Shown: positions 1 through 64,000 of the stretch, one piece after another
How positions within the stretch are numbered: position 1 is the first letter of the stretch
How the letters are laid out: every line of letters begins with the position of its first letter
Origin: Calditrichaceae bacterium
GTDB lineage: Bacteria > Calditrichota > Calditrichia > Calditrichales > JBFXGD01
DNA length: 64,000 nt
Direction of reading: 5' to 3'
Assembly (NCBI GenBank): GCA_050173015.1
Contig: JBFXLE010000001.1
Span: 1 to 64,000, forward strand
The notes under the pieces: generated by a model
What the model saw: the letters and a program-made list of their open reading frames with translations, nothing else
The model's database searches: none
What the model was told of the DNA's origin: nothing
Translations under genes and position numbers: made by a program

Positions 1-243
1 AGCTGCTTACGGTTTGTCTTGATAAAGCCCATTTAAATTGCCCTTAGTTTATCAATGAGTTCTGATGCTGTAAATATACATAACTTCATGTTAATTAGAA
101 AGTTAAAAGAAACTGCAACATCCTGTGCCCGGGGGAAAACGGCCTATTCTTAACTTTTATACTTCAGACGCAGTATACCGCGTATCTACTCTGAAATCTT
201 TTGTCTTTTTTCTTTTATCTTTTTTCTTCCTTCCTACATCTTC

Positions 244-305
244 CTTCCTACTTCTTACTTCTTACTTCTTACTTCCTACTTCCTACTTCCTACTTCCTAC
301 TTCTT
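244..305 (+). repeat. Heptamer tandem repeat CTTC(C/T)TA x8 plus a partial unit
   Basis: Eight consecutive 7-bp units at 244-299 then CTTCTT; the complement of the same motif recurs at 53.65-54.29 kb. Confidence 0.9.
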
Positions 306-333
306 GTAAGGTTTCTACCCGGCCTTCGTCTAA
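305..333 (+). promoter_or_regulatory. Putative ECF sigma promoter TGTAAG-N17-GTCTAA upstream of the RiPP precursor
   Basis: Same boxes and 17-bp spacing as the motifs at 11414 and 12033. Confidence 0.7.
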
Positions 334-386
334 GTAGTCAAATTCAACTATTAATCAACTAAACACAATCCAACAGGAGAGTTATC

Positions 387-863
387 ATGAAAAAGTCAAC
401 AAAAGGCGGCAAAATGAGTTCATTGGCGACCGGATCAATCATACTCGGCGCGTTAACAACCATGGGCTCGGGCACTGCCGACGCGGGTGTGTTTTCATAC
501 TCACCCCTGGGATCGGGAGCTGAAGTAAGAAGCGCGTTAAGCAACATGAATTCCGCCGCCAAAAGACCGGCTGAATTGAAATGCGCGGGCGAAACCAAAA
601 CCGATGCCAAAAAGGATTCAAAATCCGCTGAAGCAAAATGCGGCGAAGGTAAATGTGGGGAATCAAAAACTGACGCCAAAAAAGCGGGAGCGGTAAAGGA
701 TTCTTCGGCGATGGATTCAAAAGCGGCCGAAGCCAAGTGTGGTGAAGGTAAATGCGGTGATTCAAAAACCGACGCCAAAAAAGCGGGAGCGGTAAAGGAT
801 TCCACGGCGATGGACTCAAAAGCGGCTGAAGCCAAGTGTGGTGAAGGCAAATGCGGACAATAA
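387..863 (+). CDS. Secreted MNIO-RiPP precursor, HvfA/bufferin (EGKCG-motif) type
   Basis: AGGAG RBS; signal-peptide-like N-terminus ending ADA; ELKCAG plus three AEAKCGEGKCG motifs (7 Cys); directly upstream of DUF692. Confidence 0.88.
   Translation: MKKSTKGGKMSSLATGSIILGALTTMGSGTADAGVFSYSPLGSGAEVRSALSNMNSAAKRPAELKCAGETKTDAKKDSKSAEAKCGEGKCGESKTDAKKAGAVKDSSAMDSKAAEAKCGEGKCGDSKTDAKKAGAVKDSTAMDSKAAEAKCGEGKCGQ
660..857 (+). repeat. Intragenic 99-bp (33-aa) tandem duplication in the precursor
   Basis: Units 660-758 and 759-857 are near-identical (ESKTDAKKAGAVKDSSAMDSKAAEAKCGEGKCG). Confidence 0.95.
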
Positions 864-939
864 ATATGCCGGTTAATATTTGGATCTCTAAAGGAACCGG
901 TTGGCCCCTAAAGGGCGGGCAGGCTCTAAAGGGGTCTCC

Positions 940-969
940 GGAGGGGCCGGGAACGATCCCTGCCCCTTC
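940..969 (+). other. GC-rich stem-loop between precursor and MNIO gene, no U-tract
   Basis: GGAGGGGCCGGGA pairs imperfectly with TCCCTGCCCCTTC. Confidence 0.5.
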
Positions 970-996
970 ATTCGTTAACAATAAGAAGGAAAAACA

Positions 997-1830
997 ATGA
1001 TACACGGTGCAGGATTAGGATTTCGCCGCGATCTGGCGGATGATCTGATAAACGCGGAAACCAACAAACCGAATTTTGTGGAATTCGCGCCGGAAAACTG
1101 GATGGGTATGGGAGGCTTCTGGAAGAAAAAACTCCGGAGTGTAGTGGAAAAGTACCCTCTTTTGTGCCATGGGCTATCTCTTTCCATCGGCAGTCCGGAG
1201 CCGCTGGACTGGAATTTTCTGAAAGAGCTAAAAGCGTTTCTGAATGAATTCCCTGTACAAATCTACTCGGAACATCTCAGTTACAGCAAATGCGATAATG
1301 CCCATTTGTATGATCTGCTGCCGATACCGTTCCGCGAGGATGCTGTCCGCCATGTCGTGGAAAGAATCCGGCAGGTCCAGGATTTTCTGGAACGGCCCAT
1401 CGCCATCGAAAATGTATCCTATTATACACCGGTAGCCGCTGAAATGGCTGAAGAGACCTTCATCAGGTCGATTGTTGAAGAATCGGGTTGTAATCTGCTG
1501 CTTGATGTGAATAATATTTATGTAAACGCCTTCAATCATCAATACGACGCGAAGAAATTTCTAGGTCAGCTCCCCCTCGAGAAGGTCGTTTATATCCATA
1601 TGGCCGGTCATGAGCAGGTCAGTCCCGATTTAATCATCGATACGCACGGGCAGCCCATCATAGACCCCGTTTATGACCTTTTTGAATGGACAATAGACCA
1701 TGTCAGGCCGGTTCCGGTATTGCTCGAGCGGGATTATAATATCCCCGGGTTTGAAGCACTGCAGGAGGAGCTTGGCCGGCTGCAAAATATCATGGATAAA
1801 AAATGGGAAAAGCGATATGTATTTGCGTAA
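997..1830 (+). CDS. DUF692 family multinuclear non-heme iron oxidative enzyme (MNIO; HvfB/BufB-like)
   Basis: Motifs GLGFR, EFAPENW, HGLSLSIG, SEHLS, DLLPIP, IENVSYY, LLLDVNNIYVN, YIHMAGH, IDTHG, LLERD. Confidence 0.95.
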   Translation: MIHGAGLGFRRDLADDLINAETNKPNFVEFAPENWMGMGGFWKKKLRSVVEKYPLLCHGLSLSIGSPEPLDWNFLKELKAFLNEFPVQIYSEHLSYSKCDNAHLYDLLPIPFREDAVRHVVERIRQVQDFLERPIAIENVSYYTPVAAEMAEETFIRSIVEESGCNLLLDVNNIYVNAFNHQYDAKKFLGQLPLEKVVYIHMAGHEQVSPDLIIDTHGQPIIDPVYDLFEWTIDHVRPVPVLLERDYNIPGFEALQEELGRLQNIMDKKWEKRYVFA

Positions 1831-2566
1831 GGAAACCCATCAGATTCAGAGCGCCCTCGCGGTGTATTGCCGAACCGGTGAACTAAAACCAATCGAGGGC
1901 GCGCGCACAGACCGGCTTCATCATTACAGGCGCTTAGTATCCAACGTTATCGGAAGCGCTCTCGAGGGCGCCTATCCGCTGACAAGGCAAATTCTGGCCG
2001 ATGAAGTATGGGATCAGCTTGTCGACGATTTTTTTCAGAATCATGACGCGTCATCGGCGCAAATCTGGAAGATGCCCTTTGAATTTTATGAATATTGTCT
2101 GTCAAATAATTACAGTGAAAAACTAAACCTTCCATATCTGGATGATCTGCTCTATTTTGAATGGATTGAGATACATGTTCACACCATGCCCGATCAGGTC
2201 ATTCCGGAGTACAAACAACTGGGTGATCTTCTTACCGATGAGCTGATCATTAATCCCGAATATATGCTTCTTCATCTGGAATATCCGGTTCATAAACTTC
2301 CGGCAGAGGAGCTTGAAGTCAATAAGGGCAATTATTATGTGCTGGTTTTTCGCGAACAGCAAAATTTGACGGTACGATTCATGGAGCTCTCCGCTGGATT
2401 TGCCCTGTTGTTCAAAAAATTGTCGCAGGGTGGAATAATCGCCAAACAAGCACTGTTTGATACGGGCAGACAGCTAAAAATAACCGATGAACAGATACTA
2501 ATACAACTTGGCCTTCCTTTTTTGAATGATCTTTACGCTCAGGGAATCATATTGGGATTTAAATAG
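1817..2566 (+). CDS. DUF2063 family MNIO partner (HvfC/BufC-like, RiPP recognition)
   Basis: ATG at 1817 overlaps the MNIO 3' end; RLHHYRRLV, AYP, YLDDLLYFEW motifs; canonical position in the cluster. Confidence 0.85.
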   Translation: MYLRKETHQIQSALAVYCRTGELKPIEGARTDRLHHYRRLVSNVIGSALEGAYPLTRQILADEVWDQLVDDFFQNHDASSAQIWKMPFEFYEYCLSNNYSEKLNLPYLDDLLYFEWIEIHVHTMPDQVIPEYKQLGDLLTDELIINPEYMLLHLEYPVHKLPAEELEVNKGNYYVLVFREQQNLTVRFMELSAGFALLFKKLSQGGIIAKQALFDTGRQLKITDEQILIQLGLPFLNDLYAQGIILGFK

Positions 2567-2602
2567 AGATGGATCTGTCATATAAACAGATAAGAAAAGG
2601 AG

Positions 2603-3046
2603 ATGAACGTGATCGAAATGTATCTTTCCGTCAAAGACAAGCTTAATAATTTAAAAGATCTGCCGCCGTTATTATTCCGATTGATCCTTTCATATGGATT
2701 TTACGAACCGGCAACAAAAAAATTAGGCAATATTGATCAGATCGCCCAGTGGTTTGCCAGTATGAATTTCCCCTTCCCGACACTAAACGCGTATCTGGCC
2801 ACGGCCACGGAAACAGCGGGATTTATCTTGCTTTTTATAGGACTTGGGACAAGGATCATTACGATTCCACTGATGATCGTCATGCTGGTTGCCATTTTTA
2901 CCGTGCACATCGGGAACGGTTTCGCCGCGGGAAACAACGGTTTTGAGATTCCTTTGTATTATTTTCTGATGCTGGCAAGTCTTCTCATCACCGGACCGGG
3001 CAAAATCAGTCTTGATTCTATGATTGAAAAGAAGATTAAGGAATAG
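2603..3046 (+). CDS. DoxX family membrane protein
   Basis: Four hydrophobic segments; GLGTR, AIFTVH, GFE, GPGKISLD motifs; usual fourth gene of such clusters. Confidence 0.92.
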   Translation: MNVIEMYLSVKDKLNNLKDLPPLLFRLILSYGFYEPATKKLGNIDQIAQWFASMNFPFPTLNAYLATATETAGFILLFIGLGTRIITIPLMIVMLVAIFTVHIGNGFAAGNNGFEIPLYYFLMLASLLITGPGKISLDSMIEKKIKE

Positions 3047-3086
3047 GAGAACGTTCAAACCGGCAGCGGTCAAATCATAATATGTC

Positions 3087-4244
3087 ATGGGAAAAACTAA
3101 AAATTACAATGCCGATTCGCAAAAAGCGCTGATCTTCATTCCGGATATCAGCGGTTTTACACGCTTTATCAACGATACGGATATCCGTCATAGCCGCCAT
3201 ATCATCAGTGAACTTCTGGAAGTGATCATCGAATCCAATGAGCTCAACCTGAAAGTATCCGAAATTGAGGGTGACGCCGTTTTGTTTTATCTGACGGGCG
3301 GGATTCCGGACGCGCGGCGGCTTGCCGCTCAGGTAAAAAAAATGTTTATCAATTTTCATAATTATCTGAAAATAATTGAACGGGACAATGTTTGCCGGTG
3401 CGGAGCGTGTTCAACGGCGCCGGGACTGACGATAAAATTTTTCGCTCATTCAGGTGAAATAAGCATTTCGCGGATAAAAGGGCGGGAACAACTGATGGGA
3501 AAGGATATTATCCTGGCGCATCGCATTATGAAAAATGATGTTCCGGAGAATGAATATCTCCTGATCACTAAATCCTATTTTGAACACGAAGCGGTGACCG
3601 GATCCCTGGATGCCTTCGACTGGTCAGATTTGCGGTCCGGGCAGTCAGGATATGAACACATCGGGGAGGTTTCCTATAGATACATTACCCTTACGCCATT
3701 TCGGACGGAAATAATAACCCCTCATATGCACAAACCGGCTGAAAAATATAAAAATCCGATCTGGGTAGATATCGCTATTGATGCTCCTGTCGCGGTGATT
3801 TATGAAGCGATTATTGACCTGAACGCCCGTTCGATATGGAGGCACGGTTTGAGGAATATTCAGTTTGACGGTGAGGCGGTTCCGCGTATCGGTTCCGTGC
3901 ATGTTTGCGATCTGGAAATGGGAAAGACAAGAATTGAGGCGGTAGAAATGATTGCCGATGAAGGTTCCCGGGAATACGCGGAACGTATGCTCGATAACCG
4001 CTTTTTTCCGGAAGCGACTACCTTTTTCAATATGAAACCCCATAAGGAAGGAACTGAGCTGCATGTTGAGTTTCACTATCGCCGAAGACCGCTTTTGGGA
4101 TGGTTTATTGATCTGATAATGAGGAATAAGGTGAAAAACAGCATGAAGCAATCAGCCAAAAATCTGAAGAATCTCTGCGAGGCGAGAAGTCGCGAAAAAA
4201 AAGAATCATCTGAAATAAGGGCAACTTCATTCAACCGGAGTTGA
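3087..4244 (+). CDS. DUF2652 (class III nucleotidyl cyclase-like) plus C-terminal SRPBCC domain protein
   Basis: IPDISGFT and EIEGDA motifs, CRCGAC, AHRIMKN; C-terminal IAIDAPV..IYEAI.D...RSIW START-fold pattern. Confidence 0.75.
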   Translation: MGKTKNYNADSQKALIFIPDISGFTRFINDTDIRHSRHIISELLEVIIESNELNLKVSEIEGDAVLFYLTGGIPDARRLAAQVKKMFINFHNYLKIIERDNVCRCGACSTAPGLTIKFFAHSGEISISRIKGREQLMGKDIILAHRIMKNDVPENEYLLITKSYFEHEAVTGSLDAFDWSDLRSGQSGYEHIGEVSYRYITLTPFRTEIITPHMHKPAEKYKNPIWVDIAIDAPVAVIYEAIIDLNARSIWRHGLRNIQFDGEAVPRIGSVHVCDLEMGKTRIEAVEMIADEGSREYAERMLDNRFFPEATTFFNMKPHKEGTELHVEFHYRRRPLLGWFIDLIMRNKVKNSMKQSAKNLKNLCEARSREKKESSEIRATSFNRS

Positions 4245-4320
4245 AAAACGCTAAGGGATGGTTCGTCAAATACGCGCGGGTGTTTTCACAAAATAGTGTT
4301 ATTAGTAGAAAGATGTATAG

Positions 4321-4632
4321 ATGAAAATCGAAATATATTATTTTGACCATTGTCCATCCTACCGGCAGACGGTTGATAATCTCAGGGAAGTTTTGAAGGA
4401 AGAAAATATTCAGGCGGATTTGTGTTTAATCCGTGTGACATCTCCGGAAAACGCGGCGGAAGTAAATTTTATGGGATCGCCGACTATAAAAATAGACGGA
4501 ATTGATCTTGATGGATTGGAAGGCCCGGCTTCCTTCAACTGCAGATTGTATCGTATAGACGGGCGTCTTACCGGGGTTCCGACAAAATCTTTTATTCGTG
4601 AAAAAATCAAAATGCCGAAGATCGCAGGCTGA
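4321..4632 (+). CDS. Small thioredoxin-fold protein (DUF2703/DF-family-like)
   Basis: YFDHCPS, FMGSPTIKIDG and CRLY motifs. Confidence 0.75.
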   Translation: MKIEIYYFDHCPSYRQTVDNLREVLKEENIQADLCLIRVTSPENAAEVNFMGSPTIKIDGIDLDGLEGPASFNCRLYRIDGRLTGVPTKSFIREKIKMPKIAG

Positions 4633-4844
4633 TATTATCATCCCTTTTTATTTACAGTGAGAGTACTAAAAAATAATTACCGGGATAAAGCGCGTTTCTG
4701 GTTTAAAATTGAATAAAATTCTCAGAACACCATATCCCGGTATTACCCGTTTACTGTTTGATCAAAAAACGGATTTATCTAAATTAGTAGCGGTTTCACT
4801 TCACGGATTGAACACATTAACCTGTGCCGGAGTCTTCCGGAATG

Positions 4845-5261
4845 CTACGGTGTGCGTTTCTCCGCCCTGAAATTCAAGGTTCCGTCCACATTGGTCAGCA
4901 CAACGGTTATTGTCCAGTTCCCGGCTGTTCCGTCAGACGTCACCAAAGTGCCGTTCTCGGTTAAATCACTGCTGAACACCACGGTTCCGTCGGCATCTTT
5001 GATAGTAAGCGCGGCTGATCCGCCGGTCATACTGCAGGATTGATTTATATTTGCCGAGACTCCGGTATTGTTCCAGGTGTAAGTCAGCGTTTGGGAAACA
5101 TTTGTTAAACCGGTAGCCTGGAACTGAAAATAATCAACGATATTTGAAATTTCCGGTTCAAACTGCGGGCCGATTGTATTGGTTTCATCATCATCGCAAC
5201 CAATCATAAAAACAAATGCCGAAAATAAAAATAGAAATAGAAATAACTTTCCCGTGTTCAT
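4845..5261 (-). CDS. Hypothetical lipoprotein
   Basis: ATG at 5261 with AGGAG RBS; hydrophobic stretch ending MIG-C lipobox; beta-rich body. Confidence 0.75.
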   Translation of the reverse strand: MNTGKLFLFLFLFSAFVFMIGCDDDETNTIGPQFEPEISNIVDYFQFQATGLTNVSQTLTYTWNNTGVSANINQSCSMTGGSAALTIKDADGTVVFSSDLTENGTLVTSDGTAGNWTITVVLTNVDGTLNFRAEKRTP

Positions 5262-5466
5262 AAAGAATCTCCTTATATTTGGTTTAAGTTGATATATCGG
5301 CATGGCAGGTGATGACTTGAGCGTTATATTTTTCTCAAGCATTCATCCGAAACGAATTACCAATGAACTGTCTTTTTGGCGGCAAAGCTATAAAATAAAT
5401 TGACCGGCAGGATTATTAGCGCTTTTTTGAAGATGTAGTAAATTTACAGTGAAACACATTTCCGCG

Positions 5467-6621
5467 TTATTTTTCATCTCGCATGATATATTCGGGATAA
5501 TGCGCTTCCATACAGTCCGGGCAGATGCCGTGGCTAAACCTGGCGTCGGAATGCTGTTTCACATAAACTTCGACCTGATTCCAATATCCCTCATCGTCAC
5601 GGATTTTTTTACAGTAGGAACATATCGGAAGAATGCCTCTCAGGGTTTTTATTTCAGAAATGGATTTCTGGAGTTCCGCGATCAGATCTTCTTTTTCCTT
5701 TTCAGCCTTAATTCTTTCGGAAATTTCTTTATTCAGTTGGGTGTTGATTTCAGTCAGGTTTTTCTGACTGGTACTCAAATTTCTGAATAGCAGCGTGAAT
5801 GGTCTTTTGAATCCGGTTTCAATAATCGCTTTATAGAACAGAAAGAAAGACAGAACTTTCAGCAAATGACCGATAAGATTTGACGTATCGTTCACGTTAA
5901 AATAAAGGGTGAAAAAAAGCTCCGCCAGAATGCTGAGTATTATGGATATTAAAACAAGAATATAGACATCCCTGTCAAATTTCTTCCTTAGTGTTATAAT
6001 GATAATGCCCGATATGAGTAAAAATATCGAGATAATATATTCACTGGTTATTTTAAAAATGGTTAATCCTGAGCCATCGATATAACAATCCGGGAAAAGT
6101 CCGCCGCTAAAGATTGAGAAAACCAGGGCGATCGAGATAATTGTGAATCCCGCCAACAGAAATTTATGGTTTAGATTCCGGTCCATAAAAGTAGGCGCCA
6201 TGATAAGGCAAATACTCTCAAAATAACGGGCGCCGATCCAGAGCTGTGTAGGAAGATTGGTATCATTTCCCGGGAATACTCCCATACCATTGTAGGTAAG
6301 CAGATGCAAAATGTCGATCAATCCGATGAACAGATAGGCAAATCCAAGAATAATGAGAAAATTGTTCTCCAAAAATCTCCGGGAGTTCCATGCCAGCATA
6401 AAAATAGCGGATGCCATGATCACACTGAAAATTTCAACAGTGCTGTGAAAAAGCAAATAATTATATTGACCGATGACAGTCAGAATTGACAAAACCGTAA
6501 TTGCGAGCAGGATATTTAAAGCAATGTTCGGCGAAGGGATTAATTTTTTCTGATGATGATATTTTTCCATTGAATCGACCTGATGCTGGTACCGGCTGTA
6601 ATCAGAATTTTTCTTTGTCAT
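5467..6621 (-). CDS. MASE3-domain membrane sensor with C-terminal Cys/His module
   Basis: NYLLFHSTVEIFS, LHLLTY.GMGVF, TQLWIGARY (MASE3); tail LPICSYCKKIRD...FSHGICPDC. Confidence 0.82.
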   Translation of the reverse strand: MTKKNSDYSRYQHQVDSMEKYHHQKKLIPSPNIALNILLAITVLSILTVIGQYNYLLFHSTVEIFSVIMASAIFMLAWNSRRFLENNFLIILGFAYLFIGLIDILHLLTYNGMGVFPGNDTNLPTQLWIGARYFESICLIMAPTFMDRNLNHKFLLAGFTIISIALVFSIFSGGLFPDCYIDGSGLTIFKITSEYIISIFLLISGIIIITLRKKFDRDVYILVLISIILSILAELFFTLYFNVNDTSNLIGHLLKVLSFFLFYKAIIETGFKRPFTLLFRNLSTSQKNLTEINTQLNKEISERIKAEKEKEDLIAELQKSISEIKTLRGILPICSYCKKIRDDEGYWNQVEVYVKQHSDARFSHGICPDCMEAHYPEYIMRDEK

Positions 6622-6799
6622 TTTTCCGTCGCAATTCTTATGTATTAATCGAAAAATAATTTATATAAATATATATTAAATTTTTTTTATTAAAAGAACT
6701 CTCGTCAGGCACGAAATAATCATCACGGGAGATAAATTAAATTTATCGTCATGATACGATATATCTTTAGGGATATCTTTTCTCTGTTGAGGATTCGCT

Positions 6800-7818
6800 G
6801 GGGTATTCGTTGGGGCAATCGTTGGGGCATCTGTTGGGGCGATGCATTCATATCCGTATAATTGATGTCGTTGATAGTAATGGAAAGGAATGCATCGCCC
6901 GTACCTTGGGCGCTATGCGGATTTTGTTGATTTTTTGGTGATTGATTGGAGATTTGTTGGGGATTTGTTGGGTATTCGTTTGGGTAATCGTTGGGGCATC
7001 TGTTGGGGCGATGCATTCATATCCGTATAATTGATGTCGTAAATATTATTGAATGGAATGCATCGCCCGTACGTCGAATAGGCAGAATTGATGTCGTTGA
7101 TATAATCGGAAAGAATGCATCGCCCGTACCTTGGGTGTTATGCGGATTTTGTTGATTTTTTGGTGATTGATTGGAGATTTGTTGGGGATTTGTTTGGGTA
7201 ATCGTTGGGGCATCTGTTGGGGCGATGCATTCATATCCGTATAATCGATGTTGTTTATATAATCGGAAAGAATGCATCGCCCGTACCTTCAAATTGGCAG
7301 AATTGATGTCGTTAATATAATCGGAAAGAATGCATCGCCCGTACCCGGGGCGCTATGCGGATTTTGTTGATTTTTCGATGATTGATTGGAGATTTGTAGG
7401 GTATTCGTTTGGGTAATCGTTGGGGCATCTGTTGGGGCGATGCATTCATATCCGTATAATTGATGTCGTTGATAGTAATGGAAGGGAATGCATCGCCCGT
7501 ACCTTTGGCGCTATGTGGATTTTATTGGTTTTTCGATGATTGATTGGAGAATTGTTGGGTATTTGTTTGGATAATCGTTGGGGCATCTGTTGGGGCGATG
7601 CATTCATATCCGTATAATCGATGTCGTTGATATAATCGGAAAGGAATGCATCGCCCGTACCTTGGGCGCTATGTGGATTTTATTGGTTTTTCGATGATTG
7701 ATTGGAGATTTGTTGGGGATTTGTTTGGGTAATCGTTGGGGCATCTGTTGGGGCGATGCATTCATATCCGTATAATCGATGTCGTTGATAGTAATGGAAG
7801 GGAATGCATCGCCCCTAC
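6800..7818. repeat. Tandem array of REP-derived long hairpins (6 full units plus 2 extra half-arms)
   Basis: GTTGGGGCGATGCATTC...GAATGCATCGCCCGTAC at about 6833, 7002, 7216, 7431, 7589 and 7747; last periods 158 bp. Confidence 0.92.
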
Positions 7819-9581
7819 CGGATTTTTCTCCATAATGCCCGGCCGATAAACCGGAATTTATCGCCAAGTGGGAAGCGCTTTAGCACGGTGCTGACAACTC
7901 CTTTTGTGAAACGTGTCCGGCGTGAATAATCAATTTTTACATCCACAATCACGGGCTGACCGGAACCGGCTATATTCAACGCTTCCGGAATAACGGATTC
8001 CAGATCCTCATTTGAATTTAGTTCAAGGAACGCGGCGCCGGTGGCAATAGCCACTCCTTCGAGCTTGATATCGCCAAGAATAGTACAGGTTTTCCGGTTG
8101 TATGGAATTTCCTGTCCCTGAGAAATCTGCGAAAGTTCACCATCGTGGAATACAAAATATACCACGCCCGCGTTGTGAGTGGACGCCGTAAGAATTTCCA
8201 TACAGGTCATAAGAAACGCGCCGTCGCCGACAATACCAATCACCTGATTGTCCGGATTGGCCAGTTTCGCGCCGATAGCGGCGGGAACGCAGTAACCCAT
8301 ACAGTTAAAATCGGTGGGAGAGATAAAGTGCTTTGAGTGGTACGAATCGAATAATTCGACAGCCAGGAATGTATGATTCCCGTCGTCCACAACGGTGATC
8401 GCGTTGTCATCGAGATGTTTGCGAAGTTTTTCGAAGAAAAGCGCGGGATTGACCTTGTTATTTTTTTCCTTCTTCCATTCCTCACGGTATTTTTTCTTAT
8501 CATCTCTGATTTGCTTTCTTAAGCCGTTGTCGTCGTGGATATGATCGACACCGTTTTTTGTCAGCACTTTAAGTAAGGCGGATAATGCTTCCCCGGCATC
8601 GGCCTCTATCGCGATTTTCGCGGGATAATTTTTATTAAAAACCTTTGGATTAATATCGATATGAATCAGATTTTCCGGAACAGTCACGCCAAAACTTCCG
8701 GTGGGAATTTCACCAAAGCGCACACCGACCGCCAGAAGGCAATCACATTCGCTGAACGCGTTTTCCGCCGCCGGCACGGAACTTGGGCCAAAACCCATTC
8801 CCGTATGCAGGGAATGATTGGAAGGAAAGACGCTGAATCCCTGGAGTGTTGTGGAAACCGGGGCGCTGAGTAATTCGGCCAGTTCGATCAGCTGCTCGGA
8901 AGAGTCGCGGCATCCCCAGCCCACAAAGATACCGGGTCTATCGGCGTTTTTTAGCAATTCGGCGGCTTTCAGAATTTTGGCGATGTCGGGCGCCGGATGC
9001 TTTCCTTTTTTTTCAAAAACGGGCAGATCCCGCACTTCGCCCTTGAATAACTGTATATCCACGGGAATTTCCACAAATACCGGTCCCGGTTCACCGGCCA
9101 CCGCAATTCTGTAAGCCTCGAAAATAGTTGGGATAATATCCTCATGTTTCTTCACCAGCCAGGTTTTTTTTGTAATTCCGGCCAATACCGCGTGCTGATC
9201 CCACTGATGGAGCTGATAGGATTTGTTGATGTCGCGGCGAATCCCACCGGAGATGATCAGCATGGGGATACCGTCGAGATACGCTTCACCGATGCCGCTC
9301 ATGGCATGGGTCACACCGGCCGCGGGAACGATGAGCATGGTACCGATCGAATCGGTAGTCCGGCTAATCGCGTCGGCCATAAAGGCGCCACCGCCTTCGT
9401 GTGTTACCAGAACGGGTGTGATTTTTTTGGATTTGCTAAGTTGGTCGTACAGCTCCGTATTTTGTACGCCGGGGATGCCGAATGTATGAGTGACCGGCAG
9501 CTGTTCCAGCGCGTAAACGGCTAACCACGCCCCCGTCTTTTTCATTGTTTTTTCTTTTTTATCTTCAGACGCGGTTTTCAT
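7815..9581 (-). CDS. Thiamine pyrophosphate-binding protein (acetolactate synthase-like family)
   Basis: FGIPG, HE.G..FMAD, GPVFVEIP, GDGAFLM TPP motif; ATGA overlap with the upstream gene (alternative start 9545). Confidence 0.9.
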   Translation of the reverse strand: MKTASEDKKEKTMKKTGAWLAVYALEQLPVTHTFGIPGVQNTELYDQLSKSKKITPVLVTHEGGGAFMADAISRTTDSIGTMLIVPAAGVTHAMSGIGEAYLDGIPMLIISGGIRRDINKSYQLHQWDQHAVLAGITKKTWLVKKHEDIIPTIFEAYRIAVAGEPGPVFVEIPVDIQLFKGEVRDLPVFEKKGKHPAPDIAKILKAAELLKNADRPGIFVGWGCRDSSEQLIELAELLSAPVSTTLQGFSVFPSNHSLHTGMGFGPSSVPAAENAFSECDCLLAVGVRFGEIPTGSFGVTVPENLIHIDINPKVFNKNYPAKIAIEADAGEALSALLKVLTKNGVDHIHDDNGLRKQIRDDKKKYREEWKKEKNNKVNPALFFEKLRKHLDDNAITVVDDGNHTFLAVELFDSYHSKHFISPTDFNCMGYCVPAAIGAKLANPDNQVIGIVGDGAFLMTCMEILTASTHNAGVVYFVFHDGELSQISQGQEIPYNRKTCTILGDIKLEGVAIATGAAFLELNSNEDLESVIPEALNIAGSGQPVIVDVKIDYSRRTRFTKGVVSTVLKRFPLGDKFRFIGRALWRKIR

Positions 9582-11206
9582 TGATGACCTCCCGATATAT
9601 CTTTTGCGGCTATTCTTCCCGTTAGGACACAGCTTCCCAAAAATGTTCCTTCAAGTGAACCGAACCCGTGAATGCCTCCCCCGCCGAATCCGGCTGCTTC
9701 GCCGACGGCGTATAATCCGGAAATGGGTTTCCCCTTTTTATCCAGAACACGACTTTGAAGATCCGTCTGAATACCCCCGAGACTTTTCCTGCTTAATATA
9801 AATTCCCGAATGGCGATCAGTGGCATGGCTTTGGGATCATTGATTTTCTGAAATTTGCACATCCGCATTCTGTCACCCTTGTAAGTTCGGAACCCGGCGA
9901 TCCGGCGCAGTTGATCATCATTAAAAAACGCCGGACCGCGGTCGATTTGATCATCATAAGCCTTAATCCCGGCCGCCAGCGCTTCGGGATTGATCCGGTG
10001 ATCACCGCTTAATTCATTCATTTTATTCGCGAGTTCGGGTACAGATTCAGCCGTGACAAAGTCGTGGGATTCCTTGATCAGCCGCCGCACGAGATCCTTG
10101 TTTCCGAAAAGCAAATCAAGTATTACCCGTAGTTTTTTCTTGTTCCTGAACGCGGTCATATAGTCGCTTCCGGACACACTCAGTTCTTTGATGGCAATTT
10201 TCCAGTTCATGACCTGCCATGAGTACTGACCGGGCTGCTGACAAATTTGCTCGACCAGAAAACGCGTATCGGTATAACCGACAAGCGGCTGCGGGCCGAT
10301 GCGCTCTCCCCGGGCATTCATCCACAAGGCGGAACGGGGCGGCACCAGGCTGAGTCCGTGCAGGGGCCTTTCAGAGTTCGGATGATATATTCCGGCGGCA
10401 TAATGCCAGTGTTTATCGAGATGAGTGACACTTCCGCCGATTTTTTCGACGGCATCGTGCAGCATTCCATCGGCATACGGATGCGAACCGTTTAGAAGAA
10501 CCTGCGGCGGGTCACCCCATGGTTTGTACCAGTGCTTACGGACTCTGCTCAAATCACCTCCGCAGATACCGCCTGAAGCGACAACAACGCAATCGGCCGC
10601 TGCCGTAAAATCCTCTTCCGATGCTTCCAGAATACCGGAACATCCGCTTATCGATTTACCGGAAAAATCCAGTTGATTTACACGGTGACCGAAGCGGATA
10701 TCAAGATTTTTACGGTTTGGATGATTGTCCAGGTGTCCAAGAATCGCTTCCACGAGGCCAAATCCCGTTCCCCACGCGATATGCCAGCGGGGGACAGAAT
10801 TACCGGGACGATAAAGCCCCCTCTCCGGCCAGTTCACCACCGGAAGGAATTCAACCGAGCGTTTTGACAGCCAATCCCAGATCATTTCGATGGAGGTGTT
10901 TACATAAGTCTCAGCCCAGAGAAGAGGCCATACATCATCATCGCCGAATTTTGCGAAACTCAACCAGTCGGACAGCGCCAGTTCCGGGGAATCCTTAATC
11001 TTCGCCTTTTTTTGCAACGGCGTTCCGACCATCATTACGCCGCCAAACGATTCTTTCGCGAGTCCGCCGAACTTATCTTCCGTATCTCTTTCCAGAATCA
11101 GGACTTTATGGTTTTTATCAAGAAGGTCAAAGGCGGTCACTATTCCGGCGAAACCGCCTCCGATAATGATGACATCACTCTGGTAATGATTTTTTGAACC
11201 GGACAA
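9578..11206 (-). CDS. FAD-binding dehydrogenase (KsdD/fumarate-reductase-like family)
   Basis: GGGFAG dinucleotide fold, GGLAKESFGG, RKSLGGIQTD, GLYAVGEAAGFGGGG, LEGTFLG. Confidence 0.88.
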   Translation of the reverse strand: MSGSKNHYQSDVIIIGGGFAGIVTAFDLLDKNHKVLILERDTEDKFGGLAKESFGGVMMVGTPLQKKAKIKDSPELALSDWLSFAKFGDDDVWPLLWAETYVNTSIEMIWDWLSKRSVEFLPVVNWPERGLYRPGNSVPRWHIAWGTGFGLVEAILGHLDNHPNRKNLDIRFGHRVNQLDFSGKSISGCSGILEASEEDFTAAADCVVVASGGICGGDLSRVRKHWYKPWGDPPQVLLNGSHPYADGMLHDAVEKIGGSVTHLDKHWHYAAGIYHPNSERPLHGLSLVPPRSALWMNARGERIGPQPLVGYTDTRFLVEQICQQPGQYSWQVMNWKIAIKELSVSGSDYMTAFRNKKKLRVILDLLFGNKDLVRRLIKESHDFVTAESVPELANKMNELSGDHRINPEALAAGIKAYDDQIDRGPAFFNDDQLRRIAGFRTYKGDRMRMCKFQKINDPKAMPLIAIREFILSRKSLGGIQTDLQSRVLDKKGKPISGLYAVGEAAGFGGGGIHGFGSLEGTFLGSCVLTGRIAAKDISGGHQ

Positions 11207-11413
11207 ATCAATTCCTCCCGATTTGGTTTAAATGGATCTATTTTATATCCGTATAAAATCATCATGTTGGAATGGCAAGGATATCGCCGGCCGGATTCAT
11301 AACCGGAAGATTCGGTAAAGGGCGATATGGTTGAAGATACTAAACCGGGAGAATATTATCAAAGATTATAATTCCGGATTTGTCCGTGATGATTTCGATA
11401 CAATATTTTTTTT

Positions 11414-11442
11414 TGCAAGAAATTGACATCTGATTTGTCTAA
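11414..11442 (+). promoter_or_regulatory. Putative autoregulatory ECF promoter TGCAAG-N17-GTCTAA
   Basis: Lies about 35 bp before the ECF sigma gene; repeated at 12033 and 305. Confidence 0.75.
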
Positions 11443-11476
11443 AATATAAATAGCACGCACTTATCGGGGATAAAAG

Positions 11477-12016
11477 TTGCAGGACATCACATTTGATTCG
11501 GTTTACCGGGCTTACGGCGGAAGAATTCTGAATCTGGCTTTTCGAATGACCGGAAGCGAAGATACGGCCCGTGATATGACTCAGGATGTATTTCTGAAAG
11601 TCTATGAACGCCTTGATACATTTCAGCAGAATTCTGATATTTATACATGGATTTACCGCATCGCGACAAATCATATTCTCAACCATCTGAAGAAAATGAA
11701 ACGACAGCAGTTGTTCAGTCTGCTTGATAAAAATGTTGACGAATTGTTGCGGGAGGGTGGAATCAATGGTGACAGTGAGAATATCCTCCCGGATCAAATG
11801 CTGGAAAAGTCCGAACGGGAAAATTTTGTCTGGAACGCCATACTGGACCTTCCGGTAAAATACCGTATGCCGCTTGTTTTGTTTCGTTATGAAAATATGA
11901 GTTACAAAGAGATCGCGGAAAAACTTGATCTTAGCCTGAGCGCGGTTGAGTCACGTATCCATCGGGCCAACAAACAGTTGATAAAAAAACTGGAGCCTTT
12001 AGCGGGTCATATTTAA
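11477..12016 (+). CDS. ECF RNA polymerase sigma factor
   Basis: TTG start; region 2 DMTQDVFLKVY and TWIYRIATN; region 4 LP..YR..LVL...ENMSYKEIAE.L......VESRIHRA. Confidence 0.93.
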   Translation: MQDITFDSVYRAYGGRILNLAFRMTGSEDTARDMTQDVFLKVYERLDTFQQNSDIYTWIYRIATNHILNHLKKMKRQQLFSLLDKNVDELLREGGINGDSENILPDQMLEKSERENFVWNAILDLPVKYRMPLVLFRYENMSYKEIAEKLDLSLSAVESRIHRANKQLIKKLEPLAGHI

Positions 12017-12032
12017 AGGGCTAAAAATAATC

Positions 12033-12061
12033 TGCAAGTTTTTAGAAACAGATTTGTCTAA
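12033..12061 (+). promoter_or_regulatory. Putative internal ECF promoter TGCAAG-N17-GTCTAA
   Basis: Also shares GATTTGTCTAAAT with the 11414 copy. Confidence 0.75.
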
Positions 12062-12087
12062 ATAAATAAAGAGACAAGAGAGTAGAA

Positions 12088-12546
12088 ATGGAAAAGCACG
12101 TAAAAATATTTTTTCAGGATTGGCTGGAACAAAATCTTTCAGAAATCAGGAAGCGGGAAATCGAATCCCATATAAAGAAATGTGAATCATGCGGCCATTA
12201 TTTTATGACAATGTCTGCGTTGCTTCAGCGTCCTGCTTCGAAGGATATTCCGGTTTTGACGCCTGATCCCTATCTGCCCGCGCGTGTTAAAGCGTTGACC
12301 CGGGAAAAAAGGTCACGCCTGGAGAACGGTTTACGCGGAAGAATTATTCACTGGGGTCTTAACGGCGCTTTGGCGGCAGCGGCGATCTGGATTGGTATTT
12401 TTCTCGGAACGGGATTAACGGATACAACCGGTAGTACGACAGATGAATCGGATATCGCGCTTGCCTATTATGAGGCGTTTTCTCCGAACAATATCGCGGA
12501 TCAATTTGAATCGGTGATCCAGACAAATCAGGGAGATGATCAATGA
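12088..12546 (+). CDS. Zinc-binding (ZAS/zf-HC2) transmembrane anti-sigma factor
   Basis: HIKKCESC (HxxxCxxC) motif, single TM segment, directly after the ECF gene. Confidence 0.85.
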   Translation: MEKHVKIFFQDWLEQNLSEIRKREIESHIKKCESCGHYFMTMSALLQRPASKDIPVLTPDPYLPARVKALTREKRSRLENGLRGRIIHWGLNGALAAAAIWIGIFLGTGLTDTTGSTTDESDIALAYYEAFSPNNIADQFESVIQTNQGDDQ

Positions 12547-13061
12547 AAGTAAAATTATTAGTAAGCGCCCTGGTATTTATGATTATTGTAAATCTTGCCA
12601 CAATCGGGAGCTTTATTTATACGCGGATGACCCGTCCGGATCCTCTGCAGTTCACTTCTCCCAATGAAAAAATGATGCCGCGTAACCGCATGGACGAGAG
12701 ACCGGGAGCAAAGCTCGACAAGGAACAGTGGGAACAATTGAGAAATCTGCTTTATGGTTTCAGGGAAGAAACAAAAGAGCTGAACACGGAAATCGCTAAT
12801 CTGGAATTGGAAACATTGACCATGCTCCAACAAAATCCAATCCCGCAAGATAAGATTCAGCGTAATTTGGAGAAAATATCGGAAATCAAACTGGAAATCA
12901 GTAAGAAAGCGATAATAAAGATCACGGACGCGAAAAGTTTTTTAAATCCGGATCAGGAGTTACGGTTTTTTAACTCAATAATGCGGGCCGGACCCGGCAT
13001 GAATCGACCGCATATGAGGCGCAGAGAACCTATAAATGTTGTTAAACCTGATACATTATAA
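12543..13061 (+). CDS. Periplasmic Spy/CpxP/ZraP-like (heavy-metal sensor) protein
   Basis: N-terminal anchor, helical body, LDKEQ and LNPDQ (LTxxQ-like) motifs. Confidence 0.75.
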   Translation: MKVKLLVSALVFMIIVNLATIGSFIYTRMTRPDPLQFTSPNEKMMPRNRMDERPGAKLDKEQWEQLRNLLYGFREETKELNTEIANLELETLTMLQQNPIPQDKIQRNLEKISEIKLEISKKAIIKITDAKSFLNPDQELRFFNSIMRAGPGMNRPHMRRREPINVVKPDTL

Positions 13062-13081
13062 ATAATCAAAAGGAGAAAGAA

Positions 13082-13570
13082 ATGAGACGACAATTAACAA
13101 TGGCATTGTTTCTCGGCATACTTGTTCTGGCGGGAAGTGTTTACGCTCAAAGACCCATGGGACAAAAGATGAATGGCAATTGCGTGACCGCGCTGGATTT
13201 AACCGATGAACAGCAAGCCAAGATTACCGATCTGCGGCTGCAGATGGAGAAAGAAGTGCTTCCGCTTCGCAACGAAATGGATAAACTTCGCGGTGAATTG
13301 AGATTGGAAATGACCGCCGAAAAATTCAATGAAGGCAAAGTAAAGAAGATTTCCGGCGAAATGAGCACGATCAGAGAAAAAATGCAGCTCAAACGTTTGA
13401 ATCATCAGAGAGCGGTAAGGAGTTTACTGACTCCCGAACAGCAGAAACAATTTGATCTTCAACTTTTATCCGGTAATGGAAAAGGACATGGCGGAATGTG
13501 CGGTGACCGGATGGGAAGAGGCGGAATGAAGGGCAACATGGAGCGGCCGTCCAGACCGTGGAATAATTAG
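13082..13570 (+). CDS. Spy/CpxP family periplasmic chaperone
   Basis: Signal peptide ending VYA; LDLTDEQ and LLTPEQ motifs; Gly/Met-rich tail. Confidence 0.85.
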   Translation: MRRQLTMALFLGILVLAGSVYAQRPMGQKMNGNCVTALDLTDEQQAKITDLRLQMEKEVLPLRNEMDKLRGELRLEMTAEKFNEGKVKKISGEMSTIREKMQLKRLNHQRAVRSLLTPEQQKQFDLQLLSGNGKGHGGMCGDRMGRGGMKGNMERPSRPWNN

Positions 13571-13590
13571 AACAAGAACATGAATAAAAG

Positions 13591-13618
13591 AAGCCGGGCC
13601 AAACACCCGGCTTTTTTT
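13591..13618 (+). terminator. Intrinsic terminator
   Basis: AAGCCGGG/CCCGGCTT stem followed by a T-run. Confidence 0.85.
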
Positions 13619-13659
13619 GTTTTAACAAATCGATGATTTTCTCAACATTATTAAACGAT

Positions 13660-14250
13660 TTAACGCGCGGCAATTTCATTTGGCGGAACAGGGCTCGGCA
13701 CAAGATTCTTTACCGGTTTGATAGACTGCAGATAGGCAAAAATCGCCTTTAGATCCTGGTCTTCCAGCAGCGCCAGGTTTTCCCACGGCATCGGCGGCAG
13801 AATCGGCCGTCCTTCGCCCATGTGTTTACCGGTGCGGAACGCTTTTACGAACATCTCTTCCGTCCACATACCCAGACCGGTTTGTTTGTCGGGAGTCAGA
13901 TTGCTGGCAAAACTGATTCCCCAGGGTCCGACCCATGCGGACAAATTGTCATTATATAAGAACCATTTATCAGGACCAAGCTGGTCAGAAGTGAGTTCCG
14001 GCAGCTTGGAATCGGCAGGATGCCCCGAAAGCAACCGTGTCATATCCGGAACCGGGCCCTTATCGGTCATTAATTTTGGTGTATGACAGACATTGCAGTC
14101 ACCGACGGTCATGAGAAATTTGCCGCGCTGAATCTGTTCATCGACGGTCATTTTATTTTGACCGGAAGTAGATTCACAACTCTGCGTTAATATTGAAATA
14201 AAGATGAAGGCTAAAACGCTCAAACCGATAGAAAAATAATTGCGATACAT
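13660..14250 (-). CDS. Cytochrome c family protein, probable lipoprotein
   Basis: CNVCH heme motif, ASNLTPD..TGLG.W, LPPMPW; likely ATG at 14250. Confidence 0.85.
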   Translation of the reverse strand: MYRNYFSIGLSVLAFIFISILTQSCESTSGQNKMTVDEQIQRGKFLMTVGDCNVCHTPKLMTDKGPVPDMTRLLSGHPADSKLPELTSDQLGPDKWFLYNDNLSAWVGPWGISFASNLTPDKQTGLGMWTEEMFVKAFRTGKHMGEGRPILPPMPWENLALLEDQDLKAIFAYLQSIKPVKNLVPSPVPPNEIAAR

Positions 14251-14656
14251 AAATGTTCCCCCCAGAAAAATATGTAACGATAAGAAATAGTGAATTATTA
14301 GACACAAAACGCATTATTTTTTTAGAAATTTCCGAATGGAAATAAAAAATTGAAAAAGGAGTATTGGTTCAGTTAAAATTGTTAAGAGTGTAAGAGTAGG
14401 GATAATGAACTTCGTGTCCTGAGTAATTGGCAAGAATATTTAAGGAACCGAAGAAACACCACTGCCGGGGCGTATTTATAAACACCACAGAATTCCCAAC
14501 CATTCCATGGCGCTTCTCTCTTGTATTAGATTGACCAGATTAACAGAAATGAGAAAAAAGGCAGGTGTGTTTTAGACGCATTCATACATACGAATGTATA
14601 AAAGACATATGAATAGTGGTATGAAATCAGGAGAGTGAATAAGTGTTATTATGATA

Positions 14657-17578
14657 TCAATCAGATGTCATATCCAGTACTTCCCGTACTTTCTTAGCCA
14701 AAGCCGTTGGGGTAAATGGCTTCTGAAGCAAGTTGATACCTTCTTCAAGCACCCCGTGCCGGGCAATGGCCTCATCGGTATAACCGGACATGAACATAAT
14801 TTTTATGGCGGGGCACATTTTAGCGATATTATCAGCCACTTCTTTTCCGCTCATCTTTGGTAAGACCACATCGGTCAGCAGAAAATCTATCTCATTTGGA
14901 TTGTTTTTGCAGATCTCGAGCGCTTCAGAACCCTTTGATGCTTCAAGAATTTTATATCCATAACCTGTTAGCGTCAATTTGGTCAGTTCTCTTAAAGCGC
15001 TGTCATCTTCGACGATTAATATGGTCTCAGTCCCGGCCAGCGATCGGGGTGTGGCGGATCTTTCATCCTCAATGCTCTCAGTTCCCAGGATAACCGGGAA
15101 ATATATTTTAAAGGAAGTACCCTTATCGGGTTCACTGTAAACCCAGATATCGCCACCGCTCTGCTTCACTATTCCATACACCGTCGAGAGCCCCAGGCCT
15201 GTACCCTTACCCTTGCCTTTGGTAGTGAAGAAGGGCTCGAAGATTTTCGCCTTTATCTCAGGACTCATTCCCTTCCCATTGTCACTGATGGTGATCATGA
15301 CATATTGACCGGGTTTCACCGATAGATGATGCGTTACATATTCATCATCGAGATGGATATTTTTTGTCTCAATCGAAAGTCTTCCTCCCGTAGGCATCGC
15401 GTCTCTGGCATTCACCGCCAGATTCATGATAATCTGGTTTATCTGTCCGGGGTCTGCTTTTACGGATGATAATAATTTGTCATATTTGGCATTCAACTCG
15501 ATATCTTCCCCGATCAGACGCCGCAGGATTTTTTCCGAATCTTTGATAATCTCATTGATGTTCAGAATCTTTGGCTGAATAATCTGTTTTCTGCTGAAGG
15601 CCAGTAGTTGATTGGTTAATGAAGAAGCTCTTTCACCGGCTTTCAGAATCTGAGTGATCATTTTGCCTTGAGGAACATTTAAATCACCCAATGTGAGCAG
15701 CATATTGCAATATCCCATGATGACCGTTAACAGATTATTAAAATCATGGGCGATCCCTCCTGCCAGTAGTCCAATCGCTTCAAGCTTTTGTGCCTGCAAC
15801 AGCTGTTCTTCCAGAACTTTTCTCTCGGAAATATCAAAAAACAAAATGGCGACCAGTCCTGCCTGAGGCTGATAGGCATGGAATTCAAAATAACGATTAA
15901 TGTTTTCAAAATGATACTGAAACTGAATGGATTGGCCTTCCATCGCGACCTTTGTCAAGTTTTGTATAAACTTTTTACGGGAATCTAATACGAGATCATC
16001 TACCTTTTGTCTGATAACATTTTCTCTTTTAAGGCCTAACATTTTTTCAAACGCAGGATTTACCTCCAGTACCCGCAATTCCTGAATCTGTCTTTCCTCG
16101 CTATAAACCGTTTCTAGAAGCGCGAATCCTTCATGCAGGTTTGTAAAAAGACTTTGATATCTTTCTTTTGCGCGCTCCAGCACTTTCTCCGCTTCTTTGC
16201 GTTTCTCCTCAGCGCGGACTTTTTTTATTACCAAAGACAGAAAATCGGCAATATCTCTGAAGAGTTTGACCTCGCTTTCTGGCCATTTCATGGGTTCTGA
16301 TGCTCCAAATATCAAAATTCCCTGAATATTCTCAGAATGATCAACAGGAAAACCCATGATAGCAAGAATGTTTATTTTTTTTATTTCCGCCACCAGTGCT
16401 CCAAGCCTGTGATCCCTGTTAATATCACCGATAATTGTTGTTGTTCCTTCCTTTATCGCGCGGAGATATACCGGCGCCGGGTTCAGGTCAAATGTACGTC
16501 CTTGCAATTCAATCATATCCGGAGGATCTGTGGAATATATAATTTTCAATATCCCTTCATTATCCAGAAGGGAATAATTAATCCTATAGCGTGGGAAAAA
16601 GTTGCTGAGCTGTGTAACAGTCTGATTGATAATTTGTTGTTTATTTAGACCATCGGAAATCTCATTCAGCAGTTCATTTTGGATAAAAAGCCATATCTGT
16701 TCCAGCTTTCCCGCGTCTTCAATTTCCTTTCGTTCTGTCGCGTCACTGATATACCCCTCAAGATGGACAACATCGTCATTGGGCCCATAAATACCCTGCC
16801 CCTGCTCAAAAACCCATTTGGAGCGACCGGATTTGGTTAGGATTCGGTACATTATTTTAAACGGTTGTTTGTTCTCCAGCGCGGTTTGTATTTCGTCCCA
16901 AACCATATTTCGATCATCAGGATGAATAATTTGATTGTAATTGATAGGCCCATCATGAAGGATCTCATCAGGCATATAGCCTGTCAGTGTTTCACAACCG
17001 GCGCTTATAAAATCCATGGTCCAGTTTTTATCGTTCCGGCACTTATAAACCATACCGGGTAAATTTGAGATAAGGGTCGATAATACACGCTCATTTTCCC
17101 GGAGTTTCGCGGTACGCTCATCAACTAATTCTTCAAGTTCCTCACGATATTTGCTTAACTGTTTTTCGGTATAAATTTGACCGGTAATATCTTTAAATAT
17201 TGTAAAAACTTGATATGGCTTTGGCTGATCATCCTTAAACAAAGGAATGGCGGCCACTTCCAGCCATCGATGTTCATTTAATTTAGGATGAAAAACCCCT
17301 ATAGTGACCCCTGTTACCGACTTTCCGGTCTTTAATGCAACCATGGCCGGGTGAGTTTCACCGGGAAAAAGCGTACCATCCAAATGAATGGCCTTCCATC
17401 TCGGATCGATTGATTTTCGGCCTTGTAATTGATTAATGGATATACCCAGTAATTTCTCGGCGGTGGGATTGGCGGAGATTATTTGACTGTCAGCAGCATG
17501 TACGATCACTCCGACGGTCATGGACCGGAAAAGTTCTTTGAAATTTATTAAACTGTTTTCATCCACATGTTTATACAT
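14657..17578 (-). CDS. Hybrid sensor histidine kinase (PAS/PAS/GAF/PAS-HisKA-HATPase-REC)
   Basis: AGGIAHDFNNLL H-box, NLAVNARDAM, FEPFFTTK, GTGLGL; C-terminal receiver (VEDD, LTDVVLP, KPF). Confidence 0.95.
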   Translation of the reverse strand: MYKHVDENSLINFKELFRSMTVGVIVHAADSQIISANPTAEKLLGISINQLQGRKSIDPRWKAIHLDGTLFPGETHPAMVALKTGKSVTGVTIGVFHPKLNEHRWLEVAAIPLFKDDQPKPYQVFTIFKDITGQIYTEKQLSKYREELEELVDERTAKLRENERVLSTLISNLPGMVYKCRNDKNWTMDFISAGCETLTGYMPDEILHDGPINYNQIIHPDDRNMVWDEIQTALENKQPFKIMYRILTKSGRSKWVFEQGQGIYGPNDDVVHLEGYISDATERKEIEDAGKLEQIWLFIQNELLNEISDGLNKQQIINQTVTQLSNFFPRYRINYSLLDNEGILKIIYSTDPPDMIELQGRTFDLNPAPVYLRAIKEGTTTIIGDINRDHRLGALVAEIKKINILAIMGFPVDHSENIQGILIFGASEPMKWPESEVKLFRDIADFLSLVIKKVRAEEKRKEAEKVLERAKERYQSLFTNLHEGFALLETVYSEERQIQELRVLEVNPAFEKMLGLKRENVIRQKVDDLVLDSRKKFIQNLTKVAMEGQSIQFQYHFENINRYFEFHAYQPQAGLVAILFFDISERKVLEEQLLQAQKLEAIGLLAGGIAHDFNNLLTVIMGYCNMLLTLGDLNVPQGKMITQILKAGERASSLTNQLLAFSRKQIIQPKILNINEIIKDSEKILRRLIGEDIELNAKYDKLLSSVKADPGQINQIIMNLAVNARDAMPTGGRLSIETKNIHLDDEYVTHHLSVKPGQYVMITISDNGKGMSPEIKAKIFEPFFTTKGKGKGTGLGLSTVYGIVKQSGGDIWVYSEPDKGTSFKIYFPVILGTESIEDERSATPRSLAGTETILIVEDDSALRELTKLTLTGYGYKILEASKGSEALEICKNNPNEIDFLLTDVVLPKMSGKEVADNIAKMCPAIKIMFMSGYTDEAIARHGVLEEGINLLQKPFTPTALAKKVREVLDMTSD

Positions 17579-17829
17579 TTAATATCCTTAAAGAACACAA
17601 TTAACGGGTTTAATTTTTATCATTGTTAATCGTCTTAACTTAATGACTCTTTAAGTATCGTTCAATGAACGGTATATTTTCTACCAACTTATTTAGGTTG
17701 AAAAATATTCTGATCATACAGGTAGTTGGGATCTTTGTGTATATTGTTACAGATATAAGCAACCAATATTACACCTGAGATGTGTAATTGACTAAACCTA
17801 TCAATTTGTCAAACTTTTTTTCTTAGTCT

Positions 17830-17858
17830 TTGCCATTTTCTAAACCGGGACTTATATT
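17830..17858 (+). promoter_or_regulatory. Sigma70-like promoter TTGCCA-N17-TATATT
   Basis: Near-consensus boxes with 17-bp spacing. Confidence 0.5.
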
Positions 17859-17952
17859 TATTACAACTTTTTTCCAAAGACCGCTGCATCTGCAGCCTTT
17901 GACATTATTATCATCATCTTTGCAATACAAAACAAAAGAATCTTTAGCGCGG

Positions 17953-17995
17953 TGCCTGTTTAATCCCCATCCGGTATAAACAGGCATTTTTTTTT
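17953..17995 (+). terminator. Intrinsic terminator in the leader of the 18115 gene
   Basis: TGCCTGTTTA/TAAACAGGCA 10-bp stem plus 9 T. Confidence 0.75.
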
Positions 17996-18114
17996 GTGGT
18001 GGTTAAAGAGAGAAGTCACAACTCCCTAACACCCTTGTCAAGGGGGTACAAGGCATTTCCCGTCAAAAGGGGCTTTACAAAACAAACCATTCATTAAACA
18101 CGGAGGAAATTGTT

Positions 18115-18882
18115 ATGTCAAATGCAAGTGATTTTGAAGCAAAACAGGCGGAGATCGAAGTGATTCCGGATGAAAACATCAAATCACCAAACATGCCGAT
18201 AAGCGCCTTTTTACAGGAAGCGGAAAATCTGCATCATTGGTGTCAGGCCGATAAGGAAGCGCTGACCGGAGCCGGATTGGACTGGAAGCTGGTACAGGAT
18301 ATACCACTAAGGGCAGGCGCCTTGCGTGAGGCGGAATCGATTTGGTTTAGGGAACGATATGATCGTGAAGAGGCGGGACAAGAATGGGAAGAAAAAGCGC
18401 CCGAAATATATGATTTACGTGACCGGTTGCTGCATGCTTTGCGCTATGCTTTCCGCGATAATAATGAATTGCTAAAACGCGTTTCTGAAATTGATGAAGG
18501 ATACGGACATGCCGATATGATTCAGGATTTAAATGACATTGCCAGCCTGGGCAGAGAAAACAGCGATCTTTTAAACGGTATTAAATTTGATATGAGTTTG
18601 CTGGATCAGGCGGCGACTGCTGCCGACGAAATGGCCCGGCTTCTGGCCATCGTTACCGGTGACCGTCAGGAAAGAAACATTAACAAAATTACACGGGACA
18701 AAGCCTACACTTATTTAAAAGACGCGGTGGACGCGGTACGCGAGTGCGGGCAGTATGTATTCTGGAGGAACGAGCAACGCTTAAAAGGTTATATCAGTCA
18801 GTACCGCAAACGTTGGACCAAGGCAAAGGATACCGGAAAGAATGCCGTCACCGAAGAAGAAGCATCTGATAATTTAATGTAA
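18115..18882 (+). CDS. Hypothetical alpha-helical protein
   Basis: GGAGG RBS, 255-aa ORF, own terminator; no recognisable catalytic motif. Confidence 0.8.
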   Translation: MSNASDFEAKQAEIEVIPDENIKSPNMPISAFLQEAENLHHWCQADKEALTGAGLDWKLVQDIPLRAGALREAESIWFRERYDREEAGQEWEEKAPEIYDLRDRLLHALRYAFRDNNELLKRVSEIDEGYGHADMIQDLNDIASLGRENSDLLNGIKFDMSLLDQAATAADEMARLLAIVTGDRQERNINKITRDKAYTYLKDAVDAVRECGQYVFWRNEQRLKGYISQYRKRWTKAKDTGKNAVTEEEASDNLM

Positions 18883-18889
18883 ATAACAC

Positions 18890-18937
18890 GCTTCCGGCTA
18901 TTAATTGCAATAGTGATTGATAGCCGGGAGCTTTTTT
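18890..18937 (+). terminator. Intrinsic terminator
   Basis: GCTTCCGGCTA/TAGCCGGGAGC stem plus T-run. Confidence 0.75.
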
Positions 18938-19071
18938 ATTGAACGTAAACGACTTCCGGGTTTCCCGAAAGAAAATATATCGCCCCCCCGTAAAAAATAA
19001 ATTCTAAGAATAGAAAGTATCATTTTCCCAATTAGTTTTATCTGAATTCACAGATCTGAATGACCAGATTC

Positions 19072-19318
19072 ACTCCGGAGGGGAGCCTAAAAACCGCGGA
19101 GGGAAGGGTCACACCCCGGAGGGAAGGGTCACACTCCGGAGGGAAGGAGCAAACTTCGGAGGGAAGGGGCACAACTCCGGAGGGAAAGGGTACAATACCG
19201 GAGGGACTGGGTACAACCCTGGAGGGAAGGGGTACACCCCCGGAGGGACGGGTAAAACTTCGGAGGGGAGGGGTACAACCCCGGAGGGGAGTCCAAAAAT
19301 ACCGGAGGGAAGGGTCAA
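19072..19318 (+). repeat. G-rich 20-21 bp minisatellite, about 12 units with core CGGAGGGA
   Basis: Core at about 19076, 19097, 19117, 19137, 19157, 19178, 19199, 19220, 19241, 19261, 19282, 19303. Confidence 0.9.
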
Positions 19319-19769
19319 AATTGATAAAAAAGAGAAATATTCAGGTTAAAAAATGTAAAATATGATGTAATGATCTTTGAAATAATAGGTCAAGCCCGAC
19401 GCCGAGGGATTTCAGGGTGGCCGGTTTTCTACAATGATCATTTCTTCGGGATTGGGGAATGGATTGACGCGTTTTTGTCCTGTCCGTATATCATTAGCCT
19501 CTTGAAATTTTCATGTCGATTGTTTAAAATGATAACGTTTCTTATATAGGACTTTATTTTTTTTCAATTTTTGCAGTCAAAGACAATCGATGATGGCTCA
19601 GATAGATGTTAGCTCATTGTTTGGATACAATATTGCGTTGGATTTCAGGTATAAAGTAATAATAGTTAGTGGTGAGTCTTAAAAGGCGCTTATTCTATTG
19701 AACGAAGGAGTGACTGTTTCCAATGGTTAATTTATACAATATTAGAATAAAATGATAATTTACAGAGAA

Positions 19770-19793
19770 GTCTAATCAATATGTTATATACCC
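19770..19793 (+). other. Start of the first integron cassette (GTTATAT core site), possibly an attI-like site
   Basis: GTTATATACCC at 19783 is complementary (1 mismatch) to GGGTACATAAC at the cassette end. Confidence 0.55.
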
Positions 19794-19815
19794 TCAAGTA
19801 GTATGAGGAGTTACC

Positions 19816-20967
19816 ATGTTTGCTAGTAATTCAAGACATGTTTTTATTGATGAATCAGGGGATCCTTATTTAGATGTTGAGAAGCCAGGTGTATCCTCTT
19901 TTTTCGTTTTATCAGCGGTTATTGTACCATCAGAAGATTTGGATCCTCTTATTAAGAGAGCCAGAGAAATTATCAATGTTCATTTTAACCAAGGAGAAAT
20001 GAAATCAAGTTCTGTTGGCAAAAATCATACGAGAAGAAAAAATATACTAAGCTCTATGGCCACCGTACCATTTAAGCATTATTCTCAGGTGATAGACAAA
20101 TCTGAAATTTTAACCGACAGTGGACTAAGTTACAAAAAATCATTTGTTAAATTCATAAACAGAACTATGTATCAGCGGTTGTTTAAAACATTTCCTTATT
20201 TACATGTCATTGCTGACGAACACGGTACTTCAGATTTTATGAATGAATTTGGAAGATACATTCAACGGAGAATACCGAATACTTTGTTTGAAACTTCTTC
20301 CTTTCAATTTGGTAATAGTAAAGAACACCCGTTAATACAATTTAGCGATATGGTTGCTGGTTCGATTGCTAGAGTTTATTCGGGAAAGGACTCAATTGAA
20401 ATTCTTGAGCCACTTAGAAATAATACTATTATAATTGATGAATGGCCACCTAAATTCCCTGTATTAATTTCTGATGATCAAAATGAAATAGAATTTAAAT
20501 ACAGTCATATGGTGAGAGAACAAGCAGTTTCACTTGCAAAGAATTTCATAGATCAGCATTCCAATGAGGATGAATTTGAACTACAGGCACAGGTTGCAGC
20601 AGTTAGATATCTGCTTTATCATTTTCGCTCTGTTGATCCACAAGAGTATATCCCAACCCCGCTCCTTCATTTACATCTTTCACAGCTCGGCTATGATATG
20701 TCTATAAGAAAATTGCGCTCCCAAATTATTGGCAAGTTACGAGATCAAAGTGTCTTCATTGTAAGCAGTTCAAAGGGAATTAAAATCCCTTATAATGTGA
20801 GCGAGCTTAAGAAATTTGCAAAACAAGTAGATGATCGAGTAAAGCCATATTTACACCGGTTAGAAATTATTCGGAATCATTATCTTTTGAGATCAGAAGG
20901 TGAATTAGACATAGTTGATAATAACGAACTGCCAAATCTAGCACAAATACTGAACTCGGGTACATAA
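19816..20967 (+). CDS. DUF3800 family (RNase H-like) protein with C-terminal wHTH-like extension; gene cassette
   Basis: FIDESGD, ADEHG, LIQFSDMVAG motifs; stop codon lies inside the attC R'' box. Confidence 0.8.
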   Translation: MFASNSRHVFIDESGDPYLDVEKPGVSSFFVLSAVIVPSEDLDPLIKRAREIINVHFNQGEMKSSSVGKNHTRRKNILSSMATVPFKHYSQVIDKSEILTDSGLSYKKSFVKFINRTMYQRLFKTFPYLHVIADEHGTSDFMNEFGRYIQRRIPNTLFETSSFQFGNSKEHPLIQFSDMVAGSIARVYSGKDSIEILEPLRNNTIIIDEWPPKFPVLISDDQNEIEFKYSHMVREQAVSLAKNFIDQHSNEDEFELQAQVAAVRYLLYHFRSVDPQEYIPTPLLHLHLSQLGYDMSIRKLRSQIIGKLRDQSVFIVSSSKGIKIPYNVSELKKFAKQVDDRVKPYLHRLEIIRNHYLLRSEGELDIVDNNELPNLAQILNSGT

Positions 20968-21092
20968 CAAATCATTGCACCCGACTCCCAAACACGTCCG
21001 CGTTCGGCGTCGGAGTTCGTGTCATTGTCAAAGATATTAAGGTAATGTAAATTATAGTAGTTGTTTGGGGCGGGTGAACTCTCCCGTTATGT
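20962..21092 (+). mobile_element. Integron attC site 1 (131 bp)
   Basis: R'' ACATAAC is exactly complementary to R' GTTATGT; inner TGCACCCG/CGGGTGAA pairing. Confidence 0.85.
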
Positions 21093-21123
21093 TTCTTACA
21101 AAAAGTACTAAATAGAGATAATC

Positions 21124-23082
21124 ATGAGCAGAAAATACCGGATTAGTCTTTTAGTAATATCTTTAATTATGATTACTTGCATCGGTTGGTATTTCACCAA
21201 AGGATTTGATTTTCTTTTAAATGATTATTGGTTTGTATCAGGTATACTCTTGGTAATACTACTTTCTTTAATCGATCAACCTTTCTTTTCCACCGAAGCA
21301 AATGTTTTTGTAAATTCTGTTACTGCTTTTTTATCACTAGTATTGGTTCAAAAAGCTGACCGTTCAGCAACTTGGCTAACCTTTCTGATTATTACGATTT
21401 TCCTTATTTCTATTAGCTATGGTTTAATGTGGCTAAGAAAAAACCCATTATTTAAAGAGCCCAAAGTTATAAAAATATTTGCCTTTATGGTTTCAAGGAT
21501 TGGTCGTCCTGAAGTGCTGTTTTCAATTCTTTTTATATGGGGGATTATTAGAAAGTTTGGTATAAATTCTGTTGAAACTAATGCATTTTTATTGTTTTGG
21601 GGGATATTCATAATTTTAAATATTCCAGCATTCGCTAAAAAATTTTCCGAGAATAAACTTTTTTATGATCTTCTTAAAGATGACGAAGGAGTTGTCACTG
21701 GAATGATAAATCCATCTATCGTGACTGTTCAGTTAAAAAATGATTTAAGATTTAATATTGGTGATATTTATGATTTGTTTGTAAAAAGTGATTTAATTGC
21801 TTCAGGAATTTTAATTGATGATAGATTGATTAAGGATAAGAGAATTGGGAAGATATCCTTATTTGAAAAGAATAATTCATTTTATAAAATTTCATCTGAA
21901 AGTAATACACCAGTTGTTATTAACAAATCTGCTTCTACTCTGCAAGAATTAAATGAAGGTGTTCCAATTAGCATTGTTGATAAAAATACCAAATTAGGAA
22001 ATCTATCTTTTTATATAAATCCAGATAGAAACATGTCTGAAGGTGAAATTGTTTGGGTGAATATTGAAGATTCCTTCAAAGGTTTCTATCAAGTAATTTC
22101 AGCAACACTTACGAAAGATTCCGAAGACCAATCGAATATGCTTTTTTCCATTCATGTAATTGCAGGACAATTAGGAAAATGGAACTCTGATGAATGCAGG
22201 TTCGAGCCAATTAATTGGGTACCACAGGCAGGTACTGTTATTTATAAAGCAACGGATAGCACGATATCTGAACCAAATATACCCGAAGGGCACTTGCTTG
22301 TTGGTAATGTTCCTAACTCTAAATTCCCTGTACACGTTAACATCCAGGATACTGTCACACACAATACTGCTATCATTGGTGTTACAGGTAGCGGTAAATC
22401 ATATTTGGCTTTTCATATTATTGAAGAATTAGCTAAGAATAATATCAAGATATTGATTCTTGATTTGAGCAGACAACATTGGATTTATCTTGATAAACAT
22501 AACACTGTAACACCTATCCAGACATTTGAGAAAATAGATAAATGGTATAACAGCACAGATTCCTTCATTGGAATTTATCAATTTGCAGATGAAGAACACA
22601 GTTATCCTAAAGCTACGGCAGATTTTGTCAAAAAAATTTATGAGCTTGCTTCAACTGTCAAATTAAAAGCAGGAGAAAATGAACCAGCAAAAGTATGTGT
22701 AGTATTTGAAGAAGCACATTCCTTAATTCCTGAATGGAACCAAGTCTCACAAAAAAATGATTCTGATCACGTTAATAAAACAGCACGGTTTTTATTACAA
22801 GGCAGAAAATATGGTATGGGGTGCTTGATAATTACGCAAAGAACAGCAAATGTCACAAAAACAATACTTAACCAGTGTAATAGTATTTTTGCTCTGCAAT
22901 CATTTGATCAAACAGGTTTAGATTTTATCTCGAATTATATGGGGAGTGAATATTCTGATACAATTACAACACTTCCGAAGCAACATTCGATTTTGGTTGG
23001 AAAATCGTCTTCTTCTGCGCATCCAATATTATTTAGACTTTTGGACTTGAGCGAAAGATATAAATCTGATGACGAAACATAA
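21124..23082 (+). CDS. HerA/DUF87 family ATPase with N-terminal multi-pass membrane domain; gene cassette
   Basis: About six hydrophobic segments, then Walker A GVTGSGKS, Walker B VVFEEAH, GRKYG and ITQR motifs. Confidence 0.85.
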   Translation: MSRKYRISLLVISLIMITCIGWYFTKGFDFLLNDYWFVSGILLVILLSLIDQPFFSTEANVFVNSVTAFLSLVLVQKADRSATWLTFLIITIFLISISYGLMWLRKNPLFKEPKVIKIFAFMVSRIGRPEVLFSILFIWGIIRKFGINSVETNAFLLFWGIFIILNIPAFAKKFSENKLFYDLLKDDEGVVTGMINPSIVTVQLKNDLRFNIGDIYDLFVKSDLIASGILIDDRLIKDKRIGKISLFEKNNSFYKISSESNTPVVINKSASTLQELNEGVPISIVDKNTKLGNLSFYINPDRNMSEGEIVWVNIEDSFKGFYQVISATLTKDSEDQSNMLFSIHVIAGQLGKWNSDECRFEPINWVPQAGTVIYKATDSTISEPNIPEGHLLVGNVPNSKFPVHVNIQDTVTHNTAIIGVTGSGKSYLAFHIIEELAKNNIKILILDLSRQHWIYLDKHNTVTPIQTFEKIDKWYNSTDSFIGIYQFADEEHSYPKATADFVKKIYELASTVKLKAGENEPAKVCVVFEEAHSLIPEWNQVSQKNDSDHVNKTARFLLQGRKYGMGCLIITQRTANVTKTILNQCNSIFALQSFDQTGLDFISNYMGSEYSDTITTLPKQHSILVGKSSSSAHPILFRLLDLSERYKSDDET

Positions 23083-23167
23083 AATCAGCATTAAACCGAC
23101 GCTAAACGCGTCGGTGTTTCATTAACTTATTAGAACTAAAATGGGCAGCTTATGCTCAGTGTTATAC
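23077..23167 (+). mobile_element. Integron attC site 2 (91 bp)
   Basis: R'' ACATAAA (AAC changed to AAA); L'' AGCATTAA pairs with L' TTATGCT leaving one extra base; R' GTTATAC; GAAACATAA complements the cassette start TTATGTTTC. Confidence 0.75.
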
Positions 23168-23174
23168 CTATAAA

Positions 23175-23777
23175 ATGAAAGATGTGAATATGAAAAGTGA
23201 TTTAATCGGTCATCAAACAATTATAAAAATTGATGATAAAGAAATTTTAACTTTAGACGATATATTGCCTGAATCTAAAAACTTGAAAATTCTATTTATA
23301 GCTAAAACTCCTGCTCCTGTGAGCGTTGAAGCTGGACATTATTTTCAAGGTAAACAAGGTACCATGTTTTGGAATAAGTTAGCTAAATATAAAATTTTAA
23401 CGGTTCCTGCTGGTGATTTTGAAGATGATCATTTATTAGAAAATTTATATGGTATTACAGATATTGTCAAAGTTCCGAGAAGTTATGGAAATGAGCCATC
23501 AAATGAAGAATACAAAGAAGGATTGATTAGAATCCTTGAAATGATAAAATATTATAACCCCAAAGTCATTTTTTTTGTATATAAAAAAGTTCTGGACCAA
23601 ATTTTAAAATTAAGTTTCAACATGCAAATTAAATCTAAATATGGATTTAATCATGATTTTGAAAAGATATTTGGGACAAAAGTATTTGTATTTCCAATGC
23701 CGGGTACTCCGTGCACTACGGTGCAAGCAAATTATTCAATGTCAGAATTAAAGAAATATTTAAAAATATCTGACTAA
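23175..23777 (+). CDS. Uracil-DNA glycosylase superfamily (Mug/TDG-like) protein; gene cassette
   Basis: LDDILP...LKILFI..P...S...GHYF....FW..L and GITDIVK resemble the Mug family. Confidence 0.72.
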   Translation: MKDVNMKSDLIGHQTIIKIDDKEILTLDDILPESKNLKILFIAKTPAPVSVEAGHYFQGKQGTMFWNKLAKYKILTVPAGDFEDDHLLENLYGITDIVKVPRSYGNEPSNEEYKEGLIRILEMIKYYNPKVIFFVYKKVLDQILKLSFNMQIKSKYGFNHDFEKIFGTKVFVFPMPGTPCTTVQANYSMSELKKYLKISD

Positions 23778-23847
23778 CAATGCAATTTACTCGGCCTTCA
23801 TGCCGGGCGGAGAATTAGGTTCTGGAGTAATTTAACAAGAGTTCGGT
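23772..23847 (+). mobile_element. Degenerate or truncated attC site 3
   Basis: GACTAAC R'' overlaps the stop codon and is followed by attC-like AATGCAATTTACTCGG; the right half is poor. Confidence 0.45.
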
Positions 23848-23992
23848 ATATTATCACAGCCCTTAAACGCCTTAGCCCTGACATAAACCAAATATTCAGC
23901 AATTGAAATTTTTCATATAATAATTACCCAATTATAAATATTGTTTCTTAAATTACATTTCGAATTGTTATCATAGTTTTAAGGAATCATAA

Positions 23993-25681
23993 ATGCAACA
24001 AACCGAGCAGCAATTTCTTAACGCGCTGGAGTCTAAACTGTGGGCGGCGGCAAATAAACTCCTGCCAATGCTGGATGCCGCGAATTATAAACACGTCGTG
24101 TTGGGATTGATTTTTATCAAATACGTTTCCGACGCTTTTAAAATCCGCCGGGATGAATTAATCAAACAGTTTAAAAATACTGATCATGATTATTACCTCG
24201 AGCCGGATGACTATAGCCCGGAAGAGTATGAAAAAGAAATCCTGGCCGAGTTGGAAATACGCGACTACTACACCGAGAAAAATGTGTTCTGGGTGCCGGC
24301 CCTGTCGCGCTGGGAAACATTGCAAAAATACTGCAAGGTAACGCCGGGAACGGAAATCGAAATTACGAACGGTGAAAAGACCATCTACAAATTCAGCAGT
24401 GTGGGCCGGTTGATTGACGACGCGCTGGACGCCATCGAAAAAGACAATCCCAAATTAAAAGGCATTCTCAATAAAAACTATGCCCGACTGCAAATTGATC
24501 AATCCCGTTTGGGGGAGCTGATCGACCTGATCGCCACCATTCCATTTCATCATGAAACGCTTGGCGCCAAGGATATTCTCGGGCATGTGTATGAATACTT
24601 TCTGGGGCAGTTTGCTTTGGCGGAAGGCAAAAAAGGCGGACAGTTTTACACCCCAAAATCCATCGTCAGTCTGATTGTGGAAATGCTGCAGCCCTTTAAG
24701 GGGCGGGTGTATGATCCCGCGATGGGATCGGGCGGGTTCTTTGTGCAGAGTGAAAAATTCATCAAAGACCACAAGGGCGCGCTGGGCAATGTGTCTATTT
24801 ACGGGCAGGAATATAACCATACCACCTGGCAACTGGCGGCGATGAATATGGTGATCCGCGGCATGGATTTTAACTTCGGCAAGGAACCGGCGGATACCTT
24901 TACCAATGACCGGCATCCCGATTTAAAAGCCGATTTTGTGATGGCCAATCCACCCTTTAATATGAAGGATTGGTGGAACGCCAGACTGGAAGGCGATCCG
25001 CGCTGGCAATATGGCACCCCGCCGCCGGGCAACGCCAACTTTGCCTGGATGCAGCATATGATTTACCATCTGAATCCCAACGGCAGCATGGCCTTATTGC
25101 TGGCCAACGGCTCCATGAGTTCCAACACATCCGGTGAAGGCGACATACGACGCAATCTTGTTGAAGCCGATTTGGTGGAATGTATGGTGGCCCTGCCCGG
25201 ACAGTTATTTACCAATACCCAAATACCCGCCTGTATCTGGTTTTTAACCCGCAATAAAAATGAAGGCGCGATCAAGCGTGAGCGGCGCAGCGAGGTGCTG
25301 TTTATAGACGCCCGCAAACTCGGTTATATGAAAGACCGCGTACTGCGTGATTTTGATCCAATGGATATTAAACGTGTGGCCGAAAAATTTCATGATTGGC
25401 AATCCGCTGTACGATCGAAACCAAACGAAACAGAAGATAAGGGCCAATACGAAGACGAGCCCGGTTTTTGCAAATCGGTTAAATTGGAAGAGATACGCAA
25501 AAATGATTATGTGCTGACACCGGGACGCTATGTGGACACCGAAGATGAAGAAGATGATGGAGAACCGTTTGCGGAGAAGATGACGAAACTTTCGTCTAAA
25601 CTTTACGGACAGTTTAATGAATCTGATCAACTCATAGCCACAATTAAGCAGAATTTACAGGGTTTGGGTTATGATGAATAA
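23993..25681 (+). CDS. hsdM: Type I restriction-modification methyltransferase subunit
   Basis: GQFYTP, YDPAMGSGGF, NPPF (N6-adenine) motifs. Confidence 0.96.
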   Translation: MQQTEQQFLNALESKLWAAANKLLPMLDAANYKHVVLGLIFIKYVSDAFKIRRDELIKQFKNTDHDYYLEPDDYSPEEYEKEILAELEIRDYYTEKNVFWVPALSRWETLQKYCKVTPGTEIEITNGEKTIYKFSSVGRLIDDALDAIEKDNPKLKGILNKNYARLQIDQSRLGELIDLIATIPFHHETLGAKDILGHVYEYFLGQFALAEGKKGGQFYTPKSIVSLIVEMLQPFKGRVYDPAMGSGGFFVQSEKFIKDHKGALGNVSIYGQEYNHTTWQLAAMNMVIRGMDFNFGKEPADTFTNDRHPDLKADFVMANPPFNMKDWWNARLEGDPRWQYGTPPPGNANFAWMQHMIYHLNPNGSMALLLANGSMSSNTSGEGDIRRNLVEADLVECMVALPGQLFTNTQIPACIWFLTRNKNEGAIKRERRSEVLFIDARKLGYMKDRVLRDFDPMDIKRVAEKFHDWQSAVRSKPNETEDKGQYEDEPGFCKSVKLEEIRKNDYVLTPGRYVDTEDEEDDGEPFAEKMTKLSSKLYGQFNESDQLIATIKQNLQGLGYDE

Positions 25682-25698
25682 TATAAAATCAGTGAAAA

Positions 25699-27117
25699 AT
25701 GGTTTTTAAAATGAATATAGAGACAAAAAAACTGAATGACATTGCAGAAGTTATAATTAGTAATGTTGACAAGAAAAGTAAACCAGATGAGACGCCAATA
25801 ATACTATGTAATTATACAGATGTTTATTATAACCAATTTATCCGTTCTAACATGTTGTTTATGTCTGCAACTGCAAATGACCGTGAAATTGAAAAATGTG
25901 CGCTGTTTAATGGGGATGTAGTAATAACTAAGGATTCAGAAAAACATGATGATATAGGTGTTCCTGCCTACATATATGAAGATATAGAAAATCTTGTTTG
26001 TGGCTATCACTTGGTGATATTGCGTCCTAAGCCTGAAAAAATTTATGGGTTGTATTTGTATTATGTTCTCAATATTAACGAATCTAAATTCCAATTTCAT
26101 GCGAAAGCGAATGGAATTACAAGATTTGGCTTACGAAAAGCCGATATTGAATCTGTTGAAATACCCGTTCCCCCTTTTAACGAACAACAAAAAATAGCAA
26201 ATATACTTAGAGCACTAGATGACAAAATCTATCTCAACCGCCAAATCAACCAAACCCTGGAAGAAATAGCCCGGGCCATCTTCAAATCCTGGTTTGTGGA
26301 TTTCGATCCGGTAAGGGCAAAGATGGCCGCCAAAGAAAACGGGCAGGACCCCGAACGCGCCGCCATGATGGCCATATCCGGTAAAACCGAAGAAGCCTTT
26401 GAGCGCCTTTCCGCCGAACAGAAAACCAGCCTGGCCGCAACCGCCGCCCTTTTCCCCGATGCCATGCAGGACTCGGAACTGGGGGAGATACCGAGGGGGT
26501 GGGAGGTAAGTCAAATTGGAAAGGAAGTTGATATTTTTGGTGGTGGGACACCAAGCACAAAAAATAAAGAATTCTGGGAAGGTGGTATCTATGATTGGAC
26601 AACACCAAAAGATCTTTCCGGACGCACTGATAAAATAATTTTTAATACGTCAAGAAAAATTACAGAAGAAGGTTTAAAGCAAATTAGTAGTGGGTTATTA
26701 CCAAAGAACACTGTTCTTATGTCATCACGCGCCCCTGTTGGTTATTTGGCAATTGCCAAAATACCTATTGCTATTAATCAGGGATATATTGCCATGGTTT
26801 GTAAAAAGAGATTGACACATGACTATATACTTCAGTGGACAAACTCAAACATGGATGAGATAAAACTACGAGCAGGGGGGACAACCTTTGCTGAAATTAG
26901 TAAAAAAAATTTCAGAGGTATACCCATAATTGTCCCCAAATTGCAGGTTGTTAATACATATAGTAGGATTGTTAGTAATTTTTATGACCTAATTTTCGAG
27001 AATCTTAAGACTGTTGAACAATTGTCATTGATAAGAGATACCCTATTACCAAAATTATTATCCGGTGAATTGCGTATTCCCGATGCCGAACAAATTGCCC
27101 GCGAGGCCGGGGTATGA
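25699..27117 (+). CDS. hsdS: Type I RM specificity subunit
   Basis: Two TRDs with PP..EQ.KIA..L..LDDKI, LE..A.AIFKSWFVDF and RDTLLPKLLSGE conserved blocks. Confidence 0.94.
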   Translation: MVFKMNIETKKLNDIAEVIISNVDKKSKPDETPIILCNYTDVYYNQFIRSNMLFMSATANDREIEKCALFNGDVVITKDSEKHDDIGVPAYIYEDIENLVCGYHLVILRPKPEKIYGLYLYYVLNINESKFQFHAKANGITRFGLRKADIESVEIPVPPFNEQQKIANILRALDDKIYLNRQINQTLEEIARAIFKSWFVDFDPVRAKMAAKENGQDPERAAMMAISGKTEEAFERLSAEQKTSLAATAALFPDAMQDSELGEIPRGWEVSQIGKEVDIFGGGTPSTKNKEFWEGGIYDWTTPKDLSGRTDKIIFNTSRKITEEGLKQISSGLLPKNTVLMSSRAPVGYLAIAKIPIAINQGYIAMVCKKRLTHDYILQWTNSNMDEIKLRAGGTTFAEISKKNFRGIPIIVPKLQVVNTYSRIVSNFYDLIFENLKTVEQLSLIRDTLLPKLLSGELRIPDAEQIAREAGV

Positions 27118-27201
27118 ACGGACGACGCGACCGGTGGTAATAAATAATGGGGGTAATGGGTGGGATTGGGAAATGGGAAACGGTTTTTTGGGAAAACGAA
27201 C

Positions 27202-28070
27202 GTAGGGGCGAAAAATATTTCGCCCCAACCGGGGAAACCAAACAAACGTCACGTAGGGGCGACCGGCCGGTCGCCCCAACCCGTCGCCCCAACCCGTCAC
27301 CCCAACAGGCGCGGAAATTAATATGGTCGGGTATATATACGTGGGATTTTAAATGACCTATCATCCGGAAATTCACCATCGCCGTTCCATCCGGTTGCGG
27401 GAATATGATTATTCCCAATCCGGCGCGTATTTTGTAACGATGTGCGCGCAAAACCGCGAATGTTTGTTTGGCGAAATCACCGACGGGAAAATGATTTTGA
27501 ATGACGCGGGGCGGGTGGTGGAACAATGTTGGAATGATATCACGATTCATTTTCCGCATGTTGAATTGGACGAATTTGTAATAATGCCGAATCATGTGCA
27601 TGGTATATTGATTATCACCGATGCAAACGTCGGGGCGAAAAATATTTCGCCCCGACCAAAAAATACCAAAAACAGGCAGGACGTAGGGGCGAAAAATTTT
27701 TCGCCCCTACCAGAAACGTCCCAACAATCGTCGCCCCCAACAACAAACCAACACCCACGCGGAACGTCAAAAACCATCGGATCCGTCATTCGTGGATTTA
27801 AAATAGGGGTGACCAAATGGATGCGTCAGAACACCGAATTTTATCATATTTGGCAACGCAATTATTACGAACGCGTCATCCGCGATGAAAATGAATTAAA
27901 CCGTATCCGGGAATATATCATCAATAACCCCATCAAATGGGAAATGGACCGTGAAAACCCGGATAATATGGATGATACGGGCGCGGGGACGTAGGGGCGA
28001 AATATTTTTCGCCCCAACCCAAAAATACCAAACAGACGGGCCGTAGGGGCGAAATATTTTTCGCCCCTAC
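27202..28070. repeat. Six REP palindromes GT(A/C)GGGGCGA-N8-TCGCCCC(A/T/G)AC flanking and inside the RAYT gene
   Basis: Copies at 27202, 27253, 27629, 27683, 27991 and 28043. Confidence 0.9.
27353..27994 (+). mobile_element. REP-associated tyrosine transposase (RAYT, Y1 HUH family)
   Basis: RRSIRL..YDYS..G.YFVT, MPNHVHGI (HUH), WQRNYYE, YI.NNP; flanked by REPs. Confidence 0.92.
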
Positions 28071-28102
28071 GGCGTCGCCCCAACCAGGGAAACGGATAAA
28101 AA

Positions 28103-31100
28103 ATGGTCAATGAATCCAAATTAGAAGAATTGTGCATCCAATGGTTTCAGGAAACCGGATGGAATTATTATCACGGTTTTGATATTTCCGTTGACGGCGG
28201 CACCCCCCTGCGGCCGGATTATCATCAGGCGGTTTTATTCAATCCGTTAGTTGAAGCGCTGCAAATCATAAATCCGCATATCCCAAAATCCACGCTTGAA
28301 GAAGTGGCGCTTTCCTTAACCAAAAGTTCGCATCCCATATTAACGCAAAACAACCGTCAATTTCATAAATGGATTCTGGAAGGCTACCCGGTTGACTACC
28401 GGCAAAATGAAGAGACACGTCATGATTATGTACAGTTAATCGATTTTAACAACGTTCATAAGAATCATTTTTTAGTGGTTAACCAATTTACGATTCTGGG
28501 CACAAAGCAGGCGCGCAGACCCGATATCGTTGTTTTTATCAATGGCTTGCCCATTGCCGTTATCGAGTTGAAAAATCCGGGTGATGAAAATGCCGGTATC
28601 TGGGAAGCATACGAACAATTGCAAACCTACAAAGATGAAATCTCCGATTTATTTATCTTCAATGAATCGTTGGTGATATCCGATGGCATCAACGCGCGCA
28701 TCGGTTCATTAACGGCAAACAAGGAATGGTTCCTTCCCTGGCGCACCATCAAAAATGAAAACGACAAACCGCTTCTGGAATATGAACTGGAAAAGGTGGT
28801 AAAAGGATTTTTTAATCCCGAATTGCTTTTGGATTACATCCGCTATTTCATTCTGTTTGAAGATAATGGCGGCATCATCAAAAAGATTGCCGGGTATCAC
28901 CAGTTTCACGCGGTGCGCGAAGCGGTGCGGGTGACGCTAATCGCGTCCAGAAAAATTGAAGAAAAACGCGCTAAAGACCACTCTCTTACCTATGGACAGG
29001 AAGTTGTTCCCGGCAGCCGCAAAGCTGGCGTGGTGTGGCATACGCAGGGTTCCGGTAAAAGTATTTCCATGGTTTGTTATGTGGGCAAACTGTTGCAGCA
29101 GCCGGAAATGAATAATCCCACCATCGTTGTGGTTACGGACCGCAACGATCTTGATGGGCAATTATTTCAGACCTTCAGCAGCGCGAAAGAACTTTTGAAA
29201 CAAATCCCGCGACAGGCCGAGAGCCGCGATGATCTGCGCGAAATGTTAGCCGAGCGGCAATCCGGCGGCATCATTTTCACCACCGTGCAAAAATTTATGA
29301 TGCTGAATCATGAAAAGAAACATCCGGTATTAAATGACCGTCATAATATCGTCGTGATCAGTGATGAGGCCCATCGCAGTCAATATGGTTTTATGGCCAA
29401 ACTGGATCGCAAAACCGGGCAGTATAAATACGGCTTTGCCAAACATATGCGCGATGCTCTGCCCCGCGCCTCGTTTATCGGATTTACCGGAACACCGGTT
29501 TCCAAAGCTGATCACGATACCCGCGCGGTATTCGGTGATTATATCAGCATTTATGATATTCAGGACGCGGTGGATGATGGCGCTACGGTACCCATTTATT
29601 ATGAAAGCCGCTTAGCCAAACTGGATATCAATAAACAGGAAATCGAAGAACTGAATCGTGAAGTGGATGAAGTTCTGGAAGACGAAGAAGATATGGTTTT
29701 ACGCGAGCAGTCAAAAAGCAAATGGGCGGCGCTCGAAAAACTGGTCGGTTCGGAACCACGTTTAAATGAAGTGGCCAAAGATATAATCAACCATTTTGAA
29801 GCCCGATTAGAAGTTATAAACGGTAAAGCCATGATCGTCTGTATGAGCCGGGAAATCTGCGTGAACATGTTCAACGCCATTACGGAAATTAGTCCGGGTT
29901 GGAAAGGAACATTATTTAAAGATAAACCGGGAAGTAACGGTTATTATGATCCGCAGGATGGTGTTATTCGTGTGGTTATGACCGGCAGCGCCTCGGACAG
30001 GGCGGCTTTGCAGCAGCATGTGTACAGCAAAGCAAAAAAGAAAATCATCGAAAAACGCTTTAAAGATCCGGATGATTCTTTGAAACTGGTGATTGTGCGG
30101 GATATGTGGCTGACCGGTTTTGACGTCCCGCCCTGCCATACCATGTATGTGGACAAACCGATGAAAGGCCACAATCTGATGCAGGCCATCGCCCGGGTAA
30201 ACCGGGTGTTCAAAGATAAACCCGGCGGTTTGGTGGTGGATTATATCGGTATCGCCAATGATCTTAAACAAGCGTTAAAAGTATATGTGGATTCGGAAGG
30301 CAAAGGCGCGCCTACCCTGGATACCGAAGAAGCGTATGATATTCTGATGGAGAAGATGGAAATCTGCCGGGCCATGTTCAGCGGCTTTGATTACCACGCG
30401 TTTGAAACAGACGCGCTCAATTTACTGGTTCCTGCCGCCAACCATATTCTCAAAATCGAAGATGGTAAAAAACGATTTTTAGATGCCATGTCCGCTTTAA
30501 CCAAAGCCTTTGCTTTATGTGGCACATTGGATAAAGCCATTGTAATGCGAAAAGAGATCGCCTTTTTTACGGCGGTCAAATCCGCTATTACAAAATATAC
30601 GGATGTTGATAAAAAAAGAACCGAAGAACAAAAATACAGCGCCTTAAAACAAATTCTGGACAACGCGGTTGTCGCGGAGGGTGTCGCGGATATTTTTCAG
30701 CTTGCCGGTCTGGAAAAACCGGATATAGGTTTGCTTTCAGATGAATTCTTAGAAGATGTTCGTAACATGCCGTCAAAAAATCTGGCGGTTGAATTGCTGC
30801 AAAAATTATTAAAAGACGCTATTAAGAGTCGCACGCGTCATAATGTGGTCCGGGAAAAGAAATACAGTGAAATGCTGTTGGATACATTGAGACGCTATCA
30901 CAACCGCGCCATTGAAACCGCGCAGGTGATTGAAGAACTCATCAACATGGCCAAAGATTTTCAGGAAGCGATAAAACGAGATGAAAACCTTGGACTAAAT
31001 CCTGACGAAGTGGCTTTTTATCACGCTTTAGCAAACAATGAAAGCGCCGTTCGTGAATTGGGTGACGCCACGCTAAAAAAGATTGCTGTTGAATTAACTG

Positions 31101-31279
31101 TCAAGCTGCGCAAAAATACAAAGGTTGACTGGCAAGTCCGGGAAAGCGTTCGGGCAAAACTTAGAAACCTGGTGAGACGATTATTGCGTAAATACAAATA
31201 TCCACCGGATAAACAGCGGGAAGCCATCGATCTGGTGTTGGAGCAGGCGGAGAGTCTGGCCAGTGAATGGAGCGCGTAA
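28103..31279 (+). CDS. hsdR: Type I RM restriction endonuclease subunit
   Basis: RPD..(F)INGLP..VIELK nuclease motif, WHTQGSGKS, DEAHRSQY, FTGTP, MWLTGFD, QAIARVNR. Confidence 0.96.
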   Translation: MVNESKLEELCIQWFQETGWNYYHGFDISVDGGTPLRPDYHQAVLFNPLVEALQIINPHIPKSTLEEVALSLTKSSHPILTQNNRQFHKWILEGYPVDYRQNEETRHDYVQLIDFNNVHKNHFLVVNQFTILGTKQARRPDIVVFINGLPIAVIELKNPGDENAGIWEAYEQLQTYKDEISDLFIFNESLVISDGINARIGSLTANKEWFLPWRTIKNENDKPLLEYELEKVVKGFFNPELLLDYIRYFILFEDNGGIIKKIAGYHQFHAVREAVRVTLIASRKIEEKRAKDHSLTYGQEVVPGSRKAGVVWHTQGSGKSISMVCYVGKLLQQPEMNNPTIVVVTDRNDLDGQLFQTFSSAKELLKQIPRQAESRDDLREMLAERQSGGIIFTTVQKFMMLNHEKKHPVLNDRHNIVVISDEAHRSQYGFMAKLDRKTGQYKYGFAKHMRDALPRASFIGFTGTPVSKADHDTRAVFGDYISIYDIQDAVDDGATVPIYYESRLAKLDINKQEIEELNREVDEVLEDEEDMVLREQSKSKWAALEKLVGSEPRLNEVAKDIINHFEARLEVINGKAMIVCMSREICVNMFNAITEISPGWKGTLFKDKPGSNGYYDPQDGVIRVVMTGSASDRAALQQHVYSKAKKKIIEKRFKDPDDSLKLVIVRDMWLTGFDVPPCHTMYVDKPMKGHNLMQAIARVNRVFKDKPGGLVVDYIGIANDLKQALKVYVDSEGKGAPTLDTEEAYDILMEKMEICRAMFSGFDYHAFETDALNLLVPAANHILKIEDGKKRFLDAMSALTKAFALCGTLDKAIVMRKEIAFFTAVKSAITKYTDVDKKRTEEQKYSALKQILDNAVVAEGVADIFQLAGLEKPDIGLLSDEFLEDVRNMPSKNLAVELLQKLLKDAIKSRTRHNVVREKKYSEMLLDTLRRYHNRAIETAQVIEELINMAKDFQEAIKRDENLGLNPDEVAFYHALANNESAVRELGDATLKKIAVELTVKLRKNTKVDWQVRESVRAKLRNLVRRLLRKYKYPPDKQREAIDLVLEQAESLASEWSA

Positions 31280-31375
31280 CGCGGCGTTAAACACCGGTAA
31301 GCAAACGCGTTTCGGATTTTCAAGTTTTACGTTCGGGTTAAGTTTATTGAAATTGCCAATGATTTCCGGATTACA

Positions 31376-31561
31376 TTCAATACCTTTAAATTCGCCTTTG
31401 AAGATAAGTTCCTAAATAAGCTCATTGACCGGATGGACCAGAATCAGGATATTTTTGAAAAAATCATCGAAAATAAAACCTTTGGCGACCTGGTCAAACA
31501 GTTGATGATGAAAAGTGTTTACGCAAAACTAAACGCAATTGAACAGACGGCAAAATTATAG
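31376..31561 (+). pseudogene. Orphan C-terminal fragment of a second, different type I HsdR
   Basis: Frame without an upstream start reads FKFAFEDKFLNKLIDRMDQNQDIFEKIIENKTFGDLVKQLMMKSVYAKLN, resembling HsdR C-termini. Confidence 0.6.
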
Positions 31562-31618
31562 TTCACACCGTTCCATGCCTTATTTTCATGTTTCAAATAT
31601 CATCTCCGGCCGGACTCA

Positions 31619-33301
31619 TTACCCCTGTTCTTTGGATGGAATGAGATCGGTCAACTGATGCGGGCCAAAGGGCAGACGTTCATCCAGCGTATCCTGACAG
31701 ATATCCTCCAGCTGATGAATTACCCTCTCCAGATCTCCGCTGCTTACAGAAAGCTGTATGTTCTGATCTTTTAGACTCTCCAGCCGCTCGGGTGACTGGC
31801 TCTTTAAGCGGTCATAGGTATCTTCTATTTCATCGGTGACAATCTGAAAAGTCAGATTAACGTTATCGTATATTATATGACGCAAATCTTTCAGATCCTG
31901 TCTGTTCATCAGATAACGGGATATAATGTCACCAAAGGCATTAATCAATCCGATCACAATGGTCTGGTCATATCCTTCAAAAAATCGCCGGTAAGCGATA
32001 ATCTGAGCGTAATTGAGAATTAACTTGCGATCCCTGGTACGAATCGTTGTATAGATTAACTGATATAACAGCCGGATGTACCACCTTAACGATTCATCAT
32101 CCATGTCTTTATATGGCAGAAAACGGTCTTTGTTCGATGGTTCACGGATCAATCCGATCATCTCGTCAATCAAAGTATCACCGGCTTCAACCAGGAATGT
32201 ATAGATGGTAAGATTTGGCCGTTGTACGACTCTGTTTAACGCCGCTTCATTGCGCAGCTGCCAGGTGTCAGTATGATTTTTCATGTTCTCGATCAAAAAA
32301 AGCAACCTTCTCTTTAAATCATAGCGGGGAGTAGGCCTCCAATCCAGTTCTTTAAATGTGGCATCGGAATTTACTTCCAGTTTTTTGTCAATATATTTTG
32401 CCATCCACAACCTTTCAAAAGGTTCATGACCGGTAAGTCGGCCGATAAGTTGCCGAACGGCCATTCCGGGTACCGCGAGAAGTTTTGGCATCGAAAGAGC
32501 TTTAACACTCTGCCCGAAATAATATTGAGTTGACGCCTTAAAAAGATCAAGGTGCGATGTGGTATGACCGGGACTGGCATTAAAGGTACAGATTCTCGGT
32601 AATTCATCACTTAATTTAAACAGACGCATAAAAATTTTAATCAAATCATTTATATGAATATAAGTGACGGCTGACTCTCCATGGCCTCCGAGAATACGCG
32701 CGTTCCATTTTTTTGATAGCCAGGTGCTCAGAAACACATAAAGAGGCGGATATTCGCACCAGTCGCTGTAAACCGCGGCCATCCTGACGATTGTCGAAGG
32801 GAACCATCCCGCGTGATCATGGATCATCTTCTCACCCATTCTTTTGCTCCACGCGTAAGGGAAGCGGGCTGAAGGTGGGGTCGTTTCCGTCACCGCGGTA
32901 CCCGGTGCCGGGAATTCACAGGCGGCGAGAGAACTGGCGAAAATGAACCGTCGAACACCCAATAATTTCGCCAGCTTTAAAATATGACGTGTTCCGTTTA
33001 CGTTTGTCCGTTCGTACTCAGGATTCTCCATATTGCTGAAATCATAGTATCCCGCCAGATGCAGAACAAAATCAGCGCCGCCATGGGACTTGATGCAGCG
33101 TACCACATCGCGAAGGCCATCCCAGTCGGCGATATCCACCTGGGACCAGCGCAAATTTTCATAAGCCGGTATTCCGGCCTCTTTTTGAGAACGTCTCGCC
33201 AAACAGAACAGTCTGTATTTTCCGGCCGCGGCTTCAAGAAAATGCCGTCCGACAAATCCCGACGCGCCGGTTACTACGATACCAGGTAATTTTTTATCCA
33301 T
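31619..33301 (-). CDS. NAD-dependent epimerase/dehydratase (extended SDR) with helical C-terminal extension
   Basis: VTGASGFVG, HLAGYY, YAWSK (YxxxK); about 200 additional residues. Confidence 0.85.
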   Translation of the reverse strand: MDKKLPGIVVTGASGFVGRHFLEAAAGKYRLFCLARRSQKEAGIPAYENLRWSQVDIADWDGLRDVVRCIKSHGGADFVLHLAGYYDFSNMENPEYERTNVNGTRHILKLAKLLGVRRFIFASSLAACEFPAPGTAVTETTPPSARFPYAWSKRMGEKMIHDHAGWFPSTIVRMAAVYSDWCEYPPLYVFLSTWLSKKWNARILGGHGESAVTYIHINDLIKIFMRLFKLSDELPRICTFNASPGHTTSHLDLFKASTQYYFGQSVKALSMPKLLAVPGMAVRQLIGRLTGHEPFERLWMAKYIDKKLEVNSDATFKELDWRPTPRYDLKRRLLFLIENMKNHTDTWQLRNEAALNRVVQRPNLTIYTFLVEAGDTLIDEMIGLIREPSNKDRFLPYKDMDDESLRWYIRLLYQLIYTTIRTRDRKLILNYAQIIAYRRFFEGYDQTIVIGLINAFGDIISRYLMNRQDLKDLRHIIYDNVNLTFQIVTDEIEDTYDRLKSQSPERLESLKDQNIQLSVSSGDLERVIHQLEDICQDTLDERLPFGPHQLTDLIPSKEQG

Positions 33302-33339
33302 TTCTTGTCTCTATAGTTTAGATACTCATCTGAATATTG

Positions 33340-33780
33340 TCACGAATTAGTCAGGTTCGGTGATATGGTCGCGTCATTGCTGCGATTGTGATCATTGATC
33401 CAGCCGATATAAGTCACATAGATTAACAGGCACATAATACCGTCACCGATGCCTGATAGCAGAACCATCCATATTGACTCAATTACAAAAAAGTAAATCA
33501 ATAGAAAAACGGTTGCCGCCGCTTTGACGCCGATGGAGAAAATGACCAGCGCCCTGTTTTTTTGGAGATTTCCGGCAGCCATGGCATAGGCAAAGGCCAT
33601 TACGATGTGAAAAACACCGCCCTGGGCCGGGAAAAAATGCTCACCGCAGGACTTAAATCCGAACAATTTCATGATGACCGGTGGCTGCATAATCAATCCC
33701 AGACCAACCATAAATGAATGCAAAGCAATCGCCCATAACACTAACGATAAACGTGATTCCGCGTTTTTAAAGAGTTTCAT
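33340..33780 (-). CDS. Hypothetical four-TM membrane protein
   Basis: Four hydrophobic helices; co-oriented in the rnf operon. Confidence 0.75.
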   Translation of the reverse strand: MKLFKNAESRLSLVLWAIALHSFMVGLGLIMQPPVIMKLFGFKSCGEHFFPAQGGVFHIVMAFAYAMAAGNLQKNRALVIFSIGVKAAATVFLLIYFFVIESIWMVLLSGIGDGIMCLLIYVTYIGWINDHNRSNDATISPNLTNS

Positions 33781-33810
33781 AATCGAATTGTTTACTTTCT
33801 TTAAATGATA

Positions 33811-35892
33811 TTAAACAACCGCCTCTTCCTTTACCGATTCTTCCTCATCCTGATCATAACAATAGATACCGCAATTTAAACATCGTGTAGCCTCGTAGCG
33901 GGCATCCTCTTCATCAATGGTTCCCTCCACTTCCTTAAACGTTCCCAGTCGGTCTTCCAGCGTGACCACAGGTTCATACACACGCGGTTTTGTTTCAACA
34001 CCGGTAATCGATTTCTGCAATGACTCGGGGATAAAGTCTTTCTGCCTGTCCTGGATTGGCGGAATTTTACCATCTGTCATGTAAAAATGAATGGAACGGG
34101 CGGCATATCGTCCCGCCGCGATCGCTTCCACCACAAGACCGGGTCCGGTAAAGCAATCCCCACCCGTGAACACATAGGGTATATCTGTCTGTAATGTCGA
34201 TTCTTCCGCCTCAATCGTATCCCAATGCGTGAAGTTTATCATTTTCAGCGCGGGGTCATTCTTCAGCAACTCTATATCAGGTTTTTGCCCGACGGCTTCG
34301 ATGATCATATCACAGGCAACAAGCTCTTCTGAGCCATCAATGGGGACCGGACGGCGTCTTCCACCGGGATCGGGTTCGCCGAGTTCCATTTGTGTTATCT
34401 CCAGCGCTTCCACGGAGCCGTTTTGAGTAATAATCCGGTTTGGTGAAGATAAAAATCTGATAGAGATGCCTTCCTCTTCGGCGGCTACGATTTCCGCCGG
34501 ATTTGCCGGCATTTCATTCCGCGAACGCCGGTAAACGATGGTTACATTCTCAGCGCCCAGTCGTTTGCTGCTTCTGGCGGCGTCGATGGCCGTATTGCCT
34601 CCTCCGATGATGATCACCTGTTTGCCTATTGAGAGATTCTCACCATTTTGAAACTTTTCCAAAAATTTAATTCCGCTGATCACACCCTTCGCGTCATGTC
34701 CTTCAATATTCAGCTGATGTTCGCCCCAGGCGCCAACCGCCACAAAAACGGAATCAAATTTTTGATTGCGTATATCTTCCATTTTAATATCGACGCCAAA
34801 TTCAACGCCGGTTTTGACTTCAATACCTAACTTCAAAATACCTTCGATTTCCCAGTCCAGAATTTTTTTCGGCAGCCTGTATTCCGGGATGCCGTAACGA
34901 AGCATACCGCCCAGTTTGTCCATTTTCTCAAAAATGACCACCTGATGTCCCAGTCTGCGCAGATAATAGGCCGCTGAAAGCCCACCCGGTCCGCTACCGA
35001 TCACGGCCACTCTTTTTTGTGTATCCGGCGCGACCGGAATGGTCAGCCGGCGGCCGGAATCCATTTCCCAATCGGCCACAAAGCGTTTTAAATAATTTAT
35101 CGCCACGGGTTCATCTTTTATCTGACGACGGCAGGCCAGGGCGCAGGGCTCCGGACAAACACGTCCGCAGGTCAGCGGAAGTGGGTTATGCTCCTTAATC
35201 GTCAGAAGGGCCTCGGCATATTTACCCTCTTTGATATAATGAATATATTTTGGGATGTCGATCTGCGCGGGACATTTTTGACGGCAGGGCGCCAGACATT
35301 CCGTGTATTGATTCCAGTGCAGGATTTTTGTTTTTTCGGAGATCAATGCGATAATTCCCTTGGGACAGGCCCGGACACATTCACCGCATCCCACACAACG
35401 GTCAGGATTAAAATGCGGCAATCCGTCATCACCCATGGTAATCGCGTTAAATTTGCATGCTTTTACACATGTGCCCAGGCCAATACATCCGTGGTCGCAA
35501 TACCGGGGACCGCGGTAATAAAGCATGGCGGCCCGACAGTCGTCAAAACCCAGATAATCATATTTTGTAAGAGCCCTGTTTCCGCCCCGGCAATCCGGAT
35601 TAGCGATATGAGGCTCACTTTCCATAACGGACATACCCAGGTAAGCGGCGATTTGATTTGCGACTTCCGTCTGTCCGACCACACAGGCATTGACCTGCGC
35701 TTCTCCTTTTACAATCGCCTCGGCGCAGGCGCTGCAGCCGGCGAAGCCGCAACCGCCGCAATTGGCGCCCGGTAAAATATTTAAAACCCCCTGGATCCGC
35801 GGATCATCCTTTACATAAAAGATGTGACTGGCGACTCCAAGACAGAGAGCGGCAATCAGGCCGATCCCGGATAATACCCATACTGATAACAT
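33811..35892 (-). CDS. rnfB: RnfB fused to a GltD/NfnB-like FAD/NAD(P) oxidoreductase
   Basis: N-terminal anchor, LPGANCGGCG, ferredoxin motifs, then CP..IDIP, GRVCP, GSGPGG, GGGNTAIDAAR, YRR, RCLNC. Confidence 0.88.
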   Translation of the reverse strand: MLSVWVLSGIGLIAALCLGVASHIFYVKDDPRIQGVLNILPGANCGGCGFAGCSACAEAIVKGEAQVNACVVGQTEVANQIAAYLGMSVMESEPHIANPDCRGGNRALTKYDYLGFDDCRAAMLYYRGPRYCDHGCIGLGTCVKACKFNAITMGDDGLPHFNPDRCVGCGECVRACPKGIIALISEKTKILHWNQYTECLAPCRQKCPAQIDIPKYIHYIKEGKYAEALLTIKEHNPLPLTCGRVCPEPCALACRRQIKDEPVAINYLKRFVADWEMDSGRRLTIPVAPDTQKRVAVIGSGPGGLSAAYYLRRLGHQVVIFEKMDKLGGMLRYGIPEYRLPKKILDWEIEGILKLGIEVKTGVEFGVDIKMEDIRNQKFDSVFVAVGAWGEHQLNIEGHDAKGVISGIKFLEKFQNGENLSIGKQVIIIGGGNTAIDAARSSKRLGAENVTIVYRRSRNEMPANPAEIVAAEEEGISIRFLSSPNRIITQNGSVEALEITQMELGEPDPGGRRRPVPIDGSEELVACDMIIEAVGQKPDIELLKNDPALKMINFTHWDTIEAEESTLQTDIPYVFTGGDCFTGPGLVVEAIAAGRYAARSIHFYMTDGKIPPIQDRQKDFIPESLQKSITGVETKPRVYEPVVTLEDRLGTFKEVEGTIDEEDARYEATRCLNCGIYCYDQDEEESVKEEAVV

Positions 35893-35921
35893 AATCGTTC
35901 CCGGAAGTGTATTCGTTTAAT

Positions 35922-36497
35922 TTATGTTGCCATCCCGGAGAATCCGAGAAATGCCAACGACATTATACCTGCCGTAACCAGAGCGGCAGCGGTACCCTGC
36001 ATTGCTTTAGGCAGTGGTGAAATCAGAAGCCTTTCACGTAAACCGGCGAATAAAATGAGCGCCAGAGAAAAGCCAACCGAACTGGCCAGTGAGAATATCA
36101 CCATCTGCCAGAATCCAAATTCATGTTTGATATTTAAGAGAGCTATACCCATCACGGCGCAATTTGTTGTAATCAATGGTAAATAGATTCCCATGGCGTT
36201 GTAAATCGCTCTGCTTTGTTTTTTTAGGAATATTTCAACCAGTTGAACCAGAGCGGCAATAACCAGAATAAACACCAGCGTTTGTATGTATTCTAGTTTA
36301 AACGGGTGTAGTATATAATGGTAAATAGTCCAGGTAAAAATTGAAGCTAAAACGGCCACAAATATTACCGCGGCTCCCATACCCAGGGAAGTGGTCAGTT
36401 TTTTTGATACGCCGCAAAACGGGCAGTTTCCCAGATACTGGGCAAGCAGAATATTATTTACAAAAATCGCGCTAATTGCTAATAGTAAAAGATCCAT
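35922..36497 (-). CDS. rnfA: Rnf complex subunit A
   Basis: NNILLAQYLGNCPF, LVQLVE, LPLITTNCAV; ATG at 36497. Confidence 0.93.
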   Translation of the reverse strand: MDLLLLAISAIFVNNILLAQYLGNCPFCGVSKKLTTSLGMGAAVIFVAVLASIFTWTIYHYILHPFKLEYIQTLVFILVIAALVQLVEIFLKKQSRAIYNAMGIYLPLITTNCAVMGIALLNIKHEFGFWQMVIFSLASSVGFSLALILFAGLRERLLISPLPKAMQGTAAALVTAGIMSLAFLGFSGMAT

Positions 36498-36505
36498 TCC
36501 CGCTC

Positions 36506-37132
36506 CTAAGCTTGAATAAAAGTCTCGCCGCGTTTTCTGCTCCAGGCGTTCATCAGGCCAAGAAGTATCCCAAGGCAAATGAAAGCGCCGGGCGCTTTTA
36601 CCATAAATTCAAACGGTTCAAAGGATTTCCAGACCACATTTATCCCGAAAAATGTACCCGCGCCAAATAATTCACGTATTATTCCTACCGTCGTCAGAGA
36701 AATCGTATATCCCAGGCCGATACTAAATCCGTCCGCCAAGGACAGGTAAACAGGGTTTCTGGAGGCAAAGGCTTCGGCCCGGCCCAATATGATGCAATTC
36801 ACAACGATGAGAGGGATAAATATCCCGAGTTGCTGCGACAGGGAAAAGAAATACGCTTTCATGATCATTTCGACAATGACCACCATTGTCGCGATGATAA
36901 CAATGTAACCTGCTATTCGAACTTTACCAGGTATAAAATGTCTCAGCGATGATATGGCCATATTGCTGAAAATCAGTACGAAGGTGGCCGCCAGTCCCAT
37001 GCCTAACCCGTTCTCCGCGCTTGCGGTCACGGCAAGAGCCGGACACAGGCCCAGTACGAGTCTGAATGGCGGCAAATCCTTCCAGAATCCATGAACAAGG
37101 GTTTTTAGAAATTTTTGTTGATTAGCGGTCAT
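36506..37132 (-). CDS. rnfE: Rnf complex subunit E
   Basis: LGLCPALAVT, IPLIVVNCIILGRAEAFA, PGAF. Confidence 0.94.
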   Translation of the reverse strand: MTANQQKFLKTLVHGFWKDLPPFRLVLGLCPALAVTASAENGLGMGLAATFVLIFSNMAISSLRHFIPGKVRIAGYIVIIATMVVIVEMIMKAYFFSLSQQLGIFIPLIVVNCIILGRAEAFASRNPVYLSLADGFSIGLGYTISLTTVGIIRELFGAGTFFGINVVWKSFEPFEFMVKAPGAFICLGILLGLMNAWSRKRGETFIQA

Positions 37133-37740
37133 TTTATTTCTCCGGATCTTGCCTGTTGTTGGGAAATCTTATCCATAATTTCCGATTTCTTCTCTTTGTA
37201 AAGATTTATGATTGAATTTGAACCGTTGATCATCGCCGATGAAGAATAAGTAGCGCCCGAAATACCGTCAACCTGGCCACCGGCCGATTTTAAATTAATT
37301 GAATTGACGGCGGATAAGTTGTTCCACTGTTTTTTGAAAGAGGATTTTTCGATCTGAGAACCAACTCCGGGTGTCTCAGAATGGTTGATAATTTCTACAC
37401 CAAGCAGTTTATCTGAATCAAGATCAATACCCAGCATCAGTACAATATTTCCGCCATATCCGCCTTTGCCCATGTCCTCGATCGCCAGCTTCGTTGTTTT
37501 ACCGTTGGCGCCGCTGAAAAATATCGGATATTGATGATCTTCCCAGTTGAATATTATCTTATTTTTCAGCAACTGATCCGCCGGTTTTTGCATAAGGGCG
37601 GAAAGCGCGGGTCCACGCACATACAGATCGTTTTGCATTTCTATCTTGGGGGCAAGATTGTTCCTGACCGCCTCGAGCGTTCCGGCTGACACGCCACATA
37701 TCAGCGTCAAAATCACAGCTAATTTTAACACTTCACGCAT
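37129..37740 (-). CDS. rnfG: Rnf complex subunit G (FMN-binding)
   Basis: N-terminal anchor, GYGG, ETPGVG, DGISGATYSS flavinylation motif. Confidence 0.93.
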   Translation of the reverse strand: MREVLKLAVILTLICGVSAGTLEAVRNNLAPKIEMQNDLYVRGPALSALMQKPADQLLKNKIIFNWEDHQYPIFFSGANGKTTKLAIEDMGKGGYGGNIVLMLGIDLDSDKLLGVEIINHSETPGVGSQIEKSSFKKQWNNLSAVNSINLKSAGGQVDGISGATYSSSAMINGSNSIINLYKEKKSEIMDKISQQQARSGEIK

Positions 37741-38695
37741 GCTTTTCTACCTCCAGGCCAATCACTGCCGGTGTGATTTTATCAAGCAGCGGATTGCAGA
37801 GATTCATCAGCAGAATCGTAAATGCAACCCCGTCATGAAAAATTGAAAACGCGCGGATCAACACCAATAGCAATCCGCCTAATAAGCCGTATAACAACAT
37901 TGGTATTGGATTGACCGGAGACGTTGTGGATTCGGTTGCCAGAAAAAAAGCGGCAAAGATGGCGCTTCCCGATAAAATCTGAAAAAGGGGAGCCGCGAAT
38001 TGTGCCGGATTCAATCCGTGTAACAGCGCGCTATTTATCAAAACCCCCGCAAGAAATGAAACGGGAATGTGCCAGGTGATTTGTCTGGTCATTATCAGAA
38101 AAATTCCACCGGCAAGCAGCCACACGACCATGGCATTGCCCGTCCCCGCTACCTGATTCCCAAGGAAAAGATCACGGTATGAAAATAACGATTCAGCTCC
38201 CGTTCCCAGGGTTTTTACCAGCCGCATAGGTTCGATCATTTTTACGCCCCAGTCGGTTCCGATAAGTGAAGAAGTATAATCAAAGCGGGCGGGCCAGGAG
38301 ACCTGCATCATGGCAAAAGCCAGTAAAACGGGATGGACCGGGTAGCCGCCAAGTCCGCCGAACAACCGCTTGCCTCCAATCATGATGAAACAACCCGTCA
38401 AAATCATCCACCAGGTCGCGTTATGCGGCATCAAAAGCGCCAACAGAACCGCGAAAGTGACCGGATTCCAATTGGCGCTTTCATCCTTGGAAGGAAAAAA
38501 TTTGCTGAAAATCGCGTCTATGGTAACCGAAAACGCGATACACAACGCGAATACTGATAGTACGCTATCCCCTGATTTGAGCAGACTCGCGATTACTGCC
38601 GGAAGCATCGCCAGCAGCCATAAAATCTGCATTGTGAAAATCGAGCTCCCATCTCTCCAATGGGGATTTGCTGCTACATTCAACTTGTTGGACAT
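37733..38695 (-). CDS. rnfD: Rnf complex subunit D
   Basis: NPH, K.LFGGLG..PVHP, DLFLG, AFFLATE...SP, FTILLMN; start is 38695 or 38701. Confidence 0.88.
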   Translation of the reverse strand: MSNKLNVAANPHWRDGSSIFTMQILWLLAMLPAVIASLLKSGDSVLSVFALCIAFSVTIDAIFSKFFPSKDESANWNPVTFAVLLALLMPHNATWWMILTGCFIMIGGKRLFGGLGGYPVHPVLLAFAMMQVSWPARFDYTSSLIGTDWGVKMIEPMRLVKTLGTGAESLFSYRDLFLGNQVAGTGNAMVVWLLAGGIFLIMTRQITWHIPVSFLAGVLINSALLHGLNPAQFAAPLFQILSGSAIFAAFFLATESTTSPVNPIPMLLYGLLGGLLLVLIRAFSIFHDGVAFTILLMNLCNPLLDKITPAVIGLEVEKHA

Positions 38696-39986
38696 ATTCA
38701 TCCTGTTTTCCAATATATTTTTTAGTCATTTTTATAAGCTGTACCAGCGGCCGATGGGCGGGGCAGACATATCCGCACAAACCACACTCGTGACAAAGCT
38801 GCGGATTGAAATCCATCGCGTCGATGAACATATTATGTTCCGCGTACCGCCCGATTAAATGTACCTGCAAACGGGAAGGACAAACCCGTGTGCATCGGCC
38901 GCAGTTGATACAGGTTAGGTTTACTTCAAGGGGGATCTCCGATTCCTTCATCAGATACATTCCGTGGCTGGTTTTGGTTAACGGAGTCAGGTCGGTATAC
39001 ATCGCGATTCCCTTCATCGGCCCGCCTACAAGGATTCTCGAATAGTTTTGCGCGTTCAGATGCAGGTACTTCATTACATGCCGAAGAGTTGTTCCAATCG
39101 GAACCTTCAGAATAAACGGCCGGTCAATTTCAGTGCCGCTGATAGTCAAATATTTATCTACAAATGGAATTTCATTCTCCACCGCGTCAACCAGGTTGAG
39201 TAGATTTTCGCAGGATATCACCGCCACTCCGCGCGCCCGGTAAGGTTCAGTGTTTGCTATATCCGCGCCGCTCAGACGCGGAACAACCACTCGTTCTATT
39301 CTGTCCTTGTATTCCGACGATAAACCGGAAATATCAGCATATTTTCCGAAGGCGTCCCTGGCGAAAGATGTGAGATGATCCGGAACGGATAGAATGATTC
39401 GCCCGCGGGGAGCAAAATTCGCCAATTGCTGAAAACCGCGAATCAGTTTTTCACGTTCCATTTTTAGCAATGATTCACAGACAAAATGAGTCGGTTCTTC
39501 ATTTACTCCCTTAACAATGATGGTGTGCACTTCCGGAAAAGTATCTTCTTCTTCATGATGAAACTGGCCGGGAGTGGTCCAGGGAGAAATAATGCCGAGC
39601 GCTTTTAGCCTTTTTACGGTTGATAAAGTGCCGTAGTCCTGCTGAAATTGTTCTGAAATTTCTTCAGGTGTCAAAGCGGGTACATTGTTTCTCTGAATAA
39701 GAACCGTGGGAACATTAAAGATTCGGGCGGTCCAGACCGGCAGAATATCCCTTACAATGCCACTGATGGAACTATGAACGCAATGCCCCAGTTTTGACCT
39801 GCCGATCACCTGATATCTGCGGACCTGATCTCCGATACTGACAAGCGGTTTGTAAAATATCTGTCCGGGGTATTCCAGGGGGATAATGACATAAACAGGG
39901 TCCGCTAATTCCATTATTTCCGTCTGCCATTCCTCGCGGACCGGAACAGAACCAAGTGGTTTAATCAATTGCTTTATTCTTTTCAT
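38565..39986 (-). CDS. rnfC: RnfC-like subunit with degenerate NADH/FMN-binding motif
   Basis: N-terminal barrel (VHSSISG), SLBB (VPIGT), GGPMKG, CINCGRCTRVCP and CHECGLCGYVCP. Confidence 0.82.
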   Translation of the reverse strand: MKRIKQLIKPLGSVPVREEWQTEIMELADPVYVIIPLEYPGQIFYKPLVSIGDQVRRYQVIGRSKLGHCVHSSISGIVRDILPVWTARIFNVPTVLIQRNNVPALTPEEISEQFQQDYGTLSTVKRLKALGIISPWTTPGQFHHEEEDTFPEVHTIIVKGVNEEPTHFVCESLLKMEREKLIRGFQQLANFAPRGRIILSVPDHLTSFARDAFGKYADISGLSSEYKDRIERVVVPRLSGADIANTEPYRARGVAVISCENLLNLVDAVENEIPFVDKYLTISGTEIDRPFILKVPIGTTLRHVMKYLHLNAQNYSRILVGGPMKGIAMYTDLTPLTKTSHGMYLMKESEIPLEVNLTCINCGRCTRVCPSRLQVHLIGRYAEHNMFIDAMDFNPQLCHECGLCGYVCPAHRPLVQLIKMTKKYIGKQDEYVQQVECSSKSPLERWELDFHNADFMAAGDASGSNRESAQIRG

Positions 39987-40035
39987 TAGATTAGTACTTT
40001 CTTTGTCTGATCAACCGGCGTCCTTTATTGCCGAA

Positions 40036-40662
40036 TTATTTCAAATGACAGGCCTGACAACGAACACTGCCGTCCGGTTCAAAAAAATAATTTTCATTTT
40101 CCAGCCGGTGACAATCATTACACTGCTGATGATAAACTCCTTCTGAACTTTGCGGATTATGGCATCCGGTACATTCGTGTCCTTCGATTTCACAAAATTC
40201 ATCATGGTTTAAGAGATCAGCGTTGTACTCAGGATCATCGTGGCATTTTAAACAGTCAACACCCTTGGTTTCTTCATCCTGATTCTTAGCATGACAGGCC
40301 TTACAATTCTGTGGATTCCTGGTCTCATCGATCTTATGGCAGGTGACGCATTGATGTGATTCCACCTGCTTTAAATCAGCGTGCGTAAAATATTCCGCTT
40401 CCATTTCATCATGACATTCATTACACTCTACACGTTCATCCGCGCTGAGAATTTCATGATGGCATCCGGCGCAATTTTCCACAGTTTGCTGATGTTGACT
40501 ATGTTCAAAAAGGACATCGCCCCCTTTATTATGCATAAAGAAACGATTCCCGGATGATGATTCGGCTGTTGATAAATACCCCATAAAGCCGACTATGAAA
40601 GCAAGGACCGTCAAAAGTATCAATACTAATAATTTTTTGTTTTTTAAGAAATTACCATTCAT
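40036..40662 (-). CDS. Membrane-anchored octaheme cytochrome c (c3/DhcA-like)
   Basis: Eight CxxCH motifs, GGDVLFEH c3-type motif, N-terminal hydrophobic segment. Confidence 0.9.
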   Translation of the reverse strand: MNGNFLKNKKLLVLILLTVLAFIVGFMGYLSTAESSSGNRFFMHNKGGDVLFEHSQHQQTVENCAGCHHEILSADERVECNECHDEMEAEYFTHADLKQVESHQCVTCHKIDETRNPQNCKACHAKNQDEETKGVDCLKCHDDPEYNADLLNHDEFCEIEGHECTGCHNPQSSEGVYHQQCNDCHRLENENYFFEPDGSVRCQACHLK

Positions 40663-41128
40663 CGCTGTCTTCTATCATAATTAATTTTTCATGTTCCGGT
40701 GAAAGCGCGTGCCAATGGCAGCTAATCTTTGTACAAATAAAGAAAGGCACTTTCAGAGTGGGGCTGCCGATCAGAAAACTTGCCGCGCTCGATTTGCATA
40801 TCGCGCATTTTCGGGTCGTGACCACTAAGGATTTATGACAATGCGGGCATCTAAAATCCTTCGCTTCTTCGGATTCGGTTAGTTTGATAGTTGTGAAATG
40901 TTCAAAGGAGTTCAAATATGGGCTTAGCGCTAATTGGCCTGTTTCACCGGTCAATCTGACCAGCTCGATATACAGCTTATTACCGATGGTAAGCTCTTTC
41001 AGGCAATGTGGACAGAATGAGTTTAAATAGGTTCCGCTTTTAATTTTGGTGCGTTCATTGTACTTGTGTGATTTCCAAAAAATATTCTGCCAGCTATCCT
41101 GTAAATCATCCTGCTTTTCCGACATCAT
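40652..41128 (-). CDS. Cys-rich hypothetical protein, first gene of the rnf operon
   Basis: CPHC x2, CAIC, C..ISCHWH; overlaps the cytochrome start. Confidence 0.75.
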   Translation of the reverse strand: MMSEKQDDLQDSWQNIFWKSHKYNERTKIKSGTYLNSFCPHCLKELTIGNKLYIELVRLTGETGQLALSPYLNSFEHFTTIKLTESEEAKDFRCPHCHKSLVVTTRKCAICKSSAASFLIGSPTLKVPFFICTKISCHWHALSPEHEKLIMIEDSDEW

Positions 41129-41177
41129 GAAAGTGCCTTTCAAATTATTTTATGCCGACATTTTTTCCATAGAAAAG

Positions 41178-41302
41178 ACAAATACAATGCCAGAACCCTA
41201 TTCCGTGTAACTGCATAAAAAACAATGTTTATAAGAATGGGTTTGACCGCTGCCTATTGCAATAATGCAATTTGGAGTGTTTTAAGAGGTGCGTTTGTGC
41301 AA
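41178..41302 (-). promoter_or_regulatory. Sigma54 promoter (TGGCATTGTATTTGT) with tandem TTGCA-N4-TGCAA enhancer sites
   Basis: -24/-12 box at 41178-41192; palindromes at 41257-41270 and 41289-41302. Confidence 0.7.
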
Positions 41303-41444
41303 TGAACTAAAAAATGGAAGATCAAAGCGACGTCATCAATTGATGTTCATAATATTTTATCCGGAACAAAAAGCGAATCAGAAGCCGCCAAGACCGGAAG
41401 ATAAGGCAACAGGGAGGCGATCAGGAAAGGAATCCGTTTTGATT

Positions 41445-42392
41445 CTATGAAGAAAGCCCGCTGAATCGCCGCATGTAGAACTGATGGCCCTCATAGGGTA
41501 TATTTATGATTTGTTTTCGCGCGATTAGTTTATCCACGACTCTCCAATCGGAATGGGTTTCCTGAAGAAAACGGATCAGCGCGTCAATCCGCATTGGTTG
41601 AACCGCGAGCAGATTGAGCAGATCTTCCTCAACACGTCCGGTCTTGTCAAAGCCGCCGTCATTATAGTCCAGTAAATATTCTACATTTTTTATCCGCCGG
41701 TTAAAATTTTGAAAGACCCGGTTTACGGTTTCTTCCGTTGGTGGTACTATCCGCCCGGAGGCGGGCGAGCCGATAGGGGCAGAAATATAGGAGACGGCCG
41801 GATTTAATCTGGCGATAAATTCGGCGGTCTGTTCAACGCAGGCGGTACCGGTATTGATGCCCTCCACCAGCATGGTTTCTGTGTTCAGAGACCCGTTGAA
41901 TTCGTCCGCGAACCGCAGTTGTCCCTGCATGATCCGACGCAGGTTTAGTTGATGATGCGGATTGTTCAGCTTTTGCCAGACACCTTCATCTACGGAATCG
42001 ATTTTGATCGATACCCAGTCAGCTTTACACAGATCCGCCCGTGTCTCATCATTATATAGTAAAGAACCATTGGTAATGACGGCCAGTTTGATGTTAAAAA
42101 ATCTGACCAGGTCGAAAATTCTACCCAGATTTTGATCAAGTGTGGGCTCACCAGCGGGTATGATTGTCAGGAAATCAATTTTATCATTATTTTCTTTGGT
42201 TTTTATGATAAGATCCTGAAGATCGGCAAAGATATCCTGTGGATTGAGATATACGGATCTTTGGCATTTTTTGCTTTTAATTTTCCCGACCCGGCAGTGG
42301 CTGCAGGAATATGTACATATTTTGGAGGGCAGGTTATTGATTCCCAGACATTTTCCCAGCCTTCCGGACGTGATCGGCCCAAAGGCAATCAT
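41445..42392 (-). CDS. Radical SAM protein
   Basis: FGP..S.RLG..LGIN, CTYSCSHC, GEPTL, TNGSLL; ATG at 42392 with GGGAGG RBS. Confidence 0.88.
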   Translation of the reverse strand: MIAFGPITSGRLGKCLGINNLPSKICTYSCSHCRVGKIKSKKCQRSVYLNPQDIFADLQDLIIKTKENNDKIDFLTIIPAGEPTLDQNLGRIFDLVRFFNIKLAVITNGSLLYNDETRADLCKADWVSIKIDSVDEGVWQKLNNPHHQLNLRRIMQGQLRFADEFNGSLNTETMLVEGINTGTACVEQTAEFIARLNPAVSYISAPIGSPASGRIVPPTEETVNRVFQNFNRRIKNVEYLLDYNDGGFDKTGRVEEDLLNLLAVQPMRIDALIRFLQETHSDWRVVDKLIARKQIINIPYEGHQFYMRRFSGLSS

Positions 42393-42474
42393 AGATCGAT
42401 ATGCCTCCCGGATGTTGATTAGAATTGAAAGACGACCCGTTTGGTCAAGATTTATCACAATATATCTGATGATA

Positions 42475-42600
42475 TCAAAAATACTGCCAGAATTATTTCA
42501 GACGTTATTTATAATGGAAACAACGATTAAGGCAATTCGGGTAAAATAGGGTAAGTTGCAACTTTGCGCATCAGAAGATAAGATAATTGCATTTTTGCAA
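42475..42600 (-). promoter_or_regulatory. Second sigma54 promoter (TGGCAGTATTTTTGA) with the same tandem enhancer sites
   Basis: -24/-12 box at 42475-42489; palindromes at 42556-42569 and 42587-42600. Confidence 0.7.
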
Positions 42601-42625
42601 TGGAGTTTGGGGCGCGGCTCCGGGG

Positions 42626-44353
42626 TTATGAATCAGATTCTTTATCCAGCAGACCGTACTTTTTCATTTTTCTCCACAGAGTACTTTTATCAATGTTCAG
42701 GATTTTTGCCGTTAGCGCGCGGTTGTTGTCATTTTGCAGCAGCGTTTGCCGGATCATCGATTTTTCAGCGTCTTCCAACAGATTTTTATTATCCGGATAT
42801 TTGTCGGGAGATTCAGAAGCGGCGGGATTTTCATCCATCAACCAGTCGGGCAGATGCTGCATTTGAATGGACTTCTCATGGCACATCACAAAAGCGTGCT
42901 CCAGCACATTTTCAAGTTCTCTTATGTTCCCGGGCCAGTAATAATCCATAAGGGTATGATACGCTTTGGAGGAGATATCATTGATCTCCTTATCAAATTT
43001 TTCACTGAATTTTCGGAGAAAATGATCCACCAGCAGCGGCAAATCATCCATTCTTTCCCTCAGAGGGGGCATATGAATATTGATGACATTCAGCCGGTAA
43101 TACAGATCTTCCCTGAACCGACCCTTTTTGACTTCCTCATACAGGCTTTTATTGGTTGCCGCCAGGATGCGTACATCCATTTGAATTGGTTTGGATCCAC
43201 CAACGCGTTCAAACTGTTTTGTCTCCAGGACGCGCAGCAATTTTACCTGAACAGCGGGGGAAATGTCCCCGATTTCATCAAGAAAAAGCGTTCCTTTGTT
43301 GGCGAGCTCAAAATGACCGGTTCTTGTTCGCGTGGCGCCGGTAAATGATCCTTTCTCATGCCCGAACAACTCGCTCTCAAGAAGTGATTCGACAAAAGCG
43401 CTGCAGTTTAATGCCATAAAAGGTTTTGATCGGCGAGCGCAGTTCAGGTGCAGCGCCCTGGCCACCAGCTCTTTCCCGGTACCGCTTTCCCCGGTTATCA
43501 GGACGGTCGTATCGCTCTGGGCGACATTTTTTAGCAGGGCGTAAATTTTTTGCATCGACTTACTGCGGCCAATCAGATTTTCAAAACTGTAGCGTTCCTT
43601 TAGGTGATTCGCCAAGTTTTTCAGTTCGGAGATATCACTAAAGGTTTCCACTCCGCCGATACATTCACCATCCGCGTTAAATAGCGGAGCCGAATTGACA
43701 CGGACCGGTATTTTATGTCCGTCTTTATGTAAGATACAGAGTTCACGGTCAGGAGAGACTTCCTTGCCCTTCATGGTCGCTTCCATATGACAATTATTGT
43801 GGCATAGATCTGAACAAAACAGTTCCCAGCATTTTTTCCCAATGGCTTCGGTTCTGGCATAACCGGTTATTTTTTCCGCCGCGCGATTAAAGGAGGTAAT
43901 TGCCCAGTCATTGTTAATCGTGAAGGTGCCCTCTGATCTGCTGTTAAATATGGCTTCCAGTTTATTTTTCTCATTGATGATTTCTCTGGTTTTTTCCAGG
44001 ACAGACTCAGATAATCTTTGCATTTCCCTGGTATCGCGGAAGACAAAAACCACGCTTACAATCTCTTTTGTAGATCGTTTGATGGGAGTGATGGAAGAAA
44101 GAACGTTGACTTGCTGCCCATCGGCTCGGGAAAGATTTAATGAAAGATTTGAAAAGGATTCGCCTGATTTTAACGCCTGGCGGATAGCGTCGCTGTCTTT
44201 TTTCGAATTACTGAACAGCATATTATAATCACGCAGAATGACCTGTTCTTCAGTAAACCCGGTTATTCTGCTGGCCGCTTCGTTAAACGCGATGATCTTG
44301 TTGTGCCGGTCGATGACAGCTGTACCGTCAGGACAAATTAGATTTATATCCAC
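42626..44353 (-). CDS. Sigma54-dependent enhancer-binding regulator (PAS-PAS-AAA+-Fis HTH)
   Basis: GESGTGKE, ESELFGHEKGSFTGA, LFLDEIG, FREDLYYRLNV, WPGNIREL. Confidence 0.95.
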   Translation of the reverse strand: MDINLICPDGTAVIDRHNKIIAFNEAASRITGFTEEQVILRDYNMLFSNSKKDSDAIRQALKSGESFSNLSLNLSRADGQQVNVLSSITPIKRSTKEIVSVVFVFRDTREMQRLSESVLEKTREIINEKNKLEAIFNSRSEGTFTINNDWAITSFNRAAEKITGYARTEAIGKKCWELFCSDLCHNNCHMEATMKGKEVSPDRELCILHKDGHKIPVRVNSAPLFNADGECIGGVETFSDISELKNLANHLKERYSFENLIGRSKSMQKIYALLKNVAQSDTTVLITGESGTGKELVARALHLNCARRSKPFMALNCSAFVESLLESELFGHEKGSFTGATRTRTGHFELANKGTLFLDEIGDISPAVQVKLLRVLETKQFERVGGSKPIQMDVRILAATNKSLYEEVKKGRFREDLYYRLNVINIHMPPLRERMDDLPLLVDHFLRKFSEKFDKEINDISSKAYHTLMDYYWPGNIRELENVLEHAFVMCHEKSIQMQHLPDWLMDENPAASESPDKYPDNKNLLEDAEKSMIRQTLLQNDNNRALTAKILNIDKSTLWRKMKKYGLLDKESDS

Positions 44354-44529
44354 GTCAAATATATCTTTAAAATCATGTTAAAATAGTGTTCAGAGCAAAA
44401 CTTTTTTCGGAACACCACATCTTGTTAAATATTTCACTAAAAAGAAAGTAATACTATTTAAAGACGTTATCAACCATAATAAAAGATATTTTTAAACGCG
44501 CGGGCCACTAAAAAACGTTTGGTTGGGAA

Positions 44530-44663
44530 TGTGATTTTCGTCAGGATGATATGGATCATTCCATACCGGAGGCTCCAGGCCGGAAGAGAGGGATGTATTT
44601 ATCCGGAAACCGATCAGCCTGGCATACTCACTTGAGAAAATATATGAAGCACTGAACGGCTAA
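44530..44663 (+). pseudogene. Possible decayed response-regulator receiver fragment
   Basis: Frames give VIFV.. and DVFIRKPISLAYSLEKIYEALN, like a REC C-terminus; frameshifted. Confidence 0.35.
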
Positions 44664-44880
44664 TTCTATGATGGAAAAATTTTCAAATTATGAATAATAG
44701 ATTTTTGAAGTTCCAGGGGCAATTATTTTTTAAGTTTGAGCGGTTTGTCCGAATCCGGCTGGGTGGTGTTCATTCCGGATTAACTTCTATCAAAATGGGT
44801 TATTCCAACCGGAGCAGAAATAAATGGAAAAATGGATATTGGACCTAAAAAGCCTTAAATTTCCACCATACATTATTTCC

Positions 44881-44910
44881 TTGAGCGAAACGCTTAATGA
44901 AGCATATAAT
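44881..44910 (+). promoter_or_regulatory. Sigma70-like promoter TTGAGC-N18-TATAAT
   Basis: Perfect -10 box directly upstream of the small ORF. Confidence 0.6.
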
Positions 44911-44933
44911 AATTATTGGATCGGAGGTTTTAT

Positions 44934-45041
44934 ATGGCTAAGGGCAGAGATAAAGGTAAATCAGAGGAAAAGAAAAAACCGAAAAAGAACATAAAAGAAA
45001 AAAGAAAAGCAAAAAAAGATAAAGGTTCAAAAACTTCGTGA
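44934..45041 (+). CDS. 35-aa Lys-rich small protein (below the ORF-track cutoff)
   Basis: GGAGG RBS and promoter; MAKGRDKGKSEEKKKPKKNIKEKRKAKKDKGSKTS. Confidence 0.7.
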   Translation: MAKGRDKGKSEEKKKPKKNIKEKRKAKKDKGSKTS

Positions 45042-45514
45042 TTCTTGAAAAGTTCAATCTTTGATCATCACATTTATATATTAGTTAAACTGGAAGAGTG
45101 TTTTTTCGGATTGGGATAATGAAGATCGTAAAACCGGGAAAAATCAGCTCTTGTCAGATTTTATATAAAATGTACGCTTTTAATTTTGAGATGAGATTTA
45201 ATTGATATACCGAATCAGGCATATGTGGTAAATTAAAGCGCCGGAAAGAACTGGTCTCTGTTCTTCCGGGATAGATAATTCTAAAGGTCGTTTGGGTTGT
45301 GAACAACAAGGCCGCGATTTTTTTCATGTGATTGCCTGCCGAGTCGCGTAATAATGCTCCAACAGCAAATGATTATTATTTACTGAAATAAGGATGAAAT
45401 GCCGGCATAATACAGATATCGTGATTAGTTTGAATAAATTCTTTTAACCATTAGAGAACTTATATATTCCGGGCATAAAAATATAATTTTTTTACAACTT
45501 TCAAGGAACAAAGC

Positions 45515-47059
45515 GTGGGTCAAAAAAAGGAAAAAGGGGTTATTCCCGCCGAAATAGATCAGTGTATAAAGATGCTTAACCACCTCGTTAGTCACAGCGA
45601 AGATTTTGTGGCGCTGCCCAGAGAAAAGCAGATCGAATTAATGAAAATTGCCGGTCAGCTCTCCAGACCGGATTCTCAGCAGATAAAACAACGCAGGAAA
45701 GCCTCGCGCGAAAAGAAAAAACAACAAATAGTTACAAAGGAAAGAAAAGCAAGAGCGGCGACGGGGATCCGTTCAGCCAGGGAAGCGGCGGTATATTCCG
45801 CGCCTTTGCAAATCTCAGGCGCGTCCATCCCCGCGGGAGAAGAAATGGTATTAGAGTCACCCCGTAATTGCTATATTTGCAAATCTGAATTTACAAAACT
45901 CCATTTTTTTTATGATACCATGTGCTCCGGATGCGCGGAACTGAACTATCAAAAACGATTCCAGACCGCGGATTTAACGGGACAGGTGGCCTTGATCACC
46001 GGATCGCGTTTGAAAATCGGCTATCAGGCAACAATAATGATGTTACGGGCGGGCGCGACTGTGATCGCGACTACCAGATTTCCGATCGATTCAGCGCTCA
46101 GATATTCAAAGGAAAAAGACTTTAACGAATGGAAAGACCGGCTGCACATTTATGGACTGGATTTAAGGCATATACCGAGTGTGGAGATCTTTTGCAGCCA
46201 TATTGAACAGACTTTTGACCGGTTGGATATCTTAATCAATAACGCGGCCCAAACCGTACGTCGTCCGCCGGGATTCTATGCGCATCTGATGCCAAACGAG
46301 AACAAAGGATGGCATGAGTTTCCTGAGAATATCCGGAATCTGATGCTGAGCTATCAGCAGTGCGCCGCAAAATTAAATTCTTTATCCACGGCCGATCCGG
46401 AATCAGATCCTTCCCTTCCTGTGGCCTGGAATGGCAATCAGCCGGGAATAGGTTTGATAAAATCCGCGCAATTGTCTCAAATACCCTACGCGTATGATAA
46501 CGCGCTGCCTACGGACACCGTTTTTCCCAAAGGAGAACTGGATGTTGACTTACAGCAGGTTGATTTACGGACAAACAACAGCTGGCGGCTCAAGCTCGGT
46601 GAGATCCAAACGGTGGAGATGCTTGAAATCCAGCTTATTAACGCCGTGGCCCCCTTTGTGTTAAGCAATAAGCTAATTCCTTTAATGAAGAAGGATTTTA
46701 CCGGACAAAAACATATCGTTAACGTCTCCGCTATGGAAGGCAAGTTTTTACGTTTTAAAAAGGGAGAGCGTCATCCTCACACCAATATGGCCAAAGCCGC
46801 CCTCAATATGTTAACCCATACCTCCGCCAGTGAGCTTGCTCAGCACGGTATTTTTATGAACGCGGTGGATACGGGCTGGGTAACGGATGAAGACCCGGCG
46901 CAACTTTCCAAACTAAAACAGGAACTGCACGATTTTCAGCCGCCTTTGGATATTGTTGACGGCGCGGCGCGCGTATGTGATCCCTTTTTTGACGGCATCA
47001 ATACCGGTAAACACTGGAGCGGCAAGTTTTTAAAAGATTATTTCCCCATTGACTGGTGA
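45515..47059 (+). CDS. SDR family oxidoreductase with N-terminal coiled-coil and CxxC/CxxC extension
   Basis: [44 protein letters not shown] and CSGC. Confidence 0.85.
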
Positions 47060-47376
47060 GAATGATTTCATACATTATTGTATATTGATTTTTTCAACGC
47101 AAACAATAATGCGGATCGTCATTAGGGTCGGTTATGCCCGAAAAATTTTATATAAGCAATAAATACTCAGGCATTCGCGTCGAAAAAGTATGACCGCATT
47201 AAATACCAAAGAAACCAAAATTATCATCATTGTTTTCAACATGAATGACCTGACAGACATATTTCAGTCATCAGGGTAATCATAGTTCCTTTAATGTGCT
47301 ATATTCAACTACCTGACATTGTTCTTGCTTTTTGGTTTAAATTTCTTAGAATAGGGGTACTAAAGGTACCATAACT

Positions 47377-48132
47377 ATGACAAAAATAAACCAGCTTATT
47401 AAGAATTGGCCCAGGGGAACCGTAATGACCCTCGGCTATTTGAAAGAGAACGGTATTAGCGGTGAATTGGTTAAGCGCTATAAAAATAGCAGCTGGATCG
47501 AATCTGTAGGACGGGGGGCATACAGGCTTACGGGTGATAATGTAACCTGGGAGGGTGCGCTATACACAATACAACAACAGCTCCGATTGACAGCCAGGCC
47601 GGGTGGACGAACAGCGCTGGAACTAAAAGGTTATGGTCACTATTTGTCCGCAGAAACCCGGATGCTATATTTTTTTGGATTGCCGGGTGAATATTTACCG
47701 CAATGGTTTAAAGATTATAATTGGTTATCTGACTATTTATATACGACAACTAATCTATTCCCTCATGAACTTGAATTACCTCTTTCAGAATTCAAATTTA
47801 GAGATTTTAGATTATTGATATCAGGCCCTGAACTGGCAGCATTGGAGATGTTATATCATGTCCCAAAAAATCAGGGTTTTGGAGAAGCGGCGCACATCAC
47901 AGAATCTCTGACAACTTTACGCCCGCAAATCGTTCAGCAATTACTGGAAAATTGTAACTCTATAAAAGTAAAACGGTTATTTCTGTATTTGGCAGAAAAA
48001 CAAAACCATTCATGGCTGAAAGATCTTGAGTTTAGTAAAATTAATTTAGGCATAGGGAAACGTGTGATTGCAAAGAATGGCTTTTTGGACAAGAAATATC
48101 AAATCACAGTGCCAAAGGAAATCCATTATTGA
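47377..48132 (+). CDS. abiEi: Type IV toxin-antitoxin AbiEi family antitoxin
   Basis: KINQL, W....GRGAY, GG.TALEL.G..HY, PE.A.LE, C.SIKVKRLFL. Confidence 0.88.
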   Translation: MTKINQLIKNWPRGTVMTLGYLKENGISGELVKRYKNSSWIESVGRGAYRLTGDNVTWEGALYTIQQQLRLTARPGGRTALELKGYGHYLSAETRMLYFFGLPGEYLPQWFKDYNWLSDYLYTTTNLFPHELELPLSEFKFRDFRLLISGPELAALEMLYHVPKNQGFGEAAHITESLTTLRPQIVQQLLENCNSIKVKRLFLYLAEKQNHSWLKDLEFSKINLGIGKRVIAKNGFLDKKYQITVPKEIHY

Positions 48133-49046
48133 AAGATTCAATCTACTTCCGTCAGGCAAACTTAGTGCTGGATATATTGCCATTATTAGAAGGAGACAAT
48201 CGTTTTGCTATAAAGGGCGGGACTGCCATTAATTTTTTTATACGCTCTTTACCCCGTTTATCAGTGGATATTGATCTGACCTATCTTCCAATTGAGGGCC
48301 GTGATTTAACATTAAATAACATAGATCGGGCGCTTCAGGAACTGGAAGAAAAAATTAGGGGTAAATTCTCTGCGGTGCAAATACACCCAAAATATTCTAA
48401 GGAAAATAAACTTCGGTGTGGTTTAATACTTAGCAGGGAACAGGCAAGAATTAAAATTGAACCAAACCTGATTGTCCGGGGATCGGTTTTCCCCGTTGAA
48501 AAACGGAACCTGGTAGAGAAAGCACAGGATCTGTTTGAAAAAAACGTGAAAATTCAATCATTATCTCACGCAGATTTATATGGAAGTAAATTGTGTGCGG
48601 CATTAGATCGTCAGCATCCAAGGGACTTCTTTGATATAAAACTATTACTTGCCAATGAGGGTATTACCGATTCAATCCACCAGGCATTCATTGTTTATCT
48701 GATAAGTCATAACCGGTCAATGATCGAGTTGCTAAATCCCAATGAAATTGATTTTGACAAAACTTTCGAAATAGAATTTAAAGGAATGACATTTGATGAT
48801 GTCTCACTCAAAGCGCTAAAAGATTTAAGAAGTAAATTGTTTACTTCTATCAGGAGCTCACTTTCAGAAACTGAACGGATGTTTCTAATCTCTTTTAAAG
48901 CCGGTCAACCTGACTGGAAACTCTTGCCTTTAAAAAAAATCGATAAACTTCCCGCGGTTCAGTGGAAGTTGCAAAATATTGCTGCGATGGCTAAACCGAA
49001 GCATGAAGCCGCATTAAACAGATTAAAAGAATTTTTGCAATTGTAG
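48129..49046 (+). CDS. abiEii: AbiEii family nucleotidyltransferase toxin
   Basis: FAIKGGTAIN, PRLSVDIDL, KL.AALDRQHPRDFFD; 4-bp overlap with the antitoxin. Confidence 0.92.
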   Translation: MKDSIYFRQANLVLDILPLLEGDNRFAIKGGTAINFFIRSLPRLSVDIDLTYLPIEGRDLTLNNIDRALQELEEKIRGKFSAVQIHPKYSKENKLRCGLILSREQARIKIEPNLIVRGSVFPVEKRNLVEKAQDLFEKNVKIQSLSHADLYGSKLCAALDRQHPRDFFDIKLLLANEGITDSIHQAFIVYLISHNRSMIELLNPNEIDFDKTFEIEFKGMTFDDVSLKALKDLRSKLFTSIRSSLSETERMFLISFKAGQPDWKLLPLKKIDKLPAVQWKLQNIAAMAKPKHEAALNRLKEFLQL

Positions 49047-49387
49047 ATATTTGTTCAAAATGCGGTCACACAAATTAGATATGATCATTAATTTAACCGA
49101 TCAGGTACAATCCTTATTGTCTCAAGAAGAATTGAAATTAACAATCACTCACCTTTGATAAAGTTTTTTTGTTAAGTATTTCTTTCTGTTTATTATTTCA
49201 GGATATTTCATATTATGTGAAAGCAGGTGATTGAAAATGCAAATCGCTAAGTAGGATTTTCAGTTTCATGCACTCAAAAACGAAGGATTGTTTTTTTTCT
49301 ATCAGAATAAAAACCGTTTGAAAATGGTTCATAGTATCTGAAGTTCTACAAATCTATTTTATCACTTCTTACAATAGGGGAAAAAGA

Positions 49388-50584
49388 GTGTCAACGGAAA
49401 ATACCGATCTGTCATCGCTGCGTATTGATAAATCAAAAAGAGAAAATCACTCCGACGGCCCAAAAACAAAAAAAACGCATCTTTGGATTATCGGAATTTT
49501 GGCTGTTTTGGTCATCATATTATTGTATGGCAAAATTGCGGAATCTCCCTTTTCAGAAGCGGTCGAAGTTCGTTTGGCAAAAGCAAGTATGCAGAGCCCT
49601 GCTCAGTCAGAAGGTGTATTAACCGCCAGCGGTTATGTGGTGGCGCAGCGAAAAGCGGCGGTGGCGTCAAAAGGTACCGGCCGTCTTGTTCATCTTGGGG
49701 TCGTGGAGGGTGACAAGGTCACAAAAAATCAGATTATCGCCCGGCTTGAAGACAATGATATCATGGCTCAGCTAAATCAGGCCAAGGCCACATTAAAACT
49801 GGAACAGGCCGAGCTGAACAATGCCTACGCGGTTTATACGCGGCGGAAATCACTTTACGAATCAGAAGCGGCGTCGAAAGAAACCTATGATGTGGCTGAA
49901 GCCGAGTACCGGCGTGTCCTTGCTCGGATTGATCTTGCAAAAGCGCAGCTTGAAGCGGCGGAGGTAGCGATGGAAAACACATTGATTCGCGCGCCGTTTG
50001 ACGGTACGGTGCTCACCAAGAATGCCGATGTCGGCGAAATTGTGGCGCCGCTGGCCGCGGGTGTGAATTCCAGAGCCGCGGTGGTTACCATCGCGGATAT
50101 GAGTTCATTACAGGTGGAAGCCGATGTTTCCGAATCGAATATTCAAAAAATTACCGCCGGAATGGAATGTGAGATTACGCTGGATGCTTATCCCAATAAG
50201 CGATACGCGGGTTTTGTCGCTAAAATCGTCCCCACCGCTGACCGCGCCAAAGCGACAGTAATGGTGAAGGTGGGATTTAAGGATTATGATACAAGAGTGC
50301 TACCCGAAATGAGCGCGAAAGTATTGTTTTTAAAGAACGGTGTCATTCAAACCGAAGCAAATGAACAGCCTGTTCTTGTGGTACCAAATACCGCGGTCGC
50401 CCTGCGTGATGGGAAGCAGGTCGTGTTCACCGTGAAGGACGAAAAAGCGGTAGAAGTCGCGGTCGTCCCCGGAGAAAAATTCGCGGGCTATTGGGAAATC
50501 AAAGAAGGACTGCGGGATGGTGATCTTGTTATAAATCGCGTTAATGATCAAATTATCAACGGTGTGAAAGTGCTGATACAATAA
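49388..50584 (+). CDS. Efflux periplasmic adaptor (MacA-like membrane fusion protein)
   Basis: Single TM, ASGYVVA, V.EGD.V, IRAPFDG, PEMSAKV. Confidence 0.92.
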   Translation: MSTENTDLSSLRIDKSKRENHSDGPKTKKTHLWIIGILAVLVIILLYGKIAESPFSEAVEVRLAKASMQSPAQSEGVLTASGYVVAQRKAAVASKGTGRLVHLGVVEGDKVTKNQIIARLEDNDIMAQLNQAKATLKLEQAELNNAYAVYTRRKSLYESEAASKETYDVAEAEYRRVLARIDLAKAQLEAAEVAMENTLIRAPFDGTVLTKNADVGEIVAPLAAGVNSRAAVVTIADMSSLQVEADVSESNIQKITAGMECEITLDAYPNKRYAGFVAKIVPTADRAKATVMVKVGFKDYDTRVLPEMSAKVLFLKNGVIQTEANEQPVLVVPNTAVALRDGKQVVFTVKDEKAVEVAVVPGEKFAGYWEIKEGLRDGDLVINRVNDQIINGVKVLIQ

Positions 50585-50599
50585 AATCACGGAGATATT

Positions 50600-51286
50600 A
50601 TGTCTGAGATAATACGAATAAAAAACATTTCCAAATCCTACTGGCGGGATAAGTTTGAAATACCGGTTCTGAATAATATCAGTCTTTCCATCGAAGAAGG
50701 CGATTTTATCGCTTTGATGGGACCGTCGGGATCGGGTAAAACCACTTTGCTGAATTTGATCGCCGGGATTGACCGACCCACCAAAGGTGAGATAGAAGTT
50801 AATGACACGGTGATATCGACCCTGGGTGAATCCAGTCTGGCGAAATGGAGAGCCAGTAATGTGGGATTTATTTTTCAGTTTTACAATCTCATCCCTGTGT
50901 TAACCGCTTTTGAAAATGTGGAATTGCCGCTTCTGCTGACAAAGTTATCAAAGGCGGAACGGAAAAAACATGTGGAAACGGCGTTAACAATCGTCGGTCT
51001 GGGTGACCGGATGAAGCACTATCCGAAGCAGCTTTCCGGTGGGCAGGAACAGCGAGTGGCTATCGCGCGGGCCATTGTTACCGATCCGTTGATTCTGGTG
51101 GCCGATGAGCCGACAGGAGATTTGGACCGCGCCGCGGCGGATGAAATTCTTACCCTGATGGAGCGCCTGAATAAGGAATTCAAAAAAACGATTTTGATTG
51201 TCACCCACGATCCCCATGCCGCGGAACGAGCGAATACCATGCATCATCTGGAAAAGGGTGACCTGATCACATCGAGTAAACATTGA
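50600..51286 (+). CDS. ABC transporter ATP-binding protein (LolD/MacB-like)
   Basis: GPSGSGKT, LSGGQEQRVAIARA, ADEPTG, VTHD. Confidence 0.95.
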   Translation: MSEIIRIKNISKSYWRDKFEIPVLNNISLSIEEGDFIALMGPSGSGKTTLLNLIAGIDRPTKGEIEVNDTVISTLGESSLAKWRASNVGFIFQFYNLIPVLTAFENVELPLLLTKLSKAERKKHVETALTIVGLGDRMKHYPKQLSGGQEQRVAIARAIVTDPLILVADEPTGDLDRAAADEILTLMERLNKEFKKTILIVTHDPHAAERANTMHHLEKGDLITSSKH

Positions 51287-51304
51287 TTTGGGGAAGGAAT
51301 CATC

Positions 51305-52465
51305 ATGAGGGTTTTCAAGCTTATATTTAAAAACGCGTTCCGGCATAAATTAAGAACATTGTTAACCGTCCTTGGTATCAGTATAGCGGTGATCGCGTTT
51401 GGCATATTGCGCACGGTGGTAACGGCCTGGTCGGCAGGTGTTGAAGCATCCGCGGCGGACCGGCTGGTTGTGCGTCATGCTGTTTCATTTATCTTCCCGC
51501 TGCCTTACTCATATAAAGACAAAATCACCAGGATTCCGGAAATTGAATTAGTCTCATACGCAAACTGGTTTGGGGGGACATATATTGATAAAAATCAGTT
51601 TTTTGCCCGCATGGCGGTTGATCACGAAACCTATTTTGACGCCTATCCGGAATTTTTATTGAGCGCGAGCGAATTGGAAATTTTTAAGAAGGAGCGGAAC
51701 GCTTGTGTGGTCGGTAAGGATATTGCCGAAAAATATAATCTGAAGATTGGCGATGTGATGACTATGGACGGGGATATATATCCGGGGCGCTGGGAATTTG
51801 TCGTCAGGGGAATTTATCAGCCGAAATTTAAATCCACCGACGCCACTCAGATGTTATTTCACTGGGATTACCTGAACGAACGCATGGAAAAAGATGATCC
51901 GACTCGGGCCAATGAAGTGGGCTGGTACATTCCAAAAATAAAGAACATTGACGACGCCAGTATCATCAGCGAACAGATTGACAATGAGTTTAAAAACTCG
52001 CCCGCGGAAACAAAAACCGAAACGGAGCGCGCCTTTCAGCAAAGTTTCCTTTCCGCTTCAAGCGCCATTATCACCGCCATGAACGCCATGTCGTTTGTGA
52101 TCGTGGGAATTATCATGCTTGTCCTTGCGAATACCATGATCATGGCCGCCCGGGAAAGAACACGGGAATACGCGGTATTTAAATCGCTTGGATTCTCCGC
52201 GTTTCATCTAACCGGGTTAATATTGGGTGAATCAATGTTAATCTCGGCAATGGGCGGGGGGATCGGACTTTTACTGATATTTCCACTAATAGAAGGACTC
52301 GGGCAAGCGATTCCAAAAGGTTTTTTCCCCGTCTTTCAGATTGAACCCATCACCATGGTTTTGGGGATTGGCGCCGTTCTGCTCATTGGTGTCCTGTCGG
52401 CGATTTTCCCGATACAACGCGCCTTAACGACCCGTATCGTTGATGGCTTCCGGTTTGTCGGTTAA
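51305..52465 (+). CDS. ABC transporter permease (MacB/FtsX-like)
   Basis: RHKLRT.LT, large periplasmic loop, ERTREYAVFKSLGF. Confidence 0.9.
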   Translation: MRVFKLIFKNAFRHKLRTLLTVLGISIAVIAFGILRTVVTAWSAGVEASAADRLVVRHAVSFIFPLPYSYKDKITRIPEIELVSYANWFGGTYIDKNQFFARMAVDHETYFDAYPEFLLSASELEIFKKERNACVVGKDIAEKYNLKIGDVMTMDGDIYPGRWEFVVRGIYQPKFKSTDATQMLFHWDYLNERMEKDDPTRANEVGWYIPKIKNIDDASIISEQIDNEFKNSPAETKTETERAFQQSFLSASSAIITAMNAMSFVIVGIIMLVLANTMIMAARERTREYAVFKSLGFSAFHLTGLILGESMLISAMGGGIGLLLIFPLIEGLGQAIPKGFFPVFQIEPITMVLGIGAVLLIGVLSAIFPIQRALTTRIVDGFRFVG

Positions 52466-52483
52466 CGGTTAAAAGGAATCAAT

Positions 52484-53653
52484 ATGAAAACTCCATTTAT
52501 ATACACCATAAAAAATTTCAAGGCCCGGAAATTAACCACCGCCATTACGGTCGCCGGTATCGCGCTGGTTGTGTTTGTCTTCGCGGCGGTTTTGATGATG
52601 GCTTACGGGGTACAAAAAACGCTGGTCGCCACCGGCAATCCGGATAATGTAACGATCATACGCAAGGCGTCAAATGGTGAAATATCGAGCATCATTGACG
52701 GTGAGACACAAAATGTGATCAGCACTCTGCCGCATATCGCCAGATCGGCAGACGGCAGACCGGTTATCTCAAAGGAACCGGTGGTGGTGATCAATTTAGA
52801 AAAAGCCATCGGCGGATTGAGTAATGTAACCGTTCGGGGTGTTTCGCCGTTATCACCCGTTTTAAATCCGCAGATTCAAATCAAAAAAGGCCGGATGTTT
52901 AATCCGTCGCTTAGAGAATTGATTGTCGGCGAAGCGATATCAAAACGATTTTTGAACGCGCAAATCGGCAAAAAGATTAAATTTGCCGGGAATGAATGGG
53001 AAATTGTCGGTGAGTTTACGACCAACGGCAGTGGATTTGATTCAGAAGTCTGGGGCGATGCCTTACAAATGCAGGATGCGTTCAACCGCGGAAGTTCCGT
53101 CTCATCCGTTACGCTGAAACTCGACAATCCCGCCAACTTTGATCTGTTCAAAAAGGCCTTTGAAGATGAACGGCGTTTACAGGAATTTGAAGCAAAAAAT
53201 CAACAGACCTATTACGAGGAACAATCCGAATTTTTAGCGGGATTTATCAAAGTGATGGGTATTTTCATAACCGTCATATTCAGCATCGGCGCCACGGTGG
53301 GCGCGATGATTACCATGTACGCCGCCGTCGCCAACCGTACGGTTGAAGTGGGCACTCTGAGAGCGCTGGGTTTTCAGCGGCGGAGTATTCTTACGGTGTT
53401 TCTGCTTGAATCGCTGATCATAGCGGTCCTGGGAGGGACTCTCGGCATTCTGCTGGCATCGACACTTCAGTTCTTTTCCATATCCACACTCAATTTTGAT
53501 TCCTTTTCTGAACTGGAATTCCGGTTTGCTCTATCGGCGTCCATTATAAATTCTTCTATGATATTCGCGCTGGTGATGGGATTCTTTGGGGGTTTTCTTC
53601 CGTCTGTCAGGGCGGCGCGGCTGAAAATCGTCGACGCGTTGCGGGCGGTTTAG
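52484..53653 (+). CDS. ABC transporter permease (MacB/FtsX-like)
   Basis: AVANRTVEVGTLRALGF, PSVRAARL. Confidence 0.9.
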   Translation: MKTPFIYTIKNFKARKLTTAITVAGIALVVFVFAAVLMMAYGVQKTLVATGNPDNVTIIRKASNGEISSIIDGETQNVISTLPHIARSADGRPVISKEPVVVINLEKAIGGLSNVTVRGVSPLSPVLNPQIQIKKGRMFNPSLRELIVGEAISKRFLNAQIGKKIKFAGNEWEIVGEFTTNGSGFDSEVWGDALQMQDAFNRGSSVSSVTLKLDNPANFDLFKKAFEDERRLQEFEAKNQQTYYEEQSEFLAGFIKVMGIFITVIFSIGATVGAMITMYAAVANRTVEVGTLRALGFQRRSILTVFLLESLIIAVLGGTLGILLASTLQFFSISTLNFDSFSELEFRFALSASIINSSMIFALVMGFFGGFLPSVRAARLKIVDALRAV

Positions 53654-53654
53654 A

Positions 53655-54285
53655 GGAAGTAAGAAGGTTAAGAAAAAAGAAAAAAGATAAAAGAAAAAAG
53701 AGAAGAGACACCCAGTCAAATTTAACCGCATCGAATAGGATTACTCCAACGACAGTCATCCTGCCCACCGAAGAAAAAAGAGTTAAGATCTTAAGATTCA
53801 ACTATTGTATTGCGGATTTCTTCGGGGCGAATTTTCTGTTCGAGTGGAAGAATGAAAAAAACAGAAATAATTAACACGAGTTAAAATTCGCCAGGGCTTT
53901 TTGCTACTTTTTGGCCATTCAAAAAGTAGGGAGAAGTAGAAAAGTAAGAAGTAAGAAGTAGGAAGTAAGAAGGTTAAGAAAAAAGATAAAAGATAAAAGA
54001 AAAAAGAGAAGAGACTCTGTGCCTGGAGTAGGAAGTAAGAATATAGAGCGTTAAGAGAAAAGAGTTAAGAGTAGGGGAAAGAAAAGTAGGAAGTAGGAAG
54101 TAGGAAGTAAGAAGTAGGAATTTAAGAAAAAAGAAAAAAGAGTAAGAACTTGCTATTTCCCCCTTAGCCAAATCACTACGCACCGGGCATGTCATCCCGG
54201 AGGGATCTTCTGCTTGCTTGGGAAGGATAGAAGTAAGAAGTAGGAAGTAAGAATAAAGAGCGTTAAGAAAAAAGAGATAAGAGTG
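53655..54285 (+). repeat. Purine-rich heptamer repeat tracts (AAGTA(A/G)G, AAAAGAT) interleaved with palindromes
   Basis: Repeated GAAGTAG/GAAGTAA; GGCGAATTTT..AAAATTCGCC and CTACTTTTTG..CAAAAAGTAG inverted repeats. Confidence 0.85.
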
Positions 54286-54416
54286 GGGGCGACCCAATTT
54301 GGACAGCTTTTAGTGTATGGGAATTTTAAATTCCACTTAACAATCGAACTGAGGTTTTAGTCCCTTTACTGCACAAATTTGGAAAACTTCAGGAGATAAT
54401 TCATATACCTTTTCTA

Positions 54417-54812
54417 AATCCCGGAGGGATGGAATCTTTGTAGAACGATTGGCACCATGCGATTCCGCGACCCCATAGGGGTCGTACAATTGCCGTGGAA
54501 CCGCTATTCTACAATAATGTGACGCCTCCGGCGTCAGGCCTTCATGTCATGTCAATCCGATCATTATCATCCAATCCTTTGTTTAGATTAAACCGTCAAT
54601 CCAAATCCCGCAGGGATTACACGTTGATAGAAAAACACACCACCCCATTCTGCGACCCCGTCGGGGTCGGACCATAACCCCGGGATCTCCATTCTACAAA
54701 GCTGTGACGCCTCCGGCGTCGTGTTTTTATCATTTGACCAATATTTATCATTAATCAGGGCTTTCAATGCACCCGTCAATCCCAACCCGGAAGGATTAAA
54801 TCTTAATAGAAA
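54417..54812. repeat. Two full and one partial ~118-bp multi-hairpin REP/MITE-like units
   Basis: AATCCCGNAGGGAT..TAGAA..CGACCCC-N3-GGGGTCG..TTCTACAA..GTGACGCCTCCGGCGTC at 54417 and 54604; partial at 54784. Confidence 0.8.
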
Positions 54813-54898
54813 AATAAACACCCGGTCAATCCGGGGACCGGTGAGATAAACCTGTCACTTTGATTCTTAGATTTTTCGTATTTTTGATATTTTACGAA

Positions 54899-56002
54899 TT
54901 ACTCAAATAATTCAGGTTGTTTTGGGATTGAGTTTTTTAAAAAATAATATTTCTTTTTTTTCACCAGTTTTGAATCAACAAATGGTAAATTTGAAAGCAG
55001 TTGCTGTAAATTTTTTGGATCTGTATCCAATTCCAATTGATCATTTATCGATTTTGCCGACAACTGACCGTTGGAGAGTATCCGTTTTATTTTTTCTTCT
55101 AAATTATTGTCTTCATGTTCAATCCGTTGACCAAACGAATCCACAGGAATAGCGCCCTGCAATATTAACAAATTATTGGCATTTTTTTCAGCAGGATCAG
55201 GTTTACGTATGAATACACGTCTGCCTTTTTTTAAACCATCCGTCGCACCATTCCATGTTCCGCCTTGGCTGTTTGATTCAGCAACATATATGGTATCAGC
55301 TAATCCATATATATACACATTTCTGCTCATCGCCAGGCCAACTGACCACGGGGCTTTGGGATGATATGTACTCACTATTAAAACATCTCCGTCTATTATC
55401 TTTTTATAGTATTTTTTAATACCGCTGCCAAACGTTAAAATACCCTGTGGGAGCACTATGATACTGTGACCTTTATAATCCAGAGTCGCGTCAAGCGCCA
55501 TTTTGTCAACACCTTTTGCAAAGCCACTCACAACTACTTTATAGGTTTCAGCGCATTTCTTTGCTATATTTTTTGTGAATTCAAGGGAAACTTCTGATGC
55601 GTTTCTTGAACCTACAATCGCAACCGAATCTTCATTCAGAAGCTTTACATTCCCTTTTACATACAATAACGGTGGGGAGTCCTTTGTTTTTAAATTATGT
55701 TTTAGAGTTTGAGAATATTCTTTTGAATTTATGGGGATTAGTTGAAAACCCTGGTCCAATAAATTTTCAGCGAGAAAAGAATAGTTTGGCAATTCTGATT
55801 TTACTTTTTGGATGTCAAATATCTGGTTATCTGATAGATTAAATTCCAATTTCATTTCATTTTCATGCAAAGAAAAAAACTCATTTAATGAAAGTTTTTT
55901 ATTATGAAGTATGTCAATTATGAGTTGATTTATATTTCCGTTTCCCCATTTGGTTAAATGGCTTAAAGCCATCCAATATGGGTATTCATTATAATGGTTC
56001 AT
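54899..56002 (-). CDS. DprA/Smf family protein (RqlI-like)
   Basis: PPLLYVKGN, VAIVGSR, VVSGFAKGVD, AMSRN, GGTW; ATGA overlap with the helicase gene. Confidence 0.9.
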   Translation of the reverse strand: MNHYNEYPYWMALSHLTKWGNGNINQLIIDILHNKKLSLNEFFSLHENEMKLEFNLSDNQIFDIQKVKSELPNYSFLAENLLDQGFQLIPINSKEYSQTLKHNLKTKDSPPLLYVKGNVKLLNEDSVAIVGSRNASEVSLEFTKNIAKKCAETYKVVVSGFAKGVDKMALDATLDYKGHSIIVLPQGILTFGSGIKKYYKKIIDGDVLIVSTYHPKAPWSVGLAMSRNVYIYGLADTIYVAESNSQGGTWNGATDGLKKGRRVFIRKPDPAEKNANNLLILQGAIPVDSFGQRIEHEDNNLEEKIKRILSNGQLSAKSINDQLELDTDPKNLQQLLSNLPFVDSKLVKKKKYYFLKNSIPKQPELFE

Positions 56003-58026
56003 GCTATATCGCCGCCTACTGTTTTTGCTATAACCAAAGGTGCAATAAGCGATGCACCCAATTTTGTCAAATATTTTCCAATTTCTCTAATTGTCGCGCC
56101 ACTGTCAAATATATCGTCAATTAATAATATATTTTTACCCGTGACACCCTGAATTGGTTCATATGAAAAAGCACCATTAACATTGTCGCGTTTTAGAACG
56201 GTATTATTAAAAATCTTCTGAGGATTGGTAGCCCGTGTTTTGTTTAAATTATGGGAAATAGGAACATTTAATACTCGTGAAATTTTTTCAGCAAAGTTTT
56301 TTACTAAATCACCCGATTCTGTTGGAGGAACATAAAATATCAGATCAAATTTTATATCCCCAAATTTATGTTGATACGCCCTAAGTGTCAATTTTAATAG
56401 ATAATCCGGGTAATCACCGCCGTTTTCATATTTACAGCGGTGAATTGTAGCGCCAACATTGGAACGACCATAATATGACGCGGCAACACCATTTATGATC
56501 ACGGATGTCTTGGATTCAACCACTAGTCCGGGAAAATATGAATTTTTAAAAGATTCAATTTTTGATAGCCAGTAACTATCCATATTAACCTGATGTATTT
56601 GATTCATGTCGTTATCGCATTTCCCGCAACGTGTTCCATTTGGATCGCCTAAATATGTGCACAAATATTCCATTCTGCAGGATTTTAAACCAACATATTC
56701 ATACATTTGATCAAGTTCGTGAAGTTTAAAATCGCGCAACTCTTCAAATGATTTAGTATTCAATTCAGGCGCGCTAAACTGGTATTCATATTTTTTATTT
56801 TTTCCATACAAAACTTCTTTGATGATCCCCTGATCCAGTAAATCCGCTTTAATGACTCTGATTGGGGTCTGTGGCAGATTGGTTGTTCTCATTAAATCCC
56901 ACTCACCAAGCGGTGCTTCCTTCAATGCATCCAGAACATTATTGTATTTCTTTAATGCGGGTCTGCTGTTTTTAATAAAATGCGTCGGTAGATCTAGATC
57001 CCCGGGGCAAAAAAGAAGAAACAATTGAGTTGGTTTTCCATCCCTGCCGGCGCGTCCAATTTCCTGATAGTAATGGACGGGGGACTGGGGAATTTGGGAA
57101 TGAATGATGAACCGAATGTCTTGCTTGTCAAAACCCATGCCCAACGCGTTTGTCGATACGACACATTTCCAGCGATTTGAATGCAATCCTTCTTCAACTA
57201 TTTGCCTGGAGATTGTATCGAGACCCGCATTATAATTTATTGCTTCTATTTGATTGAATTGTAACCATGCGGATAATGTTTCGGTCGTGACCCGAGTTCC
57301 GGTATATACTAAACCATTTCCGTCAACGCCTGACAGGTATTCGGCCAACCAAACCATTTTCTCATCTTCATTTTTTAAGATAACAACATTGAGAGAAAAA
57401 TTATCACGTAATAAGTTTCCGCGAATTAAGGAAATATTTTCGCCCATCTGGTTCATGATGTCTTTTGCAACAAGATCTGTGGCGGTGGCCGTTGTTGCTA
57501 ATACGGGGAAATTTTGTGGCATTAGTTTTACTAAATTGATTATTCTTCTAAAGGCGGGTCGAAAATCATGGCCCCAAACCGATATACAATGTGCTTCATC
57601 AATAACGACCATTGAAAGATCCATAAAACGAACTGCTTCCAGCCAATCCCGGTTTTCCTGTCTTTCCGGCGCAATATATAAGATTTTTAACCGACCATTT
57701 TTTGCTTCTTCCAATATTCTACTATTCTCATCCTGTCCTTGTTCGCTATTAACACAAGCTGCTTTAACACCAATTGATTTTAGATAATTTACCTGATCCC
57801 GCATGAGAGCTATTAATGGTGAAAAGATTACAGTCAATCCTTTGAATTGTGTGGCGGGAAACTGATAACAAAGTGATTTCCCAAAGCCTGTTTTTTCAAT
57901 CAATAATAATCGTTCACCATTAAATAATTTTGAAATTGTTTCCCATTGGTCATCATAAAACCTATCAAATTTAAAGAGACTTTTTAATCTTCTTTCCGCA
58001 TCCGTTCTTGTCATTTTTCCATCCAT
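55999..58026 (-). CDS. RecQ-family helicase with C-terminal phosphoribosyltransferase domain (RqlH-like)
   Basis: TGFGKSLCY, DEAHCIS.WGHDFRP, TATAT, YYQEIGRAGRDG, Zn Cys cluster; PRPP-loop ILLIDDIFDSGAT. Confidence 0.9.
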   Translation of the reverse strand: MDGKMTRTDAERRLKSLFKFDRFYDDQWETISKLFNGERLLLIEKTGFGKSLCYQFPATQFKGLTVIFSPLIALMRDQVNYLKSIGVKAACVNSEQGQDENSRILEEAKNGRLKILYIAPERQENRDWLEAVRFMDLSMVVIDEAHCISVWGHDFRPAFRRIINLVKLMPQNFPVLATTATATDLVAKDIMNQMGENISLIRGNLLRDNFSLNVVILKNEDEKMVWLAEYLSGVDGNGLVYTGTRVTTETLSAWLQFNQIEAINYNAGLDTISRQIVEEGLHSNRWKCVVSTNALGMGFDKQDIRFIIHSQIPQSPVHYYQEIGRAGRDGKPTQLFLLFCPGDLDLPTHFIKNSRPALKKYNNVLDALKEAPLGEWDLMRTTNLPQTPIRVIKADLLDQGIIKEVLYGKNKKYEYQFSAPELNTKSFEELRDFKLHELDQMYEYVGLKSCRMEYLCTYLGDPNGTRCGKCDNDMNQIHQVNMDSYWLSKIESFKNSYFPGLVVESKTSVIINGVAASYYGRSNVGATIHRCKYENGGDYPDYLLKLTLRAYQHKFGDIKFDLIFYVPPTESGDLVKNFAEKISRVLNVPISHNLNKTRATNPQKIFNNTVLKRDNVNGAFSYEPIQGVTGKNILLIDDIFDSGATIREIGKYLTKLGASLIAPLVIAKTVGGDIA

Positions 58027-58550
58027 GCGTTTAATACTTTATGATTTTATTACCCGGCTGTCGTATTGATCAGACGACTCCGTTAGTAATCATGTTTTTA
58101 GTATTCTTAAAACAGATAGAAACATATAATTGATTTATACATAATAGATCGAAATTTATCTAAACCATTATCAACGGCCCGCGTTCTCTACAATTGAAGC
58201 AAAAAGACAAAAAATGGAATAAAGTTCGATACCATTTTAAGCATCTGAGATGGAAATTTCAAGGGATTGATTATATACGCTCAGACGGACAATCGAATTA
58301 ATACTTTTTCTATACAATTTCTCCTTCCCAGATAATGCTTGCCTTGTCTCTACTTTTTTATCAGTCATAATATTACAAAACTCACTATAAATTTTTGCTT
58401 CCAAATATCATTTGCTTAAATTTAAAAATGCTTTTTTTTATGATAATGTCATCTTGGGACAAGAGCCCTGTCTTTTTCCGACCTCGAATTCAAAAAAAGT
58501 TGAACTTACAAAAAAATATAAACGATCAGCGCCAATCAATACGGGTTAAA

Positions 58551-59480
58551 ATGAAAGTTCTCGTTAAAAATATTATCATCATTCTTTTTATTCTATTAGC
58601 TATTGTAGTAGTCTTTTTGGGGGTTTTGTATAGCCCTGTTTCGAACAGTCATCTATTGTTCAAAAGAGATGGCGCGGCAATTGTGTATGATAGAGATCAG
58701 TTAGCCGGATTGTACAAAGATGAAAATGTTAAGATCTCAAAACTGAATTTTTCAAGAGAAGGTGAATCTCCGCTCAAAAAGGTACTCAATATCATTGTTC
58801 CCCCAAGATTATATCTGTTTGAATTTAAAATTAACAAATACAATTTTAGCGTCAGTCTTGATGAAAAAGGACAAACCGCTAAACAGAGGATCGGCCTGGG
58901 TGACAATTTTTCAATCAATAGCGCCTTTTATGACACCGAAAACAGATCCATTGGAGAAGTTATCGTCAAAGCGAGACAACATGGCCGCAGAACAAACTCA
59001 TCAGGTTTTTTTAAAGTAATAAATGGGGTCGCATGGGTTGGCCCAAGAAGTTTATTTTATAACAAGCGGGGAAAAGTAGAGTACTCCTGCCAGGCCCATC
59101 CCTCCGTTATGAAAAATGGAGTCATTTGGCATTATATCAAAAATGAAACAAATGGCGAAAATTTTAAAGAGAGAACATTCCGGAATCTGAGCGGCATCAA
59201 CGCGGATGGCAACATCGTTTTCCTGGTGTCGGGAGAAGGCGGATTACTTTCCGTCAAGGAAATCAGTCAAATCGCTTTAAAACTAAATATAAAAACAGCC
59301 ACTTTGTTTGACGCGGGAAGCGCGCTACAGTATCAGTTTAATAACAAACATTATCGATTGGGATTTCGTGTATATAACAATGATTTTTATCTGGGCGCGA
59401 AACCGGATGAGCTGATAACAAAAATCATTGGCAGAAAATCATTTAACTCATCACCAGTTTTTATTAACTATAAATACTAA
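58551..59480 (+). CDS. Membrane-anchored phosphodiester glycosidase (NAGPA-like) domain protein
   Basis: N-terminal TM; INSAFY, SSGFF, LFDAGS resemble the family motifs; likely ATG at 58551. Confidence 0.6.
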   Translation: MKVLVKNIIIILFILLAIVVVFLGVLYSPVSNSHLLFKRDGAAIVYDRDQLAGLYKDENVKISKLNFSREGESPLKKVLNIIVPPRLYLFEFKINKYNFSVSLDEKGQTAKQRIGLGDNFSINSAFYDTENRSIGEVIVKARQHGRRTNSSGFFKVINGVAWVGPRSLFYNKRGKVEYSCQAHPSVMKNGVIWHYIKNETNGENFKERTFRNLSGINADGNIVFLVSGEGGLLSVKEISQIALKLNIKTATLFDAGSALQYQFNNKHYRLGFRVYNNDFYLGAKPDELITKIIGRKSFNSSPVFINYKY

Positions 59481-59747
59481 GCAGCGATGCCGGTACCGCC
59501 AAAGTTTAAAAATGATATATTACGATCCAGGAACTATATATGACCGAGGGTACTTCAAGCCGGATTGATATTTTGCCAAAACAGGCATCGTATTTTTCCA
59601 CGCCCCGTCATTTGCGGCTTTCATCAGCTTGAAAGAAACATTCCATAATTTTCATTTTAATGCTTTGAAGAAGTCCCCTCCTTTTAATAGATTAGATCCA
59701 CTTTAGTAAAGTTTTATGCTGTTAATACGATTAAACCGGGGAACAGA

Positions 59748-62069
59748 ATGAAATACATTTTAAGAAAAATATTTCTATTGATGATTTTAATTTTACTGTC
59801 AGGCTGCGCCGGGCCGTCCGATTCAAAAAAGCGGGATGTTCTTGATGAAATGAAAATTTTCGTAACCAAAGAAGAGAACAGAAGCGTCTCATTTACTAAC
59901 AAAGAAGCCGCCTATTACTTTACGCAATCGCATCAAACCAACCATCCGGAACACGCGTATTTTGAAGGATTAAATATCGCGAAAAAAAAGATGTTCTCCG
60001 GATATGAATTATTTGTGGCCGGTGATAAACTGGATAATATGGATTCCCGGGTTTGGGTTTATCCTCACAAACTGCTCAGAAAACACGGCTCAAATGTGAC
60101 CGAAGAGATGTGGTTGTTTGATGATAAGAATATTATGGAAGTGAATATGGAGGGCGCGGATCATCCGATAGGCATACGTTTGAAAGGCGACGGCGTCAAA
60201 TATCTGGGAAATGATACAGCCACCGCCTGGTTTTCATCCTTGGAAGGGGGCAGAATCATCGCGGTGAGCCCGGTAAAATCGTCTGCCGTGGAAGTAATAA
60301 ACTCAATGATTGAAGCCGGTCCCGAAAGCGGGGGATTTTTTATCGCTGTCGGCGACAGCAGGGAAGAAGCGTCGGCGTTAATCCATGATGTTGGTGCAAA
60401 TCTGAATACATACAAAGAGCAGCGTCAAGACAGGATGCGCGGATTGCTTCAGGACAATACTTATATGCTCAGCGATAAGGATTCTTTAAATCTGGGGTTG
60501 AAATGGATTGTCATGACCATGGATCAGCTTCTCACCAAACAACAGGGGTATGGTATTTACGCGGGTCTTCCCTGGTTTAATGAGTACTGGGGCCGGGATG
60601 AATTTATCGCGCTTCCGGGAGCGACTCTGGTAACGGGGCAGTTTGAGTGGGCAAAAAAAATCCTGACCTCCTTTGCCGAATACCAGGAGACGGATACAAA
60701 TTCGGTGTTTTTTGGAAGGGTGCCAAATATTGTCAACCCTGAAAATATCGATTATCATACCACGGACGGCACTCCACGATTTATCATCCAGTTGCGGGAG
60801 TATGTCAAATATTCGGGGGACACATCCATCATAAGGGAGTTGTATCCAAATGTCCGTTACAGCATCGAAGGCGCGCTGAAAAATCGGGTGGATGAAAAAG
60901 GTTTCCTGCTTCATGAGGATAATGAAACATGGATGGATGCCCGGCGGAGTTCTGATCTCATGCCGTATTCGCCGAGAGGCAGCCGCGCCAATGATATTCA
61001 GGCGTTGTGGTACGGTCAGTTGAACGCCGGAATCTATTTTGCCAGGTTTATGAATGACCGCGTGAATGAAGATAAATGGCGGAAGATAGCGGAAAAAGTG
61101 AAATCAAATTTTGTAAAGGATTACCGCGCTGATGAGTACGCGTTTTTAGCGGACCGGCTGGACAGGAAGGATCGTCCCGATTTTAAACTTCGCCCCAATC
61201 AGCTTTTCGCGCTGGATATGATCGATGATGAAGTATTCCGCTGGGAAGTGTCAGGAATTTGCTGGGAAGAGCTGGTTTACCCCTGGGGTGTGGCTTCGCT
61301 GGACAAGCATGATCCCAATTTCCATCCCTTTCATCTGAGTTGGGAAAATTATCATAAGGATGAAGCGTATCACAACGGCACCATATGGCTATGGAATAAC
61401 GGAATCGCCATGCAGCGGATGATCGAGGCCAATCAGCAGGAAACCGCTTATCTGCTGTTCAAAAACATGAACCGGCAGGCCCTGACCATGGGTGTTGTCG
61501 GCGGGATGGCGGAAAATATGGACGCCTATCCGCACCCCGGTGAGAAATGGCCTAAACTGACCGGTACCTATCTGCAGGCATGGTCAAACTCGGAACAACT
61601 GAGAATATGGTATCAGTATTTTCTGGGCATTCGTCCGGATATGATCAATAACACGCTGACTCTGGCGCCCAGGATTCCCTCGGAACTGACCCGGCTCGAT
61701 TATAAATTTTGCGCGGGAAAGGGATTCGTGGAAGCGCAATATTCGGCGGAAAACACAAAGAAATACTCCTACCGGTTTCATCAGATTTCTGCCGCGGCGC
61801 TTGTGGATATTTTTCCGTTCGAAAAGCAATCCGTTCAGATAAATGACGGGGATATGCTGATCATCGAAGAAAAAGAGTCTAATCTGTTTATTAAACTGAT
61901 CAATGAAAAGGGTGATGAACTAAGCGTGATAAATGCGGAGAAATCAGCTGACAGGGTTCAGACTGGTAAACGGCAGCAAGAAATTTTTAAAGGGATCCGT
62001 TTTTGTGAGCCGCTTGACCTCTCCCGTCATCCGGTTTTGAATAAAAAATATAAAGAACAACGGCAGTGA
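59748..62069 (+). CDS. Amylo-alpha-1,6-glucosidase (glycogen-debranching-type) lipoprotein
   Basis: LLSG-C lipobox; AGLPWF..YWGRD, TWMDA, LRPNQL, AYHNGTIW.W, QAWS. Confidence 0.87.
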   Translation: MKYILRKIFLLMILILLSGCAGPSDSKKRDVLDEMKIFVTKEENRSVSFTNKEAAYYFTQSHQTNHPEHAYFEGLNIAKKKMFSGYELFVAGDKLDNMDSRVWVYPHKLLRKHGSNVTEEMWLFDDKNIMEVNMEGADHPIGIRLKGDGVKYLGNDTATAWFSSLEGGRIIAVSPVKSSAVEVINSMIEAGPESGGFFIAVGDSREEASALIHDVGANLNTYKEQRQDRMRGLLQDNTYMLSDKDSLNLGLKWIVMTMDQLLTKQQGYGIYAGLPWFNEYWGRDEFIALPGATLVTGQFEWAKKILTSFAEYQETDTNSVFFGRVPNIVNPENIDYHTTDGTPRFIIQLREYVKYSGDTSIIRELYPNVRYSIEGALKNRVDEKGFLLHEDNETWMDARRSSDLMPYSPRGSRANDIQALWYGQLNAGIYFARFMNDRVNEDKWRKIAEKVKSNFVKDYRADEYAFLADRLDRKDRPDFKLRPNQLFALDMIDDEVFRWEVSGICWEELVYPWGVASLDKHDPNFHPFHLSWENYHKDEAYHNGTIWLWNNGIAMQRMIEANQQETAYLLFKNMNRQALTMGVVGGMAENMDAYPHPGEKWPKLTGTYLQAWSNSEQLRIWYQYFLGIRPDMINNTLTLAPRIPSELTRLDYKFCAGKGFVEAQYSAENTKKYSYRFHQISAAALVDIFPFEKQSVQINDGDMLIIEEKESNLFIKLINEKGDELSVINAEKSADRVQTGKRQQEIFKGIRFCEPLDLSRHPVLNKKYKEQRQ

Positions 62070-62188
62070 CAGATTTTGGGCGGAATTCGTCGCTTTAAGA
62101 ATTTATGTCAAAAAGCGGCATCTCTTTCTTAAAAAGGATGAGTATTAAGTTTTCGGATCGGTGGATTGGTTTTTTTAATGGAGTGGTT

Positions 62189-64000
62189 ATGAGATCAATA
62201 ATTTTGAATGGAATCGTATTAATAGCACTAATGTTTGTCATCGATGCTTATCCCGATAATACGCCAAACGGCGGCAGTCGTCTGTACTCTCCTTCTCAAA
62301 AAATCGCGGTTGACTTTCAGCTGACGGCGGAAGGAGCTCCTGTCTATATGGTGTCTTATCAATCGCGTACAATTATCGACACCTCATCATTGGGATTTAC
62401 TTTTTTAAATCAAAACGCGCTGAAAAACGGATTGGAAATAGACGACATTCTGTTGACAAAAGTGGATGATTCCTGGGAGATGCCCTGGGGGGAGCAGCGC
62501 CATGTGCGAAACAATTACAGCCAGGCGGTCGTGTTTTTGAAAGAAAAGCAGGCTCCGGGAAGAAAATTAATTATATATTTCAGGGCTTATGACGACGGAA
62601 TCGCCTTCAGATATGAATTTCCGGAACAGTCCGCTATAAAGGAAGCGCTGATTACTGATGAATTGACCCAATTCAGGTTATCAGGTGATCATACCTGCTG
62701 GTGGATACCGGGCGACTGGGATATTTATGAACATTTGTACAATACCACGCCGTTCACTGCCATCGACGCGATCAGCAAACGGCATCATGATCCAAACGCG
62801 CAATCATATATTCCCGTCAACGCGGTCAATACTCCGGTAACGATGAGAACAAAAGATGGTTTGTATTTGAGTTTTCATGAGGCGGATTTAACGGATTACG
62901 CCGAAATGACGCTCAAAATTGATAAAGAAAATCTGTCTATGTCGAGCGGGTTGGTGGGATCGGACCGCGCGGACTATAAAGCGAAGCGTTCGGTTCCGTT
63001 TAGGACACCCTGGCGAACCATACAGATTTCAGAAACCGCCGGCGGACTGATTGAATCGAATCTGATCGTAAACCTGAATGAACCCAATAAAATGGGGGAT
63101 GTGTCATGGTTTAAACCGACAAAATATTTGGGTATCTGGTGGGAAATGCATTTGGGGAAGAATACATGGGATATGGCCAGCGGCAGACATGGCGCCACGA
63201 CGGAGAACGCCAAAAAACTGATTGATTTTGCCGCGCGTAACAGGATTGGCGCCATTTTGGTGGAAGGGTGGAACACGGGATGGGAAACCTGGTCGGGGTA
63301 CGATTTTGTAACTCCGTATAAAGATTATGACCTCGCTGAGGTGGTACGATACGGAAAAGAAAAAGGGATCGAGCTGATTATGCATCATGAAACCGCGGGC
63401 GATGTACCGGCATACGAGCAGCAGCTGGACACCGCTTTTACTTTGATGAGTTCACTTGGAACGCATGCGGTAAAAACCGGTTATGTGGGCAAGATAAAAC
63501 CAAAGGGGGAGTATCATCACGGGCAATGGATGGTCAATCACTACCGAAAGGTCATCCAAAAAGCCGCCGAACATCAGGTGGCGGTAAACGCGCATGAGCC
63601 GATAAAAGATACCGGGCTCCGAAGAACCTATCCGAACATCATCTCCAGGGAGGGTGTCAGGGGCCAGGAATATAACGCCTGGAGCTCTGATGGAGGAAAT
63701 CCGCCGGAACATCTCTCCATTGTCGCTTTTACACGGATGCTGGCGGGTCCGATCGATTTCACGCCGGGAGTATTTAATCTGAAGCTGACACCATATAAAG
63801 AAAATAATCAGGTCAATACAACCCTGGCGCATCAGTTGGCCCTGTATGTAGTTATTTACAGCCCGATACAGATGGTCTGTGATTTAATTGAGAATTATGA
63901 GAATCAGCCGGCCTTTCAGTTTATCAGGGATGTTGGTGTGAACTGGGAGCGGACGAAGGTGTTAAATGGCGAAGTGGGGGATTTTGTGACCATCGCCCGG
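62189..64000 (+). CDS. Glycoside hydrolase family 97 (SusB-like alpha-glucosidase), truncated by the window end
   Basis: Absent from the ORF track because it has no stop; KYLGIWWEMH, HGATT, LVEGWN.GW, IMHHET, RTYPN..SREG.RGQEYNAW. Confidence 0.93.
   Translation, partial: MRSIILNGIVLIALMFVIDAYPDNTPNGGSRLYSPSQKIAVDFQLTAEGAPVYMVSYQSRTIIDTSSLGFTFLNQNALKNGLEIDDILLTKVDDSWEMPWGEQRHVRNNYSQAVVFLKEKQAPGRKLIIYFRAYDDGIAFRYEFPEQSAIKEALITDELTQFRLSGDHTCWWIPGDWDIYEHLYNTTPFTAIDAISKRHHDPNAQSYIPVNAVNTPVTMRTKDGLYLSFHEADLTDYAEMTLKIDKENLSMSSGLVGSDRADYKAKRSVPFRTPWRTIQISETAGGLIESNLIVNLNEPNKMGDVSWFKPTKYLGIWWEMHLGKNTWDMASGRHGATTENAKKLIDFAARNRIGAILVEGWNTGWETWSGYDFVTPYKDYDLAEVVRYGKEKGIELIMHHETAGDVPAYEQQLDTAFTLMSSLGTHAVKTGYVGKIKPKGEYHHGQWMVNHYRKVIQKAAEHQVAVNAHEPIKDTGLRRTYPNIISREGVRGQEYNAWSSDGGNPPEHLSIVAFTRMLAGPIDFTPGVFNLKLTPYKENNQVNTTLAHQLALYVVIYSPIQMVCDLIENYENQPAFQFIRDVGVNWERTKVLNGEVGDFVTIAR

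Follow-up and report, generated by a model that had tools for sequence, protein, structure and literature searches.

In the canonical Rnf complex the core cofactors have been termed strictly conserved (PMC12174285). A form that departs from it, known as Rnf2 or the Desulfobacula toluolica Tol2-type, has been described in Desulfobacteraceae (Woehlbrand et al., 2016, Proteomics, as summarised in PMC5109826; PMC11887813). According to these summaries, its RnfB is ∼ 700 residues long and carries NAD-binding sites behind the Fe-S domains, its RnfC is without the NADH-ubiquinone-oxidoreductase and SLBB domains, and its cluster contains a cytochrome c gene. Multihaem cytochrome c genes also stand first in the rnf operons of Methanosarcina acetivorans (MmcA) and Desulfovibrio (DhcA). 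For M. acetivorans, the accessible part of the preprint (10.1101/2022.07.20.500911) states that RnfB, D, G and C retain their known cofactor sites; neither that part nor the accessible text on D. alaskensis (PMC4215793) mentions a large RnfB. The D. alaskensis complex is treated there as a ferredoxin:NADH oxidoreductase, unlike the NAD(P)H:cytochrome role proposed below. A further relative is the two-subunit Nqr/Rnf-like complex (Meheust et al., 2021; bioRxiv 10.1101/2024.03.13.584918). As its available description goes, a flavinylated RnfG-like protein and an RnfD-like protein without the flavinylation Thr form a proposed path from NAD(P)H to the extracytosolic side, all of which is shared with the locus studied here and sets a precedent for a Thr-less RnfD. 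It differs in that the RnfD-like protein bears a fused NAD-binding domain (PF00175), and in being without RnfA/E, RnfB, RnfC and a cytochrome.

Here we describe an operon within a window of 64,000 nucleotides from a Calditrichaceae bacterium. Its genes, all intact, specify an Rnf membrane ion pump of the little-studied Rnf2 form, with the predicted NAD(P)H-binding part on RnfB rather than RnfC and a putative eight-haem cytochrome added. The layout is not new as a kind, being in print for sulfate-reducing Desulfobacteraceae as Rnf2. A different mode of action has also already been proposed for the Tol2 large-RnfB type in the summary of that work (PMC5109826), so that the original prediction of a rewired complex loses its claim to novelty.

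Results

The operon lies on the minus strand in the order Cys-rich protein, octahaem cytochrome c, rnfC-D-G-E-A and a fusion of rnfB to a GltD/NfnB-type module (Table 1). All of its reading frames are intact, and the open reading frames and their translations bear out every sequence detail from which the original prediction was built. With canonical Rnf, the ferredoxin:NAD+ oxidoreductase of the solved structures 7ZC6, 9ERI and 8AHX, it shares six homologous subunits, the order rnfCDGEAB, the [2Fe-2S] Cys of RnfA/E, the covalent-FMN motif of RnfG, the Fe-S domains of RnfB and the [4Fe-4S] pair of RnfC. It differs in an RnfC without the FMN/NADH domain, an RnfD without the flavinylation Thr, a GltD-type flavoprotein on RnfB, and the added cytochrome and Cys-rich protein. 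Since a canonical rnfBCDGEA operon and an nqr operon are found elsewhere in the same genome, the present operon encodes a third, separate complex.

Table 1. Genes of the operon and its surroundings (positions in the window).
Feature	Position	Strand	Remarks
Cys-rich protein 'ZnR'	40652..41143	-	∼158 aa; first operon gene
Octahaem cytochrome c	40036..40662	-	208 aa; 8 CxxCH
RnfC2	38565..39986	-	473 aa; barrel and two [4Fe-4S] motifs
RnfD2	37733..38713	-	326 aa as called; Glu at FMN-Thr position
RnfG2	37129..37740	-	203 aa; N-terminal anchor and FMN_bind
RnfE2	36506..37132	-	208 aa; TIGR01948
RnfA2	35922..36578	-	listed from TTG; probable start Met28 near 36497, ∼191 aa; TIGR01943
RnfB2 with GltD/NfnB-type module	33811..35892	-	693 aa
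Membrane protein, no family	33340-33780	-	146 aa; downstream neighbour
SDR/epimerase-family protein	31619-33301	-	560 aa; downstream neighbour
PAS-PAS sigma-54 activator, possible regulator	42626..44353	-	575 aa; two genes upstream

Residues 1-190 of RnfB2 correspond to RnfB (NF041836, 197.6 bits; FeS domain PF04060) and residues 194-682 to a GltD-type module (NF009410, 536 bits against a cut-off of 516, together with Fer4_20 and Pyr_redox_2). The chain runs from a TM helix through the RnfB [4Fe-4S] domain, a 2×[4Fe-4S] ferredoxin and Fer4_20 (two clusters) to the FAD and NAD(P)H Rossmann folds and a C-terminal CxxCxxxC. All 46 loci that reach rnfB contain the fusion, and every cluster Cys is kept in 45/45 relatives. 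The module had been predicted to be of the NADP type because of a YRR motif. Both the module and the motif are present: the second Rossmann strand ends in VYRRSR, as it does in the best five solved GltD/NfnB-type chains. However, YRR is not general, the consensus of the 45 relatives at the YRRSR position being FRFSR. We therefore refer to the nucleotide as NAD(P)H, which may be NADPH or NADH.

RnfC2 reads LGIISPWTTPGQFHH and KGVNEEP in the stretches that phmmer aligns to agivgmggatfpthvk and naaecep of the solved chain 7zc6_C, and likewise to 9eri_C and 8ahx_C; the canonical RnfC of the same genome has GIVGMGGAGFPTH and NGAECEP there. The altered sites that had been called from the sequence (the SPWTTPG loop and GVNEEP) are thus confirmed. 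A Pfam search found neither Complex1_51K (PF01512) nor an SLBB domain in RnfC2; the canonical RnfC of this genome matches PF01512 at 171.8 bits. The TIGR01945 score is 183 bits against a cut-off of 245.95. In place of the Gly-rich FMN loop, which none of the best 120 RnfC homologues has, stands a conserved SPWTxPG motif. All eight Cys of the two [4Fe-4S] clusters are retained in 50/50 relatives.

RnfD2 scores 188.7 bits for TIGR01946, below the cut-off of 207.05, and the first 149 nt of its gene lie within the 3' end of rnfC2. In its sequence, GVKMIEPM aligns to vttatpl of 9eri_D, gvttatpl of 7zc6_D, GITGATPL of the organism's own RnfD and GFSGATPL of its own NqrB. These alignments put a Glu in place of the last Thr of the motif and agree with the earlier assignment of MIEPM to the ATPL position. 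Of 55 relatives, 53 have Glu here and two have Asp, and a Trp precedes this invariant acidic residue at the former FMN site. An alternative ApbE-type motif, Dxx[ST]GA[TS], was sought along the whole of RnfD2 and is absent from 48/48 sequences. The RnfC and RnfD sites had been described as degenerate; instead, conserved motifs of another kind have taken their place, G-V/I-x-S-P-W-T-x-P-G in RnfC and M-I/V-E-P in RnfD, and we read the lineage-wide loss as one of conserved replacements, not decay.

RnfG2 retains the flavinylation motif DGISGAT; its SGAT had been noted before, and SGA[T/S] is found in 53/53 relatives. ApbE is encoded in the genome. The protein matches PF04205 at 63.3 bits and falls below two NCBIfam cut-offs (NF045876 RnfG_DVU2794, 178 bits against 205; a second family, 95.5 against 102). 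RnfE2 (TIGR01948, 238.4 bits) and RnfA2 (TIGR01943, 248.5 bits) both exceed their cut-offs. The match of RnfA2 begins at residue 28, and its homologues are 190-193 residues long. The intramembrane [2Fe-2S] Cys of RnfE2 (C30 and C113) are kept in 48/48 relatives and in the canonical paralogue, those of RnfA2 (C52 and C140) in 49/49 relatives.

The cytochrome, predicted earlier as an anchored eight-haem protein encoded before rnfC, has the expected haem motifs and matches Cytochrom_CIII (PF02085) at 42.9 bits. Its best solved relatives are 16-haem and 9-haem cytochromes (1z1n_X, 1duw_A). A single N-terminal hydrophobic segment (residues 5-23) may be a signal or an anchor, and the protein would accordingly be secreted or anchored. 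The Cys-rich gene, with a probable start at ATG 41128, overlaps the cytochrome start by 11 nt. Its product has no TM segment and is read as cytoplasmic; alignments of relatives reveal seven invariant Cys and a C-terminus ...S-x-E-W. Zinc-ribbon matches in Pfam and NCBIfam are all sub-threshold, and in the Atlas the protein belongs to 'hypothetical protein' clusters only. The predicted model is all-beta (mean pLDDT 71) and has no PDB fold match at E<=0.001.

The same cassette recurs in 57 loci, spread over Calditrichota, Zixibacteria, Krumholzibacteriota, Fibrobacterota, Latescibacterota, Desulfocapsaceae and Geopsychrobacteraceae; cultured carriers include Desulfofustis glycolicus and a Desulfopila strain. 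Its order is fixed over at least seven phylum-level groups, and its features recur too widely to be due to chance. The cytochrome lies upstream of rnfC in 56/57 loci and the Cys-rich gene directly upstream of the cytochrome in 52/57. The downstream SDR protein adjoins the cassette in 16 of the 57 loci and the 146-residue membrane protein in 10; none of the loci with either neighbour belongs to Desulfocapsaceae or Geopsychrobacteraceae. The two genes thus often travel with the cassette outside Desulfobacterota and are, by position, candidate members of the system. Homologues of the sigma-54 activator (Sigma54_activat, 241.9 bits, plus PAS and HTH_8) occur in the flanks of 12/57 loci, and its position suggests a possible regulator of the operon.

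Tol2 itself was compared by its description, which shares with the present operon the large NAD-binding RnfB, the RnfC without NADH and SLBB domains, the cluster cytochrome c and coexistence with a small-RnfB Rnf1. Over its full length, RnfB2 shares 41-48% identity with the large RnfB of a Desulfobacteraceae MAG (L069) and of Dethiosulfatarculus (L067). RnfE2 is 61-67% identical to its counterparts in these loci, against <=54.6% to 12 canonical loci, whereas RnfC2 (26-28%) is no closer to theirs than to canonical RnfC. The RnfD tree unites all large-RnfB rows in a single clade (SH-aLRT 98); the three branches that meet in it are long, at 1.2-1.6 changes per column. The present operon differs from L067 and L069 in belonging to a separate, long-stemmed subclade with its own RnfC SPWTxPG motif. 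The RnfD flavin site is Glu/Asp in this subclade but Tyr in L069 and SMTLL in L067, and the Cys-rich gene before the cytochrome, conserved in the subclade, was not detected in L067, L069 or a further locus, L072. The subclade lies mostly outside Desulfobacterota, whereas published Rnf2 is from Desulfobacteraceae.

Discussion

Our best overall explanation, to which we give about an even chance, is that the products of the operon form a complete and functional complex of the large-RnfB (Rnf2, D. toluolica Tol2-type) group, with a path from NAD(P)H to the cytochrome. For the mechanism, including direction, ion coupling and partner, we infer that the complex most likely works reversibly, as an NAD(P)H:cytochrome c oxidoreductase that translocates ions. 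NAD(P)H would reduce the FAD on RnfB2, and the Fe-S centres of RnfB would carry the electrons to the [2Fe-2S] that RnfA/E hold in the membrane. The next carrier would be the covalent FMN of RnfG on the periplasmic side, which would deliver them to the octahaem cytochrome and the pool of periplasmic cytochromes. The flow could also be reversed, and Na+ or H+ translocation would be coupled at the A/E-G core and perhaps at RnfD. This route, including its entry at the RnfB fusion, had been put forward in the original prediction. It fits the ligands kept in RnfB, RnfA/E and RnfG, which are invariant among the relatives, and the parts lost, namely the FMN/NADH domain of RnfC and the Thr of RnfD. The accompanying proposal that the RnfD-RnfC branch is bypassed fares less well, since the invariant RnfC2 Fe-S ligands suggest that the branch is probably not simply bypassed.

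The rewiring would follow the logic of Na+-NQR (NqrABCDEF), in which a TM-anchored, NAD(P)H-oxidising flavoprotein (NqrF) provides the input at the RnfB position and the cofactor-poor RnfC homologue NqrA is without a nucleotide and flavin site (PMC12174285). The input module is GltD-type here but FNR-like plus [2Fe-2S] in Na+-NQR; RnfC2 keeps two Fe-S motifs and NqrA has none, whereas NqrB keeps a covalent FMN and RnfD2 does not. As partner, the cytochrome would take the place of the quinone, ubiquinone in Na+-NQR.

A pure NAD(P)H-to-cytochrome path would leave the kept cluster Cys and the strongly conserved new motif of RnfC2 unexplained. The clusters would have a use if the complex had remained an ion-pumping ferredoxin:NAD(P)+ oxidoreductase and only its nicotinamide site had been transferred to RnfB. 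The docking site of ferredoxin, or of some other low-potential carrier, would be the RnfC2 Fe-S domain, perhaps together with the Cys-rich protein; electrons would run through the usual core loop and the cytochrome would be an accessory side exit. Besides the retention of both RnfC2 cluster motifs, this agrees with the Desulfobacteraceae literature, which in the accessible text draws Rnf2 as linking NADH, ferredoxin and NADP pools (PMC11887813). In D. alaskensis, the co-transcribed decahaem DhcA is reported, in the accessible text, to be unimportant for fitness in almost all conditions in which Rnf mattered (PMC4215793), so a cluster cytochrome need not lie on the main path, although that Rnf is the one treated as a ferredoxin:NADH enzyme. 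However, the loop depends on a covalent FMN in RnfD to bridge RnfG-FMN and RnfD-riboflavin (PMC12174285), the Thr is acidic in 55/55 relatives with no other ApbE motif, and a cytochrome gene fixed in all but one locus is unlike an optional accessory. We regard this reading as rather unlikely. Less probable still is that the periplasm-to-cytoplasm branch lives on in a new form with three ports, the cytochrome haems replacing the RnfD FMN and passing electrons to a non-covalent RnfD riboflavin, the RnfC2 clusters and the Cys-rich protein or an unknown cytoplasmic acceptor. It would account for the strong conservation of RnfC2 and the Cys-rich protein and for the acidic residue, with its Trp, that occupies the very position of the former FMN site. 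There is a precedent in the two-subunit Nqr/Rnf-like model, whose RnfG-like flavin is proposed, in the accessible preprint text, to reach a non-covalent site of the RnfD-like protein (bioRxiv 10.1101/2024.03.13.584918). It is nevertheless purely speculative, and the sub-threshold zinc-ribbon matches leave any iron or redox role of the Cys-rich protein putative.

Bifurcation, also raised in the original prediction, found nothing in its favour beyond homology: a GltD-type FAD that sends NADPH electrons both into the RnfB chain and to a second acceptor, in a bifurcating or confurcating machine, would suit a module whose homologues include NfnB-type subunits (5jca_L, 4ylf_B) of the bifurcating Nfn enzymes. 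The same fold is, however, non-bifurcating in glutamate synthase small chains (2vdc_G and 6s6s_G, which also match), the operon encodes no NfnA-like second branch, and nothing specific indicates a second acceptor; we consider it very improbable. That the operon is a decaying or non-redox paralogue is hardly credible. The RnfC2, RnfD2 and RnfG2 scores below their NCBIfam cut-offs could be read that way, but the intact frames and the conservation of cassette and motifs across phyla already contradict it.

The Rnf2-type operon described here occurs in a bacterial phylum, Calditrichota, other than that of the published sulfate reducers. Three features have apparently not been reported: that the RnfD flavin site invariably holds an acidic residue, that the cassette includes a conserved Cys-rich gene, and that it extends beyond Desulfobacterota. 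With canonical Rnf and Nqr encoded in the same genome, a distinct job for the Rnf2 operon is plausible.

A third Rnf/Nqr-type complex in the Calditrichaceae genome

All six rnf genes are present among the eight tightly packed or overlapping ORFs of the window operon, and both Pfam and NCBIfam name every Rnf subunit (see table). RnfC2 (183 versus 245.95 bits, TIGR01945), RnfD2 (188.7 versus 207.05) and RnfG2 (95.5 versus 102) score below the NCBIfam cut-offs; the nearest model for RnfG2 is the exception model NF045876 'RnfG_DVU2794' (178 bits, cut-off 205). The octahaem cytochrome that the original prediction placed before rnfC is found there. Where rnfC2 and rnfD2 overlap, the C-terminal ~40 residues of RnfC2 lie over the N-terminus of RnfD2 in a different frame; rnfC/rnfD overlaps of 119-137 nt occur again in the related loci L001, L007, L053 and L062, and in many other members RnfC is shorter, at 426-440 aa.

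Features of the window operon and its surroundings
Feature	Position	Size	Strand	Remarks
Low-G+C stretch	20001-24000			G+C 32-33% versus about 43-50% in the surroundings
Type I restriction enzyme R subunit	28103-31279	1058 aa		flanks the region
Membrane protein and SDR/epimerase-like protein	31619-33780	146 aa; 560 aa		directly downstream of the operon
Window operon	33811-41143	eight ORFs	minus
Cys-rich protein		158-163 aa	minus	first operon ORF
Octahaem cytochrome		208 aa	minus	eight CxxCH; directly upstream of rnfC
RnfC2		473 aa	minus	named by Pfam and NCBIfam
RnfD2		326 aa	minus	stand-alone; PF03116 the sole Pfam domain
RnfG2		203 aa	minus	DGISGAT kept
RnfE2		208 aa	minus	above NCBIfam cut-off
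RnfA2		about 191 aa, counted from Met28	minus	above NCBIfam cut-off
RnfB2		693 aa	minus	RnfB + GltD-type fusion
rnfC2/rnfD2 overlap	38565-38713	149 nt	minus	different frames
Sigma-54-like -24/-12 element	41178-41192		minus	TGGCAT-N5-TTTGT; ~50-64 nt before first gene
Radical SAM protein	41445-42458	337 aa		between operon and sigma-54 activator
PAS sigma-54 activator	42626-44353			two genes from first operon gene

The assembly (4.34 Mb, 54 contigs) contains three RnfD/NqrB genes, as found by a PF03116 profile search. One belongs to a canonical rnfBCDGEA cluster on contig C24, in which RnfB has 269 aa and the motifs of RnfC and RnfD are intact, and another to nqrABCDE on contig C29, which is cut off at the contig end (loci L005 and L006). 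The window operon therefore encodes an additional, third complex and is not a mutated form of the cell's only Rnf. Among named relatives a Calditrichaceae MAG comes closest, with 87% identity in RnfC.

Two proteins encoded directly downstream of the operon, the membrane protein without a family and the SDR/epimerase-like protein, whose C-terminal half (~230 aa) has no assignment, have counterparts beside the cassette in 10 and 16 of 57 related loci, respectively, none of them from Desulfocapsaceae or Geopsychrobacteraceae. A homologue of the radical SAM protein lies near the cassette in only 2 of 57. The restriction gene and the low-G+C stretch hint at an accessory, mobile neighbourhood. We discounted the sigma-54-like element as promoter evidence; outside the window it is seen in L001 alone, the 87%-identical relative (2 of 52 upstream regions versus 6 of 510 control pieces), and the loose pattern is not enriched across the window (36 matches versus 49 expected).

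RnfC2 and RnfD2 carry replaced flavin sites

The original prediction described altered flavin sites in RnfC and RnfD, and the alignments bear this out. In phmmer comparisons with three solved RnfC chains, lgiispwttpgqfhh of RnfC2 stands opposite the Gly-rich loop (agivgmggatfpthvk in 7zc6_C) and kgvneep opposite naaecep. Pfam recognizes the RnfC N-terminal barrel and the 4Fe-4S dicluster domain in RnfC2 and finds neither Complex1_51K (PF01512) nor SLBB at E<=0.01; as a positive control, the canonical RnfC of the same genome matches PF01512 at 171.8 bits. A protein search with RnfC2 returned 355 matches at E<=1e-10. The Gly-rich loop is missing from all of the best 120 of these 355 (38-100% identity), which instead have G-V/I-x-(S/P/A)-P-W-T-x-(P/S)-G and (N/Q)-E-(E/P/T) motifs. 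The eight cluster cysteines of RnfC2 are invariant among relatives.

In RnfD/NqrB, as in RnfG/NqrC, a conserved threonine binds FMN (PMC12174285). The corresponding segment of RnfD2, gvkmiepm, aligns with vttatpl of 9eri_D and gvttatpl of 7zc6_D. A MAFFT alignment with the canonical RnfD (GITGATPL) and NqrB (GFSGATPL) of the same genome puts a glutamate in the column of the last Thr of (S/T)GAT-PL, which we take to be the FMN acceptor of the ApbE motif. This column holds Glu in 53 and Asp in two of 55 relatives, and a Dxx[ST]GA[TS] motif occurs nowhere in 48 RnfD2 sequences, that of the window included. We speculate that the glutamate may mimic the charge of the lost phosphoester.

The remaining cofactor sites are retained

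RnfG2 keeps its flavinylation motif, as predicted, and SGA(T/S) is present in 53 of 53 RnfG relatives. C52 and C140 of RnfA2 and C30 and C113 of RnfE2 align with cysteines of the canonical paralogue, and the ligands along the path from RnfB to RnfA/E are invariant among relatives. Residues 1-190 of RnfB2 correspond to RnfB, with a TM helix, the PF04060 cluster and a 2x[4Fe-4S] domain. The predicted fusion to a GltD/NfnB-like module is clear: residues 194-682 match NF009410 (536 bits, cut-off 516) and contain Fer4_20 and Pyr_redox_2. The nearest solved chains to this module are 9bov_A, 9n5u_A, 8oh5_C, 4ylf_B, 5jca_L and glutamate synthase small chains; RnfB2 and all five best solved chains share a v-Y-R-R-(S/T) strand end. 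The YRR strand end noted earlier is present in the window (YRRSR, as in NADP-named relatives), but most relatives have FRFSR, and the preferred nucleotide may be NADPH or NADH.

The cassette is conserved across several phyla

A locus scan, with one genome per species, returned 80 loci. RnfC is 36-87% identical to that of the window in 57 of them (L001, L007-L062), hereafter window-type loci, and at most 28% identical in L063-L083 and L085. The cytochrome precedes rnfC in 56 of the 57, the remaining contig beginning within rnfC, and in 52 the gene for the Cys-rich protein comes before that of the cytochrome. The RnfB-GltD fusion is found in 46 loci; the other 11 contigs stop before or within rnfB. 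As called, the cytochrome ORFs contain eight CxxCH motifs in 46 loci, six in eight and four in one, the lower numbers reflecting shorter ORF calls; in one further locus a neighbouring 13-haem ORF was counted instead. RnfC2 is split in L055 (324 + 145 aa). A second contig of Desulfofustis sp. PB-SRB1 (L084) has a broken second copy of the whole cassette, with RnfC, RnfD, RnfE and RnfB each in 2-4 pieces, many short ORFs and 39% identity in the best RnfC segment; this may be a decayed copy or the result of frameshift errors in a long-read assembly.

Judged by the titles of the sequence records, the carriers include Calditrichota, Zixibacteria, Krumholzibacteriota, Fibrobacteraceae, Latescibacterota, Neomarinimicrobiota and one Bacteroidales MAG. 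Further carriers are many Desulfocapsaceae (among them cultured Desulfopila, such as strains IMCC35006 and IMCC35008, Desulfofustis glycolicus DSM 9705, Desulfosediminicola flagellatus and Desulforhopalus; loci L025, L027, L039 and L043 come from such cultured carriers) and Geopsychrobacteraceae. Within the window's own phylum the cassette occurs in eight of 86 genomes, or six of the 53 high-quality ones, and the copies from Desulfocapsaceae and Geopsychrobacteraceae nest, in the RnfD tree, inside those of the FCB group. This patchy distribution and the nesting together suggest that the cassette has spread horizontally.

We considered whether the operon could be a decaying Rnf paralogue. The cassette and its replacement motifs are conserved across relatives, however, and we rejected this explanation; judged by these alignments, the RnfC and RnfD sites are conserved family features and not degenerate ones. 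Another candidate was the cytochrome-associated Rnf of Desulfovibrio or Methanosarcina, which has a cytochrome in common with the window operon. For the Rnf-MmcA system of M. acetivorans, the known sites for cofactors on RnfB, D, G and C are described as retained (10.1101/2022.07.20.500911), and the Rnf of Desulfovibrio alaskensis is regarded as a ferredoxin:NADH pump whose DhcA is dispensable in most conditions (PMC4215793). Identity with either system was rejected on these grounds.

The operon shares the defining features of the published large-RnfB Rnf

Desulfobacula toluolica Tol2 has an RnfB of about 700 aa with NAD+-binding sites beside the Fe-S domains, and a different mode of action has been suggested for this type of Rnf, with experimental verification awaited (PMC5109826). 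In D. multivorans an A. woodii-type Rnf1 occurs beside a Tol2-type Rnf2; Rnf2 subunits were detected in its membrane proteome, and a cytochrome is encoded in the rnf2 cluster (PMC5109826). In the Desulfobacteraceae this sister type belongs to the core genome and is 'abundantly and constitutively formed' (PMC11887813). The window operon shows all three published defining features, namely a large RnfB, an RnfC without Complex1_51K and SLBB, and a cytochrome in the cluster. The primary paper on the Tol2-type complex is Woehlbrand 2016. Our literature search found Rnf2 described only in PMC5109826 and PMC11887813, and no paper that combines RnfB, GltD and a cytochrome or reports RnfB fused to glutamate synthase; details of RnfC and RnfD may already be contained in the supplements of PMC11887813 (fig. 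S18, Supplementary Text) and PMC12174285 (figs. S2-S3). The available text of the Caldithrix abyssi genome paper mentions canonical rnfBCDGEA alone.

Kinship with the Tol2 type was assessed through two stand-ins for the Tol2 sequences, a Desulfobacteraceae MAG (L069) and Dethiosulfatarculus sandiegensis (L067). Their large RnfB proteins are 41% and 48% identical to RnfB2 over the full length, their RnfC likewise has no PF01512, and their RnfD has no GAT-PL (Tyr in L069, SMTLL in L067). Among the small-RnfB loci of the same batch with a readable RnfC motif, the Gly-rich loop is present in 18 of 18 and ECEP in 17 of 18 (ECEL in L064). D. sandiegensis has two large-RnfB genes (L067, L090), 48% and 43% identical to RnfB2. 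In L067 we detected no cytochrome ORF before rnfC; such a gene is therefore not shared by all of the wider large-RnfB group.

A rapid maximum-likelihood tree of RnfD with 44 rows (23 hand-picked from 56 window-type sequences, all low-identity loci with a 300-400-aa RnfD, the genome's own RnfD, and NqrB as outgroup) joined all large-RnfB rows with an SH-aLRT of 98, although the joined branches are long and attraction is possible. The window-type subclade has a support of 100 and a stem of 1.22. RnfE2 is 61-67% identical to RnfE of L067 and L069 versus at most 54.6% to that of 12 canonical loci; for RnfC, RnfD and RnfG, identities to L067 and L069 are no higher than to canonical Rnf. From the published features, the tree, the RnfE identities and the shared fusion we file the operon in the large-RnfB kind, as a putative distinct sublineage with a Cys-rich gene and its own RnfC and RnfD signatures. 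The window takes the type into a new phylum, shows that the acidic substitution in RnfD is family-wide, and adds the SPWT signature of RnfC, the conservation of the Cys-rich gene and the evidence for horizontal spread.

The operon differs from canonical Rnf in the missing FMN/NADH site of RnfC (Gly-rich loop, GAECEP, PF01512) and in the Glu that replaces the covalent-FMN Thr of RnfD, and resembles it in the covalent-FMN motif of RnfG and the Cys pairs of RnfA/E for the membrane [2Fe-2S] cluster. Compared with Na+-NQR, the input module is GltD-type and not NqrF-type (FNR-like FAD domain plus [2Fe-2S]), RnfC2 has eight cluster cysteines whereas NqrA is cofactor-free, and RnfD2 has no flavin Thr whereas NqrB is flavinylated. 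The best NqrA, NqrB and NqrC family scores of the window proteins are far under the cut-offs. A parallel to Nqr does exist in that NqrF, an anchored NADH flavoprotein, takes the position of RnfB, and NqrA, the homologue of RnfC, carries no cofactors. A two-subunit Nqr/Rnf-like system with a Thr-less RnfD-like subunit has been proposed to provide a path from NAD(P)H to the outside, the other subunits being missing (bioRxiv 10.1101/2024.03.13.584918). Its RnfD-like domain is fused to a PF00175 NAD-binding domain and has an RnfG-like partner only, whereas RnfD2 is unfused and accompanied by the full set of rnf genes. According to the available text of a 2025 Rnf/Nqr review, the core cofactors are strictly conserved, and that text mentions neither Desulfovibrio nor the fusion (PMC12174285).

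The Cys-rich protein

The predicted model of the Cys-rich protein has a mean pLDDT of 71. Foldseek gave no match to the PDB at E<=0.001; the weak rows include Rpb9-type and LGP2 C-terminal zinc-binding domains. In the Atlas, its look-alikes belong to 'hypothetical protein' clusters; N-terminal segments of HymA/NuoE-like proteins appear among the weaker structural matches. Complex prediction with RnfC2 scored 0.00 in both runs, which is uninformative on binding either way.

A possible electron route and its implications

In canonical Rnf/Nqr the electron passes from the FMN of RnfG to the covalent FMN of RnfD, then to riboflavin and on to RnfC or quinone (PMC12174285). In the likeliest route through the window complex, NAD(P)H would reduce the FAD of the GltD module, and electrons would pass through its two [4Fe-4S] clusters and the RnfB clusters to the [2Fe-2S] cluster of RnfA/E and the periplasmic FMN of RnfG. 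Since the FMN site of RnfD is gone in every member, the octahaem cytochrome is left as the obvious acceptor for RnfG-FMN. The redox span from NAD(P)H to low-potential c-type haems is comparable in size to that from ferredoxin to NAD+, so ion pumping or a gradient-driven reverse reaction would be feasible. The original suggestion of an NAD(P)H-to-cytochrome route is reasonable, and the cofactor sites fit it, but a simple bypass of the RnfD-RnfC branch is disfavoured by the perfect conservation of the RnfC2 clusters, the SPWT motif and the Cys-rich protein. We tentatively propose, while considering it rather unlikely to hold in full, a distinct, horizontally spread large-RnfB subclade (ZnR, that is the Cys-rich protein, octahaem cytochrome, RnfC2 and RnfD2(Glu), in FCB-group phyla, Desulfocapsaceae and Geopsychrobacteraceae) that works as a quinone-independent, ion-pumping NAD(P)H:cytochrome c oxidoreductase. 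In such a complex the Cys-rich protein would be an eighth subunit or a partner of RnfC2, not recognized so far.

The operon itself is real and of a kind already published, and the mechanism suggested originally is reasonable. Taken alone, the window is a modest gain, in that a published type is now found in Calditrichota and other FCB-group phyla too, with its conserved motifs defined and an extra conserved gene indicated. Among the redox-driven ion pumps of anaerobes, Rnf and Nqr hold a central place, and the site of coupling between electrons and ions is still debated. With the cofactors of RnfB, RnfA/E and RnfG kept and the RnfD Thr and the RnfC FMN/NADH domain replaced, the family is suited as it stands for testing which half of the loop pumping requires. 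If the proposal is correct, this would be a natural Rnf/Nqr core able to pump ions with no covalent FMN on RnfD, placing the coupling step in the half that runs from RnfB through the RnfA/E [2Fe-2S] cluster to RnfG. By joining NAD(P)H to the periplasmic cytochrome pool without quinones, the complex would bear on sulfur cycling, metal reduction and extracellular electron transfer in sediments. It would also give anaerobes an energy-conserving connection that runs directly between cytoplasmic NAD(P)H and electron transfer in the periplasm or outside the cell.
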